A stretch of 64,000 bases of DNA from Nitrospirota bacterium (lineage in GTDB: Bacteria; Nitrospirota; UBA9217). Position numbers and translations under genes: made by a program. The stretch covers positions 704,001 to 768,000 of the forward strand of contig CAWBNQ010000003.1 in assembly GCA_963790205.1 (NCBI GenBank), given 5' to 3'. Under the pieces are notes generated by a model. That model had not been told where the DNA came from, did no database searches, and saw only the letters and a list, made by a program, of their open reading frames with translations. Positions within the stretch are counted from its first letter, which is position 1, and the number at the start of each line of letters is the position of its first letter. This document shows positions 1 to 64,000 of the stretch, piece after piece.

Positions 1-1196
1 TCGCGCTGGTCCTCGCTGTCGTCTGCGGGGCGTCGGCGGGATACTTTGTCGCAGGAGGACACAGCTCCGGGGTGGCCCTTTCCCTTGCCTTCCTGGTTCT
101 CATCTCGCTCGTTGCCTACATCCTGTACAGAAAAACGATATTCCCTTACTATCGCCGTCTCGAGGATGCGAATCTCGAACTGAGCCTCAAACAGGAGGAG
201 CTGCTCGATACCAAGGACGACCTCTTTATAAAGTTTCTCGGCGTTTACGACGTGAACTATGCGGCCAATTCGCCCCGCCTGTTCAAAAGCCGGATGAAAG
301 ACGTCGCCGACATAACGGCCAGGGTCATGGAGGCCGATGCCTGCTTCATCTTCCTGTATGAGAAATCGAAAGACGAACTCTTGCTCGAGGCGACCAATAA
401 GGACCAGGCCGATAGCGTAAAAAAAATCCGCATCCCGCTCGGCGAAGGCATCGAAGGATGGGTGGGGAGAAGACTCGAACCGGTCATGCTGAAAGACGTG
501 CGGGGCGACTCTCGGTTCAAGGACAGCCCCGAGCTCGCGCTGTCCCGCTACACGGCCGTCTACGCTCTTCCGCTGTACGTGTATTCAAACGGCGCGCTCG
601 TCGGCGTCATGGAGGTCCTCTACGCCAAGGCCCGGAGCTTTTCCGACGAAGAAATCAACTTTTTCACGACGCTCTCGGGCATCATTTCCACGACCATCCA
701 GAACGAGCAGATGCAGGTGGAGCTCCGCAAGATGAATCTCGAGCTTGAACAATGGGTCGCCGAAAAGACCGAAGAACTCCGGGCCTCCGAAGAGCGCTAC
801 CGGACGCTCGTGGAGAATGCCAGCGAGTCTATTTTTGTGCTTGCCGGAAACGGCGACATCGTATTCGCGAACGAGGAGGCGGCGCGCCTTACCGGCCATA
901 CCAAGTATGACCTCCTGCACAAGAATTTGTTCGAGCTTTTTGTCGATCCTGTCCAGGCCAAAGGGGTCCTGTCGGACAGTGCACAGGGGCGCCAGGCCCT
1001 CAGGCACGGCGAGCTCCGGCGGATCGATGGCGCGCTCGTGCCCGTCGATTTGAGCGCCGTGGGGCTCACGCTCATGGGAAAACGCTTTGTCCAGTCCGTC
1101 GTAAGGGACATGTCCTCCCGCGCACGACTCGAAAAGCTCCTCAAAGAAAAAGAAAAAGAAATTGCGGCCCTCAAGTCGCGACAAGGTCTCTCGTAA
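1..1196 (+). CDS. Membrane-anchored GAF + PAS sensor protein with no output domain (5' end outside window)
   Basis: Frame open from position 3 (ALVLAVVCGASAG...). TM helices, GAF (GEGIEGWV...LVGVMEV...FSDEEINFF), coiled coil, PAS (SEERYRTLVENASESIFV...RDMS). Confidence 0.8.
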   Translation, partial: ALVLAVVCGASAGYFVAGGHSSGVALSLAFLVLISLVAYILYRKTIFPYYRRLEDANLELSLKQEELLDTKDDLFIKFLGVYDVNYAANSPRLFKSRMKDVADITARVMEADACFIFLYEKSKDELLLEATNKDQADSVKKIRIPLGEGIEGWVGRRLEPVMLKDVRGDSRFKDSPELALSRYTAVYALPLYVYSNGALVGVMEVLYAKARSFSDEEINFFTTLSGIISTTIQNEQMQVELRKMNLELEQWVAEKTEELRASEERYRTLVENASESIFVLAGNGDIVFANEEAARLTGHTKYDLLHKNLFELFVDPVQAKGVLSDSAQGRQALRHGELRRIDGALVPVDLSAVGLTLMGKRFVQSVVRDMSSRARLEKLLKEKEKEIAALKSRQGLS

Positions 1197-1235
1197 AAAC
1201 CGTCCGTGAACGGGGCGGTCTCACCGATTTTTGCC

Positions 1236-1264
1236 TTTACATATTTTTTGCCTTATGGTATAAA
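1236..1264 (+). promoter_or_regulatory. Putative sigma70 promoter for the lpt-rpoN operon
   Basis: TTTACA-17 nt-TATAAA with TG extension. A perfect 10-bp hairpin follows (1272-1296). Confidence 0.5.
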
Positions 1265-1330
1265 TTATGCATATGGCGGCCTGAACGGCCGCCATACTAA
1301 CTTGTGGATTCGTTCTCTTAATTTCATTAT

Positions 1331-1897
1331 ATGAAGGTAATCGGGAAACTTTTCAAGGTGCTCTCCGTACTTCTTGTTCTCTTCGCAATTTTCTACGGCG
1401 GTTACCTCTGGTTGCGCGGAGCGGATATGACCATGCCCTCCTTGTTTCAACCGGCCCCCGGCACGCGGCGGCTCATGAGCATGGAAGGCTTCCGGTTTAC
1501 GCAGTCCGAGCACGGCCGGATATCCTGGCGCATGCATGCCCGGCAGGCCGACCTCTACGAGAGTAAAGAAGCCCGGTTGAAAGACCTCGAAATCACTTTT
1601 TTTACCCCTGACAACCGGGAGGGTACGCTGACGGGGGATGCGGGTACCATGGATACGGCTACCGGCAATGCTTCGATCAGCAGCGTTTCCCGTGAAGTCC
1701 GGGTCGTGACCAGTGACGGGTATCTTCTGACGACCAACTCTCTTTTCTGGAATGCAGGCGAACGGCTTGTCCGGACGCCTGCCCCCTTTAAGCTGCTCGG
1801 CAGCGAAATTTATCTGGAAGGAAAGGGGCTTTCGGCGAATCTGGACACGCATACGATCGTGGTGAACAGCAATGTTAAAGCGGTACTTCAGGAATAG
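1331..1897 (+). CDS. lptC: LPS export ABC transporter periplasmic protein LptC
   Basis: N-terminal TM helix, beta-jellyroll pattern, position before lptA/lptB. Confidence 0.85.
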   Translation: MKVIGKLFKVLSVLLVLFAIFYGGYLWLRGADMTMPSLFQPAPGTRRLMSMEGFRFTQSEHGRISWRMHARQADLYESKEARLKDLEITFFTPDNREGTLTGDAGTMDTATGNASISSVSREVRVVTSDGYLLTTNSLFWNAGERLVRTPAPFKLLGSEIYLEGKGLSANLDTHTIVVNSNVKAVLQE

Positions 1898-2372
1898 TCT
1901 GCTGATACTCGCCTCTCTGTTCCTGGCGGCGGCCACCCGAACGGACAACCCGGAAAAGGGGAAACGCGAACCCATCGTAATAACCTCGAGCCATATGGAG
2001 GCCGATAAGCTCGGTGACAAGGTGACCTTTACGGGCGATGTGGTCCTTAAAAAGGAAGGCATGACGCTCTATTCGGATTCGATGATCGTGTTTTACGATG
2101 TTCCGACAAAGGGTATCAAGGAAATAGAGGCCCTCGGCAACGTTGTCGTGCGCAAGGAGGGCAGGGTGGCGCTCTCAGACAAGGCGTCCTACTACAGCCG
2201 AGAAGAAAAGATCGTCCTTACCGGCGATGCCCGTATCGTCGAGAACGAGAACCAGCTGGGCGGCAAGCGCATCACGTTGTTCATGCGTGACGACCGAAGC
2301 ATCGTCGAAGGCGGCAACGTGCTGTTTTACCCGGATAAGAACAAACAGCCGGAAAGCAGAAGGGGGAAATAA
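1872..2372 (+). CDS. lptA: LPS transport periplasmic protein LptA
   Basis: Signal peptide, OstA-like motifs (PIVITS..MEA, FTGDV, A.GNV, LTG.A), synteny. Confidence 0.88.
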   Translation: MLKRYFRNSLLILASLFLAAATRTDNPEKGKREPIVITSSHMEADKLGDKVTFTGDVVLKKEGMTLYSDSMIVFYDVPTKGIKEIEALGNVVVRKEGRVALSDKASYYSREEKIVLTGDARIVENENQLGGKRITLFMRDDRSIVEGGNVLFYPDKNKQPESRRGK

Positions 2373-2384
2373 GTTTCATTGGCT

Positions 2385-3110
2385 ATGACCCAGGCGCTGG
2401 AAGCAAAAAAACTGGAGAAGACCTACCGCGGGAGAAAGATCGTCCGCGGCGTCAGCGTCCAGGTAAAATTCGGGGAAGTGGTGGGACTGCTCGGTCCAAA
2501 CGGCGCGGGCAAGACGACGACGTTTTACATGGTTGTCGGCCTGGTCAAGCCGGACCAGGGCCGGGTGATCCTCGATGGAACGGACATCACCAAAATGCCG
2601 ATGTATCAGCGGGCACGGCACGGCATCGGATATCTTCCTCAGGAGCCGTCGGTCTTCAGGAAGCTGAGCGTGGGGGACAACCTGATGGCCATCCTCGAGA
2701 CCATGGATATTTCAGCGATCGAGCGCGAGGAGCGTAAGGAGAACCTGCTGCAAGAACTGGGAATCGAGCACCTGGCGAAAAGCAAGGCGTATACCCTTTC
2801 GGGAGGAGAACGGCGACGGCTCGAGATCGCACGGGCGCTCACGCTCTCCCCCAAATTCATCCTCCTCGACGAGCCCTTCGCCGGCATCGACCCGCTCGCG
2901 GTCCAGGACATCCAGGGGATCATCTCGCTTCTGAAAAGCAAGGGAATCGGCATCCTGATCACCGACCACAACGTGAGGGAAACCCTTGCGATTACCGATC
3001 GAGCTTACATCATCAGTGAAGGCAGAATTATCGAAGCGGGGACCCCGGCTGAGATCACCGCGAGCCCGCGCGTCCGGGAATTTTATCTCGGCGAGGGTTT
3101 TCGGTTATAG
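2385..3110 (+). CDS. lptB: LPS export ABC transporter ATP-binding protein LptB
   Basis: [55 protein letters not shown]. Confidence 0.97.
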
Positions 3111-3129
3111 TTATACTCTATATATAGAT

Positions 3130-3272
3130 GATGGTCTCGTAAGAAGTCTCCTCTGCCGTCATTGCGAGGAGCGGAACGACGCGGCAATCTCGTTTTTTCA
3201 GGCGGTTACGAACTGCGAGATTGCTTCGCTTTGCTCGCAAAGACGGCTTAAAGGACTTTTTACGAACACATC
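3130..3272. repeat. MITE-like element with 19-bp imperfect TIRs enclosing a REP-like palindrome (3155-3247)
   Basis: GATGGTCTCGTAAGAAGTC...GACTTTTTACGAACACATC around GTCATTGCGAG...GCAATCTC...GAGATTGC...CTCGCAAAGAC. The same TIR family occurs at 58888-59020. Confidence 0.7.
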
Positions 3273-3323
3273 AACAATAGTGAGCCCACGCATGTCCGCA
3301 CTTCAAACAATGAAAGTGTCACT

Positions 3324-4799
3324 ATGGAAGCACGTCTCGAACTAAGACTTTCACAAAAGCTCATCATGACGCCGCAGCTTCAGCAAGCCATCAAGCTGCT
3401 GCAGTTGTCACGCCTTGAACTGGTGCAGTCGGTCGCTCAGGAGCTTACCGAGAACCCCGTCCTGGAGGAGTTGTCCCCGGAGTCGCCGGAGGACGCCCCG
3501 GAAGGGGAGAGCGAGGCCGCGGCGGAAGCGCCGGCCGCGGCGGAAGCGCTGCCCGAGAGCGCGCCCGAGCAGGAAGGCGCGCAGGAACTTAAGAGCGATC
3601 TCGAACTCGGACCGCAGTGGGACGAATACTTAAATGAAATGGGAGACGGCCGCGACTACGGCTCCGCGGAAGCCGACGACAAGGAACTGCCCTCCTACGA
3701 TCAGACGCTTACGCGGCTCCCCTCGCTCAGCGATCACCTGCGGTGGCAGCTCCACCTTTCCACCTCGGACCCGGCCATCGTCAGGGGAGGAGAGTGGATC
3801 ATCGGCAATCTGGACGACGACGGCTATCTCCGGGCCTCGCTTGACGAACTGAGCCAACAGTCCGAGATCGCCGTCCATGACATGCAACGCGCTCTTGACC
3901 ATATCCAGGGTTTCGACCCCCTGGGAGTGGGGGCGCGGGACCTGCGGGAATGCCTGTTGATCCAGGCGAGACAGCTGGACCTCGGCGGCTCGCTCGTGGA
4001 AAAGATCATCCTGGGCCATCTCCCCGATTTAGAGAAACGGAAATATCCGCAGATCGCCAAGGCGCTCGCTGTGACGCCCCAGGAAGTCATGGAGGCGTCA
4101 CAGGTCATCATCCACGAGCTGGAACCCAAACCGGGACGGCCGTACCTCACGTCGGAAACGAACTATGTAACGCCCGACGTGTACGTGCTCAAGGTGGAAG
4201 ACCGTTACGTGGTGCAGCTCAACGATGAAGGGCTCCCCCGGGTGCGCATCAATCCCTATTACCGGAAGCTTTTGAGCAGCAAGGACAGCGTGGACAAGGT
4301 CACGAAGGAATACATCGAAGAGCGGCTGCGCTCGGCGCAGTGGTTGATCAAGGGCATGGAGCAGCGCAGCAAAACCATCTATAGGGTGGCGGAGAGTATC
4401 GTCAAGTTCCAGACCGAGTTCCTGGACCAGGGCATTTCCCATCTCAAGCCCATGGTTTTGAAAGGCGTGGCGGAGGACATCGGCATGCACGAATCCACCA
4501 TCAGCCGTGTAACGACGAACAAGTACATGCACACGCCGCAGGGCATATTCCCGATGAAGTTTTTCTTTACCACCGGATTTTCCGTCGGGGCCGGTTCAGG
4601 GACTGAGATTTCCTCGCTCACGGTCAAGGACGTCATCCAGAAGATGATCAAGGAGGAAGACCTCGCGGCGCCGCTCAAGGACCAACAGATAGTCGATGCT
4701 TTGAAAGCGAAGGGAATCGACATCGCCAGGAGGACCGTGGCGAAATACCGGGAGGAACTCAGGATACCGCCGACGAGCGTCCGGAAAAGGATCGGATGA
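3324..4799 (+). CDS. rpoN: RNA polymerase sigma-54 factor
   Basis: MTPQLQQAIKLLQL, HESTISR HTH, RpoN box ARRTVAKYRE. Confidence 0.98.
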   Translation: MEARLELRLSQKLIMTPQLQQAIKLLQLSRLELVQSVAQELTENPVLEELSPESPEDAPEGESEAAAEAPAAAEALPESAPEQEGAQELKSDLELGPQWDEYLNEMGDGRDYGSAEADDKELPSYDQTLTRLPSLSDHLRWQLHLSTSDPAIVRGGEWIIGNLDDDGYLRASLDELSQQSEIAVHDMQRALDHIQGFDPLGVGARDLRECLLIQARQLDLGGSLVEKIILGHLPDLEKRKYPQIAKALAVTPQEVMEASQVIIHELEPKPGRPYLTSETNYVTPDVYVLKVEDRYVVQLNDEGLPRVRINPYYRKLLSSKDSVDKVTKEYIEERLRSAQWLIKGMEQRSKTIYRVAESIVKFQTEFLDQGISHLKPMVLKGVAEDIGMHESTISRVTTNKYMHTPQGIFPMKFFFTTGFSVGAGSGTEISSLTVKDVIQKMIKEEDLAAPLKDQQIVDALKAKGIDIARRTVAKYREELRIPPTSVRKRIG

Positions 4800-4953
4800 A
4801 TAAAGCAAGCACCACGTTCCAAACGCCAGTTTCCAAATAATTTCAATGCCAGAAATTCGAATGGCCACAACGGATTAGGAACTTTGAGCGTTTGAATTTA
4901 TTTGTGATTTGGGGTTTAGAGGTCTGAATTCGCGAACATCTAAGGAGGTTGCC

Positions 4954-5484
4954 ATGCAGGTTACGGTCAACGGAAGGCACATCGAGGTCACGGACTCACT
5001 CAAACAGTATGCAACGGAAAAGTTCGGCAGATTGGATAAGTATCTGCCGAAGGCCGTCCAGGCGATCATTACTCTTTCGGTGGTTAAAAAGGTCCACCAT
5101 ACAGCCGAGGCGGTCATAAAATCCAACGGCCTGCTGATCCAGGCGTCGGAGGAAACCGAAGAGATGTATTCAGCCATCGACTTGCTGATCGAGAAAATCG
5201 AGCGGAGAGTGAGGCGGTACAAGGAAAAACTGGTCGACCATAAACACCAGGGCAACAAGGGGGAGGCCGCGCTGTCATCGGCGCCGCCGTTCGAGGACCG
5301 CGTTCCGCAGATCATCAGGACCAAACGCTTCGATCTCAAGCCGATGCTCCCCGAAGAAGCCGTAATGCAGATGGAGCTGCTGGACAAGGATTTCTTCATC
5401 TTTGCAAATGCAGGCAGCGGGCTCGTGAACGTCATTTATAAAAGGAAAGACGGGAACGTGGGATTGATAGAGCCGGCTGCGTAA
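4954..5484 (+). CDS. hpf: Ribosome hibernation promoting factor, long form
   Basis: RBS AAGGAGG then ATG at 4954. MYSAIDLLIEKIERR, KPM..EEAVMQMELL, VIYKRKDG. Confidence 0.95.
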   Translation: MQVTVNGRHIEVTDSLKQYATEKFGRLDKYLPKAVQAIITLSVVKKVHHTAEAVIKSNGLLIQASEETEEMYSAIDLLIEKIERRVRRYKEKLVDHKHQGNKGEAALSSAPPFEDRVPQIIRTKRFDLKPMLPEEAVMQMELLDKDFFIFANAGSGLVNVIYKRKDGNVGLIEPAA

Positions 5485-5494
5485 GGACGGGCAC

Positions 5495-5968
5495 ATGGCC
5501 AAAATTAAGGACCTGCTGCAGGATGATCTGGTCCTCGAAGAGCTTCAAGCGACAGACAAGATAGGGGTCCTTCGGGAATTCGCCTCACACCTCAAACGCG
5601 CCGGAAAGGTCGCTGACGCGGATGAACTTCTCCGCGTGCTTGTCGAACGGGAGTCTCTCGGCAGCACGGGCATCGGCGACGGCGTCGCCATCCCGCACGG
5701 GAAACTGGGCGTTCTCCGCGACATGATCGTCGCCTTCGGCCGGTCGAGCAGCGGCGTAGACTTCCAGTCGATGGATTGCAAGCCGGCGCATCTTTTTTTT
5801 CTGCTCGTCACGCCCGCGGACAGGCCGGGGGACCATTTGAAGACGCTCGCCCGCATTTCCCGTATCCTTAAAAACCCGGTGTTCCGGGACAACCTGAAAC
5901 ACGCCGCTTACCGGCAGGAGCTCCAACGGCTGATATGCGAAGAGGACAGCAAGTATCCGCAAAAATGA
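5495..5968 (+). CDS. ptsN: PTS EIIA-Ntr-like protein
   Basis: RESLGSTGIGDGVAIPHGK phospho-His motif, HLKTLARISR. Confidence 0.92.
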   Translation: MAKIKDLLQDDLVLEELQATDKIGVLREFASHLKRAGKVADADELLRVLVERESLGSTGIGDGVAIPHGKLGVLRDMIVAFGRSSSGVDFQSMDCKPAHLFFLLVTPADRPGDHLKTLARISRILKNPVFRDNLKHAAYRQELQRLICEEDSKYPQK

Positions 5969-6849
5969 AGATCACGGTAAAAGATCTTGCAGGGAGGGCG
6001 GCGGTGCTGGCAGGCGTCGCCGGACTCGGCGCGCAGATCGTCTCTCCGCAAGTGAGCGCGCCCGACCTCTCTTCCGTGACCTCCTGGCGCGACATCACCT
6101 CAAGCGTCGTACATCTGAAACCGGGTCAGCTGGCGTACCTTGCGTCCTTGCCGTCCGGCGAGCGGCTCAGCATTGTGCGCGCCCTCCTGCGGCAGAAGCC
6201 CGCCTGCCTTGTGGTGACCGGCGGGAGCGTTTCCGCGGAGCTGATCGATAAAGCGGAGGCCGCGAAGGTTCCCGTGTTCCGGAGCAGGAGCCTGCCGAGA
6301 CTGGCCAAAACCCTTGTCGAACGACTGACGCCGTGGGTCAGCCTGCACGGCGTGCTGGTGCAGATCTTCGGTCTCGGCACGCTCATTGTCGGCGAGAGCG
6401 CCATCGGGAAGAGCGAGGCGGCCCTCGATCTGGTCCTTCGCGGGCATAAGCTTATAGCCGACGACGTGGTGATCCTCGAACGGACCAACGGCGGCATAAC
6501 CGGCCGTCCGACGGACATGGGCGCCGACCTGCTGCAGATCCGCGGGCTCGGCATCATCGACATCCGGGCACTGTACGGCGAGTCGGCGACCGCGGGCCTC
6601 TGCACGATCGGCCTCGTGGTGGAGCTCGAAGAGTGGAGAAAAGGGCAGCATTACAGCCTGATCGGACTTCGCGAACGCCGCTACAAATTGTTCGGAATGA
6701 ACCTTCCGTATCTCAAACTGCCGGTGAAAACAGGGCGCAATATGGCGACGCTCATCGAGGTCGCCGCCAGGAACCAGATGCTCAAGAACCGCGGCATTTA
6801 TACAGCCCGGGACCTGCACCGCAAACTCGTCAAGAGGCTCGCGGGATGA
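5965..6849 (+). CDS. hprK: HPr(Ser) kinase/phosphorylase
   Basis: HGVLV, GESAIGKSE, LIADD, IRGLGIIDI, GRN.ATLIEVAARN. ATGA overlap with ptsN. Confidence 0.93.
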   Translation: MKITVKDLAGRAAVLAGVAGLGAQIVSPQVSAPDLSSVTSWRDITSSVVHLKPGQLAYLASLPSGERLSIVRALLRQKPACLVVTGGSVSAELIDKAEAAKVPVFRSRSLPRLAKTLVERLTPWVSLHGVLVQIFGLGTLIVGESAIGKSEAALDLVLRGHKLIADDVVILERTNGGITGRPTDMGADLLQIRGLGIIDIRALYGESATAGLCTIGLVVELEEWRKGQHYSLIGLRERRYKLFGMNLPYLKLPVKTGRNMATLIEVAARNQMLKNRGIYTARDLHRKLVKRLAG

Positions 6850-7712
6850 AACAGGAGCGCATGGTAATCGTTACCGGGCTTTCAGGTTCAGGCCGGAGCG
6901 CTGCACTCAAGGCCTTTGAAGACATAGGATACTACTGTGTCGACAACCTCCCGCTTGTTCTGCTGTCCGCGTTCTCCGAGTTTGCCCGGGGGGCCGAGGA
7001 AGCGGTGCGCTCCGCAATCGGCATCGACATCCGGGAAAAGGATTTTCCCATACGGTTCCCGGCCCTCTATGGAGACCTTAAGGCCGGCGGCAGCGCCACG
7101 GAGTTGCTGTTCCTGGATGCGTCTGACCAAACGCTCGTGCGCCGCTTCAGCGAGACGAGGAGGCCGCATCCTCTCGCCCGGGGGGCCACGCCCCTTCTCG
7201 ACGGCATCAGGGCGGAGCGGACAGCGCTCGGCGAGGTCAAAAAACTTGCCGACCGCATCATTGATACGTCGGACTACACGGTCCACGACCTGCGCCAGGC
7301 GATAGAGCGCCGCTATGCCGAAGACGCCGCCGGCAGGCCCATGGTGATCACCCTCGTCACCTTCGGGTACAAGTACGGGATGCCCTATGACCTGGACCTG
7401 ATGTTCGATTTGCGGTTCCTCCCGAACCCGCATTTTATGCCGGAACTCCGGGAGCGCACCGGCGAGGACCAGCGGGTGAGGGATTATGTTACGGCAAAAG
7501 CCGATGCAACGGAGTTCATTTCCAGGCTGGAGGAGTTTCTCGAATATCTTCTGCCGCGCTACCGGCGCGAAGGGAAGAGCTATCTTACCATCGGTTTCGG
7601 CTGCACCGGAGGCAGGCACCGCTCGGTCGCGGTGGCGCTCATGATCGCCGATCGGCTCAGAGGAGAAGGATACGAGGTGAACGTCAAACACCGGGACATC
7701 GGGGTAGGCTGA
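6846..7712 (+). CDS. rapZ: RNase adapter RapZ / YvcJ P-loop protein
   Basis: GLSGSGRS, CVDNLP, RRFSETRRPHPL, FGYKYG, RFLPNPH, GCTGGRHRSV. Real start 6846 (ATGA overlap). Confidence 0.95.
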   Translation: MKQERMVIVTGLSGSGRSAALKAFEDIGYYCVDNLPLVLLSAFSEFARGAEEAVRSAIGIDIREKDFPIRFPALYGDLKAGGSATELLFLDASDQTLVRRFSETRRPHPLARGATPLLDGIRAERTALGEVKKLADRIIDTSDYTVHDLRQAIERRYAEDAAGRPMVITLVTFGYKYGMPYDLDLMFDLRFLPNPHFMPELRERTGEDQRVRDYVTAKADATEFISRLEEFLEYLLPRYRREGKSYLTIGFGCTGGRHRSVAVALMIADRLRGEGYEVNVKHRDIGVG

Positions 7713-7793
7713 ATCAATTGCGGAAAGCGGAATGCGGATTGTAAAATTTGCAAACCCGGATCCGAAATCCGAGATTGAAAGGAGAGGTGGGGA

Positions 7794-8195
7794 ATGATCG
7801 GATTAGTCGTGGTGTGTCATGAAGATATGGGCGCGGAACTGGTGAAGGCCGCTGAGATGATCGTGGGCAAGATCGAAGCGGTGGCGACGGTGAGCGTGAA
7901 ACAGGAGAGCGCGCCGGAAATGCTCAGAAACGAGATCCAATCCGCCATCAAGCAAGTCGACCGGAAGAAGGGCGTCATGCTCTTTACCGATATGTTCGGC
8001 GGGACCCCCTCCAACATCGCCCTCGCCTTCCTCGGGGAGGCCGTGGAGGTCGTGACCGGCGTCAACCTCTCGATGCTGATCAAGTTCGCGAACCACCGTG
8101 ATGAGAAGACGCTGTCCGAACTCGCAAAGGTCGTACAGGAGGCGGCGCAGAAGAGCATCGTGATCGCAAGCCAGATGCTCAAGGGGAAAAAATAA
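7794..8195 (+). CDS. PTS mannose/fructose/sorbose family EIIA
   Basis: N-terminal His (VVCH), TDMFGGTPSN, TGVNL.ML. Confidence 0.92.
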   Translation: MIGLVVVCHEDMGAELVKAAEMIVGKIEAVATVSVKQESAPEMLRNEIQSAIKQVDRKKGVMLFTDMFGGTPSNIALAFLGEAVEVVTGVNLSMLIKFANHRDEKTLSELAKVVQEAAQKSIVIASQMLKGKK

Positions 8196-8201
8196 CGGTC
8201 C

Positions 8202-8699
8202 ATGATTGTTTTTACGCGTATAGACGACCGGTTGATCCACGGGCAGGTGGTGGAGGGCTGGGTGAATTTCCTGAAAGCGACCGCGATCCTGGTCGCCGAC
8301 GACCGGGTGGCGGCGAACGCGCTCCAGCGGTCCATCATGGAGATATCGGCGCCTCAAGGTCTCGGGGTATTTATCGGCACGGTGGAGGACGTGTGCGGCA
8401 GGCTGCGTACTCCCGCGCCCGGCGATGAGCGGGCCATCCTGCTCTTCTCGACCCCCGCGGATGTCCTCCGGGCGCTTAAACTCGGGCTGGATTGCCGGGC
8501 GCTCAATATCGGGGGAATGCATTACGTGCCCGGCAAGCGCAAGCTCATCGATGTGCTGGCCGTCGACGACAGGGACCTGGAAGCGCTGAAAGAGATCGCC
8601 GCCCGGGGGATCAAGGTAGAGATACGGGCGGTCCCGACCCAGAAGTCCCTGCCCCTCGAAAAGCTGTTCAAGGTCTGCCGCCTGGACGAAAAAACGTAG
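8202..8699 (+). CDS. PTS mannose/sorbose family EIIB
   Basis: RIDDRLIHGQV signature, LNIGGM. Confidence 0.93.
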   Translation: MIVFTRIDDRLIHGQVVEGWVNFLKATAILVADDRVAANALQRSIMEISAPQGLGVFIGTVEDVCGRLRTPAPGDERAILLFSTPADVLRALKLGLDCRALNIGGMHYVPGKRKLIDVLAVDDRDLEALKEIAARGIKVEIRAVPTQKSLPLEKLFKVCRLDEKT

Positions 8700-8726
8700 C
8701 AAACGAAAAAGACTACCCGCTTATCC

Positions 8727-9512
8727 ATGATGATTTTTGATTTCCATACGCTTTTCGTCATCTTCGGCATCGCTCTGGTCGGAGGGGTCCTCGGGCTCGA
8801 CAGGACGGCCGCTGGACAGTTCATGATCTCTCAGCCGATAGTCGCCGGTCCGCTCATTGGGTGGATGCTCGGCGACACGGCCGCGGGGGTGGTAATCGGC
8901 GCGGTGCTTGAACTGATCTGGGTCCTCGACATGCCGGTGGGCACGTTCGTCCCCGCTGATTCCACCATCGGCGCGGTTTCGGCAACGGCCATTGCGGCCC
9001 TCGGGGGCGGCGGACACGCGACACCCGACCTGATCGGATTCAGCGTCCTTCTGACGACGGCGATGGTGCCGGTTACCATGGCGGTCGACGGGATCGTTCG
9101 CAAGCGCAACTCCCGGCTTGCCGAGAGGGCGGCGGCCGCACCGGGGGAGGACGCGGGGAAAAAGCTGTCCCGCGCGCACCTGACGGGATTGGCGGTCTTT
9201 TTTCTTAAATCGTTTGTCCTGTACCTTGTTTTTATTCCGGCGGGACTGTTTGCGGCTTCGCTGTTTGCCCGTATGCCGGAGAAAGCGCACAACGCCCTGG
9301 CCCTGTTTGTCAAGCTGCTTCCGTTGCTCGGCGCGGCACTGGTCGTCCGCAAGCTGTCGATCCGAAATCTGGACCGGTTCTTCCTGGCCGGTTTTGTCGT
9401 TGCCGCGCTCTTGACGCCGGTGTTTTCGCTGTACCCGCTGATCATTATCCTGCTCGTTATCACGGCGGGTTATTTAACAATGAAGGGATCATCGTTTCGC
9501 CAAAACGGGTAG
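8727..9512 (+). CDS. PTS mannose family EIIC
   Basis: Polytopic membrane protein, QPIVAGPLIG..LGD, G..LEL.W, PVG..VP.D. Confidence 0.88.
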   Translation: MMIFDFHTLFVIFGIALVGGVLGLDRTAAGQFMISQPIVAGPLIGWMLGDTAAGVVIGAVLELIWVLDMPVGTFVPADSTIGAVSATAIAALGGGGHATPDLIGFSVLLTTAMVPVTMAVDGIVRKRNSRLAERAAAAPGEDAGKKLSRAHLTGLAVFFLKSFVLYLVFIPAGLFAASLFARMPEKAHNALALFVKLLPLLGAALVVRKLSIRNLDRFFLAGFVVAALLTPVFSLYPLIIILLVITAGYLTMKGSSFRQNG

Positions 9513-9610
9513 TGCATTTATCTTCAAATCATAAAAGCCTTGTAACCATGAGGTGGAATTATCCTTTTTAGTACGTCGTTTTTGAAATTTGCTTTTTGAG
9601 GCGGACAACC

Positions 9611-10390
9611 ATGAACGAGGACCAGAGAGCCGTTAGGACGCTGGATTTGCTGAAGGTCTTTTTGCGGTCCTTTCTGATCCAGGCCTCGTGGAGCTATGAC
9701 CGGATGCAGTCGCTCGGCTTTGCCTACGCCATCCAGCCGGTTTTACGAAGGCTCTACCCGGACCGGGAAGAATACCGGTCCAGGCTGGACCTCCACATGG
9801 AGTATTTCAATACCCAGCCCTACCTTGCGGCGTTTATCCTTGGAGCAGCGGCGAGGATGGAGCTGGAGCGGGCCTCAGGCCGTGACCGGGAAGCTGACAT
9901 TTCGGGGCTCAAAAGCGCGCTGATGGCGCCGCTGGGAGCGCTCGGTGACAGTTTTTTCTGGGGGGCGCTTATGCCGCTGGCGGCCGTTATCGCCGTGGCA
10001 ATGCTCATGACGGGCGCCTGGTGGGCGCCCTTGCTGTTCCTCGTTTTGTATAACAGCTGGCATGTCGGGCTCAGGGCCGGAGTATTTGTGTGGGGCTATC
10101 AGAGCGCCGGCGACGCGGTAGCGCTCATGGCCCGTTACAGCTTCACAAAAATGGCGAGATTGTTCAAAGCGGTCTCCCTGACCGTGATCGGGGGGATCCT
10201 CGGCATGGCTTCATGCTGGAGGCCGGAACTCAAACTGACGGTTTCTTTGCCCGGTTTCGTCAACGCCGCTGCCGGGCTCGTGATAACGCTCGTTCTGGTC
10301 GTGGTCCTGAGAAAAGGGGGATCGCCGGTAAAACTCATGCTCGGGCTGGCAGGCGTCTGCCTTGTCCTGGCGTACATAGGAGTCGGTTGA
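9611..10390 (+). CDS. PTS mannose family EIID
   Basis: QASWSYDRMQSLGF, FNTQP, LMAPLGALGDSFFW. Confidence 0.92.
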   Translation: MNEDQRAVRTLDLLKVFLRSFLIQASWSYDRMQSLGFAYAIQPVLRRLYPDREEYRSRLDLHMEYFNTQPYLAAFILGAAARMELERASGRDREADISGLKSALMAPLGALGDSFFWGALMPLAAVIAVAMLMTGAWWAPLLFLVLYNSWHVGLRAGVFVWGYQSAGDAVALMARYSFTKMARLFKAVSLTVIGGILGMASCWRPELKLTVSLPGFVNAAAGLVITLVLVVVLRKGGSPVKLMLGLAGVCLVLAYIGVG

Positions 10391-10659
10391 TGATGAAAAA
10401 AGAGCTGCTGATCGAAAACAAACTCGGCCTTCACGCCCGGGCTGCGGCCCAGATCGTGAAGTCCGCGAGCGCCTACACGTCGAAGATCACCCTGATGAAA
10501 GACGGCCTCGAAGTGGACGGCAAGAGCATCATGGGCATCATGATGCTCGCCGCTGCCAAGGGGAGCAGTGTCCTCCTTGAGGTGCGCGGCGAGGATGAGG
10601 GCCGGGCGGTGGCAGGGCTGGAGCAGCTGTTCAAGGACAAGTTCGGGGAGAAGGAATAG
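10390..10659 (+). CDS. ptsH: Phosphocarrier protein HPr
   Basis: NKLGLHARAAA (His15) and VDGKSIMGIMML (Ser46). Real start 10390. Confidence 0.96.
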   Translation: MMKKELLIENKLGLHARAAAQIVKSASAYTSKITLMKDGLEVDGKSIMGIMMLAAAKGSSVLLEVRGEDEGRAVAGLEQLFKDKFGEKE

Positions 10660-10714
10660 AGAAAGACAGCAAGCAGTAAACAGGAAGCACTCACCAGTGA
10701 ACAGGACAGAGATA

Positions 10715-12469
10715 ATGCACGAAAAAATATACAGAGGCATCGTGGCGTCGCCCGGCATCGTGATCGGCAGGGCTTACCTCCTCGACCGGCGAAAGATCGT
10801 GGTGGCGGGCCAGCGGATAGAGGACGTCAGCGTCAAGGACGAAGTGGCCCGGTTTAAGCGGGCGGTGGAGCTTTCAAGGACCCAGCTTGAGGACCTCAAA
10901 AAGCGCTTCAGCAAGGGCGTCGGAAAATCCCACCTCTATATCCTCGATACGCACATCATGCTTCTCGGGGACAAGATGCTGGTCGACGACACGGTCAAGC
11001 GGATCAAGGAATCGCACATCAACGCCGAGGGCGCGCTCACGGAAACCATTTCCGTGATCGGGCTCAAGTTCGACACGATCGAGGACGAATACCTCCGGGA
11101 GCGCAAACGCGACGTCGAACAGGTGGGGGAACGGGTCCTCAGGAACCTGGTCGGCCACCGCCAGGAGAGCCTCTCCAACATCAAGGACGAGGCGGTGATC
11201 ATCGCCCACGACCTTGCGCCGACCGATACGCTCCAGATGCGCAAGGACAAGATCCTGGGCTTCGCCACCGACGCGGGGAGCCGGACCTCCCACACGGCCA
11301 TCCTCGCCCGTTCGCTCGGCATCCCGGCGGCGGTCGGCCTCGAGAACATCACGGCGGCGGTCAAGACCGGGGACGTGGTCATCCTTGACGGCCTTCACGG
11401 CGTGGTGATCGTCGATCCCGACGAGGAGACGTTCCTCGACTACCTCAAAAAGCAGCGCCGGTATAAATACTTCGAGCAGGAGCTTGAAAAGCTCAAGACG
11501 CTTCCCGCCGAGACGCTCGACGGCCACGTGGTCCAGCTCCAGGGCAACATCGAGCTGCCCGAGGAAGCGACCTCCGCGGCGGACCACGGCGGGAGCGGCA
11601 TCGGCCTCTACCGCACGGAGTTCCTCTTTCTGAACCGGGAGACCCTGCCCACGGAAGAGGAGCATTACCGCGCCTACCGCCACGTGGCGGAGAAGGCCTA
11701 CCCGCATGAAGTGGTCATCCGCACGCTCGACGTGGGCGGCGACAAGATCGGCCTTCCCGGGGGCTTTGAAAAGGAATCGAACCCGGCTCTCGGTCTGCGG
11801 GCGATCCGTTTCTGCCTCCAGAAACGGGACCTCTTCCGGACGCAGCTCCGCGGCATCCTCAGGGCAACGGCGCACGGGAACATCAAGATCCTCTATCCTA
11901 TGATCTCCGGACTCCCGGAACTGTATGAAACCAAAAAGATCCTCGAAGAGGCGCGAACGGAACTCAGGGCGGAAGGCAAAAAATTCAACGAGCAGGCGGA
12001 AACCGGCATCATGATCGAGATCCCCTCGGCCGCAATGACCGCCGACCTGCTTGCCCGGGAAGTCGATTTCTTCAGCGTCGGCACCAACGACCTCATCCAG
12101 TACACGCTCGCGATCGACCGTCAGAACGAACATGTGGCATATATGTACGAGCCGCTCGACCCGGCCGTCCTCCGTCTGCTCCATCGCGTATCGGACGCCG
12201 CCCACAAAGCGAAGATCACCCTTGCGATGTGCGGCGAAATGGCGGGGGACCCGCTGTATGCCGCGATCCTGATCGGCATGGGGTTCCAGCACCTCAGCAT
12301 GAACGTCGCCTCGATCCCCTGGGTCAAGAAGGTGATCCGGTCGGTGCGCATGCAGGACGCGGTCGAGCTCGCGTCGCTCGTGATGCAGCAGCCCACGGCC
12401 GCGCTTGCGCGCAAGACCGCCGAAAACTTCATGGAAGACCGGTTCCCGGACCTCTGGGCGGAGCTGTAA
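10715..12469 (+). CDS. ptsI: PEP-protein phosphotransferase, PTS enzyme I
   Basis: GSRTSHTAILARS, GIGLYRTEFLF, RTLDVGGDK, NPALGLRAIR, GTNDLIQY, CGEMAG. Confidence 0.97.
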   Translation: MHEKIYRGIVASPGIVIGRAYLLDRRKIVVAGQRIEDVSVKDEVARFKRAVELSRTQLEDLKKRFSKGVGKSHLYILDTHIMLLGDKMLVDDTVKRIKESHINAEGALTETISVIGLKFDTIEDEYLRERKRDVEQVGERVLRNLVGHRQESLSNIKDEAVIIAHDLAPTDTLQMRKDKILGFATDAGSRTSHTAILARSLGIPAAVGLENITAAVKTGDVVILDGLHGVVIVDPDEETFLDYLKKQRRYKYFEQELEKLKTLPAETLDGHVVQLQGNIELPEEATSAADHGGSGIGLYRTEFLFLNRETLPTEEEHYRAYRHVAEKAYPHEVVIRTLDVGGDKIGLPGGFEKESNPALGLRAIRFCLQKRDLFRTQLRGILRATAHGNIKILYPMISGLPELYETKKILEEARTELRAEGKKFNEQAETGIMIEIPSAAMTADLLAREVDFFSVGTNDLIQYTLAIDRQNEHVAYMYEPLDPAVLRLLHRVSDAAHKAKITLAMCGEMAGDPLYAAILIGMGFQHLSMNVASIPWVKKVIRSVRMQDAVELASLVMQQPTAALARKTAENFMEDRFPDLWAEL

Positions 12470-12489
12470 GGAATTTCAGATTTCGAATT

Positions 12490-12592
12490 CACCCTGCACT
12501 CGCGCGAGACACAATACTTAGACCCATTGTCGTACCATCTCGCCGAGTATCGCGAGACGGGAATCAAGGGCCTCATAAACGCTGGGCGCAGG
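12490..12592 (+). repeat. Fixed-end, variable-core hairpin element, copy 1 (103 bp), inside a heptamer repeat tract
   Basis: CACCCTGCACTCGCG...AACGCTGGGCGCAGG. Same ends at 37468 and 59034. Confidence 0.8.
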
Positions 12593-12678
12593 CGGATTGC
12601 GGAACAGAAAACAAGAAACTTATGAATTTCAATTCGCAATCCGCAACCCGCATTCCGCAATAGTAAAGGAGTACAGCA

Positions 12679-13806
12679 GTGCAGCATACGGAAAATGCAA
12701 TATCCAATCCCCCGGGCACGCTTGAAAGCGCCCAAAAGACTGCAAGAGTTCACGGCGGCAACATCCATGGGGCGATAAAGCGTTACGGGCTCGAAGGAAA
12801 AAAGGTCCTCGACTTCAGCTCGAACGTCAACCCGCTCGGGCCCTCAAAAACGGCCAGGCAAGCGGCTAAAAAGGCGCTTGCGCTTATCGACCGCTATCCC
12901 GATCCCGATATGACCGAGTTAAGGAAAGCGATCGCGCGTTATTTCGGTATCAAACCAGGGCAGGTCATCTGCGGGAACGGGTCGAACGAACTCATTCATC
13001 TCATCCCGCGCGTGTTCAGGCCGAAAAAGGTCCTGGTCCCCATGCCGACCTTCACGGAATATGCCGCGGCCGTGGAAGAGGCCGGAGGAGAGGTCGTGCC
13101 GCTCCGGCTCGATGAACGGGAAGGGTTCCGGGTCGACCCCCTCGAAATGGCCTTCGCGCTCAAAGGAATGGACATGGCCTTCCTCTGCAATCCCAACAAT
13201 CCCACGGGCCTGCTCATGACCAGGGCGGAGACGGCCGAACTCATGGGACACGCGTTTCAATACGGAGTGAGACTGGTCGTCGATGAAGCGTTCATGGATT
13301 TCATCGAATCCGAATCGATCGTCAAGCAGGCCGTGGAAGCTTCGCAGCTCATCTGCCTCAGGTCCTTTGCCAAGTTCTTCGGCATGCCGGGCCTGAGGAT
13401 CGGATATGCCGTGTCCGATGAAGCGACGATAGCGGCCCTCCGGGCGGGCCAGGAGCCATGGGCCGTTAATATTCCGGCGGAGCATGCGGCCATTGCCGCG
13501 TTGAACGACTGGCGGTACATCAAAAAGACGCGCCGGGTGATCGAGAAGGAGCGTGACCGGCTCCTGTCGGACCTCCGGCTTCTGCCCGGCGTGGAGCCCT
13601 TTCCCAGCGCTGCAAACTTCATCTTCGTGAAAGTCGGTTCCTTCGACGCGCCCCTGCTCGTCGAGAAGCTCGGCCGCCGGGGCCTCCTGGTCCGCGACTG
13701 CTCCTCCTTTCCCGGTCTCGACAACGGTTTTGTGAGGATCGCGGTCCGGACGGGCCGGGAGAACCGCCGCCTTGTCAAGGCCCTGCGGGGGCTGCTGACC
13801 CGGTAA
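12679..13806 (+). CDS. cobD: Threonine-phosphate decarboxylase (PLP class I/II aminotransferase fold)
   Basis: HGGN, LDFSSNVNPLG, YPDP, GNGSNELI, CNPNNPTG, DEAFMDF, RSFAKFFGMPGLRIGY, VRDCSSFPGL. Confidence 0.85.
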   Translation: MQHTENAISNPPGTLESAQKTARVHGGNIHGAIKRYGLEGKKVLDFSSNVNPLGPSKTARQAAKKALALIDRYPDPDMTELRKAIARYFGIKPGQVICGNGSNELIHLIPRVFRPKKVLVPMPTFTEYAAAVEEAGGEVVPLRLDEREGFRVDPLEMAFALKGMDMAFLCNPNNPTGLLMTRAETAELMGHAFQYGVRLVVDEAFMDFIESESIVKQAVEASQLICLRSFAKFFGMPGLRIGYAVSDEATIAALRAGQEPWAVNIPAEHAAIAALNDWRYIKKTRRVIEKERDRLLSDLRLLPGVEPFPSAANFIFVKVGSFDAPLLVEKLGRRGLLVRDCSSFPGLDNGFVRIAVRTGRENRRLVKALRGLLTR

Positions 13807-14366
13807 ACGGCCCTGCTCCGCCGGCCCGCAACAGGCAAGTGGTCCTGCCTTGTCCACAGTCAATCATGCCGTAAGGCTTTAAAACCCCGGCCCTCTGCTC
13901 CATTCACGGGAACTTCGTGCACACGGGAATACAAACTCGGAAAATCAGAAGTCCGTTTCGGAACGATCGGTGTGATCTTCATTGGCGACGGAGCGCCTAC
14001 TCTCTACCTTGTGGCCGGCTCCGGCAACGCGATCACCGAAATATGCGAGGCCAAGAGCACCGCTATGGCCGCCATCAGCTACAAACCTGCCGCCCTGCAC
14101 GCGGGCCATGTATTTCTGCAACAAAGTGTTCTCAGGTTTTTCGAAGCTGAAAATCAGGGTTTCCCCGATTGACTTTCGAGTTCTAAAATATTATGGTTGA
14201 TGGAAAAAAGCAGGTTGCTCCAAAAGTACTTTCTGAAAATAGCACTTCCTTGCATTTACTGGTTCGACGATTCACGGTTAGAACAGTATCAGTATTCCCG
14301 CTTTCGCATTGCCGCATTACCTCGTTTAGCTTTTGCTTTAAAAATAAAATAAACGGAGAACAGACC

Positions 14367-14997
14367 ATGCAGGCTGCTGCTTGTATTCGAGGGAATGGAC
14401 GTGCGTTACTTTGCCTGAGTTTTTTCTTACTGCTTTCATTCGCTCATTCGTCTCCGGCGCAGCAGGTTCCTCCCGGCACCGTTAGCTGCACTGAAAGTGA
14501 TGATCGCAATGGTGAATACTATAAGGCATGTTCGGTAACGTGCGGGCCTGCGGATTGGGGCTATTCCGTTGATATCAGCATTTACGGCGATATTTGGGAT
14601 GCCCGTATAGGGGGGTACGGATGGGTTGAAACAGGATCCTACGGCGTGGCTTTGCAATGCGTAAATGGGTGGACAGCTAGTTGGGTGAACGTGGAATATG
14701 ATACCGAGGCATGGGTTGATTTCGACAACTGGGTGGCGATTCCCATTCCGGCCCCGCCCGCCGTCACCATCAACCCCGTGACCACACCGACGAATCTGCA
14801 AAGCCAGATGCTCAGCGGGACCATGAAGACAGGATCCACAATTGCGGTCACTTGCCCGACGGCAACAGTCGGCTCCGTGACCTATCCCACGTCCACATCA
14901 TGGACGGCAACGCTCAATATGCAGCCGGGGAACAATGCAATAACCGTTATTGCTACGGATTCCGCGGGCACTCCGTCCGCTCTTCAGACAAGCATAA
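14367..14997 (+). pseudogene. 5' part of a giant secreted RCC1/Ig-repeat protein gene (signal peptide, 4-Cys domain, Ig-like domain), cut by the mobile element
   Basis: GGAG RBS then ATG 14367 and a hydrophobic signal. Rejoins in frame to 17570 as ...QTSI-T-VNFPGTV... Confidence 0.85.
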
Positions 14998-15304
14998 TGT
15001 TAAGGCTTCTTTCTGAACGCTTTATTCAGAAAGAAGCTGGTTGGGCTAAGCCGTTGCGCGCCACGTCGCTATGGGATTTCAAATGATTTGTCAGCTTAAA
15101 ACGAAGTCCGCGGAGACAGCATTGGCAGGGGCGTGAGACTTGTTCGGGTGAAAAGCGGCGATTCCGGACTGCTCCGCAAGCCCCTTTCGTAAAAGACTAT
15201 ACAGGAAAAAGGGCTTTTGGGCAATAGGGTATCGTTGCGAAAGACGTGACTTTTTTCGGGGATGGATGTCGGAGTCGGGTTGTTCATTTCAGTGCTTGTG
15301 GTAA

Positions 15305-16498
15305 TCATATTCGCGGCGGTCCTTTGCAGCGCGCGGGCTGCATGATCTCGATTGTGCGCATTCTGCGTTCGCCGCAGGCAGGGCATTTGGCCACGTCAAT
15401 GCCGGCGATCCTGAGCAAAGCTTCCTGCCACGTCTCAGTCTTCTGCTCCGCCTCGTTCTGATCAACGCAGGCCAGAAGCTCTCTGCATTGGTCGAGTTTC
15501 TTTCTGCGGCATCTGTTTCCCAACAGACCGTAATGCCTGATTTTGACAAACCGGTCGGGCAGGACATGAAGCAGGAACCGCCGGATGAACTCATCGGCGT
15601 CCACGGTCATGATCTTGCTTTTGTTGCTGTCCGCGTAGTCGCGCCACCGGAAGGAGATCTTGTCGTCCATCATCTTCACGAGCCGGTGATTGCTGATCGC
15701 GATACGGTGGGTGTATCTGCCGAGATACTCAAGAACGCCTTTTGTTCCGTCGAACGGCGGCTTACAATAGACGACCCACTGCTTCTTGTACAAATCGGCG
15801 ATGAAGGCCTTGAAAACTCCCGGCGACGCAAGATGGCTTACGACGCCGGGGTAGACAAGTTTGTTCTCGGCACGGAGTTTTTTCAGATAAGCGAGAAACT
15901 TCCCCCGAAAGAGTTTCGACATGACCTTGACGGGAAGGAAAAAGCCATTCTTGCATGATTTCCATTTCCGTCCGCCCTTGGACAATCCGCCGCCGGTGAC
16001 GATGTTGTGGAGATGCGGATGATCCATAAGGTTCTGTCCCCAGGTGTGCAGGATCGAGATAAAACCGATTTCCGCGCCCAAGTGTTTCTGCGTATTCGAG
16101 AGTTCCGTCAGGGTTTCCGAAACGGCCTTGAACAGGATCCCGTAGAGGGCCTCCTGGTTCCGGAGCACAAGGGGATTGAGTTTATCGGGGATGGTAAAAA
16201 CGACATGGAAGTAAGGAATGGGAAGCAGGTCTTCTTCCCGGGCCTCGATCCACTGCTCTTTTTTAAGGAACTGGCACTTGGGGCAATGCCGGTTTCTGCA
16301 GGAGTTGTACGAGATCACTTTTGTCCCGCAGTGCTCGCATTCGTCCACGTGACCGCCTTGGTCGGCGGTGCGGCAGGTCTCGATCGCCCGCATGGCGCGA
16401 AGACGATTCAAGGGCATGGGATGAGCGTTCCGGTAAAGAGGACCGTACCGGCGAAAGATGTCCGCGACTTCGATCTGTAGGCTATCTCGCGTGTACAC
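15305..16498 (-). CDS. IS91-family rolling-circle transposase (Zn-binding domain + Y2 domain)
   Basis: CRT..GG...C..C...SCRNRHCPKCQ, YFHVVFT.P, HTWG...HPHLH (HUH), YLGRY (YxxxY), KIRHYGLL, C-terminal CPAC. Confidence 0.93.
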   Translation of the reverse strand: MYTRDSLQIEVADIFRRYGPLYRNAHPMPLNRLRAMRAIETCRTADQGGHVDECEHCGTKVISYNSCRNRHCPKCQFLKKEQWIEAREEDLLPIPYFHVVFTIPDKLNPLVLRNQEALYGILFKAVSETLTELSNTQKHLGAEIGFISILHTWGQNLMDHPHLHNIVTGGGLSKGGRKWKSCKNGFFLPVKVMSKLFRGKFLAYLKKLRAENKLVYPGVVSHLASPGVFKAFIADLYKKQWVVYCKPPFDGTKGVLEYLGRYTHRIAISNHRLVKMMDDKISFRWRDYADSNKSKIMTVDADEFIRRFLLHVLPDRFVKIRHYGLLGNRCRRKKLDQCRELLACVDQNEAEQKTETWQEALLRIAGIDVAKCPACGERRMRTIEIMQPARCKGPPRI

Positions 16499-16519
16499 CG
16501 CGGGTGTCGCGTGTGCAGG

Positions 16520-17377
16520 CTACGAGGTTTGTGGAGGATTTAAGAAGGGGCCTAAGTCCAGAGGGCTCACGATCTTTGAGAGGTTCTTTTTGCTCACGTG
16601 GAGATAAATAGTGGTCGTTCTCACCGACGCATGGCCGAGCAGAAGCTGAATATAGTGCAGATCAGCTCCCGACTCCAGCAGGTGTGTGGCGAAGCTATGC
16701 CGAAGCGTGTGACAACTTGCCGGCTTCGTGATGCCGGCTTTTTTCTTCGCGCGTTTGAACGCCTCTTGGACGGTGCTAATGGAAATGTAGTTTTCAGGCT
16801 TTTCTCCCGGAAAGAGCCAATGCGTCGGTCTATATTCTTTCCAGTATTCCCGAAGCGCTTCCAGCGCTACCTGGGATAAAAGGGTATACCGGTCTTTTTT
16901 GCCTTTGCCCTGGTCCACGCGTATCAGCATACGGCTGCTGTCGATGTCCGTGATCTTGAGCCGGGCGGTCTCGCTCGCCCGGAGCCCTGCCGAGTAGGTC
17001 ACCATCAGCATCACGCGCTGCTTCAGGCTGGGAGTGGCTTCGAACATGGCCTGTACCTCCTCCCGTTCGAGAACGATAGGAAGTGTCTTGGTCGTCTTCG
17101 GATAGGGAATCTTGTCCATCACCCAACCTTTGCCCAGCGTCGTTTCATAGAGGAACCGCAGCGCGCTGTAAGTTATCTTCAGGGTGGATAGCGATACCTT
17201 CTTATCCCGGACGAGGTAAAGCAGATACGCTTTGACATCGCCGTCTTCCAAAAGGTCGGGCGGTTTTTTAAAATGGCGTTCCATATCGCGCGCCGCCCGG
17301 TGATACAATGATTGCGTCTTCGGGGCTAATCCTCGAAGCACCATGTCGCCCTGCATCTGTTCTTTGAACGTTTCCAT
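16520..17377 (-). CDS. Tyrosine recombinase (phage integrase family, SAM-like N-terminal domain)
   Basis: Catalytic residues all present: YSAGLR, QGKGKKDR, HTLRHSFATHLLE, LLGH, TTTIY. Confidence 0.95.
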   Translation of the reverse strand: METFKEQMQGDMVLRGLAPKTQSLYHRAARDMERHFKKPPDLLEDGDVKAYLLYLVRDKKVSLSTLKITYSALRFLYETTLGKGWVMDKIPYPKTTKTLPIVLEREEVQAMFEATPSLKQRVMLMVTYSAGLRASETARLKITDIDSSRMLIRVDQGKGKKDRYTLLSQVALEALREYWKEYRPTHWLFPGEKPENYISISTVQEAFKRAKKKAGITKPASCHTLRHSFATHLLESGADLHYIQLLLGHASVRTTTIYLHVSKKNLSKIVSPLDLGPFLNPPQTS

Positions 17378-17569
17378 TGCATAATCTCCTTCCGTTGAAT
17401 CGAAATTCCAACGGCATGACGCCGATGGTGATGCGAAAGAAGATTGTAGAACGGTCAGGATTATGAAGCAAGGAGCGAGACGAAGAAAATCTATCGAGAT
17501 ATGCGGGGATGAATTGTAGAGAGACTTATTGGAATGCGAATAACACCGCCGCGCAGCGGCTTAGTTCAA

Positions 17570-20500
17570 CGGTCAATTTCCCCGGCACGGTCAGGTGCGA
17601 TGCATATGATAACGGAGGCGATTGGACAACGTGGTGTTCGATAACCTGCGCGCCTGCAGCTTCGGGCTATTCCGTTGATATCACCGTTAATGTCGCCGCT
17701 TCCGAGCTTGCCGAAGTAAATGCGGGAGGAGCATTCGGTCCTCCCGGCGGAACTTATACTCAGAGTGTGCAATGCAATAATGGGGTGGCATTCGCTTCAG
17801 TAGACGTGTACTATTTCGGCGGCGCCCCTAACACAACGTTTTCTTTCAATAACTGGACGCCGATCATCCCCCCTGGTACAGACGCCACGCCGCCCGCGGG
17901 CAGTTTTGCGATCAACAACGGAGCAGCCTCCACGAACAACGCATCGGTAACATTGACGCTCAACGCGACGGACAGCCAGAGCGGCGTCTCCCAGATGCAG
18001 TTCAGTAATGATAATACGACCTGGTCGACTGCTGAGCCTTACGCAGCGGCAAAGAGCTGGACCCTGGCCGCAGGCGACGGGGCGAAAACGGTATCCGCGA
18101 AGTTCAAGGACAATGCAGGCAACTGGTCAACGGCCGTTTCCAGCTTCATCCAGTTCGACACCTTGCCGCCGGCAACATCCGCCACGCCGGCGGGCGGCGT
18201 ATACGGCCCGGGCCTCATGGTGACTCTGGCGTCGAACGAAACCGCGACGATCTACTACACGACGGACGGAACCATGCCGACCACGGGTTCGGCGGCCTAT
18301 GTTGGGCCGATAAGCATATTTGCCGCGACGACGTTCAAGTACTTCGCTCTCGACACAGCAGGTAACAGCGGGCCGGTCAATACCGCCATCTATGAGATCG
18401 CCGCCTCTCCGCCTCTAGAAAGCCTGCTGATCAACAACGGAGCAGTCTATACGAACAGTCTGTCGGTGACGCTTACGCTCAGCTGCCCCGACGCGCTGAG
18501 CGGGTGTGCTTCAATGCAGTTCAGCAACGATAACAGTACCTGGTCGATGGTGGAGGCATTCACGCCGGCCAAGACATGGCAGCTTTCACCGGGGGACGGA
18601 CGGAAGACCGTGTACGCGAAGTTCATAAATGGCGCGGGGAACATAGCCGTATGCAGCGCCGCGATTATGCTTGATACGGGCCCACTGTCAACAACGTTAT
18701 CAACCAACCCACTATCGCCTGATGGCGTCGACGGCTGGTTTAAAACAATACCGACGATTGCGTTAAGCAGCAACGTATCGGGCACGACTTACTATCGGTG
18801 GGGGACAGGTGGATATTATTCTTCAAGACAACCCCATGAATGGATAAGCGATGGCACTCCTCTCAATATCCGCGGCGATGAAACCGGCAATTGGTATACT
18901 TTACCATTCAGTTTCACGTTCTACGGCACCAGTTACAACCAGGTCTTTCTCTCAAGCAACGGTCTGATGAGTTTTGAATCGGAAATCGCCGATTATTACG
19001 ATGGAGCGGGCCTGTCCAGCAGGCTCGCCATAGCCCCCTTGTGGGATGATCTGCAAACGGATACGCGTCCAGGTGATGATATTTATGTATTCCAGCCTGA
19101 TGCGGACTCAGTCGGATTCAGATGGCAAGCAGTAACCTATGGCAGCGAAATAGATACCAACTTCGAGGTCATTCTTTACCGCGACGGACGTATACGGTTC
19201 AATTACGACACACAAAACGGTGGTCTATACGGGACTATCGGAATTTCCAAGGGTGACGGCGTAAATTACAGCGTAGCATACGACGGTGATATTTCCACTA
19301 CGAATCATAGGGATTCTATTGTGTTTGCGCCAAGTAGGTGGAATGTCTACACAAACCCATTTGCCGCATTCAATGGAGAAAATATTTTATATTATTACAC
19401 CGCAGATAATAGTGGACATGTTGAAACAGCGAAGAATCAGTTATTCAAGGTCGATACCATCGTACCGATCGTAAGCATCACCTCGCCCCTGGCCGGGTTG
19501 ACAAACAATACCATGCCTCTGTTTAGTTACACGCTGAGCAAGGTTACGTCCACCAATACCGTGATGGTGGATGGAGTGACGGTGAATAAGCTGTCCGGCG
19601 ATACGTTGGATCCACTATCGTCAGGTCCGCATACGGTGCGGGTGGATGTCACTGACTATGCCGGAAATACGGCTTTTGCGGAGGTTGTATTCACGGTAGT
19701 GTCCTACGCGCCGAGCGTGAGCATCGTTTCGCCCGCGGCTGGGGCCGCGAACAATAGCAGGCCACTTTTGAGTTACCTGGTGAACTACGGCACGGTGACG
19801 GTGAAAGTAGACGGCGTAGCGGTAAATAAAACATCAGGAAACAATTTAGACGTACTTGCCGACGGACGGCATGCGGTGCGTGTGGAATCCGTGGATGCTT
19901 CGGGACATACAACTTTTTCCGAGGTGAAATTTGTCGTTGATACTACCCCCCCGCTGGCATCGGGTATGCCGAATTTCATTAAAATTGCTGCCGGAGACAT
20001 TCATTCAACGGCTATTACGAGTGATGGAAATATGTGGCAGTGGGGGCGCATACTTGATGAAAACGCATTAGAAGGTCGGTGGACCGATGTTGCCTCGCCT
20101 ACCCCAGCAGGCACAGCCTATGCGTGGACAGCAGTTGCTACCGGCTTGTCCAGCAATTTGGCTCTCAAGGCCGATGGAACATTATGGGCATGGGGAAATA
20201 ATCTATACGGTCAGTTGGGAGACGGTACTAATGTAGATAAATATTCACCGGTTCAGGTCGGCACAGCCGCCGATTGGAAGACGGTCTCCACGAGTGGTTT
20301 GCACAGTGTAGCTTTGAAAAACAACGGGACCTTATGGGCGTGGGGTGCTAACGAGTATGGCCAATTAGGGGGCGGTGCCCGTTACCGACAGTATACCGCG
20401 GTTCAGATCGGCCATGATACAAACTGGGCCGCAGTCTCAACAGGAAGTTGCCATACCATTGCGCTCAAGTCCGACGGTACCTTGTGGGCATGGGGCGCAA

Positions 20501-23500
20501 ACTCGAATGGCCAACTGGGAGACGGATCAGGGGCTGATCAATATGAACCGGTGCAAATTGGAAACGATACCGACTGGGCCGCTATCTCAGCAGGATCTTA
20601 TCATACGGTTGCTCTTAAGTCCGACGGGTCTTTATGGGCCTGGGGAGCAAACTCAAACGGTCAATTGGGAGATGGGTCAAGACTGGATCACTATGTTCCT
20701 GTCCGGGTCGAGGCTGATAACAATTGGGCTTCGATTTCGGCAGGATATGATTATACCGTGGTCCTCAAATCAGACGGGACGTTATGGGCGTGGGGAAGCA
20801 ACTCAAATGGTCAGTTGGGAGACGGGACAACTAATGATAAATACATTCCCGAACAGATAGGCGCGGAAAACACGTGGTCAATGGTTGCCGCCGGCGTGAT
20901 CCACACCTTGGCCCTGAAATCGAATGGAACGTTATGGACCTGGGGGGTGAACTGGTACGGCCAGCTCGGTGATGGAACGGAGCAGGATAGGATGACACCG
21001 CATTATACTTTTGCAGTCAGCGAGGCACTCGTTATAAACAACGGGGCGGCCGCGACGAACAACACGTCCGTTACCTTGACTCTGAATGCCTGGGATGTGA
21101 CAAGCGGATTGGCCTTCATGCAATTCAGCAACAATGGAGCAACGTGGTCGACTCCCGAGCCCTATACCTCGACCACGAATTGGGTGCTTGGTTCGGAGAA
21201 CGGAACGAAGACGGTGTATGCGATGTTCCAGGACGCGGCGGGGAACTGGTCCGCTCCTGTCAGCGCCTGGGTTATTCTAAACGCCGGGCCGACGAAAGTG
21301 AGCATTACCTCGCCAGTCGCCGGTTTTACGCAAAACAACGCGCCGTTGTTGAGTTTTGCGGTAAACAAGAGCGATACGGCGAATACCGTGAAGGTGGACG
21401 GCGTTGTGGTCAACAAGATCTCCGGCAACACGCTCGACGCTCTTGCCGAAGGTACGCACACGGTCCGGGTGGAAGCTGTTGATCCGAACGGAATAATGGG
21501 TTTTGCCGAGGTAACCTTTACGGTAGACAGCGTAATCCCGATCGTTACCATCACTGCCCCGGCAGCAGGCCTCTCGAACAACAATCAGCCCGTGCTCACT
21601 TACACGGTGAACAAAGATCAGACCTCGAATACGGTCAAGATTGACGGCGTTGCGGTCAACAAGACATCGGGTGATACGCTCGATGCGCTTACGGATGGTA
21701 TCCATAGACTGCGGGTTGAAACCACGGATCAGTACGGTTACCGTGCATTTACCGAGGTGTCCTTTACGGTGGACACGGAAGCGCCGGCAGGGATGGTTGC
21801 TTTGAAGTTCAAGTTCATTGACGCGGGAACGTATCATTCTACAGCAATTGCGCTGAATGGGACTTTATGGGCGTGGGGCCTAAACGGGGCCGGGCAACTG
21901 GGAGACGGAACGACAATCTCTAAACTTACGCCGACTTTGATAGGAACCGACACCGACTGGGCCGTGGTATCGGCCGGCGAGCTGCGTACGGTAGCGCTCA
22001 AGACGGACGGGAGTTTATGGGCTTGGGGAGCGAACAACAGCGGCCTGTTGGGAGACGGAACAAATGTTGATAGACACGTTCCGACCAGGATAGGAAGCGA
22101 TAAGGACTGGATTGCGATTTCAGCCGGCCAGGATCTCACTACTGCGCGTAAGTCAGACGGGTCCCTATGGGCTTGGGGATGGTTGGGAGACGGAGGGTAT
22201 TACGGAGGGTACGGTGATACCAATGTCCCTATCATGATAGGAGCGCCGGAATCTAGCGCGGTTTCTGCGGGTTCGACCACATTAACATATACCGGTAAAA
22301 CAGCGATAGGATTGCCGAAATCCAGTGCATTCTCTGCAAGCTTGAATACGGGGGAAGGCTATACGGGTTTGTATACCGATACCGGGGACGTCTCTGCGGG
22401 CGCTGCCTATCTCCTCGCGCTTCAAGAGGGGGCGCTATGGGCCGCAGGTCGGAATGATGCCGGTCAATTGGGCTTTAACGGATGCGAGCTCGAATTCTAT
22501 AGCTTCACCCAAGTGAGCACGGACACTAACTGGGCTGCCGTTTCGGCCGTAGCTGATCATAGCCAAGCGCTCAAGGCCGATGGGTCGTTATGGGCATGGG
22601 GAAACGGAGTGTCTGTCCCAACGAAAGTGGGGACTGATAATGATTGGGCCGCTGTTTCAGCAGGCGCGACCCATACGGTGGCGCTCAAGACCGATGGGAC
22701 GTTATGGGCGTGGGGGGTCAATACGTTTGGACAGCTCTGGGAGACGGTACCACTGTTGACAAACCTGCACCGATTCAAATAGGCTACGATACCAATTGGG
22801 CTACGGTCTCGGCCGGGGACGGCTTTACCCTGGCGCTCAAGTACGACGGAACGGTGTGGGCGTGGGGAATCAACTCGTCCGGCCAGCTGGGAGACGGAAC
22901 GACACAGAATCGCACGACGCCTCAACAAGTGCATTTCCCCGTCCTCGGATCGAACAATCCGATCGTGATAAATGGCGGCGCAGCCGTTACAAATAGCGCG
23001 TCCGTTACGTTGACGCTCTCCGTCTGGGACGCAACGAGCGGAACGGCATTCATGAAATTTAGCAACGACGGAGCATCCTGGACGGATCCCGAGCCTTATG
23101 CCACGACGAAGACCTGGGCACTCAGCCCTGGCGACGGCCCGAAGACGGTCTTTGCCATGTTCCAGGACAGAGCGGGTAACTGGTCGCTGCCGTATACCGC
23201 AATGATCGCTCTTGACACTGTCGCCCCGACCGTAGTCATAACCTCGCCGGTTTCCGGTCTTACAGACTACAACCGACCGCTTTTGGAATATACGGCGAAC
23301 GAGGGCATCGTTATCGTGAAAGTTGACGGTGTTGCTGTCAGCACAACATCAGGCAACACGCTCGATATTCTGGCCGACGGGAGTCATACTATCCGCGTTG
23401 AAGCAGCGGATGCAGCCGGAAACGTCGGCTACGCAGAAGCGACCCTCACTGTCGATGCCGTCGCGCCAACCGTATCGATAGCCTCGCCGTCAGCCGTGGC

Positions 23501-25172
23501 AACGAACAACAATACTCCAATGCTCACGTACTCCGTTAGCGATGGGACCGTCGTCGTAAAGGTGGACGGGGCAACAGTCAATAAGGTTTCGGGCAGTACG
23601 CTTGATCTACTTGCCGATGGAAGCCATACTGTGCGGGTAGAGTCAACGGACACGCGCGGCCGCACGAGTTTTGCGGAGGCGGTCTTCACGGTGGATACCG
23701 TTACGCCTGTCGTGTCTATAACATCGCCGGCCTCCGGTCTCACGAACAACAAAACACCGATGCTGACGTACGCGGCGAGCGATGGGACTGTTGTCGTCAA
23801 GGTCGATGGCGTTGTGGTGAACAACGTATCGGGCAGCACGCTCGCAGCGCTTTCCGACGGCAGCCACACCGTGCGCGTTGAAGCCGCGGACGCAGCTGGG
23901 AACGTAGGCTCAGCGCAGGTGAGTATCACCGTCGACACGACCCCGCCGACCGTAGCCATAACCTCGCCGATTGCAGGCACTACGAACCTCAATACGCTGC
24001 CCCTGATCTACACGGTAAACGACGGCGATGTCGTTGTGAAGGTGGACGGATCAGTCGTCAACATGGCCTCAGGCAGCACGCTCGACAATCTCACCAACGG
24101 CAGCCACAGCGTGCGTGTGGAAGCAACGGACGCGGTCGGCAACGCCAGTTTCGCCGAAGTGACTTTTACGGTGGACACCGCATCCGCAGGCAATGACGAC
24201 ACGAATATTTACTGCAAAGGCACCGGGACCTACCTTGTCGGACCGAGCAACTTCACCAGCGGGATCACCGTTCCATCGTCAAACAACGCCGTCCTGATCG
24301 CCTCGCCTGCAAACGGATGGACAATAAACGGACCAAGGACTATAATCAAAGGCGCAATGGACACGACAATACCGGTCAACAGCGTTATGGTACTGGTGAG
24401 CGGTAGTACAGGCACCGCAAGCTACGCAGCCCAGGTCAACGGGAAGTACTTTGCCGCCCAGATACCGGTAACCGCGGACATCAATACCATATCGGCCATT
24501 GCCACTGACCAGACGGGCACTCAACACCAAGCGAGCGTGTCGGTTACAGTCACAACCCAGCTGAACACAGTAACGCTTTCGGCCGCGCCGAATGTCGGCA
24601 TTCCAACCTTAAAGCAAGACGGCCAGACCACGCTAGATGTCTCTCTTATGTCGACACCTACGATTACAACCCAGGTCAGGAGCTATGCATGGGACTTCAA
24701 CGGGGCAGGTTCAAACGCAGTGATCTGCTATAGCCACTCCAATGTAACGGCGAGCTATCAGCAGACGGGTCTGTATCTTGCGACAGCGACTGTTGCTGAT
24801 ACGGCAGGGAACAGGTTTACCGATACGGCGATTGTGAATGTGCTGGATATTGCCAGTACGGATACGTTATTTAAGCAAATATGGACTGGGATGAAACAAA
24901 AGCTGTCTAACCAGGACGTTGAAGGTGCGGTGATCTACATCAATAATAATGGAGCAAGGGCAAAATACCGTGAGCTCTTCCAGCAGCTCTTGCCGCATCT
25001 TCCCACGATTGCCTTAAATATGAAAGATATCTCTTTAGATCATGTCAGTTCTGATGTGGCTGAATATAGAATAAGCCGAGCAGAAAATGTTAATGGCCAA
25101 ATGATGGAAATAACATACTTTATCTACTTCAGAAAAGATGAAAATGGGGTCTGGCAACTTGAAAGTTTCTGA
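17570..25172 (+). pseudogene. Remainder of the giant surface protein: 4-Cys domain, Ig-like repeats, NIDO-like region, two RCC1/BLIP-II propellers, PKD-like and C-terminal domains; 2-nt frameshift at 22735-22738
   Basis: Many [22 protein letters not shown] repeats and [14 protein letters not shown] Ig repeats. CAGCTCTGGGAGAC versus CAGCTGGGAGAC in the sister repeat at ~22884. Confidence 0.88.
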
Positions 25173-25205
25173 GGATAGAACCCGATTGCATAGGGAGACA
25201 ATTTC

Positions 25206-25844
25206 ATGATCAAAAAAATACCGGAACGGAAAAGACCATGCATGATTGTCATAGCGTTAATAATGGTGCTGCTCACCATGAACGGCAAATGGATCATCTT
25301 CCATGATTCATCGATAACGGGCTACGTAATAGACGCTGAGACGCGCAAACCGTTGGAAGGGGTTGTCGTGGCGGGGCTGTGGGAACTGACGCAGTATTTC
25401 AGTCATGGGTCCGGCGGTTATGCGAAAATAAGCCTCGTAGAAACCGACAAAGAAGGCAGGTTTAAGATTCCTTGTTGGCTCACCTTTAAACCCTGGACAT
25501 TTAATTCCAGTATGAGCGATGGCGCTCCGATAATTGTTATATATAAGCCAGGGTATAAGTTCTCTCATAGAGTTTTGCTAGCCCGTTACTCACACGATAT
25601 TGCTATGTCAGAAGAAGAAAGGCAGTATTTAAAAGAAACTAACAGCATTGAACCTGCGAAATTGAATAAAGTTTCGACTGATAAGGAGAGAATTCAAAAT
25701 TACGATGATTTAAAAACGACCATGAGCTTTCCGAGTTGGCATTATTCGAAAAAACAAACCCAAACAATTTATGATGCTCTTAGAGAAGAAATATCGTATC
25801 TCCCTATAGAAAAAGCTAATAAATTCGATGTTGGTGCCAACTGA
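25206..25844 (+). CDS. Exported protein with a carboxypeptidase-regulatory-like (prealbumin-fold) domain; candidate immunity or accessory protein
   Basis: N-terminal hydrophobic anchor, G.VIDAET.KPLEGVVV...W, TDKEGRFKIP, IYKPGY. Confidence 0.7.
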   Translation: MIKKIPERKRPCMIVIALIMVLLTMNGKWIIFHDSSITGYVIDAETRKPLEGVVVAGLWELTQYFSHGSGGYAKISLVETDKEGRFKIPCWLTFKPWTFNSSMSDGAPIIVIYKPGYKFSHRVLLARYSHDIAMSEEERQYLKETNSIEPAKLNKVSTDKERIQNYDDLKTTMSFPSWHYSKKQTQTIYDALREEISYLPIEKANKFDVGAN

Positions 25845-25874
25845 TGAGAATGGAAATATACGAGGGCTAACGAT

Positions 25875-28016
25875 ATGAAAAAAATAATCGGCTTTGTCTT
25901 GCTTTTATTGATACCAATAACGTCGCTTGGCTACGAAGTAAATGTGCATAAAGAAATAACAAAAAATGCCATTGCCTCATCAAGTATTGAGCAGTATTTA
26001 TTAAATAACCTCAATATAACATTGAAAAAAGATAAATTTGCATCAGATATATTTCGTAGTGAAACTGCCGAGGACTGGATGAAAGATGGCAGCGATTGGG
26101 AGGACAGCGACGCGACCCAAAGCTGGCTCAATCATTTTTATGATCCTACAACGGAGCAAGGATTAACGGGACCGGGCTTAAATGGTTCAGTAACAACCTG
26201 GGGGCAGCCGTCGCTCGTTTGGGGGAAAGATTACGTTGCAAATCTATGGAATTGGCATTGGGCGCGGGATGCGTACTACAACGCTTTGACGAATGCGGAT
26301 GCGGGTCTTAGAGACTTTTATAACGCAAAATTCTTCAGAAGTTTGGGTCAGGTAATGCATCTGGTTCAAGATTTGGCCAGCCCTGCCCATGTAAGGAATG
26401 ATCCGCATGGCGCACCGGGCGTACATTCTGATATGTACGAGATCTACACAAGAGATGCAGTCAATAATGGGAAGCCATTAAATTACACCGGCTATCCTGC
26501 AGTGGATCTTGGGACATTTAACAACTTTGACTCATTTTGGAAAAATGACGGGAAAGGTCTTGCAGAGTTTACAAACAGTAATTTTCTCAGCCGTGATACA
26601 AACTTCGGTACTGCCGGATACAGTATATATAAAGCTCCCAGTTATATCGGAGAAGGGATAGAAACTGAAACTGTTAAGGTCCTTCAATGGAATGGGCCGG
26701 ATGATTATTCTCCGCAGCTGGTGGATGAACAGGTTAATGTTAGATATTTTCAAGGTTACGCTGCCGACAATTATCGGAATAATCAGTCAGGACCTATAAA
26801 TCACTTAACAACTCTTTCTTATTTTGATTTTGAGGCTCAGCAATACGTCGGTAGCCGCGTATTTTCCTTAAATGACAAGGTCCATGATGATTATGCGCAA
26901 TACCTCATCCCCCGCGCCGTGGGCTACTCCGCCGGGCTTCTGAACTACTTCTTCCGCGGTACCCTCGATGTATCCTGGCCCGAAACCGGCGTCTACTCCA
27001 TCGCAGACGGCAGCCAGACGCCCTACACCGACGCACATGACAATCAGCACCAGCAGTTCACAATGATCAAAGCATCGATACTGAACACCACCCCGAACGA
27101 TACAATAGGCACCGGCACTCTCACGGCAGTAGCGCGGTACAAAATCATCCCCAATTACGCCCCCGATCTCTCAAACTACCCGCCGGACCCAGCGACAATG
27201 GCGTCGGTGTCGTATTCCTATTCTGTATCTAACGCGAAAACATTGACCAGTGAAGAGACCACGGCCATAAATACGGACTATGCCGATATCACCTTCGATT
27301 TCACCAATAGTCCCATCCCCGCAGGCATTACCGATCTCACGCTCCAGGTCGTGTTCAAAGGCACGATCGGCAACGAAGCAGACAACGCCATAGCCGTCGG
27401 CATGAAAGACATCACGGAACCCACGCACCTCGTGTTCTGGAACCTGTCGGATATGTTCTCCCTATCGTACCCCTCCGGCTCGGAATACGTCCTGTATACC
27501 TTTGAAACACTGCAAGCCATGGCGCAGCCGGGTACGGGGCTGTTAACCTTTCTGGATGACACGGGAGACAAATCATTAGATGATGAACTGTACTTACAGC
27601 CTGTCCCCTATACATTCAATATTTCATTCTGGAACGGCCAGGCAATGAGTCCGGCAGTAAACGTAGTTATTCCCCCAGGCCGGCATATCCGGATGATCGT
27701 GCTCACAAATCAGAGCACGAACAACTACTACGAATTGAAGTGGACCGACCCGACCCGTTCCGGCACCGTGACCAGCCCGTTCCCCGGGGTGGTGAACCAG
27801 GCAGACCAGAGCGGCGCTTACGGCACGCCGACACCTGTGGACACCTTCCGTCAAGGATACGGACCGGATGGCCAAACGCTCGTGCCGATCATCCAGCACA
27901 GTTACGATGGCATAGTCGGGTGTAAACCGGGGAACGGCACCTACTGTCCTTATCCCGACGAGGAAGCGGAGCCCGCCAGTTTGACGCCGATACCGTTCAC
28001 GTCGGATTTCAATTAA
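25875..28016 (+). CDS. Secreted protein with an N-terminal Zn-dependent phospholipase C / P1 nuclease-fold domain and an unknown beta-rich C-terminal region
   Basis: Signal peptide then YEVNVH, WED, NHFYDP, LGQVMHLVQDLASPAHVRNDPH, YE. This matches the ligand order of trinuclear Zn PLC/P1 enzymes. Confidence 0.72.
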   Translation: MKKIIGFVLLLLIPITSLGYEVNVHKEITKNAIASSSIEQYLLNNLNITLKKDKFASDIFRSETAEDWMKDGSDWEDSDATQSWLNHFYDPTTEQGLTGPGLNGSVTTWGQPSLVWGKDYVANLWNWHWARDAYYNALTNADAGLRDFYNAKFFRSLGQVMHLVQDLASPAHVRNDPHGAPGVHSDMYEIYTRDAVNNGKPLNYTGYPAVDLGTFNNFDSFWKNDGKGLAEFTNSNFLSRDTNFGTAGYSIYKAPSYIGEGIETETVKVLQWNGPDDYSPQLVDEQVNVRYFQGYAADNYRNNQSGPINHLTTLSYFDFEAQQYVGSRVFSLNDKVHDDYAQYLIPRAVGYSAGLLNYFFRGTLDVSWPETGVYSIADGSQTPYTDAHDNQHQQFTMIKASILNTTPNDTIGTGTLTAVARYKIIPNYAPDLSNYPPDPATMASVSYSYSVSNAKTLTSEETTAINTDYADITFDFTNSPIPAGITDLTLQVVFKGTIGNEADNAIAVGMKDITEPTHLVFWNLSDMFSLSYPSGSEYVLYTFETLQAMAQPGTGLLTFLDDTGDKSLDDELYLQPVPYTFNISFWNGQAMSPAVNVVIPPGRHIRMIVLTNQSTNNYYELKWTDPTRSGTVTSPFPGVVNQADQSGAYGTPTPVDTFRQGYGPDGQTLVPIIQHSYDGIVGCKPGNGTYCPYPDEEAEPASLTPIPFTSDFN

Positions 28017-28030
28017 GAACCGGTCATTCG

Positions 28031-28081
28031 CTCGACACTCTCACCGACGGTAGCCACGCCGTGCGTGTGGAGGCAACGGAC
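28031..28081 (+). pseudogene. Orphan fragment of the giant protein's Ig repeat
   Basis: Encodes LDTLTDGSHAVRVEATD. 45/51 nt identical to 24081-24131. Confidence 0.8.
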
Positions 28082-28156
28082 CTGACAATTTTGGGAACCT
28101 TGTTTCTATCTATGCTTTCCTCTTGACAAGAGTATCCTTCTCAATAGAATCGCATC

Positions 28157-28228
28157 ATGCCACGACAGGCCCGCCTTGATGTCCCCGGAGCATTACATCA
28201 CATCATCACCGGGAATAGCAGGTGTTAG
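28157..28228 (+). pseudogene. N-terminal remnant of a REP-associated tyrosine (Y1 HUH, RAYT-like) transposase
   Basis: MPRQARLDVPGALHHII then an early stop. Preceded by TTGACA(28123)-16 nt-TAGAAT(28145). Confidence 0.7.
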
Positions 28229-28491
28229 CTGCAATACCGGGCACATCATCCTGCTCTTAAAAAACAGACCTTCGAGCTCACAGCCCGCCAAAAAACATTT
28301 TGCAAAAAGCCTTTCTCTGTGCTAAAGTACTGACAAAAGCGCCTGAAATTTCAATTGATTATTAAAAACCGTTAATGCTCCGTGCTGCGCTTTGCTATCC
28401 TGTGCATGCGCCTGTCACGGCCGGGCAGAGACCGATACTATTCCGCCGTTATGAGGAGATTTCTCCGGTCAAGCGGACCGGAGGAGAGCCT

Positions 28492-28686
28492 ATGGAACCG
28501 ATCATGTGCCCCTTTTGCGGGGGAACGAACCTTTTTCAGGAAGACGATTACAGCCTCGAGATGGACTTCGAATACTGGACCATACACCATTGGGAGTGTC
28601 TGGACTGTGCGCAGTCCTTCGACAAGATAGAAATACTTCCCGCGTCCAATGCGTTCGAGGAGATCAACGAGAGCACCATACACTGA
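28492..28686 (+). CDS. Small acidic zinc-ribbon protein (64 aa)
   Basis: GGAGGAG RBS. CPFCGG...CLDC pair of CxxC motifs. Confidence 0.7.
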   Translation: MEPIMCPFCGGTNLFQEDDYSLEMDFEYWTIHHWECLDCAQSFDKIEILPASNAFEEINESTIH

Positions 28687-28703
28687 CGAGGGACGAAGAG
28701 AAA

Positions 28704-28738
28704 GTAAGAAGTAAGAAGTAAGAAGTAAGAAGAAAGAA
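28704..28738. repeat. Heptamer tandem repeat (GTAAGAA)4 + GAAAGAA
   Basis: Read directly. Same unit at 60261. Confidence 0.9.
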
Positions 28739-28778
28739 GAAAAAACTCTAGCGCCGGCATACATCAAGCGAAGAACGA

Positions 28779-29954
28779 ATGACGACGAGATCCATCGATA
28801 ACGCGCGGGAACGGGCAGCGTCGCCCCTGTCGCTGCTGCCTGCTTCGGACCGGCCGACGGCGGCCTTCATCGACCTTGCTGCTCTTGCGCACAATTTTCA
28901 GGAAGTGCGCAGCCGGGCGCAGGGGCGAAAGGTCCTCGCCGTGGTCAAGGCTCAGGCCTACGGACACGGCGCGATACGCGCATCAAAACACCTCCTGGAG
29001 CTCGGCGCGGACACGCTCGGCGTCGCGCTCGTCGAAGAGGGCAGGGAGCTCCGCGAAGCGGGCATCGACGCCCCCATTCTCGTGATGGGCGCGGTCGTCC
29101 CCGGCCAGGCGGAGGCGCTTGTCGCCCTCCGGCTGACCCCGGTCGTGTTCACGCCGGCAATGGCCCGCGCGCTCTCCAGCGCCGCGCTCAGGCTGAAGAC
29201 AGCGGTCCCCGTTCACGTAAAGATCGACACGGGCATGGGCAGGATCGGCATCGCGCCCGAAGCCGCGCCCGCTTTTATCAGGGAGCTGCGGGACCTGGAA
29301 GGCCTCACGGTGCAGGGGCTGATGACGCACTTTGCCGAGGCGGACCTGCGGGACAAGCAGTTCGCGTCAATGCAGATGGACCGCTTCGGAACGCTGCTGA
29401 AGGAGCTCGACGCCCACGGGGCCGCGATCCCCCTCCGCCACGCGGCCAACAGCGCCGCCCTGCTCGATTACCGGCAGGCGCTCTTCACGATGGTCAGGCC
29501 GGGGCTCATGCTCTACGGGTACAATCCGCTCGAAGGGAAGACCGCGGGCGCGGACCTCTTGCCCGTGCTTTCCCTGGTGACGCGCATCGTGTTCCTCAAA
29601 AAGGTCCCGGCCGGCGTCCCCATCAGCTACGGCCGGACCTTTGTCACCGCGCGGGAAAGCCTTATCGCCACCGTCCCGATCGGGTATGCCGACGGTTACA
29701 GCCGCGGCCTCTCGAACAAAGGCGAAGCCCTCGTGCGGGGCGTCAGGGCGCGCGTTGCGGGCAGGGTCTGCATGGACATGTGCATGCTCGATGTGACCGA
29801 GGTCCCCGGCGTCTGCGAGGGCGACGAGGTCGTGTTGCTCGGGAAACAGGGCGGCCAGCGGATCACGGCGGACGAGCTCGCCGTCAAGACCGGCACGATC
29901 GCCTACGAAGTCCTCTGCGGCATCGGCAGCCGGGTGCCGCGGGTATACGTCTGA
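28779..29954 (+). CDS. alr: Alanine racemase
   Basis: AVVKAQAYGHG (PLP lysine), HVKIDTGMGRIG, HAANSAA, VRPGLMLYG, SYG, GYADG, GRVCMD. Confidence 0.97.
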   Translation: MTTRSIDNARERAASPLSLLPASDRPTAAFIDLAALAHNFQEVRSRAQGRKVLAVVKAQAYGHGAIRASKHLLELGADTLGVALVEEGRELREAGIDAPILVMGAVVPGQAEALVALRLTPVVFTPAMARALSSAALRLKTAVPVHVKIDTGMGRIGIAPEAAPAFIRELRDLEGLTVQGLMTHFAEADLRDKQFASMQMDRFGTLLKELDAHGAAIPLRHAANSAALLDYRQALFTMVRPGLMLYGYNPLEGKTAGADLLPVLSLVTRIVFLKKVPAGVPISYGRTFVTARESLIATVPIGYADGYSRGLSNKGEALVRGVRARVAGRVCMDMCMLDVTEVPGVCEGDEVVLLGKQGGQRITADELAVKTGTIAYEVLCGIGSRVPRVYV

Positions 29955-30079
29955 AGGCCTTCCTGCTCGAAAACGGGAAGCCAATGGGAAATTAAAAATT
30001 GGAAATTGACGGTTGCAACCTGAAATTTTATAGTTCTCATTGTTGCGAAGAGGGTCATAGGACGACAGAATGCATATCC

Positions 30080-30154
30080 CGTCATTCCGGGCTTGACCCG
30101 GAATCCAGTGATTTTACGATGAGACGCCGGACTCCCGCTTTCGCGGGATTGACG
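30080..30154. repeat. REP/RPE-like double-hairpin palindrome
   Basis: CGTCATTCCGGGCTTGACCCGGAATCCAG...TCCCGCTTTCGCGGGATTGACG. Related copy at 46273-46343. Confidence 0.75.
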
Positions 30155-30213
30155 AACACGTTCGCGTTTCTCATGAGCACCTTGGTACCTCTTCAATTGG
30201 GGCGAAGCTCCGC

Positions 30214-30984
30214 ATGAATAACTGGCTGGAGAAACTGGGCGACAAGGTCTTTCTGCTGCTGAGCGAGATGGGGAAAGTGCTCATATTCCTCGGCCAGACG
30301 CTCCGCTGGACGTTCAGCAGCCCCTTCTATGTGAAGAACGTCCTGAAGCAGATGGAGGAGATCGGCGTCAACTCCGTCCCGGTCGTGATGACCACGGCCA
30401 TTTCGACGGGCATGGTGCTGGCGCTCCAGAGCTATACGGGGTTCAAGCGTTTCGGCGCCGAGTCGCTCATCGGAGCGGTCGTGTCCCTCTCCATGACGAG
30501 GGAGCTCGGCCCCGTGCTCACGGGCCTCATGGTGGCCGGCCGCGCGGGGGCGTCCATGGCCGCCGAGCTCGGGACCATGAAGGTGACGGAGCAGATCGAT
30601 GCGCTCACGACCCTTGCCACGAACCCGATGAAATACCTCGTGGTGCCCCGGTTCGTCGCGAGCACGGTGATGATGTTCTTTCTCACGATCCTCGGCATGA
30701 TGATCGGCGTCACCGGCGGGTATTTCGTCGGCGTCAAGGTCCTCGGCACAAACCCGGTAACCTATTACAACCAGAGCATCAACAATACGAATGTGAACGA
30801 TATCTGGTACGGGCTGGTCAAGGCCCTCGTCTTCGGCGCGGTCGTCGGCCTGATCGGCTGCTACAAGGGGTTCAATACCGAGGGCGGCGCGGAAGGCGTG
30901 GGCAAGGCCACGACCGGCGCGGTGGTCATTTCCTGCATGCTCATCCTGATCCTGGACTATTTCCTGTCCGCGCTGTTATGGTGA
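30214..30984 (+). CDS. mlaE: MlaE lipid asymmetry ABC permease
   Basis: RELGPVLTGLMVAGRAG, AELGTMKVTEQIDAL, GAEGVGKATT.AVV. Confidence 0.96.
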   Translation: MNNWLEKLGDKVFLLLSEMGKVLIFLGQTLRWTFSSPFYVKNVLKQMEEIGVNSVPVVMTTAISTGMVLALQSYTGFKRFGAESLIGAVVSLSMTRELGPVLTGLMVAGRAGASMAAELGTMKVTEQIDALTTLATNPMKYLVVPRFVASTVMMFFLTILGMMIGVTGGYFVGVKVLGTNPVTYYNQSINNTNVNDIWYGLVKALVFGAVVGLIGCYKGFNTEGGAEGVGKATTGAVVISCMLILILDYFLSALLW

Positions 30985-30988
30985 CGCC

Positions 30989-31741
30989 ATGGCGATGATC
31001 GAGCTCATCGATTTGCACAAGAGTTTCGGCAGCCTCCCGGTGCTCCGCGGCGTGAACCTCGCGGTGGAAAAAGGCGAGAGCATGACGGTGATCGGCGGCA
31101 GCGGCAGCGGCAAGAGCGTGATCCTGAAGCATATCATCGGGCTGTTGTTCCCGGACAGGGGCAGGGTGGTCATCGAGGGCCAGGTCCTGAACGACCTCGA
31201 TGAGTTCGACCTGAACGAGCTGCGGAAGAAGTTCGGCATGCTGTTCCAGATGGCCGCGCTCTTCGATTCCCTTACGGTCTGGGAGAACGTGGGGTTTTCG
31301 CTCAAACAGCATACGAAGCTCTCGGACCGGGAGATCAGGAAGGTCGCGACCGAGAAGCTGGCCCTTGTCGGGCTCAAAGACGTCGAGGACAAGATGCCGT
31401 CGGAGCTTTCCGGCGGCATGAAAAAGAGGGTGGGGCTCGCTCGCGCGATCTGCATGGACGCGGAGATCATCCTGTATGACGAGCCCACGACAGGGCTCGA
31501 TCCGATAACCGCGGACTCGATCAATGACCTGATCATAGACCTGAGAAAAAAGCTGGGGGTAACGTCGGTGTCGATCACGCACGACATGCAGAGCGCGTAT
31601 AAGATCTCGGACCGGATCGCCATGCTGTACAAGGGCGAGATCATCGAGATCGGCACGCCCGATGCGATCAGGAGTTCCACGAACCCGATCGTGCACCAGT
31701 TCATTACCGGCAGCGCGGTGGGGCCGATAACGGCGGAATGA
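30989..31741 (+). CDS. mlaF: MlaF ABC ATP-binding protein
   Basis: GGSGSGKS, LFQMAALFDSL, LSGGMKKRVGLARA, YDEPTTGLDP. Confidence 0.95.
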   Translation: MAMIELIDLHKSFGSLPVLRGVNLAVEKGESMTVIGGSGSGKSVILKHIIGLLFPDRGRVVIEGQVLNDLDEFDLNELRKKFGMLFQMAALFDSLTVWENVGFSLKQHTKLSDREIRKVATEKLALVGLKDVEDKMPSELSGGMKKRVGLARAICMDAEIILYDEPTTGLDPITADSINDLIIDLRKKLGVTSVSITHDMQSAYKISDRIAMLYKGEIIEIGTPDAIRSSTNPIVHQFITGSAVGPITAE

Positions 31742-31746
31742 TTTCA

Positions 31747-31848
31747 GTGCGGAATGCGGAGCGCGGAATGCGGAATAAAAAACAGGAAATAATCGGCCTT
31801 CTTAGTCGCCTTTATAACTCCACACTCCGCACTCGCCACTCCGCACTC
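31747..31848. repeat. Inverted heptamer arrays (GCGGAAT)n...(CTCCGCA)n
   Basis: Read directly. Similar tracts at ~7719-7772 and 12593-12661. Confidence 0.75.
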
Positions 31849-31862
31849 GTAAAGAGGTTTCC

Positions 31863-33272
31863 ATGGCAAAACTAAGCACAGAGGCGAAGGTAGGGCTCTT
31901 GGTCCTGGGGGGGTCGATCATTCTCCTCTGGATGACCTTTGTCGTCGGGAAGTTCGAATTCGGCGCCAATAAGGGCTACACGATAGAGGCCGTGTTCGAT
32001 TCCGTGGCGGGGCTCGATGCCAAGGCCGCGGTCAGGATGGCGGGGGTGAAGATCGGGAGCGTCGAAAAGGTTGAGCTCTTTGACAACCGCGCGAAAGTGA
32101 CCATGAGGATCCTTCCTGAGGTGCGTATCCCGCGCGGCGTACGGGCCGGGATCAAAACCATGGGGCTCCTCGGAGAGAAATTCGTCGAGATCACTCCGCC
32201 GGAAGGCGGCGCTGCCGCGGAAGGCCCGCCGGGGCAGTCGGCGTATCTCAAGGAGGGGGACCAGATCCTGGCAACGTCGTCCCCGAGCGACGTCGACAAG
32301 CTCATCAACCAGCTCTCCGGCATCGCCGACGATGTCAAGCAGGTGACGGCGTCGCTCCGGCAGGTCTTCGGGACCGAGCGGGGCGCCCAGTCCATGGAAG
32401 ACATCCTTGCCGACCTGCGGAAGACCACGGAGAACATCCGGGAATTTTCCCACACGCTGAACAGCGACGGGAGCGAGCTCGTTATGAGGCTGAACGAGCT
32501 CACGGCCAGCCTCAACGGCGTGGTGGATGAGAACCGGGACAATCTCAAGGTGTCGATGGAGAATATCCGCGAGGCGTCGAAGAACGCGGAACTGGCCCTG
32601 GCCTCGATCCAGAACGCCGCCAAGAAGATAGACCACGGCGAAGGCACGCTCGGCAAGCTGGTGAGCGACGACAGCGTGTACAACAACATCGACAGCGCGG
32701 CAAAGGGGATCAGCGACTATACCGGGCGCGTCGACCGCCTGCAGACGATCGTGAGCTTCAGGTCGGAATACCTGTTCCCCGACGCCAAGACCTATTTCTC
32801 GCTCGACCTCAAACCGAAGCCGGACAAATACTATACGCTCGAGGTCGTTTCCGACCCCCGGTACAAGTTTTCGCAGAGCATCGTGGCCGCGACCCCCGGA
32901 GGCGTCGTCACGACCGATACCTATCAGGACAAGTTCCTCTTCAGCCTGCTGTTCGTCAAGCGGTGGGGCAACCTCGGGCTGCGGCTCGGCCTCATGGAAT
33001 CGACGGGCGGCATCGGCGCCGAATACTATACGCTGAACGACAGGATAAAGTTCAACCTCGACGCCTGGAACTTCTCGAGCAAGGAGCCGGGCAACGAGAA
33101 CGCGCACCTGAAGGCGACGGTGAGCTACGACATCAACAAGCTGCTCTTCCTCGACGCGGGCTACGACAACTTCCTGAATGCCGGCCGCAGGGCGGCCTTC
33201 GTGGGCGCGGGCCTCCGGTTCGACGATGAGGACCTGAAATACCTGATCGGGAGCGTGCCCATACCCAAGTGA
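31863..33272 (+). CDS. mlaD: Long MCE/MlaD protein with a helical region and a C-terminal beta-strand domain
   Basis: TM helix, MCE domain (F.SVAGL...A.V.MAGV.IG.V, GLLGEKFVEI), heptad region, amphipathic strands ending VGAGLRF. Confidence 0.9.
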   Translation: MAKLSTEAKVGLLVLGGSIILLWMTFVVGKFEFGANKGYTIEAVFDSVAGLDAKAAVRMAGVKIGSVEKVELFDNRAKVTMRILPEVRIPRGVRAGIKTMGLLGEKFVEITPPEGGAAAEGPPGQSAYLKEGDQILATSSPSDVDKLINQLSGIADDVKQVTASLRQVFGTERGAQSMEDILADLRKTTENIREFSHTLNSDGSELVMRLNELTASLNGVVDENRDNLKVSMENIREASKNAELALASIQNAAKKIDHGEGTLGKLVSDDSVYNNIDSAAKGISDYTGRVDRLQTIVSFRSEYLFPDAKTYFSLDLKPKPDKYYTLEVVSDPRYKFSQSIVAATPGGVVTTDTYQDKFLFSLLFVKRWGNLGLRLGLMESTGGIGAEYYTLNDRIKFNLDAWNFSSKEPGNENAHLKATVSYDINKLLFLDAGYDNFLNAGRRAAFVGAGLRFDDEDLKYLIGSVPIPK

Positions 33273-33385
33273 TGGAAGGGGAGACGTTGAGAAGATAAGA
33301 GGTTGGGAAGGTGAGAAGCTGAGGTTTTCCGTGCCTCTCTGCTCAGCTTCTCAATCGCTCAACATGTGGTTATCCGGGGATGTTC

Positions 33386-33414
33386 TTGACTTTTCAGGGT
33401 CAGTTCCCTAGAAT
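33386..33414 (+). promoter_or_regulatory. Putative sigma70 promoter for galU-lon
   Basis: TTGACT-17 nt-TAGAAT. Confidence 0.55.
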
Positions 33415-33432
33415 GGCGTCAAGGAGAGCATC

Positions 33433-34302
33433 GTGAGCAAGGAGATAACAAAAGCGGTTTTTCCGGCCGCGGGCCTGGGGACCAGGTTTCTTCCCGCGAC
33501 CAAGGCGTCTCCCAAGGAGATGCTCCCGCTCGTGGACAAGCCCCTTATCCAATACGTCGTCGAGGAGGCCGTGGCGTCCGGGATCGAGGAAGTGGTGGTG
33601 ATCACGGGCAGGGGCAAGAGGGCGATCGAGGACCATTTCGACGTGGCGTTCGAGCTGGAGGAGGACCTCAAGGCAAAGGGCAAGCACAAACTGCTCTCCG
33701 AGGTGCAGCGCATCGCCGACCTGGTGACGTTCTGTTACATCCGGCAGAAAAAGGCGCTGGGGCTCGGTCATGCCGTGCTGACGGCAAAGCGGGTGATCGG
33801 CGAAGAGCCGTTCGCCGTGCTGCTCGGCGACGATATCATCGACTCGGACGTCCCGGCGCTGAAGCAGATGATGGCCGTGTACAAGCGTTATCCGGCGACG
33901 ATCCTCGCCATCCAGAAAGTGCCGAAAGCCCAGACGCGGAACTACGGCATCATTGACGGGAAACGGATAGAGGACGGGGTCTATCTGGTGAAGGACCTGG
34001 TGGAGAAGCCGTCACCGGACGAGGCGCCGTCGAACCTGGCCATCATCGGCCGCTATATCCTGACCCCCGAGATCTTTGCCGCTCTTGAACAGACGAGGCC
34101 CGGCAAGGGCGGCGAGATCCAGCTTACGGACGGACTCCGGCTGCTGATGGAAAAGCAGCCCATCTACGCCTATGAGTTCGAAGGCAAGCGGCACGACGCC
34201 GGCGACAAGCTGGGGTTCCTGAAGGCCACGGTCGAGTTCGGGCTCAAGAACGGGGAGTTTGGGGCGGAATTCAGAAGCTATCTCCAGAAGTTGAAGCTGT
34301 AG
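33433..34302 (+). CDS. galU: UTP-glucose-1-phosphate uridylyltransferase
   Basis: KAVFPAAGLGTRFLPATKASPKEMLP, LGLGHAV, VEKP, GEIQLTD. Confidence 0.97.
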   Translation: MSKEITKAVFPAAGLGTRFLPATKASPKEMLPLVDKPLIQYVVEEAVASGIEEVVVITGRGKRAIEDHFDVAFELEEDLKAKGKHKLLSEVQRIADLVTFCYIRQKKALGLGHAVLTAKRVIGEEPFAVLLGDDIIDSDVPALKQMMAVYKRYPATILAIQKVPKAQTRNYGIIDGKRIEDGVYLVKDLVEKPSPDEAPSNLAIIGRYILTPEIFAALEQTRPGKGGEIQLTDGLRLLMEKQPIYAYEFEGKRHDAGDKLGFLKATVEFGLKNGEFGAEFRSYLQKLKL

Positions 34303-34369
34303 GATACGGACAGCGGTGAAGAACCGGCAGTCATGAACACACGATCGCAAACAGGATGAGGAGGATAGC

Positions 34370-36782
34370 TTGGCTAAGACGGAAACGAAGAACATAGATC
34401 TCCAGCAGTCCATCGAGATACCGAAAAAACTGCCGCTGCTCCCGATCCGGGACATCGTGGTCTTCCCCTACATGGTGCTGCCGCTCTTTGTCGGCCGGGA
34501 GATGTCCATCAAGGCGATCGAGGTGGCGCTCGAAGGGAACCGCATGATATTCCTGACCTCGCAGAAGGACATCAACGTGGAAAACCCTTCGCCGTCGGAC
34601 CTCTATTCGGTCGGCACGGTCGGCGTGATCATGCGGATGCTGAAACTGCCCGACGGCCGCATCAAGATCCTGGTCCAGGGCGTGGCGCGGGCGAAGACCG
34701 TGAAATTCCTGCAAAAGGAGCCTTACTACCAGGTCGAGATCAAGACCTTCACCGATGTTCCGGCGCTGGCAAACCTCGAGACCGAGGCGCTCATGCGGAA
34801 CGTGAAGGAACAGATCGAGAAGCTGGTCTCCTTCGGCAAGGTCATCCTTCCGGACATCATGGTGGTCATCGAGAACGTGGACGACCCGGGAAAACTGGCG
34901 GACCTTGCCGTGGCCAACATGGGGCTCAAGGTGGAACAGGCGCAGGAGATCCTCGAGATCACCGATCCCCTTCAGCGGATCAAGCGCATCAACGAGGCGC
35001 TCGGCAAGGAGATCGAGCTCCTCTCGATGCAGCAGAAGATCCAGGCCGACGTGCGGGGCGAGATCGACAAGACCCAGCGCGAGTATTTCCTGCGCGAGCA
35101 GCTCAAGGCGATCCAGCGCGAGCTCGGCGAGACCGACGACCGGTCCGAGGACATGCGCGAGCTCCGGGAAAAGATCAAGGAGGCCAAGCTGCCGGACAAA
35201 GCGGGGAAAGAGGCCGAGAAGCAGCTTCGCCGGCTCGAGCGGATGCACCCCGACGCGGCCGAGGCGTCCATGACCAGGACGTACATCGAATGGCTCGCGG
35301 AACTTCCCTGGAGCAAGGCGACGAAGGACAACCTCGACCTCAAGGCCGCGCACAAGGTGCTCGAAGAAGACCACTATGACCTCGAGAAGGTGAAGGAACG
35401 CATCATCGAGTACCTCGCGGTGCGCAAGCTCAAGGAGAAGATGAAAGGCCCGATCCTCTGCTTCGTCGGGCCTCCGGGCGTGGGCAAGACCTCGCTCGGC
35501 AAGTCGATCGCCCGGGCGCTGGGGCGCGAGTTCGTGCGCATATCGCTGGGCGGCGTGCGCGACGAGGCGGAGATCCGCGGGCACCGCCGCACCTATGTCG
35601 GCGCGCTCCCCGGCAGGATCATCCAGGGCATCAAGACGGCGGGCAACAACAACCCCGTCTTCATGCTCGACGAGATCGACAAGATCGGCGCCGATTTCCG
35701 GGGCGACCCGTCCGCGGCCCTGCTGGAAGTGCTCGATCCGGAACAGAACAACTCCTTTTCCGACCACTACATCGGGATGCCCTTCGACCTGTCGCGCGTC
35801 ATGTTCATCACCACGGCGAACATGACCGATCCCATCCCGGGCCCGCTCAAGGACCGGATGGAGATCATCCGCTTGTCGGGATACACGGAGCAGGAGAAGC
35901 TCGGCATCGCGAAGAGCTACCTGGTCCCCCGGCAGCTCACGGAGCACGGCATCACGGACAAGAACATCAGCCATCCCGGACAAGACCATCCTGCAGGTCA
36001 TCATGCAGTACACGCGCGAGGCGGGGGTGAGGAACCTTGAGCGCGAGATCGCCCACCTCTGCCGCAAGGTGGCGAGAAAGATCGCGGAGGGCGAGACCGG
36101 ACTCTTCACGGTCACGCCGGCCAACCTGCACACGTACCTGGGCGTGCCGAAGTTCCTGCCCGAGGTCGAGCGGGAGAAGGACGAGATCGGCGTGGTGACC
36201 GGCCTGGCGGTGACCGAGACCGGAGGCGACATCCTCTATATCGAGGCCACGACCATGCGCGGCAAGGGCACGCTCACCCTGACGGGGCACCTCGGCGACG
36301 TCATGAAAGAGTCCGCCCACGCGGCGCTCACCTACGTGCGCTCCCGGGCCAAGGTCCTCGGCATCAAAGACGACGTGTTCGGGAAGACCGACGTCCACGT
36401 CCACGTGCCGGCCGGCGCCATCCCCAAGGACGGCCCCTCTGCGGGCGTTACGATGACCACCGCCCTGGCTTCCGTTTTCAGCAACGTGCCGGTCAGAAAA
36501 GACGTCGCCATGACCGGCGAGGTCACGCTCCGGGGACGGGTCCTTCCGATCGGCGGGCTCAAGGAGAAGACGCTCGCCGCAAAGCGGGCGGGGATCATGA
36601 CCATGATCATCCCGAAGGAAAACGAAAAAGACCTTGACGATATCCCGAAGAACCTGAGAAAAGACATGAAGTTCATACTTGCGGAGACCATGGACGACGT
36701 TTTCTCCACGGCGCTTCGCAGGAAGACGCCGCAGCGCATAGCGCATAAAAAGCTCCCCGGCAGGTCGCGGGCAACGCATTGA
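34370..36782 (+). pseudogene. lon: Lon protease (~803 aa if corrected) with a +1 frameshift near 35971; real or assembly error
   Basis: [29 protein letters not shown] in the first [29 protein letters not shown] in the second. Removing one nt gives [20 protein letters not shown]. Confidence 0.93.
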
Positions 36783-36869
36783 TTCAGTAAAAAAGTTCGG
36801 AGTCGGGAGTTCGTAGTTCGTAGAAAACGCCGTTGTTTTTTCTCCGTGTTTCTGCGGCAATACTATACG

Positions 36870-37979
36870 ATGAAGATATCAGACCTGGGCGAATTCGGCC
36901 TGATCGGTCGCATTAAAAAGCTGGCCTTGCGAAAGCCTTCCTCGGCGCCGGTCGGCATCGGCGACGATGCCGCGGCGTTGAAGCTGTCCGCGTCCCATAT
37001 CCTGCTGGCAACCACTGACCTGCTGATCGAAGGCGTGCATTTCGACCTCGCGTATACGGACTTCTCTTCGCTCGGCTGGAAAGCCGCCGCGGTAAATTTG
37101 AGCGACATCGCGGCCATGGGGGGCGTTCCCCGGTACTGCCTGACCGCGCTCGGCATCCCGGCGGGCGTCTCAGTGGAGCAGGTGCTCGAGTTCTACCGGG
37201 GATTCAACGCGCTTTTGCGGGCCCATGCGGCGACGCTTGCGGGAGGGGACACCTGTTCCTCCGGCAGGGGACTGTTCATCAGCGTGACCGCGCTCGGCGA
37301 GGTTGAACCGAAGCGCATCATCACCCGGGCAGGGGCGAAGCCGGGGGACAGGATCTACGTGACCGGCACGCTGGGGGATTCCGCCGCGGGACTGGAGCTT
37401 CTGCGATCTGGCGTCAGGAGCAAGGAGTCGGGAGTAAGGAGTAAGAACCTTAAATCCGCGATCCGCACACCCTGCACTCGCGGTTCCACTCGGAAACGCT
37501 GGGCGCAGGCTCCGCAATCCGCAATAGAAAAGCTCATCGCGCGCCACCTCCGGCCGGCGCCCCGCGTCGAATGGGGCAGAAAGCTCGCGCTTTCCGGGTG
37601 CGCGAACGCGATGATCGACCTGAGCGACGGGCTCTCGTCCGATCTGGCCCGCATCTGCGAACAGAGCGGGGTCGGCGCGGACATCGTGGCCCACGGGATA
37701 CCGCTTTCCGCCGCGCTTCGCGCCCTGTCCGGGAAACTGGCAAGGCCCGCGCTGCAGTACGCGCTGTCCGGCGGCGAGGATTACGAGCTGTTGTTCACCG
37801 TGCCGCCCGCCAGGGTGAAGAAACTTTGTTCCCTGAAGCTCCCGGTAACGGAGATCGGATCGATAACCTCCGGGAAAACGCTTTCACTGGCCGACGCCCG
37901 GGGGCGGAAAAAACCGCTTCCGCCCGCGGGATACGACCACTTTCGCGGGGGCGGAAGACCGCTCCGGCACATCAAATAA
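36870..37979 (+). CDS. thiL: Thiamine-monophosphate kinase with an in-frame repeat-derived insertion
   Basis: GEFGLI, GIGDDAA, EGVHF, NLSDIAAMGG, GGDT, DLSDGL, GGEDYELLFT, GYDHF. Confidence 0.95.
   Translation: MKISDLGEFGLIGRIKKLALRKPSSAPVGIGDDAAALKLSASHILLATTDLLIEGVHFDLAYTDFSSLGWKAAAVNLSDIAAMGGVPRYCLTALGIPAGVSVEQVLEFYRGFNALLRAHAATLAGGDTCSSGRGLFISVTALGEVEPKRIITRAGAKPGDRIYVTGTLGDSAAGLELLRSGVRSKESGVRSKNLKSAIRTPCTRGSTRKRWAQAPQSAIEKLIARHLRPAPRVEWGRKLALSGCANAMIDLSDGLSSDLARICEQSGVGADIVAHGIPLSAALRALSGKLARPALQYALSGGEDYELLFTVPPARVKKLCSLKLPVTEIGSITSGKTLSLADARGRKKPLPPAGYDHFRGGGRPLRHIK
37468..37509 (+). repeat. Fixed-end hairpin element, copy 2 (42 bp, in frame within thiL)
   Basis: CACCCTGCACTCGCG-GTTCCACTCGGA-AACGCTGGGCGCAGG inside an (ATCCGCA)n tract. 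Confidence 0.8.
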
Positions 37980-38000
37980 TTACTACAGGACCGTCCCGCA

Positions 38001-38468
38001 ATGCGCATGAAATACATGACCGACCGCATACGCTCACTTTTCCGGCTGAACGACACGCCTCACAGGCTGGCCACCGCCTTTGCGCTCGGCGTTTTTATCG
38101 CCTTCAGCCCCACCATCGGGCTCCATACGGTCACCGCCCTGCTGATCGCATGGGTCTTTCGCTTGAGCAAGCTTGCGGTCCTGACCGCGGCCTTCATCAA
38201 TAATCCCTGGACCATCGTCCCGCTCTACGGGTCCTGCCTGTGGCTGGGCATGAAAATTACGGGCAGCGGCGCGGCCATGCCGCATATTGCATGGAACGAA
38301 CTGAGCCTGGGCAGCGCCTATCTGGTCCTGAGGCCCTATCTCTGGCCCTTTATAGCCGGGACGCTCCTGGCCGGCGTCATCGCCGCCGCTGTTGCCTACG
38401 GCGCGGCGTACTGGGCGGTTGTGCGTTACCGGAAAACGGGCGGAGAAACGCAGACGATCGCGGAATAG
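38001..38468 (+). CDS. DUF2062-type membrane protein
   Basis: TPHRLA.AFALGVFIAFSP..G.HT, NNPWT..PLY. Confidence 0.8.
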   Translation: MRMKYMTDRIRSLFRLNDTPHRLATAFALGVFIAFSPTIGLHTVTALLIAWVFRLSKLAVLTAAFINNPWTIVPLYGSCLWLGMKITGSGAAMPHIAWNELSLGSAYLVLRPYLWPFIAGTLLAGVIAAAVAYGAAYWAVVRYRKTGGETQTIAE

Positions 38469-38572
38469 TCATGAACGCGGAAACCGCGGGGCCCCGCCTC
38501 AGGGGTCCGCGTCCAACGGCCGGGGACGCCCCGTAAAAACGGGAAGCGCCGATACGCAAGAGGGGAGTTAAC

Positions 38573-40423
38573 GTGAATTCATACTTTCCGGACCTCGCCG
38601 CGTCGCTGGCATGTTACGCGCTCATGGCCGCCGCCTATTACGGGTGGGGAGGCTTTCTTGTCAGATCGCTCAAGATCGACGGGAAGCTCGGGAATGCTTT
38701 TTTTCAGCTGACCTGGATCGGCTGGTGCGGCTCCATCCTCGTGCTTCAGATCGTGAATTTCTTTGTCCCGATCGACCGTTTCTCAAGCGGCGTCTTTTTC
38801 CTTGCCGGCGTCGCATTCTGCGTTACGTCGCTCGTCCGGAATCCGCCCCGGGTCCTTTTCGGCGCGAGGACCCTCGCATTCGCCGGCGTACTGGCCGTCC
38901 TCACGGTCTGGGCCGCATCCTGGGCGATGCTTCCGCCGGTAAACTACGACAGCGGCTTATACCATTTTAATACGATCCGCTGGCTGAACGAATATCCGCT
39001 GGTCCCGGGGCTCGGCAATCTTCACGGCCGGTTCGCCTTTAACCAGTCCTTTTTCACCTATGCGGCATCGTTGAATTTTTATCCGCTCTTTCCTCACGGC
39101 CACAACGTGGCCAACAGTTTTCTGCTCCTGCTCCTCTTTGCCGAATGCCTCTATGCCCTCGTTGTCCGGCCGGGAGGGGAACAGGGCGACAAAGGCGGTC
39201 CTTCAGCCCTTTTACTTGTCCCGCTCTGCATGCTTCCCGTGCTGGTGTTCATCGCCGTCGCGAACAGCCTGTCCTCGCCCACTCCCGATATCGCCGTAGC
39301 CGTCCTCTCCCTTGCGCTCTTTTACTCTTTTGCGCGTCATGTCGCGCTGCGGACGTCGGACGCCGCAACGTCCTCCCTTCCGGTCATCCTGATCCTGTCG
39401 GCAACCGCGGTAACGATCAAGCTGAGCCTTCTGGTGTACGCTTCGGCGGTCTCGCTGCTGTCCATCATCCTTGTGTGGAACGCGCTGACGAAAAAAGGGA
39501 GGTCAGAGGGTTTTCGCAGGCATGTCCTGTACTTGTTCCCCTGCCTCATTCTTGCGGTCTGGGTAGTGAAAGGGCTCATCCTCAGCGGATATCCCGCGTA
39601 TCCCGTTCCGGTCGCCCGCCTTCCCGTTGACTGGTCCGTGCCGGTCGAAAAGGCGGCGAACGATCTGGCCTGGGTGAAAAGCTGGGCGCGAATGCCGGGC
39701 CTTCCGCCGGAGAAGGTCCTGGGGTCCTGGGACTGGCTGGGGCCGTGGCTCGACACTATCGGAAAACAGACCGTCACGGTCGTGTACCCCTGCGCCGCCG
39801 CCGTCGTTGCCGCTCTTCTGGGCGCGGTCCTGTCGTTTCTCATCCCTTCGGCCAGGCGGGCGGGAACAGCCGGTCCGAAGTCGCCCGGGGGGTCGCGTCT
39901 TCCTCCACCTCATGCCGGCGCCCGCCGGCGCGGGTCTCCTGGCGCCGCGTCCCTTGCGGGCGTCGAACCGGACCGCGCGTTGTGGCTGCTCGCGGCGCCG
40001 CCGCTTCTGGGGCTTGCCTACTGGTTTTTTACGGCGCCTGATTACCGGTTCGCATCCGCTCTCTTCTTTCTGCTGCCGATCTCGACGGCCTATCCCCTCC
40101 TGCAGAGCGCCCGGTCCCGGCGGAAGTCCGCGAACCTGGCGCTGATGCTGGCCCTGTTCCTGTCCGTCCATGCGATGCTGCTGGACTGGCTGATCGAGCG
40201 GTCATCGGTCATCGCGACCGTTCCGGAAGAGGGCTACGCGGGCGTTGCCGTCGCGCCGCTCGTGGAGTATAAAACCGCATCCGGGCTGCACCTGTGGGTG
40301 CCCGCCTCCGGGGACCAGTGCTGGGATTCTCCGCTCCCCTGTACTCCCTATCCTGACCCCCGGCTGCGACTGAGAGGCGACGGCCTCCGGTCGGGATTTA
40401 CCGTCAACGACCGGCGCCCTTGA
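38573..40423 (+). CDS. Polytopic membrane protein, probable GT-C-like glycosyltransferase (LIC_10190-like)
   Basis: YDSGLYH...I.W, GLGNLH.R.AFN, SSPTPD, SGYP.YP, APDYRF, C-terminal CWD.PLPCTP. Confidence 0.6.
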   Translation: MNSYFPDLAASLACYALMAAAYYGWGGFLVRSLKIDGKLGNAFFQLTWIGWCGSILVLQIVNFFVPIDRFSSGVFFLAGVAFCVTSLVRNPPRVLFGARTLAFAGVLAVLTVWAASWAMLPPVNYDSGLYHFNTIRWLNEYPLVPGLGNLHGRFAFNQSFFTYAASLNFYPLFPHGHNVANSFLLLLLFAECLYALVVRPGGEQGDKGGPSALLLVPLCMLPVLVFIAVANSLSSPTPDIAVAVLSLALFYSFARHVALRTSDAATSSLPVILILSATAVTIKLSLLVYASAVSLLSIILVWNALTKKGRSEGFRRHVLYLFPCLILAVWVVKGLILSGYPAYPVPVARLPVDWSVPVEKAANDLAWVKSWARMPGLPPEKVLGSWDWLGPWLDTIGKQTVTVVYPCAAAVVAALLGAVLSFLIPSARRAGTAGPKSPGGSRLPPPHAGARRRGSPGAASLAGVEPDRALWLLAAPPLLGLAYWFFTAPDYRFASALFFLLPISTAYPLLQSARSRRKSANLALMLALFLSVHAMLLDWLIERSSVIATVPEEGYAGVAVAPLVEYKTASGLHLWVPASGDQCWDSPLPCTPYPDPRLRLRGDGLRSGFTVNDRRP

Positions 40424-40669
40424 GGCGCGGAGCCCGGGGCCGCGGGTGTGATGGACAGGGGGCGGCGGTGATTGCCCTGGAAAGTTCTGTACGGGCAATT
40501 CCAATTATGCTACAATAACCCATTGCAACACACTGTGCATCGTGCGCCTGCCGAACACGGTTGCAGTGCGGAGGTTGATGCGTGAGCGCTCTGTTTTCCC
40601 GTGCCTCCCTTGCCCGTTGCCGGCGGGCCTTGCGCTCGAAAGAGAGCTTGCTGCCGCGGATAAAGGAGC

Positions 40670-41380
40670 TTGTCGTTCATGCCGATACTGTCTGTGGTGA
40701 TCCCGGTCTATAACGAAATAAAGACCATCGAAGAGAATTTAAAGCGGGTCTGCGGCGTTTCGCTTCCTGCCGACTTTGCAAAAGAAATAGTTATAATCGA
40801 CGACGGCTCGAGGGACGGCACCCGTGAGTTTCTTGCCCGGCTCGACGGTCCCTACCGGATTATTTATCACGAGAAGAACAGAGGAAAAGGCGCCGCCGTG
40901 CGTTCGGGCTTTGCGGCCGCGACAGGAGACTATATCGTCATTCAGGACGCGGACATGGAGTACGATCCCCGGGAGTACGGGGACCTGCTGAAACCGCTCC
41001 TTGACGGAAAGGCCGACGTGGTATTCGGCTCCCGGTTCATGAGCGGCCGGCCCCACGCGGCGCCGCGGTTCTGGCACTATTTCGGCAACAAGATATTAAC
41101 GGCGTTTTCAAATGCGTTTTCGAACCTCTACCTCACCGACATGGAAACGTGTTATAAGATGTTCACCCGCAAGGTGGTCCGGGACATCGCCCCGAGGCTT
41201 GTTTCGAACCGGTTCGCGATCGAGCCGGAGATTACCGCGCGTGTCGCCCAGGCGCGATACCGGGTGTACGAGGTGGGCATCTCATACGGGGGCCGATCGT
41301 ACGCGGAGGGGAAAAAGATCGGGTGGAAGGACGGCTTTTCAGCCCTGTGGGCCATTGTCCGGTTCAACCTGCTGCCGTGA
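40670..41380 (+). CDS. GT2 glycosyltransferase (polyprenol-phosphate sugar synthase-like)
   Basis: SVVIPVYNE, DDGSRDGT, NRGKGAA, QDADMEYDP, DMETCYK, EGKKIGWKDG. Confidence 0.9.
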   Translation: MSFMPILSVVIPVYNEIKTIEENLKRVCGVSLPADFAKEIVIIDDGSRDGTREFLARLDGPYRIIYHEKNRGKGAAVRSGFAAATGDYIVIQDADMEYDPREYGDLLKPLLDGKADVVFGSRFMSGRPHAAPRFWHYFGNKILTAFSNAFSNLYLTDMETCYKMFTRKVVRDIAPRLVSNRFAIEPEITARVAQARYRVYEVGISYGGRSYAEGKKIGWKDGFSALWAIVRFNLLP

Positions 41381-41450
41381 GAATGCGGTTGACCCGCTCT
41401 TCGGTCCCTTCCGGGGGGAGAAGCCGGCCGCGCGCTTCTCGGGAACGACC

Positions 41451-42140
41451 ATGAAGGTATTGATCATTGTTCCGGCATACAACGAGGAAAAAAGCCTGCC
41501 CGGCGTGGTCCGGGACCTGGAAAAGCACGCGGCTTACGCGGACGTGCTGGTGGTCGACGACGGGTCCCGCGACGCGACGGCGCGCATCGCCGGGGAGCTC
41601 GGCGTGACCGTGCTGAGGCTGCCGTTCAATCTCGGCATCGGCGGGGCCATGCAGGCGGGCTACCTCTACGCGGACCGGCGGGGCTACGAGGTCGCGGTCC
41701 AGTTCGACGGGGACGGTCAGCACCTCGCGTCCGAGATCGATGCCTTGCTGGGGCCGATCCGGGAGGGAACGGCGGACCTTGCGGTCGGCACCCGGTTCCT
41801 GAACCAGGGCGGCTATCGGGCGCCCCTGTTCAGAAGAATGGGCATCGGGGTGTTCTCGCTCGTCCTCTCGGCGATCCTCGGCATGCGGATGACCGATACC
41901 ACGTCCGGGTTCCGCGCGGCAAACCGGAAGGTCATCGATTTTTTCAGCCGCGGGTATCCCGACGATTATCCCGAGGTGGAGTCCCTCGTGCTCGTGCACA
42001 AGCGCCGCCTGAGGATCGCCGAGGTGCCCGCGCAGATGCGGCAGCGCGTTACGGGAAAATCGTCCATAACGCCGCTGCGCTCCGTGTATTATATGGTGAA
42101 AGTGCTCCTCGCGGTCCTTGTTGATCTGCTCAAAAAATGA
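41451..42140 (+). CDS. GT2 glycosyltransferase (DPM synthase-like)
   Basis: PAYNEE, DDGSRD, NLGIGGAMQAGY, QFDGDGQH, DTTSGFRA, YPEVE. Confidence 0.9.
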   Translation: MKVLIIVPAYNEEKSLPGVVRDLEKHAAYADVLVVDDGSRDATARIAGELGVTVLRLPFNLGIGGAMQAGYLYADRRGYEVAVQFDGDGQHLASEIDALLGPIREGTADLAVGTRFLNQGGYRAPLFRRMGIGVFSLVLSAILGMRMTDTTSGFRAANRKVIDFFSRGYPDDYPEVESLVLVHKRRLRIAEVPAQMRQRVTGKSSITPLRSVYYMVKVLLAVLVDLLKK

Positions 42141-42147
42141 GGTGGCC

Positions 42148-42531
42148 ATGGATCTGTTGAAAATACTCGCGATGGTCGGCAGCGGATCGGTCTTTGTCCT
42201 GGTGATCGAGCTGATCAGGAGGGGGCGTTTGAAGGAACGGTATTCCCTGCTCTGGCTCTGCGCCAGCGCCCTGCTTTTGGTCCTGTCCCTGTCGAGAAGC
42301 GTGCTCGAATATCTCTCCCATGTTCTGGGGGTCTATTATCCGCCTTCCCTGCTTTTTCTCCTTGCGTTCCTGTTCCTCCTGTTGATAACGCTGCATTTTT
42401 CCGTCGTGCTGTCCGGCCTTTCCGAGAAAAATAAAAAGCTGGCCCAGGAGCTGGCCTTGCTGCGGCAGGAACTTCAGGCAACGCTGAACGCCCGCGGGGG
42501 AAGCAATGCGGAAGGACGCCCGGGGCGGTAG
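42148..42531 (+). CDS. DUF2304-type small membrane protein
   Basis: IRRGRLKERYSLLW, LGVYYPPS, KKLAQELALL. Directly follows a DPM-like GT2. Confidence 0.8.
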   Translation: MDLLKILAMVGSGSVFVLVIELIRRGRLKERYSLLWLCASALLLVLSLSRSVLEYLSHVLGVYYPPSLLFLLAFLFLLLITLHFSVVLSGLSEKNKKLAQELALLRQELQATLNARGGSNAEGRPGR

Positions 42532-42790
42532 CGTCAAAAATTTTATGAAAACCAAAGAGGCAAATAGGAAACCACAGAGCGCACCGAGAAAAAAGGGGAA
42601 AGAGCAAGCCCTGTGTTCTCAAGTAGTTTTGGAAAAATCCCGGGATGAGTAACTGAGGGACCTGAAGAGGACGCAGAGGGGAGGTGAAACAATACTCCCG
42701 AACTTGCCAGGATCAAATGCATTTCTCTGAGTTCTCTGTGGTGAATTTTACAATACATTAATACATTAATGAAGCGGAGGATTGTCGGGA

Positions 42791-44089
42791 ATGAAAACGG
42801 CACAGGAACAAGAAAAGAATTTTAAGCTCACGGACAGCAGGTATTTCAATCTTGCGGCTTTCGGCCTGATCGCCGCGATGGTCCTCATCGCCTATTCCAA
42901 CACCTTCACCGCGAGCTTTCATTTCGACGACACCCCCGCGATCATGGAGAACGCAACGATCAAGCAGGCCACGCTCGACAATATCCTCGCCATCCTCTCC
43001 GGCTCGCGTCCGGTGGTCTATCTGTCCCTCATGCTGAATTACCAGCTGAACGGCCTGAACGTGATCGGATGGCACATTTTCAACATCGGCGTGCATATCG
43101 CCAATAGTTTTCTGGTGTACCTGTTCATACTCACGACCCTGACCCTGCCGTCGCTCAAGGCGAGGTACGCCGAACGGGCCGGGTGGCTGGCGCTGTTCGG
43201 CTCCCTGCTCTTTGCCGTCCATCCCATCCAGACGGAGTCCGTGACGTACATCATCACCCGTTCCGAGCTGCTGGCCACGTTTTTCTATCTCGGCGCCCTG
43301 CTCCTGTTCATCTCCGGCGCGCAAACGGGCAAGCGGCGGTATTACGCGGCGGCCTTTTTCTCCGCAGTTCTGGCCATGGGGTCCAAGGAATGGGCCGTGA
43401 CGCTGCCCGCCGTTATCTTTCTGTACGACTACCTGGTCCTGTCGGAGGGCAATATCAGGACCGCGCTGTCCCGCTGGGGGGCGTATATTCCGATCGTTCT
43501 GTCGTGCTGGGTCGCCGTGAGGAACCTGAACCTCTTTACCGCGCAGAATACGACCGTGGGGTTCAACATAACCCAGCACTCGTCCGCCGGCGCGCCGCTG
43601 ACGGCCTGGACGTATCTGCTGACGTCCTTCAACGTCATCTGGACGTATATCAGGCTGCTGTTCCTGCCGATCAACCAGAACATCGATTACGACTATCCCA
43701 TTGCAAAGACCCTTTTTGAATTCCCCACGCTCCTTTCCTTTGCCGGACATTTGGCCGTTATCGGCGGGGCCTTCTGGCTTTACCGGAAGAAACACTGGAT
43801 TGCGGCCCCCCTGGGAGTGGCCTGGTTCTATATAACCCTTTCCCCGGTGCAGAGCTTTGTGCCGGTCACCGACGTGATCTTCGAGCACCGGCTCTATCTG
43901 CCCTCGATCGGGTTCTTTCTTGTTGTCGTCGTTCTGTTCGAAAAATTGTTCGCGCGGATCGAGCAGCGGGACGTTCCCGGGGACGTTACCGTGAACGCGG
44001 TCGCTGCTCAGGGACCGGCGTCCTCTCACAAGGGGAGAAAAAGCTCGCGCAAGGCCGCCAGGCGCGCAAGGAAGCAGGGAACGGAGTAA
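42791..44089 (+). CDS. TMTC-like GT-C membrane glycosyltransferase without TPR repeats
   Basis: YSNTF..SFHFDD..AI..N, RP, H..N...H..N, LFAVHP..TESV.YI..RSE, SKE, DY, EHRLYLPS. Confidence 0.75.
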   Translation: MKTAQEQEKNFKLTDSRYFNLAAFGLIAAMVLIAYSNTFTASFHFDDTPAIMENATIKQATLDNILAILSGSRPVVYLSLMLNYQLNGLNVIGWHIFNIGVHIANSFLVYLFILTTLTLPSLKARYAERAGWLALFGSLLFAVHPIQTESVTYIITRSELLATFFYLGALLLFISGAQTGKRRYYAAAFFSAVLAMGSKEWAVTLPAVIFLYDYLVLSEGNIRTALSRWGAYIPIVLSCWVAVRNLNLFTAQNTTVGFNITQHSSAGAPLTAWTYLLTSFNVIWTYIRLLFLPINQNIDYDYPIAKTLFEFPTLLSFAGHLAVIGGAFWLYRKKHWIAAPLGVAWFYITLSPVQSFVPVTDVIFEHRLYLPSIGFFLVVVVLFEKLFARIEQRDVPGDVTVNAVAAQGPASSHKGRKSSRKAARRARKQGTE

Positions 44090-44111
44090 GTCAGGAGTAG
44101 GGAGTAGGGAG

Positions 44112-44939
44112 TCAGGAGGTCCTTCGCTTGCCCGGAAAGATTGCGCGGATGCTCCTGGAAAAAAACGCCATGGACACATACGCGGCCACGATCAGCGCGT
44201 AGTTCGCATAGTGGAGCAGCCGCACCATCCTCGATGGGGAGTATTTTTTCGCCACGTCCAGCTCCTGCCTGAAATTCGAAAAATTCGTGGCCTGGGTCTT
44301 GGCCCCTCCGTGCACCCGGAACCGGGCAAGGTATTCATCGAGGACCCCGGGGCCGTAGCGTCTCCCGATCCGGAGCCAGTACTCATAATCCATCACCAGG
44401 TGCTCGTTCACGTCGAAGAGCCCGAACTCCCGGACGAGCTCGCGCCTCCAGAACGTCGCGGGCTGGCTTACCGGGTTCGTCACCAGAAGCATTTCATAGG
44501 AATAATGGCGCAATAAAAAGTTCTTGTACGCCGTTATCATGCCCCGGATCTCGCGGTCCTGCTTGTCGATGATCCGGCATTTCCCGGTGAGCCACATGGT
44601 TTTGGGATGGGCGGCGAAGTATTCCGCGACCCGCAGGAGCGCCCCCGGCTCGAGCACGTCGTCCGAGTTCAGGTACGCGATGATGTCGCCGGTCGCCAGC
44701 CTGATCCCCTTGTTGATCGCGTCCGCCTGCCCCGCGTCCTTCTCCGAGCTCCATTTCAGGCGATGTTCATACCTCTTCAGGACCTCGATCGTCCCGTCCG
44801 TCGATCCCCCGTCCATAACGATATATTCGAGGTCCGGATACCCCTGGTCCAGGACGCTTTGGATCGTGCGCTCGATGAACGGCCCCTGGTTGTAGGACGG
44901 CGTGATGATGGATATCTTCGGAAGCTGCTCCCTCTTCAT
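44112..44939 (-). CDS. GT2 glycosyltransferase
   Basis: SIITPSYNQ, DGGSTDGT, GQADAINKG, LNSDD, QPATFWR, MDYEYWLR. Confidence 0.9.
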   Translation of the reverse strand: MKREQLPKISIITPSYNQGPFIERTIQSVLDQGYPDLEYIVMDGGSTDGTIEVLKRYEHRLKWSSEKDAGQADAINKGIRLATGDIIAYLNSDDVLEPGALLRVAEYFAAHPKTMWLTGKCRIIDKQDREIRGMITAYKNFLLRHYSYEMLLVTNPVSQPATFWRRELVREFGLFDVNEHLVMDYEYWLRIGRRYGPGVLDEYLARFRVHGGAKTQATNFSNFRQELDVAKKYSPSRMVRLLHYANYALIVAAYVSMAFFSRSIRAIFPGKRRTS

Positions 44940-46075
44940 CGGGTCCCTCCGGGACGGACTGTTCTCAGGAACTCCAGCGTTTTCCCCGCCGTCGCACCCC
45001 ACGTGAATTGCCGCGCCCGCTCGAGCCCTTTTTCGATCAGGAGCGTTCGCGCTGCCTTGTCCCGCACCGCCGCTACGATGCCTTCCGAAAGAGCGACCGG
45101 GTCAAGGGGGTCCACGAAGAGCGCCGCGTCTCCCGCGACCTCGATCAGCGGTTCGATGCGCGAACACACGATTGGCGCGCCGCAGGCCATCGCCTCGATG
45201 ATCGGCAGGCCGAAGCCCTCGTGCAGCGTGGGGTACACAAAGGCGTCGCAGGCCCGGTAGAGCGCCGGCACATGCCCGAAGGGCAGCCACCCCAGGAGGA
45301 GGACGTCGCTCTCCAGGTCCAGCGACCGGATGTTCCGGCGCAGCTCCGGCTCCCCCTGGTCCCGGGCCCCGATCAAGACGAGCCTGAGGCCGGGGACCTG
45401 TTTGCGCACGAGCGAGAAGGCCTGGAGCAGGCGCGCGTGGTTCTTGTGGGGGAGCGAAGAGGCCGCGTAGAGGAGGAACCGTTCGGGGAGTTTGTAGGAG
45501 TCCCGGACCGCTTTCTCATCAGGGGAGGGGCGCGGCGTGAACAGCTCGTGGTCGACGCCGAGGTGCGTCACCGCGATCCGTCCCGCGGGGAGATGGTAAT
45601 GACGAACGACGTCCCTTTTGGCTTGTTCCGAAATGGTCACGACCCCGTCAACGCTTTTGGCGCTCAGGTAGATGATGCTTCGCAGAAACGGGAGATAGAA
45701 GCGGGAAAAATTCTGCGGCTGGTTGATATGCTGGAGGTCGAACAGGACGAGCACCGACGTCGCGGGGCAGAAGAAGGGGGCCGTCATGCCCGCGGAAAGG
45801 AGGACGTCGATCTTATGTTGCCGGACCCGGAACGGCAGGATGAACTGCTCCCAGAGTATCCGCAGCGGACGGCTCTCCGCCCGCACCGGGCAGGGGACGA
45901 TCTGTATGCGCGGCGACTGGTCCGAAAATACTCCCTCGCTCTCCCGGTTGATGAACAGGACAAAGGTATCGTCCCCCCCGTTCTTCGCCAGCTCCCTGAC
46001 GAGGTTCCTGATATACGTTTCCGAGCCGCCCACCTTGCCCGGCAGCAGGTACAGCGCGTTGATGCCTATCCTCAA
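44936..46075 (-). CDS. GT4 (group 1) glycosyltransferase
   Basis: GG.ETY, PHKN, EGFGLPIIEAMACG.P, EVAGDAA. Confidence 0.92.
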   Translation of the reverse strand: MRIGINALYLLPGKVGGSETYIRNLVRELAKNGGDDTFVLFINRESEGVFSDQSPRIQIVPCPVRAESRPLRILWEQFILPFRVRQHKIDVLLSAGMTAPFFCPATSVLVLFDLQHINQPQNFSRFYLPFLRSIIYLSAKSVDGVVTISEQAKRDVVRHYHLPAGRIAVTHLGVDHELFTPRPSPDEKAVRDSYKLPERFLLYAASSLPHKNHARLLQAFSLVRKQVPGLRLVLIGARDQGEPELRRNIRSLDLESDVLLLGWLPFGHVPALYRACDAFVYPTLHEGFGLPIIEAMACGAPIVCSRIEPLIEVAGDAALFVDPLDPVALSEGIVAAVRDKAARTLLIEKGLERARQFTWGATAGKTLEFLRTVRPGGTR

Positions 46076-46117
46076 AGCTATTCACTCCTGACGTTTAACT
46101 TGCAATTCCTTTTTGTT

Positions 46118-46231
46118 CCCTCCCCCTTGATGGGGAAGTGAAGGTTCTTATAGGAAGGGTTAGGTGGGGGTGACGGTGATGCACGACGGATACTTCACCC
46201 TCCCCTTGATCCCCTCCCATCGAGGGAGGGG
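46118..46231. repeat. Pair of C/G-rich REP-like palindromes
   Basis: CCCTCCCCCTTGATGGGG...GGGTTAGGTGGGGGTGA...TCACCCTCCCCTTGATCCCCTCCCATCGAGGGAGGGG. Confidence 0.65.
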
Positions 46232-46272
46232 TAAAATTAAGAACAGATATGCCCCGCTAAAATATCCTTTTT

Positions 46273-46343
46273 TGTCATGCCGGACTTGATCCGGCTCCAG
46301 GGTCTTCTGAAAAGACTGGATTCCTGCCTTCGCAGGAATGACA
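46273..46343. repeat. REP/RPE-like double-hairpin palindrome
   Basis: TGTCATGCCGGACTTGATCCGG...CTGGATTCCTGCCTTCGCAGGAATGACA. Same family as 30080. Confidence 0.75.
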
Positions 46344-46437
46344 ATCTTAAGTGTAACGGCAATAAAAATACGGACTCTAATTCTTCATACATCAGGCACA
46401 ATAAGCCTGGCGAACAATCCCGCACCGCATGGACGTT

Positions 46438-47349
46438 TTACGTCGTCTTTCTCAATTCCCCGAACCTGCCCTGGAAATAATGAAAAGCTCCGCGGCAGAT
46501 CTGCGACATTCCAACGCCTTTCGGCAGGCCCTGCGTGAAGAGACCCAGGAACGCTGCTGCGAGGACCGGAAAATATCTCGTCTGGCGGAGGGGAAAGGGC
46601 AGGGGCTTGTTCTCATCGAGGCATTTGAGCATGTTCCTGGTGAAGTAATAGAGCGATATCCCGGTGCTCCCGCCGCCCGTTGATTTCGACACCTTATGCC
46701 ATACCCTGGATGTGGGAATATACATGATCCTATAGCCGGCATTCTGAGCCCGCATTCCCCAGTCAAGGTCTTCGCAATAGCAAAAAAACTCTTCACGAAG
46801 AAGTCCGATCTTTTCGCAGAGCTCCCGGGTCGCCATGAGCGCGCAGCCCGTGGGCCGTTCCGTTTCCTCGACCCGGTCATACTGTCCCTTGTCGCGTTCG
46901 TTATATCCACGATGGCGGCCCCATCCGAGCCAGGGATGGAAGGACGCGCCCGCGTACCAGAGAACATCCGGACGGTCGTAAAAATATATCTTGGAGCACA
47001 GCAGGCCGATGGACCTGTCCGTTTCCGCGGCCTTGACCAGCTCTCCGGCGAAGTCCTTGTCAACGATCGTGTCGTTGTTCAGCAGGATGACGTAATCCGC
47101 CCCGTTGTCCAGCGCATAACGCATGCCGATATTGTTTCCGCCGGTAAACCCGAGATTGCGGCCGGTCTGGATGATCTTAATGTCCGGAAAGGACTTCCTC
47201 AGTATTTCTTCGGACCCGTCCGAAGAGCCGTTGTCAACGATGACGATCTCGCTGTCGGGATACGCGACCTTCCCGAGGGAGTTGACGCACTCCACGGTGT
47301 CCCGGTATCCGTTCCAGTTCAAGACTATGATGAAAACCTTTGGGCTCAT
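46438..47349 (-). CDS. GT2 glycosyltransferase (rhamnosyltransferase-like)
   Basis: IVLNWNG, VDNGSSDGS, NLGFTGGNN.G, LLNNDT, YCEDLDW. Confidence 0.9.
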   Translation of the reverse strand: MSPKVFIIVLNWNGYRDTVECVNSLGKVAYPDSEIVIVDNGSSDGSEEILRKSFPDIKIIQTGRNLGFTGGNNIGMRYALDNGADYVILLNNDTIVDKDFAGELVKAAETDRSIGLLCSKIYFYDRPDVLWYAGASFHPWLGWGRHRGYNERDKGQYDRVEETERPTGCALMATRELCEKIGLLREEFFCYCEDLDWGMRAQNAGYRIMYIPTSRVWHKVSKSTGGGSTGISLYYFTRNMLKCLDENKPLPFPLRQTRYFPVLAAAFLGLFTQGLPKGVGMSQICRGAFHYFQGRFGELRKTT

Positions 47350-48485
47350 TAGTTCTTTGGTCCAGCGGCGGTTTTATGTATATCTATTGCCTGTCGAACA
47401 GCTTCGAGGAATCTTCTGCCATTTTTCACGTCCGGCTCCAAATGGCAGCCCTCGGCCCATTCGTTCCATGCGTTTATAAAAATTATTTTCTCGTCCTCGT
47501 CGTATTTTTCCACTCTCTGAAAGGCGTTTAAGATCCAATCGGAAAATTTACGAGGGTCATCATTCTGGATTATTTGCGCTATGTTTTTTCGCGCGCTGTT
47601 GTCCCATGATGGCGTAACGCAGGGAAACTTCCTGTGGTCACTAGGATGGGGTATGGCCATTGCCTTGTCCGCTAATTTCCCATAGCAGAGAATATTATTT
47701 TCATTTAAGAGTGGAATGCGCAATCGTAAATTTAGCCCGGTGATCATTTTGTTAATATAATGATTAACGGCAAGTTTAAATAATACCCGTAAAGAACGTC
47801 TTGGAAAATTTTTACTAAACGGCTGAAACTCTACGATCGCATCAAAGCCGGCTTCTATCATAGACGGCTCGCTCATCTGGCTGAAGTTGCTCCTGACCGC
47901 GCATAGATACAGATCGTTGAATCCCTGTTCTTTTGCGACCCTTCTCCAGTCATGGATCCTTTCCTTCAAATCGGGTATCGTGTCCGTTCTATAGATGAGC
48001 AAGAGGGGCCTGTTGTTTACCTTTATATACCGCGGGTCTTTAAACGCCTTGCAGAGCCAATGAATGTGTTCGATCCTGTCGCGCGCGCCGTATTCCTGCT
48101 TTATCAGTATTTCCTTTTCCAGCCCGTCCCATGCCCGTGTCCAGCTTTCGTTCGCCCAGCAGAGGCAAAAGGGGAAGTCGGGCTTCCCCGACTGAAGTAC
48201 TTCATTGAAAGGCCGATCCAGGAGCAATTTCCCGTTGAACCAGTAGTGGTAGTAACAAAAAGCGGATATGCCGTATTCAGCAGCCAATGCAGCCTGGGCG
48301 ATTCTCGTCTCTTCAAGTCTGAGATCATAGAAACCCAGATCAGCCGGTATCTGGGGCTGGTGGTGACCTTTAAAACGCGGTCGTGCCGCGGCAACGCTGA
48401 CCCATTCGGTAAAGCCTTTTCCCCACCAGGCGTCGTTTTCAGGGATGGGGTGGTATTGGGGAAGATAGAAGCTGATTATTTTCAC
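47349..48485 (-). CDS. WbsX / GH99-like family protein
   Basis: FYLPQYHPIPEND.WWGKGFTEW, CYYHYWF, CWANESW, WDNSAR, NAWNEWAEG.HLEPD. Confidence 0.88.
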   Translation of the reverse strand: MKIISFYLPQYHPIPENDAWWGKGFTEWVSVAAARPRFKGHHQPQIPADLGFYDLRLEETRIAQAALAAEYGISAFCYYHYWFNGKLLLDRPFNEVLQSGKPDFPFCLCWANESWTRAWDGLEKEILIKQEYGARDRIEHIHWLCKAFKDPRYIKVNNRPLLLIYRTDTIPDLKERIHDWRRVAKEQGFNDLYLCAVRSNFSQMSEPSMIEAGFDAIVEFQPFSKNFPRRSLRVLFKLAVNHYINKMITGLNLRLRIPLLNENNILCYGKLADKAMAIPHPSDHRKFPCVTPSWDNSARKNIAQIIQNDDPRKFSDWILNAFQRVEKYDEDEKIIFINAWNEWAEGCHLEPDVKNGRRFLEAVRQAIDIHKTAAGPKN

Positions 48486-48511
48486 GTTGCACCGAGGTCC
48501 CTTTAAGAAAA

Positions 48512-49258
48512 TTATTTTTTTCTGTTTACGAAGACGTCAAGGAATTCAGCTTCAAGGCCCAGAGATCTATCATGAAACGTAAAGATCTCCGTTGTCAGGC
48601 CGCTGTTTGCCCGGATAAAATCACACATATCGTCTCCCCAGTCCGTAACGACGAGTGAGCCTTTTTTGTCGACCGGGTTGCCGTGATACATCGGATCACG
48701 AAGATACTGAATTTCATTTCCAACACCAACGGCCCGGATGACGGTCTTTTGGCCTTTGTAAAGAGGCACCGTAAATATATGCGCGCCGCCCGGCTTTAAT
48801 ACGCGCGCGATCTCCCGAAACGCCGGAGCAGGATCGAGAACATGCTCGAACACGTCCTGCGTTATGACCAGATCAAAAGACCTGTCCGCGAAGGTCAGCT
48901 TTTCCAGATTTTCACACCGGACCCCCCGTTTGCATGCGCCCGGCTGCACAGCGGAGTAGAACTGCGAAGGCAAATACTGTTCGCACTCCTTTTGTAGTTT
49001 ACGGGAGGACGCGCCGCAGGGCGCCGATTCGTATATCTGCAGCTGCCGCCAATTGGGGAACTCCTTGTGGACAACTTTAATGAGCGCTCTCTGACGCGGT
49101 ACCGACCCACAGAAGATACAGAAATAGGTATCCCGCAACCATTCGGACTGCTCTACAAATAATGTCTTATGTTCACAGATAGGGCAAACCCCGGTATTCG
49201 TCTTGCCATTCAAAATGGACAAAGGCAGTTTTGCAACGGTTTTAATTATCGTTATCAT
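48512..49258 (-). CDS. Class I SAM-dependent methyltransferase with N-terminal CxxC pairs
   Basis: CPIC...CIFC, FDLVITQDVFEHV, EIARVLKPGG. Confidence 0.82.
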   Translation of the reverse strand: MITIIKTVAKLPLSILNGKTNTGVCPICEHKTLFVEQSEWLRDTYFCIFCGSVPRQRALIKVVHKEFPNWRQLQIYESAPCGASSRKLQKECEQYLPSQFYSAVQPGACKRGVRCENLEKLTFADRSFDLVITQDVFEHVLDPAPAFREIARVLKPGGAHIFTVPLYKGQKTVIRAVGVGNEIQYLRDPMYHGNPVDKKGSLVVTDWGDDMCDFIRANSGLTTEIFTFHDRSLGLEAEFLDVFVNRKK

Positions 49259-49326
49259 AGGAGCTGACTTAACCGAGCGATAATGTATCCAGGATGGGAC
49301 GGCCGCGTTCCTGAATAACAATGGCA

Positions 49327-50391
49327 TCAAGCGCATATCCTGCTTCCAGAGAGAAACTGTTTTCTCAAGGCTGCCACAATCCGCCGGAAATACCGGCGAT
49401 AATAGAAACGGCTTGTTTTGAGACTATCCCGGAGGACGAAGTCCTGCGCAGATACCATTGTAAAGTACAATACAGCCAGTAAATTGAGCAAGATGCCCGG
49501 GAGCAGGGCGACCGCCCTGGCGGCAGCGTGTTTCCAGCGCGAACCAAGCCGGGTTTCAAGGTACCGGTGGTATTCGGAAAGAGAGTAGAAACCGCATGCT
49601 CTCTGTACAAGAAGCGCCGGCAGGCTGTTCCATGGGTTTTTGGGGCATACGCGCGTTTTCGCCGCGTCACTGATGCCGGAAAAGGACCAGATGAGGCCCG
49701 GCCACTTGATCATCCATATTTCAAAATGCCGCGGCGACCATTGCGCGTTCCCATAGCGGATTATAATGCAAGGTTCAGCCACCGCGAATGCGCCGTGAGG
49801 AAGCTCCTTCTGAAAGATGATCCCGACGTGGATGAATTCCGTGCCGATATAGGGTTCCTTGATGCGCTCGTTCCACAGGGCACGATCGATAACCACGGCA
49901 CCGATGAACGAGAGGTACGTTACGGTCTCGATGAACAGTTTTTCCTGCGATGAAGTCTGGTAAAAAGTGTCCGCCTCAAGGTGCAGATGCTTGCGTTCCA
50001 ATTGATGAACCAGTGTCCGGTCCCACACTTCCGCGTTCAGCACGATAAGGCTGTACCTGCGCGGGAGGAGATCAAGAATGGTATTGATGGCCCCCGGTTT
50101 TACAATATCATCATCCGTCAGAAGCCAGCAGTAATCCCCGGTCGCGAACGATACGGCATGACAATAATCACGGTCCACGCCGCCCTTGACGGGCATGCGG
50201 TGATACCGGAGGGCGGGGCATCGGTCCTGATAACGACGCATCACATCGGGGGTGGTATCGGTCGATGCGCCGTCAACAACGATTATCTCTACCTCCTCCC
50301 TGATCTGCGCAATGATGCTGTCCAGGGTCTGGCCGATGACGTCGGCGCGGTTATAGGTCGCGATGCAGATCGACAAGCGGGGAACGCTCAT
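49327..50391 (-). CDS. GT2 glycosyltransferase (RfbV/abequosyltransferase-like)
   Basis: SICIATYNR, DGASTD.T, G.DRDY, YCWLLTDDD. Confidence 0.85.
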   Translation of the reverse strand: MSVPRLSICIATYNRADVIGQTLDSIIAQIREEVEIIVVDGASTDTTPDVMRRYQDRCPALRYHRMPVKGGVDRDYCHAVSFATGDYCWLLTDDDIVKPGAINTILDLLPRRYSLIVLNAEVWDRTLVHQLERKHLHLEADTFYQTSSQEKLFIETVTYLSFIGAVVIDRALWNERIKEPYIGTEFIHVGIIFQKELPHGAFAVAEPCIIIRYGNAQWSPRHFEIWMIKWPGLIWSFSGISDAAKTRVCPKNPWNSLPALLVQRACGFYSLSEYHRYLETRLGSRWKHAAARAVALLPGILLNLLAVLYFTMVSAQDFVLRDSLKTSRFYYRRYFRRIVAALRKQFLSGSRICA

Positions 50392-50542
50392 ATTTTTCTG
50401 AACTCCATGACGAGCATGCCCTTCCGGGGCATTCATCCATTGATCCTGCAGCATATGATCACGTCACCAGGACGGACCGCTTGTTCCGGGACGGAGTCCT
50501 GGACAACCTGATCAACGTTTTCTAAACAAGGCTTCGAGGCCC

Positions 50543-51430
50543 TTACCGGCCCGGTGAAGTTACCATCATTTCGGCAAGTTCGGAAAAAGTTACTACTGGG
50601 TGCCATCCAAGCTTGTGCATGGTGGCTGGATTCGAATAGAGGCGCTTATATTCCGAAGTAAAACCTTCCCGCAGCCGGACGTGATGATGCCAGTCTTTGC
50701 CGATGATCCTGAAGCACTGTTCGAGCCAGTTTTCGATCGAGTAAACCTTGCCCGAGCCGATCACGGCCTCGAATACGGCATCCTGCCCAACCAGCGTGAA
50801 GATTCCCTTCGCGATGTCTCCGGCAAAGGTCCATTCTTTTTCAACGGAAAGGTCGCCCACCTCAATGAGCTCACTGCTGCCGTCGGCGATCCGCTTTGCC
50901 GCGAGAGCGATCATCTGACACACGTGGTGAGGTTTTCGGAGGGGACTCTCATGATGAAACAAATAGCCGACGTAGACCTTTAATCCGAGCGAACGGTAAT
51001 ATCGCGCGGCATAGGCCGATTGAATGCGCGCTATAGAGTAGGGGCTGCTCGCTTCAAAGACATCGGTTTCGGATATGGGGAGCCCCTTGTTTACGAACTG
51101 AACGCCGCTGCCGGTTAGGAACACTTTTGCCTCGGGATGATGCTTTTTCACCGCCTCAAGAATATTCAGACTGCCGGTAGAAATGGTTTCGTGGTTCTCA
51201 AAAAGCGCATCGTGCCGCGTCGTCGATTTGGCGGCAACATGAAAGATGTATGCAGGTTTGTGTTCGCGGATCAAATGTTCTACCAGCGTGTAATCGGAGA
51301 CATCGCCTCGCACCCCGTTGCCGGAGCGCGATACCGCGATCGGTTCAATTTGATTAAGCTTGCACAGCTCAATCAAGTAATGGCCGTCCTGGCCGCTAGC
51401 GCCGAAAATTATAGCTTTCATCGTGTTCAT
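50543..51430 (-). CDS. GDP-mannose 4,6-dehydratase-like NAD-dependent epimerase/dehydratase
   Basis: GASGQDG, SPYSIAR (YxxxR), LFHHESPLR. ATGA overlap with the upstream gene. Confidence 0.8.
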   Translation of the reverse strand: MNTMKAIIFGASGQDGHYLIELCKLNQIEPIAVSRSGNGVRGDVSDYTLVEHLIREHKPAYIFHVAAKSTTRHDALFENHETISTGSLNILEAVKKHHPEAKVFLTGSGVQFVNKGLPISETDVFEASSPYSIARIQSAYAARYYRSLGLKVYVGYLFHHESPLRKPHHVCQMIALAAKRIADGSSELIEVGDLSVEKEWTFAGDIAKGIFTLVGQDAVFEAVIGSGKVYSIENWLEQCFRIIGKDWHHHVRLREGFTSEYKRLYSNPATMHKLGWHPVVTFSELAEMMVTSPGR

Positions 51431-53232
51431 GTTTTTTTCTTTGTAAAAACAAAAGTGGCGAAAGTATATTTGCAACCGGCATAGGTGAAGTCAGGATTCG
51501 GGCAGTCCCATTGTGGTTCGTCAACAAGCGAGCAATCCTTCAGAAGAGGGAACAGCCTCTCCTTAAAATCCTTTTGAGTATAGAAACGAAAATCTTCACG
51601 AGGTATTGGGTCCCCGGGTCTGTACGTGTCATTATAATCACACGTCACGACCGCTATGCCGCCCGGTGCGAGAAGGTCAACGACCTGGTTGATGAAGAGT
51701 TCATCATTTTTTACATGTTCGATTACTGATGTCGAAAATATAACATCGTAGCTTCCCCTGGCGGTTGTGGGCTTATGAAAGAATGTATTAAGGTCGTAAT
51801 TCAGCACCGGATCGACTTCGTCCATTATGAACCCAAGTTTTTTCAAGCTTGCCGCTGCCGTATCGTCATAACTTCCGACGCACAGCATTTTCGGAGAGGC
51901 AAGCGGGGAGGCGAACGTATAAACGGTGTCCAGTACAAAGGCCTGCTGGATATTGGCTTCGCGAAGCTTATGCGTCATCATGTCGGGAACGATTTCAAAG
52001 AGGGTGTCGGTCGCCGGTTCATATTGGCGCCTTGCAGCGTTGTCTAAAATCCTATTGAACCGTTTTTTGCCAGGAAGGGGCGTGAATGAATATTTTTTGC
52101 GTTGCATTTCAGAAGGCTGATGAACGTCTCCATGAATTTGGGGGATCCATGATTCTGCCTGTTCATCCGGCGGGCCTAACACCCGGTTGCGGATGGCGGA
52201 GAACAGAGGTCTGATGATCGGCAGATTCAATTTGCGGCGGCGGGGACGTCTCACGGTATCGGCAAGTATATTATCGAGGATTCTTTCATAATCCCATATC
52301 AGGTTCTCTTCACACCACTCTTTCCGGTAAGGCAGAAGAGGAGCAAGCCCGTTCTGTACGATTTGCTTCAGTGTCGAATCATTGATGCATATGGAAGGGT
52401 TTGCCGCATAAAGATGCCTGAACATGTTGCTTTTCGAAATCGCGATTGGCCGCTGGACTGCAAGCGCCATATCAATCACACTCGATATCCCCCGGCCTTT
52501 GTTTTCCTCATAGAAAAAAGCATTGATGGTATTTTGAGCGAGGAAATCCAGCAGCTGCTGCCTGCTGAGAAAGTCATGGGTTATGCTGAGTTTTATATGG
52601 GGCTTCACGATCAGACTATTGCACCGCTCCGATATTGCGCGAGCTTCGCTGCCGGTCGCGTCTCCAAAGGCCGCATAAGGGATATGGAGGCGTATCCGAG
52701 CTTCGTCATATTCCTGTTGCACGACGGAAATGAGGCGTTCGAACCCCTTACCTTTTGTCCCGAAACCAAAACTGCCGATGGTCGGCACAACGGGTTGCGG
52801 GAAGATATTATTGTATTCCGGAACGAGTCGGCCCGTTTTGAATACGATGGGATTTTTCAACAGGAGCGTCGGGTCCGGTGCAATATGAAACTGAAAAAAT
52901 GAGTCGTCCGCTAAGTCCGCGGCCTGCTGGGATACTTCATGCATGATTCCAATACGCGGGACTTTGATCCGCCGCATGATATTTTTTTTCAACCAGGGCA
53001 TTGTGGACGGGTAGTAATTGAAAATAATCGCGGCTGGATTCTCTCGCGCCGTTATCGCAAAGAGATCATCGGGGCCAGAGCACTCCGCATAGACAAAAGC
53101 ATAGCGGGCAGATTTTTTCACGGCTTCGCAGATGTTCAGTCCATACTCATGAACACCGCACAATTGTTGTTTGTGCGAGAGTATGAGTATCTTTGTTCGT
53201 TCAGTATTGTTTATTGTCGATTCATTTGCCAT
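51427..53232 (-). CDS. Two-domain protein: GT-B-like N-terminus plus class I methyltransferase
   Basis: CGV.EY, GSFGF...KGFE in the N-terminal half. YDVIFSTSVIEHV, LAPGG in the C-terminal half. Confidence 0.62.
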   Translation of the reverse strand: MANESTINNTERTKILILSHKQQLCGVHEYGLNICEAVKKSARYAFVYAECSGPDDLFAITARENPAAIIFNYYPSTMPWLKKNIMRRIKVPRIGIMHEVSQQAADLADDSFFQFHIAPDPTLLLKNPIVFKTGRLVPEYNNIFPQPVVPTIGSFGFGTKGKGFERLISVVQQEYDEARIRLHIPYAAFGDATGSEARAISERCNSLIVKPHIKLSITHDFLSRQQLLDFLAQNTINAFFYEENKGRGISSVIDMALAVQRPIAISKSNMFRHLYAANPSICINDSTLKQIVQNGLAPLLPYRKEWCEENLIWDYERILDNILADTVRRPRRRKLNLPIIRPLFSAIRNRVLGPPDEQAESWIPQIHGDVHQPSEMQRKKYSFTPLPGKKRFNRILDNAARRQYEPATDTLFEIVPDMMTHKLREANIQQAFVLDTVYTFASPLASPKMLCVGSYDDTAAASLKKLGFIMDEVDPVLNYDLNTFFHKPTTARGSYDVIFSTSVIEHVKNDELFINQVVDLLAPGGIAVVTCDYNDTYRPGDPIPREDFRFYTQKDFKERLFPLLKDCSLVDEPQWDCPNPDFTYAGCKYTFATFVFTKKKT

Positions 53233-53336
53233 AGAGCGACTGTCCTCATTAATTTATTGCGATTTCGATTGCAGGCAGGAGGAATGTAGGCCAGAATTCC
53301 TATTCCTTATCCCCCCATCGCGCACATCCCGCCGTA

Positions 53337-54581
53337 CTATATGATCTCGATCTCCGGAAACGGGAATATCATTTTACCACCATTCGCCAGGTACTCTTTT
53401 TCGCGTCGAAGGATTCCATCTTTAAAGTGCCAGGGAAGTACGAAGAAGTAATCCGGTTTCATTGCCCGCGCTTCTTGTTCAGAGATAATCGGGATATGAG
53501 TGCCGGGTGTAAAGCATCCGAATTTTTCGGTATTCACTTCCGCGATGGCCGGGATATCTTTGCTCGTCAGGCCGCAGAACTGAAGAACGACATTCCCTTT
53601 CGTCGACGCGCCATAGCCGAGGATCTTTTTCCCATCTGCATTCAATGCGCGGATCAGCCTCGTCAGGTCGTCTCTATGACGGAAAACGCGCTCCTCAAAA
53701 TCACGGTAGGGGCGGGGAGTATTCAGTCCCATCCTGTTCTCCTGGTCAAGCAACCAGTTGATGACGGCGGAATTTTGAACAATGCTGCGATTGCCTGCCT
53801 TCGCAGCAGTTACGGCGAAGCTGCCTCCGTTTACCGCGTTCATCATGACGTCTACGATTTTGAGTCCCGCTTTATCCAGAATATTTTTTACCACGCCCAA
53901 CGAGTAGTACTCAAGATGTTCATGACATATCGTATCGTAAGCGTTCATTCGCAGCATGGAGGGCATATAACTTTGCTCAAAGTGCCATATTCCGTCATCA
54001 GCAAGAATCGATTCTATCTGCCTGGCAAATGCGACCGGCGAGTCAAGATCGTAGAACATCGCTATGGAAGTAACGATTTTTGCCGGACGCGGTTCTGCGG
54101 CATGATAGATGTCAGCCGTAAAGAAATCCGGGACCAGTTTTATATTCTCCGTATAGTATTGGGCGAATTTTCTCCCCGTAGGATCAATGCCGATCAACTG
54201 GATTCCCTTGACAGAATACGCTTTCAGCGTGGTTGCGTCATTGCTTCCGATGTCCAGCACCACTTCACCCGGTTTCAGCATAGCCAGCCGTTCAAGGAAA
54301 CGGATCTTCTCAGTCAGGTGGTTGACCATCGATTGATTCAGCCCTGAACGGTATCCGTAATTCTGTCCGTACATTTCAGACGGATCATAGGAGTGGCGGA
54401 GTTGCAGCAGGCCGCCGTCGGGGCACCAGACGAGTTCAAGAGGGCCGGAGGTGATTCGTTCGGATGTACTTTTCGGGAATACTCCGGTCAAGACCTGATG
54501 CCCGAGATTAAGGACCGAGACCAGGTTGGTACTGTCGCTCACACGGCATCTTTCGATTTCTTTGTACGCAGTCATGAACAT
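53337..54581 (-). CDS. NDP-hexose C-methyltransferase
   Basis: YGYRSG, LDIGSNDA, YDTICHEHLEYY, GGS, GYGASTKGN, TPGTHIPI, VLPWHF, GGK.IFPFP. Confidence 0.88.
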   Translation of the reverse strand: MFMTAYKEIERCRVSDSTNLVSVLNLGHQVLTGVFPKSTSERITSGPLELVWCPDGGLLQLRHSYDPSEMYGQNYGYRSGLNQSMVNHLTEKIRFLERLAMLKPGEVVLDIGSNDATTLKAYSVKGIQLIGIDPTGRKFAQYYTENIKLVPDFFTADIYHAAEPRPAKIVTSIAMFYDLDSPVAFARQIESILADDGIWHFEQSYMPSMLRMNAYDTICHEHLEYYSLGVVKNILDKAGLKIVDVMMNAVNGGSFAVTAAKAGNRSIVQNSAVINWLLDQENRMGLNTPRPYRDFEERVFRHRDDLTRLIRALNADGKKILGYGASTKGNVVLQFCGLTSKDIPAIAEVNTEKFGCFTPGTHIPIISEQEARAMKPDYFFVLPWHFKDGILRREKEYLANGGKMIFPFPEIEII

Positions 54582-54700
54582 TTCCTCCTGAATCGCAATC
54601 GTACCGAGCAGCACGCGCGATATGCAATATTATACAATCAACATTATGGTAGCCTCAAGCATAACTTAACGCGGGTACTCGTTTTATCGCCGCGCAAATA

Positions 54701-55747
54701 TTATGAAGGCCGCGCTATCAGGTCGAGCTGCATCTTGTCGTTCTGGAGCGCACTCCAGAATTTCATGATTGCAGCTGGATCTTCCGCCATCTTCACACGA
54801 CCCGAGGATTCGATGATCGAAAGCCGGTATCCTATCGCTGCAAGCTGGTCCAAATAATCCTGCGGAGGCAGACCGCAGCGGTGCTCGATGTGCCAGGGGC
54901 TGAATTCGGTGACAAGAACAGGCTTGTGTTTCTCGATAATCTTCAACATGCCGCGTAACGCAAACGGCTCAAACCCCTCTATGTCCATCTTGAAGGCGTC
55001 TATTCGAGGCACACTGAGCAGAATTTCGTCGAGGACCACAGACTGGATGTACTGCACCCCCATCTGACCTGGCGTCGGAGCTTCCAGAAATCCGTTCGAG
55101 CCGAAGGACTGAAGCCTGTGGATCTGAGCTGAATGGGAGGCCGCAACCGGAAACACGACGATGTTTTTCATGTCGTTTTCGACGATACTGGCGTAGAGCA
55201 ATCCAAGATTGCGGGCATTCGGTTCGAAGGAGATGACCTTGCCGGTCGGGCCTACAATGGTCGCGGCCATCAGGGAGAAATATCCGATGTTGGCGCCCAG
55301 ATCAACGAATACACTTCCAGTCTTTAGGACATCTTTCAGAACAGAGGCTATGTGTGGCTCAAAACTCTGCGACTGAATGATCTGTGTGCCCACGTCAAGG
55401 TCGCTGGAGCGGCAGTACAACTTGAATGTCGGTAGATTGACTAGGACGATATCTTTACGGCTTCTGAGCTGATCATACTCGTAACTTGCCTTGAGCGAAT
55501 TTTCCACCTGCCGGATGGATGTGCCGGCGCCCAAGAAAAAGTTCCAATGCATCAGTTCGTCCTTATTAGGCTCGCGATCTATAACGCGACGGTAAACATC
55601 GGCGATCTTTGCATCATAGGCAGAAGGGGACAAGGCGGTCCATGCTTTGACCTTTCCATAGAATATACGCAGAAGATCGAGGAACAGGTTGTGTCGGACT
55701 TCTTTTACCATAGAGAGACTCCTTTTCCAAGACATTTGTGAGAGCAA
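54701..55747 (-). CDS. FkbM-family methyltransferase with a DUF4214-like N-terminal motif
   Basis: Y..V..REP...L..W, VDLGANIGYFS, SFEP, KMDIEGFE. Confidence 0.85.
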   Translation of the reverse strand: MLSQMSWKRSLSMVKEVRHNLFLDLLRIFYGKVKAWTALSPSAYDAKIADVYRRVIDREPNKDELMHWNFFLGAGTSIRQVENSLKASYEYDQLRSRKDIVLVNLPTFKLYCRSSDLDVGTQIIQSQSFEPHIASVLKDVLKTGSVFVDLGANIGYFSLMAATIVGPTGKVISFEPNARNLGLLYASIVENDMKNIVVFPVAASHSAQIHRLQSFGSNGFLEAPTPGQMGVQYIQSVVLDEILLSVPRIDAFKMDIEGFEPFALRGMLKIIEKHKPVLVTEFSPWHIEHRCGLPPQDYLDQLAAIGYRLSIIESSGRVKMAEDPAAIMKFWSALQNDKMQLDLIARPS

Positions 55748-55751
55748 TAGC

Positions 55752-56636
55752 TTAGTTGGCTATCGGAGTAAAAATATAATTAATGACGCCGGAGTCGCAA
55801 CGCCCCGATTGGATCCATCGCTTAATATCCCCGCTTTGGATAAGTTTATTCTGACGATCAGCGGTGCGGACTTCATAGCCATGTTCCCAAAACATCTTGA
55901 AAGTAGCTGCATAATTCGGGTTGAGGCCGCTCGGATGAAACTCGTTCAAACAAATCTCGATTATCCAGGTGGGCCGCGGGGTCATTTCCATTGTTTTCAA
56001 TGCACCCTGTAAAACTGGATATTCAAATCCTTCCACGTCGATTTTAATGAACATCTTCTTCCCGGCAAAACGTTCGCCCCGTATAATATCGAGCGTAGAT
56101 AAAGAGATGACGCGCCTGAACCGTTTAGAAGCCCCCGCCCAATTACCGATGAGGGAGGCACCTGTGCTTGACGCGCCGTATAGTACGGCAAGACCAGGGT
56201 GATCGCTTAACCCAACAGGGAAGACCTCGACATCCTTCCAATTATTCTCGATCAAGTTGCTATATAAATGGTTTAAATTATTTGGTAACGGTTCAATTGC
56301 GATTACTTGTTTCCCTAATGACCGGGCAAGGCAGGAGTAGAAGCCAATGTTCGCACCCACGTCGATAAACACATCGGATTGACTCAAGTGCTGTCTTATG
56401 AGCGCAGTTTCTTCCTCTTCAAAAGTTCCCTTCTGCATGCCGAGATGATGTGTCGAGCTGCTGCCCCGCAACTTGAAGCCATACGGTGTGTCCACCGCTT
56501 TTAGCGAGCCGCGCAAATACGAATCGCGTATATCACGCAGTTCATTTGTCGCATTATATTTTAGTTTGTGGACGGCTTCGTACAAAGCGACCACTGATGG
56601 ATAGCGTTTCAAATAGGATTTCAATTGATTAAACAT
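55752..56636 (-). CDS. FkbM-family methyltransferase
   Basis: IDVGANIGFYS, AIEP, KIDVEGFE. Confidence 0.88.
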   Translation of the reverse strand: MFNQLKSYLKRYPSVVALYEAVHKLKYNATNELRDIRDSYLRGSLKAVDTPYGFKLRGSSSTHHLGMQKGTFEEEETALIRQHLSQSDVFIDVGANIGFYSCLARSLGKQVIAIEPLPNNLNHLYSNLIENNWKDVEVFPVGLSDHPGLAVLYGASSTGASLIGNWAGASKRFRRVISLSTLDIIRGERFAGKKMFIKIDVEGFEYPVLQGALKTMEMTPRPTWIIEICLNEFHPSGLNPNYAATFKMFWEHGYEVRTADRQNKLIQSGDIKRWIQSGRCDSGVINYIFTPIAN

Positions 56637-58140
56637 GTATAACCCTTGTTTTTATTTGTAATAACATCCATGCTCTCATGTGTGGCGCTACTAGTGCCGA
56701 CGCCATAAGCGTACTGAGTAATATGACGGTCAAGCTGATGATCGCTGTTACCGGAGGCATCGGGCTGGCAATCAACCAACGTCCGGCTCCGCCAACCAGG
56801 AGAGCCGCCCCCAAAGGCGGAATGATATCTTGGACGAACCAGCGACCCATTTCGCCTTTCAATAGACGGCGGTGCGTGAATGGAATGCCGATCAGCATGT
56901 AGATACCGTTTAGTACTACCCATACAGCAGCCGCTCCCACGGCGCCATAGCGTGTCGCCATAAAATAAATCGCTGGTACAAGGGTGATGATCAAGAACGT
57001 GTTGATGCGCAGCCCTATACTGGTCCATCCATGTGATAATTGCAGTGCATAGGGCATGGCCATGAGACAGTTCAATGCCATCCCGAGCACGAGGAGACTG
57101 ACAATGGGAGACGCAGCATCTGCTGTTTTTACACTGCCGGTCCACAAAAGAAGGATGTCAAAAGAAAAGAACGCCAATACTGCAGCGGCGGGCAGGACAA
57201 GAGTGGCAATCAACTGCGAACCCTGATGGTACAAAAGCTTGAGTGCCGTGTCGTCATTCACTGCTGCGAGTGAAGTGAAACGTGGGAAAATGGCGTTGAA
57301 GACCGGACCGCCGAGCAGAAGCGGAATTACATTGCTCGCCACTCCTGCAAGGGTGTAATAGCCGAACATTTCCAGACTAAGCAGCCTGCTCAAAATAACC
57401 TTGTCAAGCTGCATCAGAATAATTGAAGAAATTGCTATTCCACTCAGGCCGGCGGCGAATCTCCAAATATTGCGCAGCAGGTTCGGGTTGAAGACCGGGG
57501 GACGATCGGCAGGAGGCAGGCTGCGCCAAAGTGCAGCCGTGTAGAAGGCTACCATGAGAGCGCTTACAAAAATTTGCCACGTGAAAAAAGCGGTGATGGT
57601 TGGAGAAACTTTCCAGAGTATGAGTACGGCCCCGACACTGCTGAGCGTGTACATGCCGATCTTAATGCTGTTGGACAGCACCTGTTTCTGCAATCCCATG
57701 AGGCCGCCGTCATAAAAACTGAGCGGCCACTGGAATGCAGACACCACGCCCATGATCATGACGGCCTGCTGTATTGTTTTAACAGGTATCGCACCCGCTT
57801 TGATCCAGTCCCGGGCAATGAACGGCGCAGCGATCAGCACGCAAACACCAATTACGAGCCCGATCGCCCAGTACCCGAATTCCAAGGTTCTCACAAAGTC
57901 ACGCGCTTCACCGGCTTTTTCCGGCAACGTCGAGTAGCGGGCCATCTCCCGGTTCATCGTCTGGCTCAGACCCAGGTCGAGGATCTGGAACGACGCCTGC
58001 AGCATGGCAAAGAACCCGATCAGGCCATAGGCCTCGATGCCGAGAAATTTGATATACAGCGGAACGAATGCCAGGGCCATCAGGGCTGCCCAGCCTTGGC
58101 CCGCGAAATTAGCGATGATATTGCGTTTAAGAAGGCTCAT
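56629..58140 (-). CDS. wzx: Polysaccharide flippase (Wzx/MOP family)
   Basis: About 14 TM helices, LG.EAYG, LDLGL, DKVILSRLL.LE..GYY.LA, FPRF. Confidence 0.88.
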   Translation of the reverse strand: MSLLKRNIIANFAGQGWAALMALAFVPLYIKFLGIEAYGLIGFFAMLQASFQILDLGLSQTMNREMARYSTLPEKAGEARDFVRTLEFGYWAIGLVIGVCVLIAAPFIARDWIKAGAIPVKTIQQAVMIMGVVSAFQWPLSFYDGGLMGLQKQVLSNSIKIGMYTLSSVGAVLILWKVSPTITAFFTWQIFVSALMVAFYTAALWRSLPPADRPPVFNPNLLRNIWRFAAGLSGIAISSIILMQLDKVILSRLLSLEMFGYYTLAGVASNVIPLLLGGPVFNAIFPRFTSLAAVNDDTALKLLYHQGSQLIATLVLPAAAVLAFFSFDILLLWTGSVKTADAASPIVSLLVLGMALNCLMAMPYALQLSHGWTSIGLRINTFLIITLVPAIYFMATRYGAVGAAAVWVVLNGIYMLIGIPFTHRRLLKGEMGRWFVQDIIPPLGAALLVGGAGRWLIASPMPPVTAIISLTVILLSTLMASALVAPHMRAWMLLQIKTRVIHV

Positions 58141-58143
58141 TCA

Positions 58144-58761
58144 TCATCCCCGGATCTTGAAGACCGTCCGGATATTTTTTTCTTCTATCCCCTGGGAGAG
58201 CAGCGTTTGGCGCATGGCTTCCCGTTTCAGATAGGACGTGACCACGATGCTGTCGTATTTTATTTTCTGCAGTCCGCTTAAGGGGGTTATCATCCGGCCA
58301 AAGAACATCTCTCCCGCCTTGTCCGGGTCCACGACCTCCACAAGCTTCAAATTCGTTTCCTGCAGCGTAATGTACGCGATCTCCGCCACTTCATCCGCCC
58401 CGGCAAATACGATCCTTTTCACGCCGTTCGTCTGCAGCTCGTGGAACAGCTGCGTGAAGTTTCTGCGCGCCTCGCGGTAGATCCTCGTATAATCATGAAG
58501 GAGATCGTAGGTGAGCTTCGTCTTTTCGGCAAAGCCCTTGGGAGTAAGATAGTACGCGAAGCGTTTCGTGGGGATCGCTTTGACGGTAAGATAGCCTTTT
58601 GCGACGAGGTTTTTTATGTAGGAATTGACCAGGCCCAACGCGATGCCCAGGCGGTCGCTCAGGTCCCGCTGGGTGAGCGAGTCGTTGTTCGAGAGCTCGT
58701 CCAGGATCTGCAGCGACCGGTAATGTTCGGTCCCGGGAGGGGATGGGCGTTCGGCGTTCAT
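58144..58761 (-). CDS. MarR-type winged-helix regulator of the polysaccharide cluster
   Basis: TQRDLS..LGIALGLVNSYIK.L..KGY, YYLTPKGF.EK, C-terminal Rossmann-like domain. Confidence 0.85.
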   Translation of the reverse strand: MNAERPSPPGTEHYRSLQILDELSNNDSLTQRDLSDRLGIALGLVNSYIKNLVAKGYLTVKAIPTKRFAYYLTPKGFAEKTKLTYDLLHDYTRIYREARRNFTQLFHELQTNGVKRIVFAGADEVAEIAYITLQETNLKLVEVVDPDKAGEMFFGRMITPLSGLQKIKYDSIVVTSYLKREAMRQTLLSQGIEEKNIRTVFKIRG

Positions 58762-58819
58762 AAAGTGAACATACCATGAATCCCGTTGTTAAGTCAACAG
58801 TAACTTTCGTTGAACCTTC

Positions 58820-58848
58820 TTTACACTGTCCGCGTATGATGTTATAGT
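58820..58848 (+). promoter_or_regulatory. Putative sigma70 promoter toward patatin, divergent from the MarR gene
   Basis: TTTACA-17 nt-TATAGT with TG extension. Confidence 0.5.
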
Positions 58849-58887
58849 GCTCTCAAGCGGAACAGAGAAAACCAAAGAGGCAAGTAT

Positions 58888-59020
58888 GATGAACTCGCAA
58901 TAAGTCAGGACTAGCCACAAAATGCACAAAGAGCACAAAGGTAAAACCTTGAAACCCCAAAGAACTTTTCTGAGCTTTTTGTGACTTTTGTGGCTAAAAA
59001 AGACTTTTTACGAATCTATC
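58888..59020. mobile_element. 133-bp MITE-like element with a 6-bp target duplication AAGTAT
   Basis: TIRs GATGAACTCGCAATAAGTC / GACTTTTTACGAATCTATC. AAGTAT at 58882-58887 and 59021-59026. Confidence 0.75.
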
Positions 59021-59033
59021 AAGTATGAAACCA

Positions 59034-59119
59034 CACCCTGCACTCGCGCTGAGCATGGCCTGTATTCGCGCAGTGCACTCATAAGCACTGGCCACAGGCT
59101 CGTGAACGCTGGGCGCAGG
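59034..59119 (+). repeat. Fixed-end hairpin element, copy 3 (86 bp)
   Basis: Same 15-nt ends as 12490 and 37468 with a different, foldable core. Confidence 0.8.
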
Positions 59120-59261
59120 CAGAGAGCGCAGAGAAAAAAAGGAAGTCACAATCTCTGTGTTCTCGTGGTTTAAATGACAAGACAAAACAAGCGGAGCGGG
59201 TAATTCAAGGCCTTCTCTGCGTGCTCTGTGGTTAATTCTTGACTTTACGAACGGGAATATC

Positions 59262-60251
59262 ATGACGAACACTGAGCGGGCTCCTCATGAGCCGAAGATA
59301 GCGCTGGCCCTGGGCGGCGGCGCGGCGAGAGGCCTGGCGCACCTGGGCATTCTCAAGGTCTTCGAGGACGCGCGGGTCCCCTTCGACATGATCGTCGGAA
59401 CGAGCCTGGGCGCGTTGATCGGCGGCTCCTATGCGTCGCAGCCCGATGCCGCGTACTGGATGGGGAGGGTGGAGCAGTATCTTCGCAGCTTCCGGTCCAG
59501 GAAGACCCGCCTCGAGTTCATCCGCAGGCTCGAGGACCCCGATGCGCGGAACCACGGTTTTTTCAGCGACATGGCGAACCTGATCCGCAAAGGCTACTTC
59601 TGGGGAGTCACCGCCACCAAGCCCGCGTTCATTTCCGAAAAAGAGTACGAAGAGTTCATCTACCCCCTGATCCCCGATATCAATATAGAAGACACCAAGA
59701 TACCCTTCGCCTGCGTGGCCACGGACATCCGGAACGGCAAGCGGGTCGTCTACAAGAGCGGCCCTCTCCGCCGCGCGGTCAGCGGCAGCTGCGCCCTGCC
59801 GGGCATCTTCCCTCCGGTGGCGGACGGCGACATGCTGCTCGTGGACGGCGGCTGGGTGGAGCGCGTGCCCGTGCGCTGCGCCAAGGACATGGGCGCCGAC
59901 ATCATCATTGCCGTGGACGTTTCGAGCGAGATCGGCAGGTTCGAGGACAAGTTCGGGCTCGACGTGGTGCTCCGCGCGGACGCGGTGTCCCGGATCTACC
60001 TGAACGAGCTCCTCGTCCAGGAGGCCGACGTGTCGATCCATCCCGCGGTCGGGGACACGCACTGGGCCGATTTCAGCAACCCCCGGGAGCTCTACCGCCA
60101 GGGAGAGGTCGCGGCGCTCGAAAAGCTCGTCACCATCCGGACCGTGATCCACCGGTCCGCCGTCTCCCCGGCCCCGCAGAAAACGCTCGTCGACCAGATC
60201 AAGGACATCAAGGACAAGATCATCGAAAAGGTCGTGGGCGGGAAGCAGTAG
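59262..60251 (+). CDS. Patatin-like phospholipase
   Basis: GGGAARG oxyanion loop, GTSLG nucleophile, DGG. Confidence 0.93.
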   Translation: MTNTERAPHEPKIALALGGGAARGLAHLGILKVFEDARVPFDMIVGTSLGALIGGSYASQPDAAYWMGRVEQYLRSFRSRKTRLEFIRRLEDPDARNHGFFSDMANLIRKGYFWGVTATKPAFISEKEYEEFIYPLIPDINIEDTKIPFACVATDIRNGKRVVYKSGPLRRAVSGSCALPGIFPPVADGDMLLVDGGWVERVPVRCAKDMGADIIIAVDVSSEIGRFEDKFGLDVVLRADAVSRIYLNELLVQEADVSIHPAVGDTHWADFSNPRELYRQGEVAALEKLVTIRTVIHRSAVSPAPQKTLVDQIKDIKDKIIEKVVGGKQ

Positions 60252-60260
60252 GACGTGACG

Positions 60261-60330
60261 GTAAGAAGTAAGAAGTAAGAAGTAGGAAGTAGGAAGTAGG
60301 AAGTAGGAAGTAGGAAGTAGGAAGTAGGAA
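60261..60330. repeat. Heptamer tandem repeat (GTAAGAA)3(GTAGGAA)7
   Basis: Read directly. Confidence 0.95.
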
Positions 60331-60336
60331 GTAAAA

Positions 60337-60510
60337 CCCCTGCGCCGGGTAGCTCTGACGCGAAAGCCGTGCTCAAGCATGCCCTCGATAATGAAACAAA
60401 AAGATAACAGCCGGCTTGCACGTGCGTAGCGAAAGTGCATCTGGACCGCTGAATAATGTTATAAAACCAACTTGCTCACCGGCATGCAGCACGGCTAAGC
60501 GATGAGCTGC
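60337..60510 (+). ncRNA. Putative structured RNA, copy A (closing stem, central bubble, apical stem)
   Basis: GTAGCTC/GAGCTGC, AGCCGTGCT/AGCACGGCT and GCATGCC/GGCATGC pairings. About 93% identical to copy B. Confidence 0.55.
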
Positions 60511-60512
60511 AG

Positions 60513-60570
60513 AAAAAAAATAAGGATCTTGAACCCGGAACGTTTCTCCGAAGTTCATGATCCTTTTTTT
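60513..60570. terminator. Bidirectional intrinsic terminator-like hairpin
   Basis: A8...AAGGATC-TGAAC...GTTCA-GATCC-T7. Confidence 0.65.
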
Positions 60571-60743
60571 CGTCGCCTTTCTTGCGTGCCCAAGAAAGGC
60601 GACCCAAAGAAGGGCACCCGGCAAAAATTCTTTACGGCATGCCCGGTCGTCCTCAGTACATTTCGGAAACTCGCCCTTCGGGCTCAGACATCCGAAATGC
60701 TTTACCCTCGGACTCGGTCGCCTGCCTGAATTTTTGCATGGGG
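60571..60743 (-). repeat. Structured ~173-nt repeat or RNA with a terminal hairpin and possible pseudoknot (unit D)
   Basis: GTCGCCTTTCTTG/CAAGAAAGGCGAC stem whose loop GTGCCC can pair with GGGCAC. GCAAAAATTC/GAATTTTTGC and CATTTCGGA/TCCGAAATG stems. Strand uncertain. Confidence 0.55.
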
Positions 60744-60845
60744 TTCTTGATTCCCGTCTCGCGATCCTAAGCGGGATGGTACGACAATGGGTCTCAGTAT
60801 TACCTCTGATCGCGTCTCGGCATAAAGACTCAAAGCTTTGCTTTG

Positions 60846-61018
60846 CCCCTGCGCCGGGTAGCTCTGACGCGAAAGCCGTGCTCAGGCATGCCCTCGAAAT
60901 GAAACAAAAAGAGAACATCGGGCCAGCACGTGCGCAGCGAAAGTGCATCCGGACCGCTGAATAATGTTATAAAACCAAGTTGCTCCCTGGCATGCAGCAC
61001 GGCTAAGCGATGAGCTGC
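60846..61018 (+). ncRNA. Putative structured RNA, copy B
   Basis: Direct repeat of 60337-60510 with about 12 differences, none in the closing-stem pairs. Confidence 0.55.
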
Positions 61019-61020
61019 CC

Positions 61021-61073
61021 AAAAAAAACAAGGATCGTGACCATCCATGATGTCCGTGATCCTTTGTTTTTTT
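61021..61073. terminator. Bidirectional intrinsic terminator-like hairpin
   Basis: A8-CAAGGATC...GATCCTTTG-T7. Shares AAGGATC/GATCCTT with the 60513 hairpin. Confidence 0.65.
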
Positions 61074-61250
61074 CTGCACCGCCGCTCACAGCTCCGCGCA
61101 GACATGCCAGGATGTCTTCTATTTAACGTGTCGATATGCAATCCATGCGCGCTTACGCTGCGCACACGCAGCACGCGCATGCATGATCTGTGGTTCGTCG
61201 GGCTCTCTGCCGGGCATGTAAAGCGCGGACCTGTTCACGGGATGCAGGGG
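61074..61250 (-). ncRNA. Putative structured RNA, diverged inverted homologue C
   Basis: Minus strand starts CCCCTGC and contains CCGCGC..ACATGCCC, GTGCGCAGCGTAAG and CCTGGCATGT..GCGCGG, with compensatory changes relative to A/B. Confidence 0.45.
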
Positions 61251-61480
61251 CCTCTGGAAAAGCAAAGATCCAAACGACCTGCTTTTGAATCTTTACCCCA
61301 CCCCTGCACGAAAATAAATTTTTTCACAAAGACTCCAAGCTCACCAAGAAAGACTTTATCTTTTAAATTTAAAACCAGGATTTGAAGATTTCCTTTGCGA
61401 CCTTTGCGCCTTTGCGAGAGACGCCTTTTGTTTTATTCCTTCCGGTTGCGGATTCCGTAGATTCAGGTATAATTTATCCC

Positions 61481-62191
61481 ATGCCGACCCCGCTCATCAT
61501 CGCCCACCGCGGCGATTCCTCCCGCGCGCTCGAAAATTCGCCCGAGGCCTTCCGCCTGGCCCTGGCCGTCCCCGCGGACATGATAGAATTCGACCTCCGC
61601 ATGAGCAGGGACGGCGTTCTCTACGTGATGCACGACAAGCGTACGGGCAGGACCGCGGACCGCGACCTCGATATCGAGCAGGCAACGTCCGAAGAACTCG
61701 CGGGCGTCAGGCTCAGGAACGGCGAGCCGGTCCCCACCCTCGACGACGCGCTCAGGCTCATTGCCGGCAGGGCGGGGATCAATATCGAGATCAAGAGCGA
61801 CGGCGCGGGCGCCGCGCTCGGCCGCCATCTCTTTCAGTACCGCTATTCCGGGTACCTCATGGTTTCGTCCTTCAAGGAGGCGGAAACGCTTGCGGTCCGG
61901 GGGGTGATGCTCGACCTGCCGCTTGCCGTGATCTATGACACGTTCTCGACCCGCCATATAGCCGCGTACAAGGCAAAGGGCTTTTCCATTGTCAGTCTCA
62001 GAAAAAATACGGTCACCGAGCACCTGGCGAAGGCCTGTCGCGCCCAGGGTATCCGGATCTACGTATGGACGGTGGATGACGAAGAAGAGATGGAACGATG
62101 CGTGGCGTGGGAGCTCGACGGCATTTACACCAACAGGCCGGCGGAGCTGAAGAACGTAATAAGCAGGTTCCAGGCGGCAGGCAAAAAATAA
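61481..62191 (+). CDS. Glycerophosphodiester phosphodiesterase (GlpQ/UgpQ family)
   Basis: IIAHRG, EN, IEFDL..SRDG...VMHD, NIEIK, SSF, WTVD, DGIYTN.P. Confidence 0.93.
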   Translation: MPTPLIIAHRGDSSRALENSPEAFRLALAVPADMIEFDLRMSRDGVLYVMHDKRTGRTADRDLDIEQATSEELAGVRLRNGEPVPTLDDALRLIAGRAGINIEIKSDGAGAALGRHLFQYRYSGYLMVSSFKEAETLAVRGVMLDLPLAVIYDTFSTRHIAAYKAKGFSIVSLRKNTVTEHLAKACRAQGIRIYVWTVDDEEEMERCVAWELDGIYTNRPAELKNVISRFQAAGKK

Positions 62192-62541
62192 ACATTAATG
62201 AATAACTCAACCCGGACAAACCGGACATCATTTTAGCCGCAGAATTCACCTAAAGCACAGGGAAAAACCGAGTTGCTGATATAAATCGAAATCCTGTTTT
62301 TTAGTTCTTTGTGTCTTTTGTGCTTTTTGCGGCAAAATATTCTTGCCATTTTGGGTAGACATTGATTCCTTAAGTTACTAAAATCAAATTTTCACACGGA
62401 GACACAAAGGCGCTAAGAAGGGCACACTGAAATTCAGGATTTTTTTTCTTTGTGACTTCGTGACTTTGTGTGAGGCAAGACTTTTACGGTTCTCTAAAAT
62501 TGATCCAAGGTTATTTCGGGAACACCTGCGAGGAGAAATGC

Positions 62542-64000
62542 ATGTCCGGCGCATTCGTATCGGATCCTGAGAAAATCTACGACGTCCTCGTGGTCGGCGG
62601 CGGCATAACCGGCGCGGGCGTGGCGCGGGACGCGGCGCTGCGCGGGCTCTCCTGCCTGCTTTTGGAAAAGGGGGACTTCGCCTCCGGCGTCACGTCCAAG
62701 TCCACGCGCCTGATCCACGGCGGCCTGCGGTATTTGGCGAACTTCGAAGTGGACCTCGTGGCCGAATCGCTCCGGGAGCGGGCCATCCTGCGGAGGATGG
62801 CGCCGTACCTGATCCGTCCCATTCCGCTCGTCATCCCCATCTACAAGGGCGATCCGCACGGCAGGGCGGTCATCTCCCTGGGCATCCATCTCTACGACCT
62901 GTTGTCCCACGAGCACGATATCCCGCACTACTTCACCTCGGGAAGGGACCAGACCCTTGCCTTCGAGCCGCGCCTGAACCAGGACGGCCTCACCGGGAGC
63001 GCGCTGTTCTACGACCACCAGATCCTGATGCCCGAGCGGCTGGTGCTGGAGAACATCATCGGCGCGCGCGAGGCCGGCGCCGCGGTCCTGAATTACGTCC
63101 GGGCCGAGAAGATCGAGGAGACGAAGGCCGGCATCACGGTGACCGCGCGAGACGTTCTGGCGGACCGGGCGCAGGTTTTCCGTTCCAAGGTCCTGATCAA
63201 CGCCTCCGGCCCCTGGAGCGACTCGGTGCGGCGCGCGGGAAACATCGATTCCCGCAGGATCATATTCCCGACAAAAGGCATCCACCTCGTTTTGCCGAAG
63301 CTCTCCGAGCAGGCCCTGTTCGTGACCTCGAAGGACGGCAGGATGTTCTTTATCATTCCCCTGGACCAGTGGTCCCTCATCGGCACCACGGACACGAAGT
63401 ATGAAGAAAGCCTGGACGACGTGCACGCGAACAAAGACGACGTGGACTACCTGATAGCCGAGAGCAGGCGCGTTCTTCCCGGGCTGAACATCACGCGGGA
63501 GGCCATTCTCTACACCTACGCCGGGATACGGCCGCTCGCCTTTTCGGGGACGAGCGAGTCGAAGATCTCGCGCAAGCACCGGGTCATCAAAGAGGGAAGG
63601 ACGCGGAGGATCATCACGATCGCCGGCGGCAAGCTCACGACCTACCGCAACATGGCCAAAGACGCGGTGGACGCAGCGTGCAGGGCGCTCGGCAGGAAGG
63701 CGTTGTGCGTGACCGACCGGAGACCGTTCCCCGGCGGATTGCCCGGGGACTATGACGACTACCTGAAAGAGGCCGTGCCGGAGCTGGCGTCGCGGCATAG
63801 GATCGGCGAAGAGACCGTCCGCCACCTGGTCCGCTTCTACGGCTCCCGGGCCGGGCGCGTGCTCGAGCTTGCCGAGACGGACCGGCTGATGGGAGCGGCC
63901 ATCTCCCCCGAGAGCCGGGACGTCTACGCCCAGGTCGTCTACAGCGTCCGGGAGGAAGGCGCCAGGACGCTGTCGGACATCGTCCTCCGGCGGATGCACC
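62542..64000 (+). CDS. glpD: FAD-dependent glycerol-3-phosphate dehydrogenase/oxidase (runs off the window; absent from the ORF track)
   Basis: Manual translation: MSGAFVSDPEKIYDVLVVGGGITGAGVARDAALRGL...DFASGVTSKSTRLIHGGLRYL, later GTTD and GGKLTTYR. Confidence 0.93.
   Translation, partial: MSGAFVSDPEKIYDVLVVGGGITGAGVARDAALRGLSCLLLEKGDFASGVTSKSTRLIHGGLRYLANFEVDLVAESLRERAILRRMAPYLIRPIPLVIPIYKGDPHGRAVISLGIHLYDLLSHEHDIPHYFTSGRDQTLAFEPRLNQDGLTGSALFYDHQILMPERLVLENIIGAREAGAAVLNYVRAEKIEETKAGITVTARDVLADRAQVFRSKVLINASGPWSDSVRRAGNIDSRRIIFPTKGIHLVLPKLSEQALFVTSKDGRMFFIIPLDQWSLIGTTDTKYEESLDDVHANKDDVDYLIAESRRVLPGLNITREAILYTYAGIRPLAFSGTSESKISRKHRVIKEGRTRRIITIAGGKLTTYRNMAKDAVDAACRALGRKALCVTDRRPFPGGLPGDYDDYLKEAVPELASRHRIGEETVRHLVRFYGSRAGRVLELAETDRLMGAAISPESRDVYAQVVYSVREEGARTLSDIVLRRMH

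Follow-up and report, generated by a model that had tools for sequence, protein, structure and literature searches.

Why a giant adhesin-like gene, a small exported protein and a secreted enzyme should lie in close succession is the question raised by a three-gene locus of a Nitrospirota genome, analysed here within a 64,000-nt stretch of DNA (the window). A sequence-only reading had proposed that a surface stalk docks or delivers a phospholipase/nuclease effector, that the middle gene gives immunity, and that carrier tip, immunity gene and toxin domain are swapped as one cassette. The genes are co-oriented on the forward strand, namely gene A (14367..25172), gene B (25206..25844, 212 aa) and gene C (25875-28016, 713 aa), with gaps of 33 nt between A and B and 30 nt between B and C, within the 30-33 bp proposed. 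They form a conserved three-gene module that, in the reading we lean towards, is likely a polymorphic antibacterial phospholipase toxin system, and which, judging from sequence, would be a weapon against rival bacteria with an architecture that is likely undescribed.

Spread of the module and layout of the carrier

Carrier tip, middle gene and enzyme follow one another in this order in many phyla, and the module was found in Nitrospirota, deltaproteobacterial, betaproteobacterial and Acidobacteria genomes. In loci located by C first and having upstream room, the C-terminal domain of A (hereafter TIP) was detected upstream in 72 of 72, with B in between in 65 (L043 corrected manually), and 56 of 66 TIP ORFs found independently of C have C no more than 3.5 kb away; an enzyme other than the C fold was not seen after TIP among these 66 ORFs. 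The ORF scan left out L081-L124 (short flanks), for which regions around tip matches were taken instead. The three families thus co-occur elsewhere in fixed order with variable stalks, as had been expected. Among the loci neither a fourth conserved gene nor a transporter or phosphate gene as conserved neighbour was found, and a link to type IV pili was rejected, as pilT/pilR-like genes lie beside few loci and are not conserved. The family comprises 3,530 clusters at 50% identity (E ≤1e-30). None of the three core domains has a Pfam match above cut-off or an NCBIfam or PADLOC name, and no description of the module was found in the literature searched, which leaves out most subscription papers; the supplements of PMC3482391 could list the family.

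The uninterrupted allele of A encodes 2,743 aa (631 + 5165 + 2436 = 8232 nt, i.e., 2743 codons plus stop), comprising a signal peptide, a Cys-containing N-terminal domain present twice (recognised by self-match), Ig/Fn3/NIDO domains, two RCC1 blocks, an Ig stalk and a conserved C-terminal block, with the RCC1 repeats and Ig domains found by Pfam. The length, signal peptide, Ig stalk and two RCC1 blocks claimed by the earlier reading are therefore right (Pfam and ORFs agree), but the carrier in this assembly is broken at two places. The first is an IS91-like element of 2,572 nt on the reverse strand (14998..17569; Pfam Y2_Tnp, Zn_Tnp_IS91 and Phage_integrase), with a Y2 transposase (15305-16498) and a tyrosine recombinase (16520-17377), which is present in 7 copies more than 99.8% identical and stands outside the three-gene system. 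An AA dinucleotide common to both of its ends allows the border to be moved 2 nt earlier, and the border was fixed from this AA and the contig joint of run X1. The second is a pair of extra bases (22735..22736, forward strand) that shifts the frame within the second RCC1 block, seen as overlapping ORFs (17509-22782 and 22644-25172), and is either a strain mutation or an assembly error. A contig of run X1 (11,887 nt) skips exactly 2572 nt and does not have the 2 extra bases, revealing an intact A allele in another strain. Two secretin genes in the same assembly are likewise split.

In most carriers TIP is preceded by a Glucodextran_B-type Ig and PKD-like domain (approximately 24366..24833 on the forward strand here, from a PKD match); among the 43 carriers scanned, 35 contain Glucodextran_B, in most cases some 270 aa before the C-terminus. 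A signal peptide is present in 35 of 39 carriers, a lipobox in 0/39 and a weak internal hydrophobic stretch in 2/39. Carriers so devoid of an anchor fit a released complex better than the surface-anchored stalk first proposed.

The enzyme and its predicted docking on the carrier tip

The signal peptide of C (25875..25931, forward strand) was called by a simple sequence pattern, not a trained predictor, with cleavage predicted immediately before Y20 and no propeptide left; a small residue at -1 and a hydrophobic core right before the first ligand residue occur in 105 of 109 C proteins. Bacillus and Listeria PLC enzymes carry a propeptide, and C is predicted to be without one; in P1 the first His lies five residues past the N-terminus, as in C. 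The following domain (25932..26960, forward strand), assigned by fold, profile and ligands, carries a beta-strand insertion (residues ~256-334). It resembles Bacillus cereus PLC (1ah7; Z 18.5, rmsd 4.0, 221 aligned), the clostridial alpha-toxin N-domain (Z 18.4) and Listeria PlcB (Z 17.0) more closely than S1/P1 nucleases (Z 11.6-12.9), and only PLCs were matched in a profile search (E 1e-7 to 3e-4 for the enzymes of Listeria and Bacillus). The PLC/P1 fold proposed earlier is hence present; an identity as S1/P1 nuclease was rejected on these scores and matches, but C may still have nuclease activity. PF00882 scores 18.3 bits on C, below its curated cut-off of 26.8, no Het-C Pfam match was found in C, and an Atlas search returned unnamed clusters and then PLC- and Het-C-related clusters below 0.9, which are leads only. 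C shares fold and metal-ligand set with the Zn-PLCs (the Bacillus cereus enzyme, PlcB and alpha-toxin) and S1/P1 nucleases, but differs from the Zn-PLCs by its low identity (17-18%), large beta insertion, variable tail and dedicated partner genes.

Of the proposed zinc ligands, H25, D77, H87, H162, D166 and H172 are each present in 109 of 109 sequences and E189 in 108 (invariant in a 65-row alignment), whereas H178 is kept in only 98 and position 20 is Y, L, W or F in 106. The fold is helical and the ligands make up a tri-zinc set, with a presumed assignment to individual metals. C is thus, as far as models and profiles indicate, a Zn-dependent phospholipase C-fold protein with a conserved metal site, closer to PLC than to P1.

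TIP (24837..25172, forward strand) is the compact alpha+beta domain noted earlier at the end of the carrier; it was modelled at pLDDT 95 as an NTF2/cystatin-like domain (best NTF2-fold chain Z 10.0, rmsd 2.8, 96 aligned, with many ties) and ends at most 5 aa from the C-terminus in 39 of 39 carriers. A PDB sequence search with TIP gave nothing useful. The predicted TIP-C complex scores 0.79 against 0.07 for the best control, a mark reached by 116 of 157 solved versus 2 of 215 mismatched pairs, which is a rough guide for a job with three chains and its own alignments. The runs have at least 79% of contacts in common, with partner pLDDT at least 85. Most predicted contacts fall on the beta-strand insertion of C, and they include H178 and the E189-bearing helix at the rim of the metal site. 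B was included in the prediction, and the tip interface as listed contains none of its residues; a control in which C was replaced gave 0.07, a value that says nothing either way on TIP-B binding. TIP distances follow the C insert (partial r 0.34), not the C head (0.07), the difference being positive in 99% of 200 resamplings. C is therefore predicted to bind the NTF2-like tip of A, in line with the docking claimed before.

A cassette across two gene boundaries and a variable middle gene

The relative L156 matches the window DNA at 74% up to 24847 and at 78% from 26889, with nothing matching in between. The intervening block (24848..26888, forward strand) contains TIP, B, and the signal peptide and catalytic domain of C, and so crosses two gene boundaries. 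The AT-rich block seen by eye (~24850-26900) is real: GC is 0.415 over 24851-26900, as low in only 19 of 2112 same-size genome tiles (mean 0.551), and GC3 rises from 0.44 to 0.76 at 26925, within C. The right-hand crossover zone holds LIPRAVGYSAGLLNYFFRG (26904..26960, forward strand), the last helix of the fold and the most conserved stretch of C, with DNA matches between relatives resuming 62-102 nt before its end. TIP, B and head of the window are 46-50, 44-48 and 49-56% identical to those of L001, L034 and L005 versus 36, 28 and 34% to those of L156, while the flanks are 57, 80 and 73% identical to L156 versus 22-43% to L001, L034 and L005. The AT-rich block is a cassette that is swapped between genomes as one block, and its borders lie within tens of bases of the by-eye estimate. 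Across loci, GC3 in B and C-head is below the flanks in 36-38 of 43; TIP is low in only 26 of 43, an inconsistency that counts against our reading, as does the one close strain pair (window versus X1), in which the cassette differs by 1 base and the C tail is altered, with an 88-nt segment replaced in X1. Just 3' of C lies a 53-nt remnant of a carrier Ig repeat (28029..28081, forward strand; 81% match to the L156 Ig stalk), possibly the scar of a lost tandem unit.

Beyond the cassette, the variable tail of C (26961..28016, forward strand) is shuffled independently of the head, as tails 97-98% alike occur with heads 23-32% alike. Among 50 C proteins scanned, 3 have PD40, BNR or InlB-B-type repeats and 1 gives a weak GEVED match; a second module for binding is the likely role of the tail. 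A search for longer proteins gave 3, with propeller, Ig or lectin tails, and no evident fusion of carrier and enzyme, which is weak evidence that such fusions are absent.

The N-terminal part of B is a sandwich of carboxypeptidase-regulatory-like (prealbumin) type and its C-terminal half is variable, with CarboxypepD_reg in 51 and DUF6795, for which no literature was found, in 6 of 73 members. Pfam and N-terminal hydrophobicity suggest an exported or anchored protein: the N-terminus is hydrophobic in 142 of 145 B proteins, 31 of these with a lipobox. A PDB sequence search with B gave only E >0.1, and Atlas matches are unnamed clusters. B likely shields the producer as an immunity protein, a role suggested by sequence and locus context, and the loci supply evidence on both sides. 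Tandem B genes occur at some loci, orphan B genes are found in genomes or places without C, B stands alone amid unrelated genes in 6 of 20 stretches, and its slot is filled by unrelated genes in L007, L009, L010, L047 and L175. There are also ten distinct units of a C-head fragment followed by B, one of which matches the full gene at 237 of its final 244 nt. With their displaced heads, orphan B genes and unrelated stand-ins, these loci resemble those of polymorphic toxin-immunity systems; in most of them, however, the displaced head fragments share 55-87% identity with the full copy, and late ligands are often missing, a picture that copies made locally and then decaying would explain as readily as would a stock of alternative heads.

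The middle gene is not universal, being absent in some lineages. In L038, L039 and L041 a TIP gene adjoins C, B was not found in 4 of 5 genomes of such loci (the genomes being incomplete), and all enzyme ligands are kept in L038 and L041 (the two tabulated), which speaks against B as an essential immunity gene. Five loci have a carrier, a standalone tip and the enzyme without B. B distances follow the C insert (0.38) no less closely than they do the catalytic head (0.24), which also counts against our reading, and the idea that B tracks only the head was dropped. In 3 of 20 stretches B precedes or is fused to HEAT-repeat proteins, from which it may be a general partner domain. What looks like a fusion of B and C in L012 extends across a stretch of N and was rejected.

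Candidate function and known systems

The genome contains a gspC-M type cluster, read by eye from ORFs, with GspK present; a GspK-like match was counted by hand in 37 of 44 TIP-positive genomes versus 179 of 257 others, with a short model that also matches Bacillus. VipB was not found in the 98%-complete genome (E. coli control positive), upholding the earlier statement that T6SS is absent, and a T6SS effector-immunity pair was rejected on this ground and because C has a Sec signal peptide. A ShlB (TpsB transporter) family search was silent in every control genome; as to CDI and two-partner systems, there is no conserved fourth gene, and the tip is NTF2-like. T6SS Tle/Tli and CDI/Rhs systems have a periplasmic immunity gene upstream of the phospholipase, tandem immunity copies and displaced modules; C differs in its own Sec signal and in displaced modules lying upstream, not downstream.

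In the reading we lean towards, exported C would dock on the NTF2-like tip of adhesin A, A would carry it to a rival cell, where C would cut membrane phospholipids, and B would inhibit C in the producer. Sec export may leave the metal-binding N-terminus of C free, so that C would be active in the producer periplasm and need an inhibitor. The unanchored A-C complex may leave by type II secretion, the variable N-terminal propellers of A and the variable tail of C may choose the target, and co-swapping TIP, B and head might preserve the fit between matched surfaces and at the same time alter the specificity of toxin and immunity. The single enzyme fold ever carried, unlike in classical polymorphic toxins, counts against this reading. 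A more tentative version, to which we give rather less credence, is a diffusible two-subunit weapon whose enzyme would be kept inhibited by the tip (tether and safety cap) and then freed at the target; a free tip protein could take over the immunity role of B, and two binding modules, each shuffled on its own, would flank a swappable lock-key-and-warhead cassette.

Three readings do without killing of bacteria. A nutrient-scavenging complex, in which A would be the scaffold that keeps a phospholipase or nuclease on particles or biofilm so that phosphate is released, with B as a folding or export helper, as PlcR is for PlcH, seems unlikely to us. Such roles are known for secreted PLC/P1-fold enzymes. 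Secreted phospholipase and nuclease versions are noted in PMC3482391; the invariant active site, single cargo fold and dispensability of B in some lineages would suit it as well. It does not, however, predict block exchange of TIP, B and head, low GC3 limited to B and head, orphan or tandem B genes, or thousands of 50% clusters, and a transporter or phosphate gene is not a conserved neighbour.

About equally improbable is an effector against predators or other eukaryotes, in which exposed protist or fungal membranes would be hit, B would protect the producer only during export, and variation would reflect an arms race with those targets. The closest solved folds are membrane-damaging PLCs, exposed phospholipid would make outer-membrane crossing unnecessary, and same-fold Het-C acts in fungi; yet the orphan B genes without C are best understood if foreign C enters these bacteria's periplasm, and the joint exchange of B and head suggests a conflict among kin. 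That Het-C governs fungal incompatibility could also speak for a self/non-self or adhesion lock, in which matched TIP-C pairs would link or mark kin and the enzyme would signal or remodel the envelope without killing. Free signal-peptide-TIP proteins occur, and TIP is exchanged along with the surface predicted to bind it, but A is without an anchor and such a lock would need neither a strictly kept hydrolase site nor an immunity-like middle slot, so that we consider it distinctly unlikely.

Returning to the antibacterial reading, its closest relatives may be the polymorphic toxin systems (Zhang et al. 2012, PMC3482391), in which, in the text available, the carrier itself has the toxin as its C-terminal domain and cassettes recombine. 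Common to both are an exported hydrolase diversified by cassettes and an adjoining small variable gene, and cassette recombination with displaced or orphan modules and export signals (105/109 for C, 35/39 for A) were seen here; a C-terminal carrier toxin drawn from many folds was not. Tox-HET-C is the one PLC/S1-P1-fold toxin in that part of the paper, which lists no immunity family for it. Here a separate protein bears the candidate toxin as its N-terminal domain, the gene proposed for immunity lies upstream, the cassette is internal across two gene boundaries, and only one enzyme fold is carried, so that the usual layout would be inverted. Streptomyces Umb particles (PMC11062931), as far as the accessible text describes them, are likewise secreted multi-protein complexes with separate variable binders and a polymorphic toxin, but are actinobacterial, with toxin repeats that serve as scaffold for five spokes tipped by lectins, whereas a single NTF2-tip contact is predicted here in Gram-negative phyla; this distinction comes from their description and Pfam scans of A, B and C, in which Umb-type repeat-ring or lectin-tipped domains are absent. 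S8-PTS (PMC9424270), in the portion available, shares a three-component locus, signal-peptide toxins and immunity, but its third gene is a peptidase, its C-terminal toxins are of 16 kinds and it is Gram-positive.

If the antibacterial reading is true, a Zn-PLC would join the antibacterial effectors, and this large family would represent candidate antagonism systems in poorly studied genomes, in which exchange over two gene boundaries would preserve the match at a predicted protein interface. At 111, 185 and 350 aa, the core parts are small enough for direct tests in E. coli.

Gene order and the carrier

ORF reading confirmed the proposed spacings (33 and 30 nt) and product lengths of the adhesin-like carrier gene A (ending at 25172), the middle gene B (25206-25844) and the enzyme gene C (25875-28016), and the gene order predicted by the sequence-only reading proved to be conserved. 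At least 513 relatives were confirmed in genome contigs and the best 80 were fetched; setting aside eight loci with less than 1.5 kb upstream, the C-terminal domain of A (the tip) is encoded upstream of C in all 72 others, with B between them in 65 (64 by script, and L043, which a boundary artefact had hidden), an unrelated gene in four and no gene in three. These loci span Nitrospirota, beta-, gamma- and deltaproteobacterial groups, Binatia, Rokubacteria, Acidobacteria and others, and no fourth conserved gene was found around the module. A reverse search detected the tip in 44 of 301 genomes of the phylum, with C no more than 3.5 kb from 56 of 66 tip ORFs, a test biased toward C-linked tips because the profile was made from them; of the other ten, seven lie near a stretch end (six with B adjoining) and three are true orphans. 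C occurs in 10 of 64 genomes of the taxonomic family. Tip, B and C have no paralogue elsewhere in the source genome, and the nearest named homologues among the matches listed are from Nitrospirota.

The suggested variability of the stalks was also observed: carriers (43 of 66 scanned) are alike over approximately the C-terminal 270 aa; the part that precedes is freely variable, with RCC1, Lcl_C, FG-GAP, YncE, NHL, SBBP, fn3 and PKD domains. A signal-like N-terminus is present in 35 of 39 complete carriers; a lipobox was found in none and a weak internal hydrophobic stretch in two, so no anchor is evident and the idea of a surface-anchored stalk is not supported.

A spans more than one open frame in this assembly, being interrupted by a 2,572-nt element (~14998-17569) that encodes a Y2 transposase and a tyrosine recombinase (seven copies in the genome, >99.8% identical) and frame-shifted by two extra bases near 22735, which may not be real, as two secretin genes of the assembly are also split. 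Joined, the pieces give 2,743 codons and a stop; both interruptions are missing from an 11,887-nt contig of peat-metagenome run X1, so the 2,743-aa protein exists in a close strain. The carrier of this assembly's copy is probably lost, with B and C intact.

The element is IS91-like; each of its seven copies sits between YAA and Y without target duplication except the shared AA, three share the same 25-nt right flank, and one contig of run X3 links its end to its own start, like a circle or tandem. The crossover is reminiscent of integron-type AA|C sites. A starts with two copies (34% identical; 14460-14760 and 17570-17900) of an unnamed Cys-containing domain of ~110 aa without Pfam match, separated by an Ig domain. 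The module (neighbours at 7794-12469 and 28779-36040; names by eye from translations) is flanked by a PTS operon together with a class I aminotransferase on one side and by alanine racemase, Mla-type ABC, galU and lon genes on the other, lon being seemingly split (34370-36040, 36003-36782). In L017, a relative's locus (13313-21134), the module is followed by a YD-repeat protein and by another very large exported protein, and T2SS-like genes lie upstream.

The enzyme and its predicted docking on the tip

C had been proposed to adopt a PLC/P1-type fold, and a structure model of residues 20-369 (65-row alignment, pLDDT 91.5) agrees, its best matches being Zn-dependent phospholipases C (1ah7: Z 18.5, rmsd 4.0, 221 aligned), followed by S1/P1 nucleases (best Z 12.9) and the next fold (Z 4.5). 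Foldseek gave the same ranking without reaching E 0.001, profile search matched PLCs only, and the Pfam PLC model scored below cut-off. Among the candidate metal ligands, six are invariant in 109 unique homologues, E189 is kept in 108 and H178 in 98. The signal peptide ends directly before the first ligand residue in 105 of the 109. In the PLC fold the free N-terminus binds zinc, and a propeptide keeps the Bacillus and Listeria enzymes inactive; thus, exported C would be active. The fold contains a beta-strand insertion, and the tail behind it is variable; 4 of 50 scanned C proteins had any Pfam match at 1e-4. With 3,530 clusters at E 1e-30 and 8,817 at 1e-3, the family is a large one.

The tip is modelled as an NTF2/cystatin-like domain. 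In a three-chain prediction, the tip as partner scored 0.79 against 0.07 for the best control. Among solved complexes the score mark is met by 116 of 157 and among mismatched pairs by 2 of 215, figures that apply only roughly to this prediction. Runs shared at least 79% of contacts, with partner pLDDT of at least 85. Predicted contacts fall mainly on the insertion of C, the closest being residues 288-290 and 313-321 against the tip hairpin and helices, and extend to residues 178-198, the rim of the metal site. Independently of the complex prediction, distances between tips across 67 loci, with kin not independent, go with those of the insertion (partial r 0.34) rather than with those of the catalytic N-terminal domain, or head, of C (0.07). 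No like complex appeared among the PDB matches for tip and C. The prediction supports a putative binding of tip and C.

Exchange of the tip-B-head cassette

It had been suggested that tip, B and head are swapped as one block, which the comparison with L156, a locus of the same family, substantiates: its DNA matches the window over 23794-24847 (74%) and 26889-28016 (78%), with no match between, where the cassette (tip, B, and signal peptide and head of C; 24848-26888) lies. The window's tip, B and head are closer to L001, L034 and L005, and its flanks to L156, a reciprocal pattern that argues for exchange rather than fast evolution of the middle alone. Among 67 loci, four other pairs match on both flanks and not in the middle (L002/L019, L022/L143, L145/L149 and two L030 copies). 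Right-hand matches restart 62-102 nt ahead of the point where the LIPRAVGYSAG motif, the last helix of the fold, ends in 10 of 13 rows, and in 6 of 9 rows left-hand matches end within an interval that runs from 8 nt before the tip start to 88 nt past it, although the window pair is counted twice and the conserved motif by itself draws alignment ends. Among 294 C proteins, 199 pairs share at least 60% identity in their tails, and in 137 of these the heads are at least 20 points lower; the converse, with heads that similar and tails lower, holds for 154 of 224 (local-alignment identities, non-independent pairs).

The AT-rich block noticed by eye is real: among 2112 genome tiles, 19 are as low as its GC of 0.415, and there is a jump in GC3 at 26925. 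GC3 of B and of the head is below the flanks in 36-38 of 43 loci and that of the tip in only 26, so the left cassette border may vary.

What remains of a carrier Ig repeat directly follows the C stop codon (28029-28081) and may be a scar left by a tandem unit of the sort present in L030, L126 and L152. In the strain of runs X1 and X2, an 88-nt segment of the C tail (27463-27552) is swapped for 85 other bases and substitutions cluster near the end of C (27812-28006), whereas there is a single base difference in the cassette; of 14 amino-acid differences, 11 fall in residues 531-566. The C of one relative is broken by transposase-like ORFs just before the LIPRAVGYSAG motif (L159:3317-4569).

The middle gene and possible mechanisms

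B contains a carboxypeptidase-regulatory-like sandwich in 51 of 73 cases and DUF6795 in six, and 142 of 145 B proteins have an exported or anchored N-terminus. An immunity role is favoured by tandem copies (L008, L028, L048, L055, L065), by ten distinct units in which a second B comes after a truncated C head (12 rows, of which two are duplicates), by lone B genes amid unrelated genes (6 of 20 stretches, fetched from 22 candidates) and by small membrane or propeller-like proteins that replace B or are added in its slot. However, it is disfavoured by the absence of B from 4 of 5 incomplete genomes tested and of any middle gene from three loci, by the lack of preference of B to follow the head in distance comparison, by its HEAT-repeat partners and by head fragments that look partly like decayed duplicates. 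In five loci the carrier and C occur with a standalone tip that has its own signal peptide, and B is absent; in their family B was found in 1 of 6 genomes and H178 is Leu, suggesting that a free tip can take over the candidate immunity role of B.

B-family genes adjoin or are fused to large HEAT-repeat proteins in L190, L193, L194 and L005; in L194, a tip fragment and B stand before a 1,043-aa HEAT protein, in place of C. Standalone signal-peptide tip proteins (~130-190 aa; L160, L164, L168, L169, L171, and also L020, L061, L147, L148) replace B, add to it or occur alone.

The likeliest mechanism, which we favour with some reserve, is that Sec would export A and C, which would bind each other via the tip and be released as a soluble complex, probably via a type II system encoded in the genome; the N-terminal modules of A and the C tail would select the target, with hydrolysis of membrane lipid as the task of C and protection of producer and kin as that of B. 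Its weak point is entry across the Gram-negative outer membrane. Nutrient scavenging with B as a helper and attack on eukaryotes are both improbable, to a similar degree, and kin recognition is more improbable still.

The module would work like a polymorphic toxin system outside the classical layout: the putative toxin is N-terminal and in a separate protein, the candidate immunity gene lies upstream and the cassette is internal. Tle/Tli pairs, CDI orphan modules and PlcR offer further comparisons. The literature searched gave no description of the three-gene module, which other papers or supplements could contain. In the accessible part of PMC3482391, Tox-HET-C is a PLC/P1-fold toxin for which no immunity family is named, and umbrella particles (PMC11062931) and S8-PTS (PMC9424270), as far as the accessible text of each goes, have multi-gene logic in common with the module and none of the tested parts.

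In the source genome, a cluster of gspC-M type (G000:C12:30000-42000) and another that is T2SS-like (C3:270500-278800) both have the secretin split into two frames, and a pilM-Q type cluster (C2:114762-119899) is intact; all were named by eye from ORFs.

Follow-up and report, generated by a model that had tools for sequence, protein, structure and literature searches.

An IS91-family element with its own tyrosine recombinase has ends whose junction is predicted to fold into a single-strand recombination site

An intact element with two genes and seven full copies

The stretch of DNA analysed here (the window) comprises 64,000 nucleotides of a Nitrospirota bacterium genome. It contains an element of 2572 bp that carries a tyrosine recombinase gene and an IS91-family transposase gene and interrupts a host gene for a large Ig/RCC1-repeat protein (Table 1). 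Excision of bases 14998-17569 in silico yields a single open host frame of 2005 codons, so the insertion left no target duplication. The genome harbors seven full copies of the element (99.8-100% identity), dispersed over five contigs, and partial relatives as well; the unlike flanks of the seven copies place its ends at 14998 and 17569. The left ends read YAA|T in 8/8 cases (the seven full copies and one partial relative) and the right ends GTTCAA|C in six of seven copies, the seventh ending in |T. The element is intact, multi-copy and recently spread.

A target duplication of 1-3 bases was considered and rejected, as the left and right bases at position -1 are unlike in most copies. A boundary directly after GTTC was excluded for integration because the left-flank base -1 varies among identical copies; GTTC lies inside the ter end, 2 bases before the element boundary. 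Three copies share 71 identical right-flank bases. Read-through past ter is the less likely cause, since these flanks then diverge to 83-95%, which fits paralogous entry sites better. An empty site for the window's host gene was not found among 60 relatives, nor were empty sites for two copies with an odd -1 base, one of the queries lying too far from the site.

Table 1 Features of the element and its insertion site (positions are those of the window)
Feature	Position	Strand	Basis and remarks
Host gene, 5' part	14193..14997	+	domain matches; frame restoration
Left target half, TAA before the insertion point	14995..14997	+	YAA in 8/8 left ends
Whole element	14998..17569		2572 bp; no target duplication; 7 copies; host frame restoration
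First 7 element bases, upper side of the asymmetric loop when the junction is folded	14998..15004	+	58 distinct ends; the 7-base length is imposed by the parser, with 7 other-register loci set aside
Hairpin, 13 bp, variable tip	15005..15037	+	likely the ori palindrome and, at pair 15010:15032, the second half-site for the recombinase
Inner arm, GTTRRRY-like start, pairs with the far end	15040..15060	+	15045 polymorphic
IS91-family Y2 HUH transposase, 397 aa	15305..16498	-	PF04986, PF14319; NF033538
Tyrosine recombinase, 285 aa	16520..17377	-	PF00589, PF13495; integron-integrase-like without the IntI insertion
Promoter-like site facing both genes	17513..17540	-	consensus match only; 1 found vs 0.3 expected
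Ter-type mini-hairpin, GNA loop	17548..17560	+	overlaps the cross-junction stem
GTTC + AA	17564..17569	+	GTTC is the IS801/IS1294 ter cleavage word; putative first recombinase half-site
Right target half, 7-base spacer then TT	17570..17578	+	TT at +8,+9 in 5/5 distinct right flanks
Host gene, 3' part	17570..22782	+	domain matches; frame restoration

The transposase scores 471 bits against NF033538 (cut-off 125), and its HUH motif and both tyrosines (Y258 and Y262) are present in 73/73 aligned relatives. The recombinase catalytic residues R-K-H-R-H-Y, the tyrosine being Y258, are likewise retained in 72-73 of 73. Its best relative of solved structure is IntI4 (2A3V), from which it differs by a gap of about 40 aa where IntI has its insertion; with 204.6 bits against TIGR02249 it also falls below the cut-off of 265, and it therefore has neither the I2-containing insertion nor the score of an integron integrase. 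The pairing of a recombinase with an IS91 transposase is already known. ISAzo26 and ISWz1 (ISfinder names) are IS91 elements with an upstream tyrosine recombinase, and catalogue-type sources speculate that the recombinase acts in multimer resolution or integration. Published work places the IS91-linked recombinases in an integron-like subgroup without the IntI insertion (10.1101/542381). In the passages covered, no description of the ends, the target symmetry or the role of the recombinase was found.

To compare relatives we collected 78 genome loci with a transposase, the best of 207 confirmed stretches, many of them titled Nitrospirota, and 64 metagenome loci with a recombinase. The recombinase gene precedes the transposase gene in 74/75 genome loci with enough sequence, and 11 recombinase matches without a transposase were also without the end motif. 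Motif-anchored parsing recovered both arms in 71 elements, corresponding to 41 distinct arm pairs. Two loci with doubtful ends (L032 and L113) are not included, and the flank and hairpin counts omit 7 loci whose left end is in another register.

Joined ends and their predicted fold

When the right end is joined to the left end, the plus strand can fold much as the earlier note described. Bases 17550-17569 pair with 15041-15060 through 17 Watson-Crick pairs and three G.T wobbles, and the second stem is the claimed perfect 13-bp hairpin, in which extra-helical bases are absent. The coordinates and pairing of the 20-bp stem are correct, but its conservation is limited to the inner 12-14 bp. Similarly, the three wobbles are present on the plus strand, but one of them, at 15045, is polymorphic: the base is G in two and A in five of the seven full copies, and the runs listed at this position show A. 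Three wobbles in a single copy are therefore weak evidence, and a strand bias must be sought in the relatives.

In the relatives the stem across the junction persists, with compensatory substitutions, and the bias is borne out. At positions -1 to -12 of the 41 distinct arm pairs there are 54 G.T but 0 A.C combinations on the plus strand, distributed as six position classes vs none (p 0.03). Positions -13 to -20, by comparison, are poorly kept, with many mismatches and 24 G.T vs 13 A.C. The hairpin, examined in 55 distinct forms, shows 22 G.T vs 2 A.C; its first 11 positions are gapless and Watson-Crick paired in 573/605 instances, and its length ranges from 33 to 109 nt around a constant stem geometry. 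An AAC/GTT-type box geometry is found in 25/41 arm pairs, while the element's own join is AAT, not AAC.

Because motif-anchored parsing favours conserved arms, a motif-free stem search was added. In 48/73 loci the highest-scoring stem that links the end regions exceeded all of 12 shuffles, 44/61 at transposase identities of at least 58% and 4/12 below 58%, and the plus strand scored above the minus strand in 60 loci and below it in 8. Several of the misses have cut or broken ends. Distant subfamilies may perhaps build their ends otherwise.

Folding with DNA parameters gave -31.1 kcal/mol for the joined ends on the plus strand and -28.7 on the minus strand, compared with -13.7 ± 2.4 for 200 shuffles; the join had been picked beforehand, so a z-score from these values is not blind. 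Across 47 junctions, the plus-strand fold is the more stable in 42, by a mean of 2.9 kcal/mol. The plus strand is antisense to both genes and is taken as the equivalent of the IS91 bottom strand, the one that inserts (PMC13181058). The right end alone can also form a mini-hairpin, which has a three-base GNA loop in 29/38 distinct ends and a GNNA loop in 4 more. As it overlaps the long stem, the two structures are mutually exclusive; we infer that the mini-hairpin marks ter in the donor and that the long stem forms in the circle.

The junction that had been predicted occurs in four assemblies at exactly the expected place. One (L094) is a contig that closes on itself, 2580 nt with a further 55 nt of overlap, and contains the join; in two others (L014 and L010) a contig ends in the element's own right end joined to its left end (140 and 14 nt). 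In the fourth, from run X1, one contig passes from 17567 to 14996 with two shared letters, which is the predicted join. Among the joints listed, it appears in 1/7 runs, possibly the run of the source sample itself. Head-to-tail joins are also known from plain IS91, so these joins may be tandem copies rather than free circles.

Symmetric targets in two clades

The relatives fall into two clades by insertion site: the target is TAA|N7|TT in the clade of the present element (AA) and TW|N7|WA in its sister clade (TW). Such two-fold symmetric insertion sites around 7 bases are new here and go beyond the earlier note. To count them, near-identical flanks were collapsed from 47 to 40 (AA) and from 29 to 25 (TW). 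In AA-clade left flanks, A occupies -1 in 35/35 and -2 in 34/35, and T occupies -3 in 28/35. In the genome under study each of the five distinct right flanks has TT at +8,+9, compared with 7.3% of 79,215 YAAY sites, and when these five discovery flanks are excluded TT is found there in 14/35 AA-clade flanks against a background of 11%. The second half-site is loose in the AA clade, as 21/40 of its targets are without TT. Base +9 is T in 26/40 AA-clade targets and A in 24/25 TW-clade targets. In both clades the left and right flanks are most complementary to each other across a 7-base spacer, at 0.63 (AA, 29 sites) and 0.58 (TW, 23 sites), against 0.17-0.47 at other spacers.

Tyrosine recombinase sites consist of two inverted half-sites around 6-8 bp (PMC4792948), and the targets of both clades have this form. 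The attI1 site, as found in a plasmid record, is likewise laid out as TAA|N7|TT. By contrast, IS91 targets are described as a one-sided tetranucleotide (PMC13181058), and four plain IS91 copies, with ends judged by eye, also looked one-sided. The CTTG/GTTC-type tetranucleotide expected 5' of ori, with the cut right after it, is not present here: left flanks end in YAA or TW, and there is no GTTC-like word ahead of the left end. The element is IS91-family by its transposase and non-canonical by its target rule, and the symmetric, 7-base-spaced target speaks for a tyrosine recombinase as the enzyme that determines where insertion occurs. Integration at AAC sites, as proposed in the earlier note, fits this clade; the sister clade uses TW|C, so AAC is not family-wide.

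Positions in the fold change together with the target. Of the 41 arm pairs, 25 have A:T at position -2 and the other 16 have T:A, so that this position is never unpaired. Hairpin pair +13 is T:A in 32/34 AA ends and A:T in 24/24 TW ends, hence follows the clade in 56/58. With 6 bases on the upper and 2 on the lower side of the junction loop, pair +13 lies opposite target base +9 along the lower strand; the two match in 20/20 TW and 15/24 AA sites, although in the TW target an offset of -3 scores close to +4 (0.66 vs 0.72). The TW spacer does not pair with the lower strand (29/120 vs 31.1 expected), and position -3 in the AA clade is a wobble T in 30 and the Watson-Crick C in only 4 of 36 cases. 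Read-out by a protein fits these two observations better than a base-pairing guide. AA-clade target bases +2..+7 are complementary to the lower strand in 52/144 cases vs 36.5 expected, an excess that fits either such a guide or repeated use of one attI family. Taken together, these comparisons support well the prediction that the single-stranded junction forms a folded recombination site, and that this site corresponds to a symmetric duplex target.

The TW clade is a single branch in the transposase tree; in the recombinase tree it has one main branch, and two uncertain rows lie elsewhere. Six rows were left out here. As the change from AA to TW is a single event on both gene trees, the covariation amounts to one coordinated switch. 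The trees were also considered as a means to assign the switch to one enzyme, for which they have no power as they agree. Three clade-diagnostic residues were found in the recombinase (S64G, D239S and I243V) and 0 in the transposase. One of the three is in the N-terminal domain, and in XerH it is N-terminal helices that read the bases next to the cut (PMC5241119). This split hints, though it does no more than hint, that the recombinase may hold the specificity.

Some of the insertion sites are integron entry sites. One copy (C6) is 287 bp from a divergent intI gene and heads co-oriented genes with attC-like sites, a true integron. Two more copies occupy paralogues of this entry site, giving 3/7 in one entry-site family, and a further copy (C14) precedes a gene that is followed by an attC-like site. 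The attC-like sites come from a crude home-made scan with 71 matches genome-wide and serve as pointers only. By occupying integron entry sites, the element can alter cassette arrays. The window copy is inside an ordinary gene, and it and at least one other copy are outside any array. The genome has three IntI matches over the cut-off, and among the relatives a divergent intI stands beside 6/35 AA-clade and 0/25 TW-clade ends, rows that are not independent.

A proposed insertion route and its alternatives

We favor, at a probability of about 0.6, a mechanism with divided labor: the transposase would produce a circle of single-stranded DNA, and the folded junction of this circle would be integrated by the recombinase that the element encodes. 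The transposase would copy out the plus strand as the circle, whose joined ends would fold into a recombinase site. The recombinase, cutting at AA|Y, would then insert this site into a double-stranded TAA|N7|TT target. A single strand would be exchanged, and replication would resolve the product, as in the attC x attI reaction. If so, the recombinase gene, catalogued but unexplained, would have a function.

A weaker proposal concerns where the circle is closed. Among eight copies in one genome (G001, 2556 bp) and three copies in another (G002, 2580 bp), the sole difference in each set is an A->T change at right-end position -1 in one copy. On a 25-row tree this position has taken all four bases with 6 changes, as often as a loop base, compared with zero changes at -2, -3, -5 and -6. 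Inheritance of base -1 from the donor left flank, with a circle-closing cut between -3 and -1, directly behind GTYC, would explain this pattern; repair of an A.A mismatch in the fold may also do so, as may a shifted crossover, which fits one of the two cases, and the left end has no GTTC-like word ahead of it. The circle-closing cut could thus lie 1-2 bases before the integration cut. We only tentatively propose, at somewhat less than even odds, a complete self-encoded single-strand integration system in which the HUH enzyme closes the circle just after GTYC, two bases upstream of the cut made by the element's own I2-less, integron-type recombinase. This would be a distinct two-enzyme transposition route and a living model of a pre-integron step, with cassette, folded site and integrase still moving as one unit.

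The transposase might instead perform both steps, with the inner arm as a guide to the cut site and the recombinase merely helping in target finding or multimer resolution. IS91 TnpA alone inserts bottom-strand circles (PMC13181058), and the ends have the IS91 anatomy of palindromes near both ends, GTTC at ter and no duplication. Flank bases -2, -1 and +1 can also pair with the inner arm, and the AA target is somewhat over-complementary to the lower strand. However, target information lies on both sides, 7 bases apart, rather than in a one-sided tetranucleotide, and the left end is not preceded by a GTTC-like word. A guide would also have to skip the TW spacer and yet pair at +9, and to prefer a wobble at AA position -3; we regard this explanation as unlikely. 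Slightly less likely still is that the recombinase both excises and integrates the element, like IntI acting on a cassette, and that the transposase only supplies or amplifies single-stranded DNA through a nick at GTTC of the circle. In the inserted element, the left junction can already fold into a short first half-site plus the hairpin, GTTC adjoins the ori end only in the joined form, and the anatomy, genes followed downstream by the site, equals that of a cassette. Against it, right-end -1 varies among otherwise identical copies, which is not expected if excision and integration cut the same bond, and the seven or eight copies per genome suggest copy-out.

A host integron integrase could also insert a transposase-made circle as an attC mimic. 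The intI genes in the genome, the shared entry-site family and the AA-clade ends beside intI are in keeping with this, as is an AA-clade fold in which AA|Y is paired with GTT. But IntI needs AAC/GTT (PMC2727003, PMC4792948), and the TW clade, which has TW|C paired with GAA, has 0/25 ends beside intI. The absence of extra-helical bases, the copies outside any array and an own recombinase that is intact in nearly all relatives also speak against a host enzyme, and we consider its involvement improbable. The least probable alternative is that the arms are ordinary double-stranded inverted protein-binding sites with an incidental fold. Any inverted repeat will fold once joined, and the plus and minus folds differ by only about 3 kcal/mol. 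This account does not predict a one-sided G.T bias in both stems, the GNA loops, or a hairpin tip that varies while the stem geometry is constant, and in duplex form the arms would be 42 to >100 bp apart, far above the 6-8 bp spacer of tyrosine recombinase sites (PMC4792948).

The element shares features with several known systems. Common to it and the IS91 family (IS91, IS801, IS1294 and IS1294b) are a Y2 HUH transposase that scores above the family cut-off, a transposase gene with ter ahead of it and ori behind it, and a ter palindrome with GTTC (PMC13181058), as well as dissimilar palindromic ori and ter ends, joined ter-ori forms and the lack of a duplication. It differs by the extra recombinase gene, the boundary 2 bases after GTTC, the two-sided target and the long stem between both ends. 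IS91 elements with an upstream tyrosine recombinase have the same gene pair. Full-text searches of literature outside ISfinder, TnCentral and most subscription titles yielded no paper on the mechanism.

Like an integron cassette, the element has genes followed by a folded site, in which RYYYAA|Y is paired with GTTRRRY, an unpaired spacer, a variable tip and, we propose, an AA|C cut; it uses targets with the attI1 layout, and several copies stand at entry sites in cassette orientation. Unlike a cassette, it encodes its own recombinase without the I2 insertion and its own rolling-circle enzyme, has no extra-helical bases, a first stem of 12-14 bp and a loop of 6 vs 2 bases, and belongs to a family that includes a clade without AAC. 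It would work like an integron cassette without being one, and likely inserts itself. The folded single-strand attP site of CTX phage is also without extra-helical bases and is recombined by enzymes without I2 (PMC4792948); attP and XerCD show that an I2-less recombinase and a stem of this kind can work together. CTX phage relies on host enzymes, XerCD, and one chromosomal site, dif, while the element has its own recombinase and many loose sites, as its seven dispersed copies illustrate. Escudero et al. 2016 name CTX phage as the sole case that resembles cassette recombination and point out that, without an integrase gene of its own, it falls short of a complete system (PMC4792948). If the proposed mechanism is true, the element family would be such a complete system, and its recombinase the closest known IntI kin to act on a folded site without the I2 helix. 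The two natural specificity classes then make the origin of attC recognition testable. SE elements, strand-biased circularizing integrative elements, carry four genes, including two recombinases, and no attC-like or dif-like inverted repeat is reported at their sites (10.1101/2021.06.22.449512); one-strand copy-out, which we propose here, and the use of tyrosine recombinases are common to both.

Copies among integron cassettes

Four relatives of the element (L007, L081, L091 and L012) carry right flanks that resemble attC hairpins and, because of this likeness, are placed on sequence grounds between integron cassettes. Contig C2 of the source genome (G000) holds an empty look-alike of the L091 right flank. 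On the bottom strand of the aadA1 attC (L143), the second stem and the tip show sequence likeness to the element arms (window 17546-17570 and 15040-15053) and the GNA mini-hairpin, a ter-type fold at 17548..17560; this likeness may reflect either chance or descent.

Integron integrases of the source genome
Feature	Location	Description
Integron integrase	G000:C5:72807-74198	Protein of 463 aa with a long N-terminal extension
Integron integrase	G000:C6:108781-110381	Long N-terminal extension; gene apparently split across two frames
Integron integrase	G000:C3:626737-628162	Long N-terminal extension; gene apparently split across two frames

Recombinase relatives

Relatives of the recombinase with 37-62% identity were found at L105, L107-L109, L122, L130, L133-L135, L139 and L141, where neither the transposase nor the end motif was found and where various co-oriented genes lie downstream of the recombinase. 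These loci are possibly integron heads whose integrase, like the recombinase of the element, lacks I2, a part of the IntI insertion.

Full, partial and short copies

The six intact copies in the source genome differ solely at window position 15045, which falls within the cross-junction stem formed by the right-end arm and the inner left arm once the ends are joined. The copy at G000:C3:523302-525871 has one extra base and a transposase frameshift near residue 373. A partial relative (G000:C3:666940-667500), consisting of the left end and the transposase tail at 82% identity, heads an array of cassettes; its left flank resembles a right-end arm and, judging from sequence, may be a relic of an end-to-end join. 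The host gene split by the window element contains an internal repeat, 82% alike, that flanks the insertion (14529-14589 and 17635-17695). In another genome (G002), L174 and L175 retain both ends within a length of only about 500-600 bp, and the L174 insertion site is a paralogue of that occupied by the full element L154.

The same transposase and recombinase pair, with arms complementary as judged by eye, is present on a Bradyrhizobium plasmid (L144) and a Clostridium plasmid (L145), making these isolates possible culturable models.
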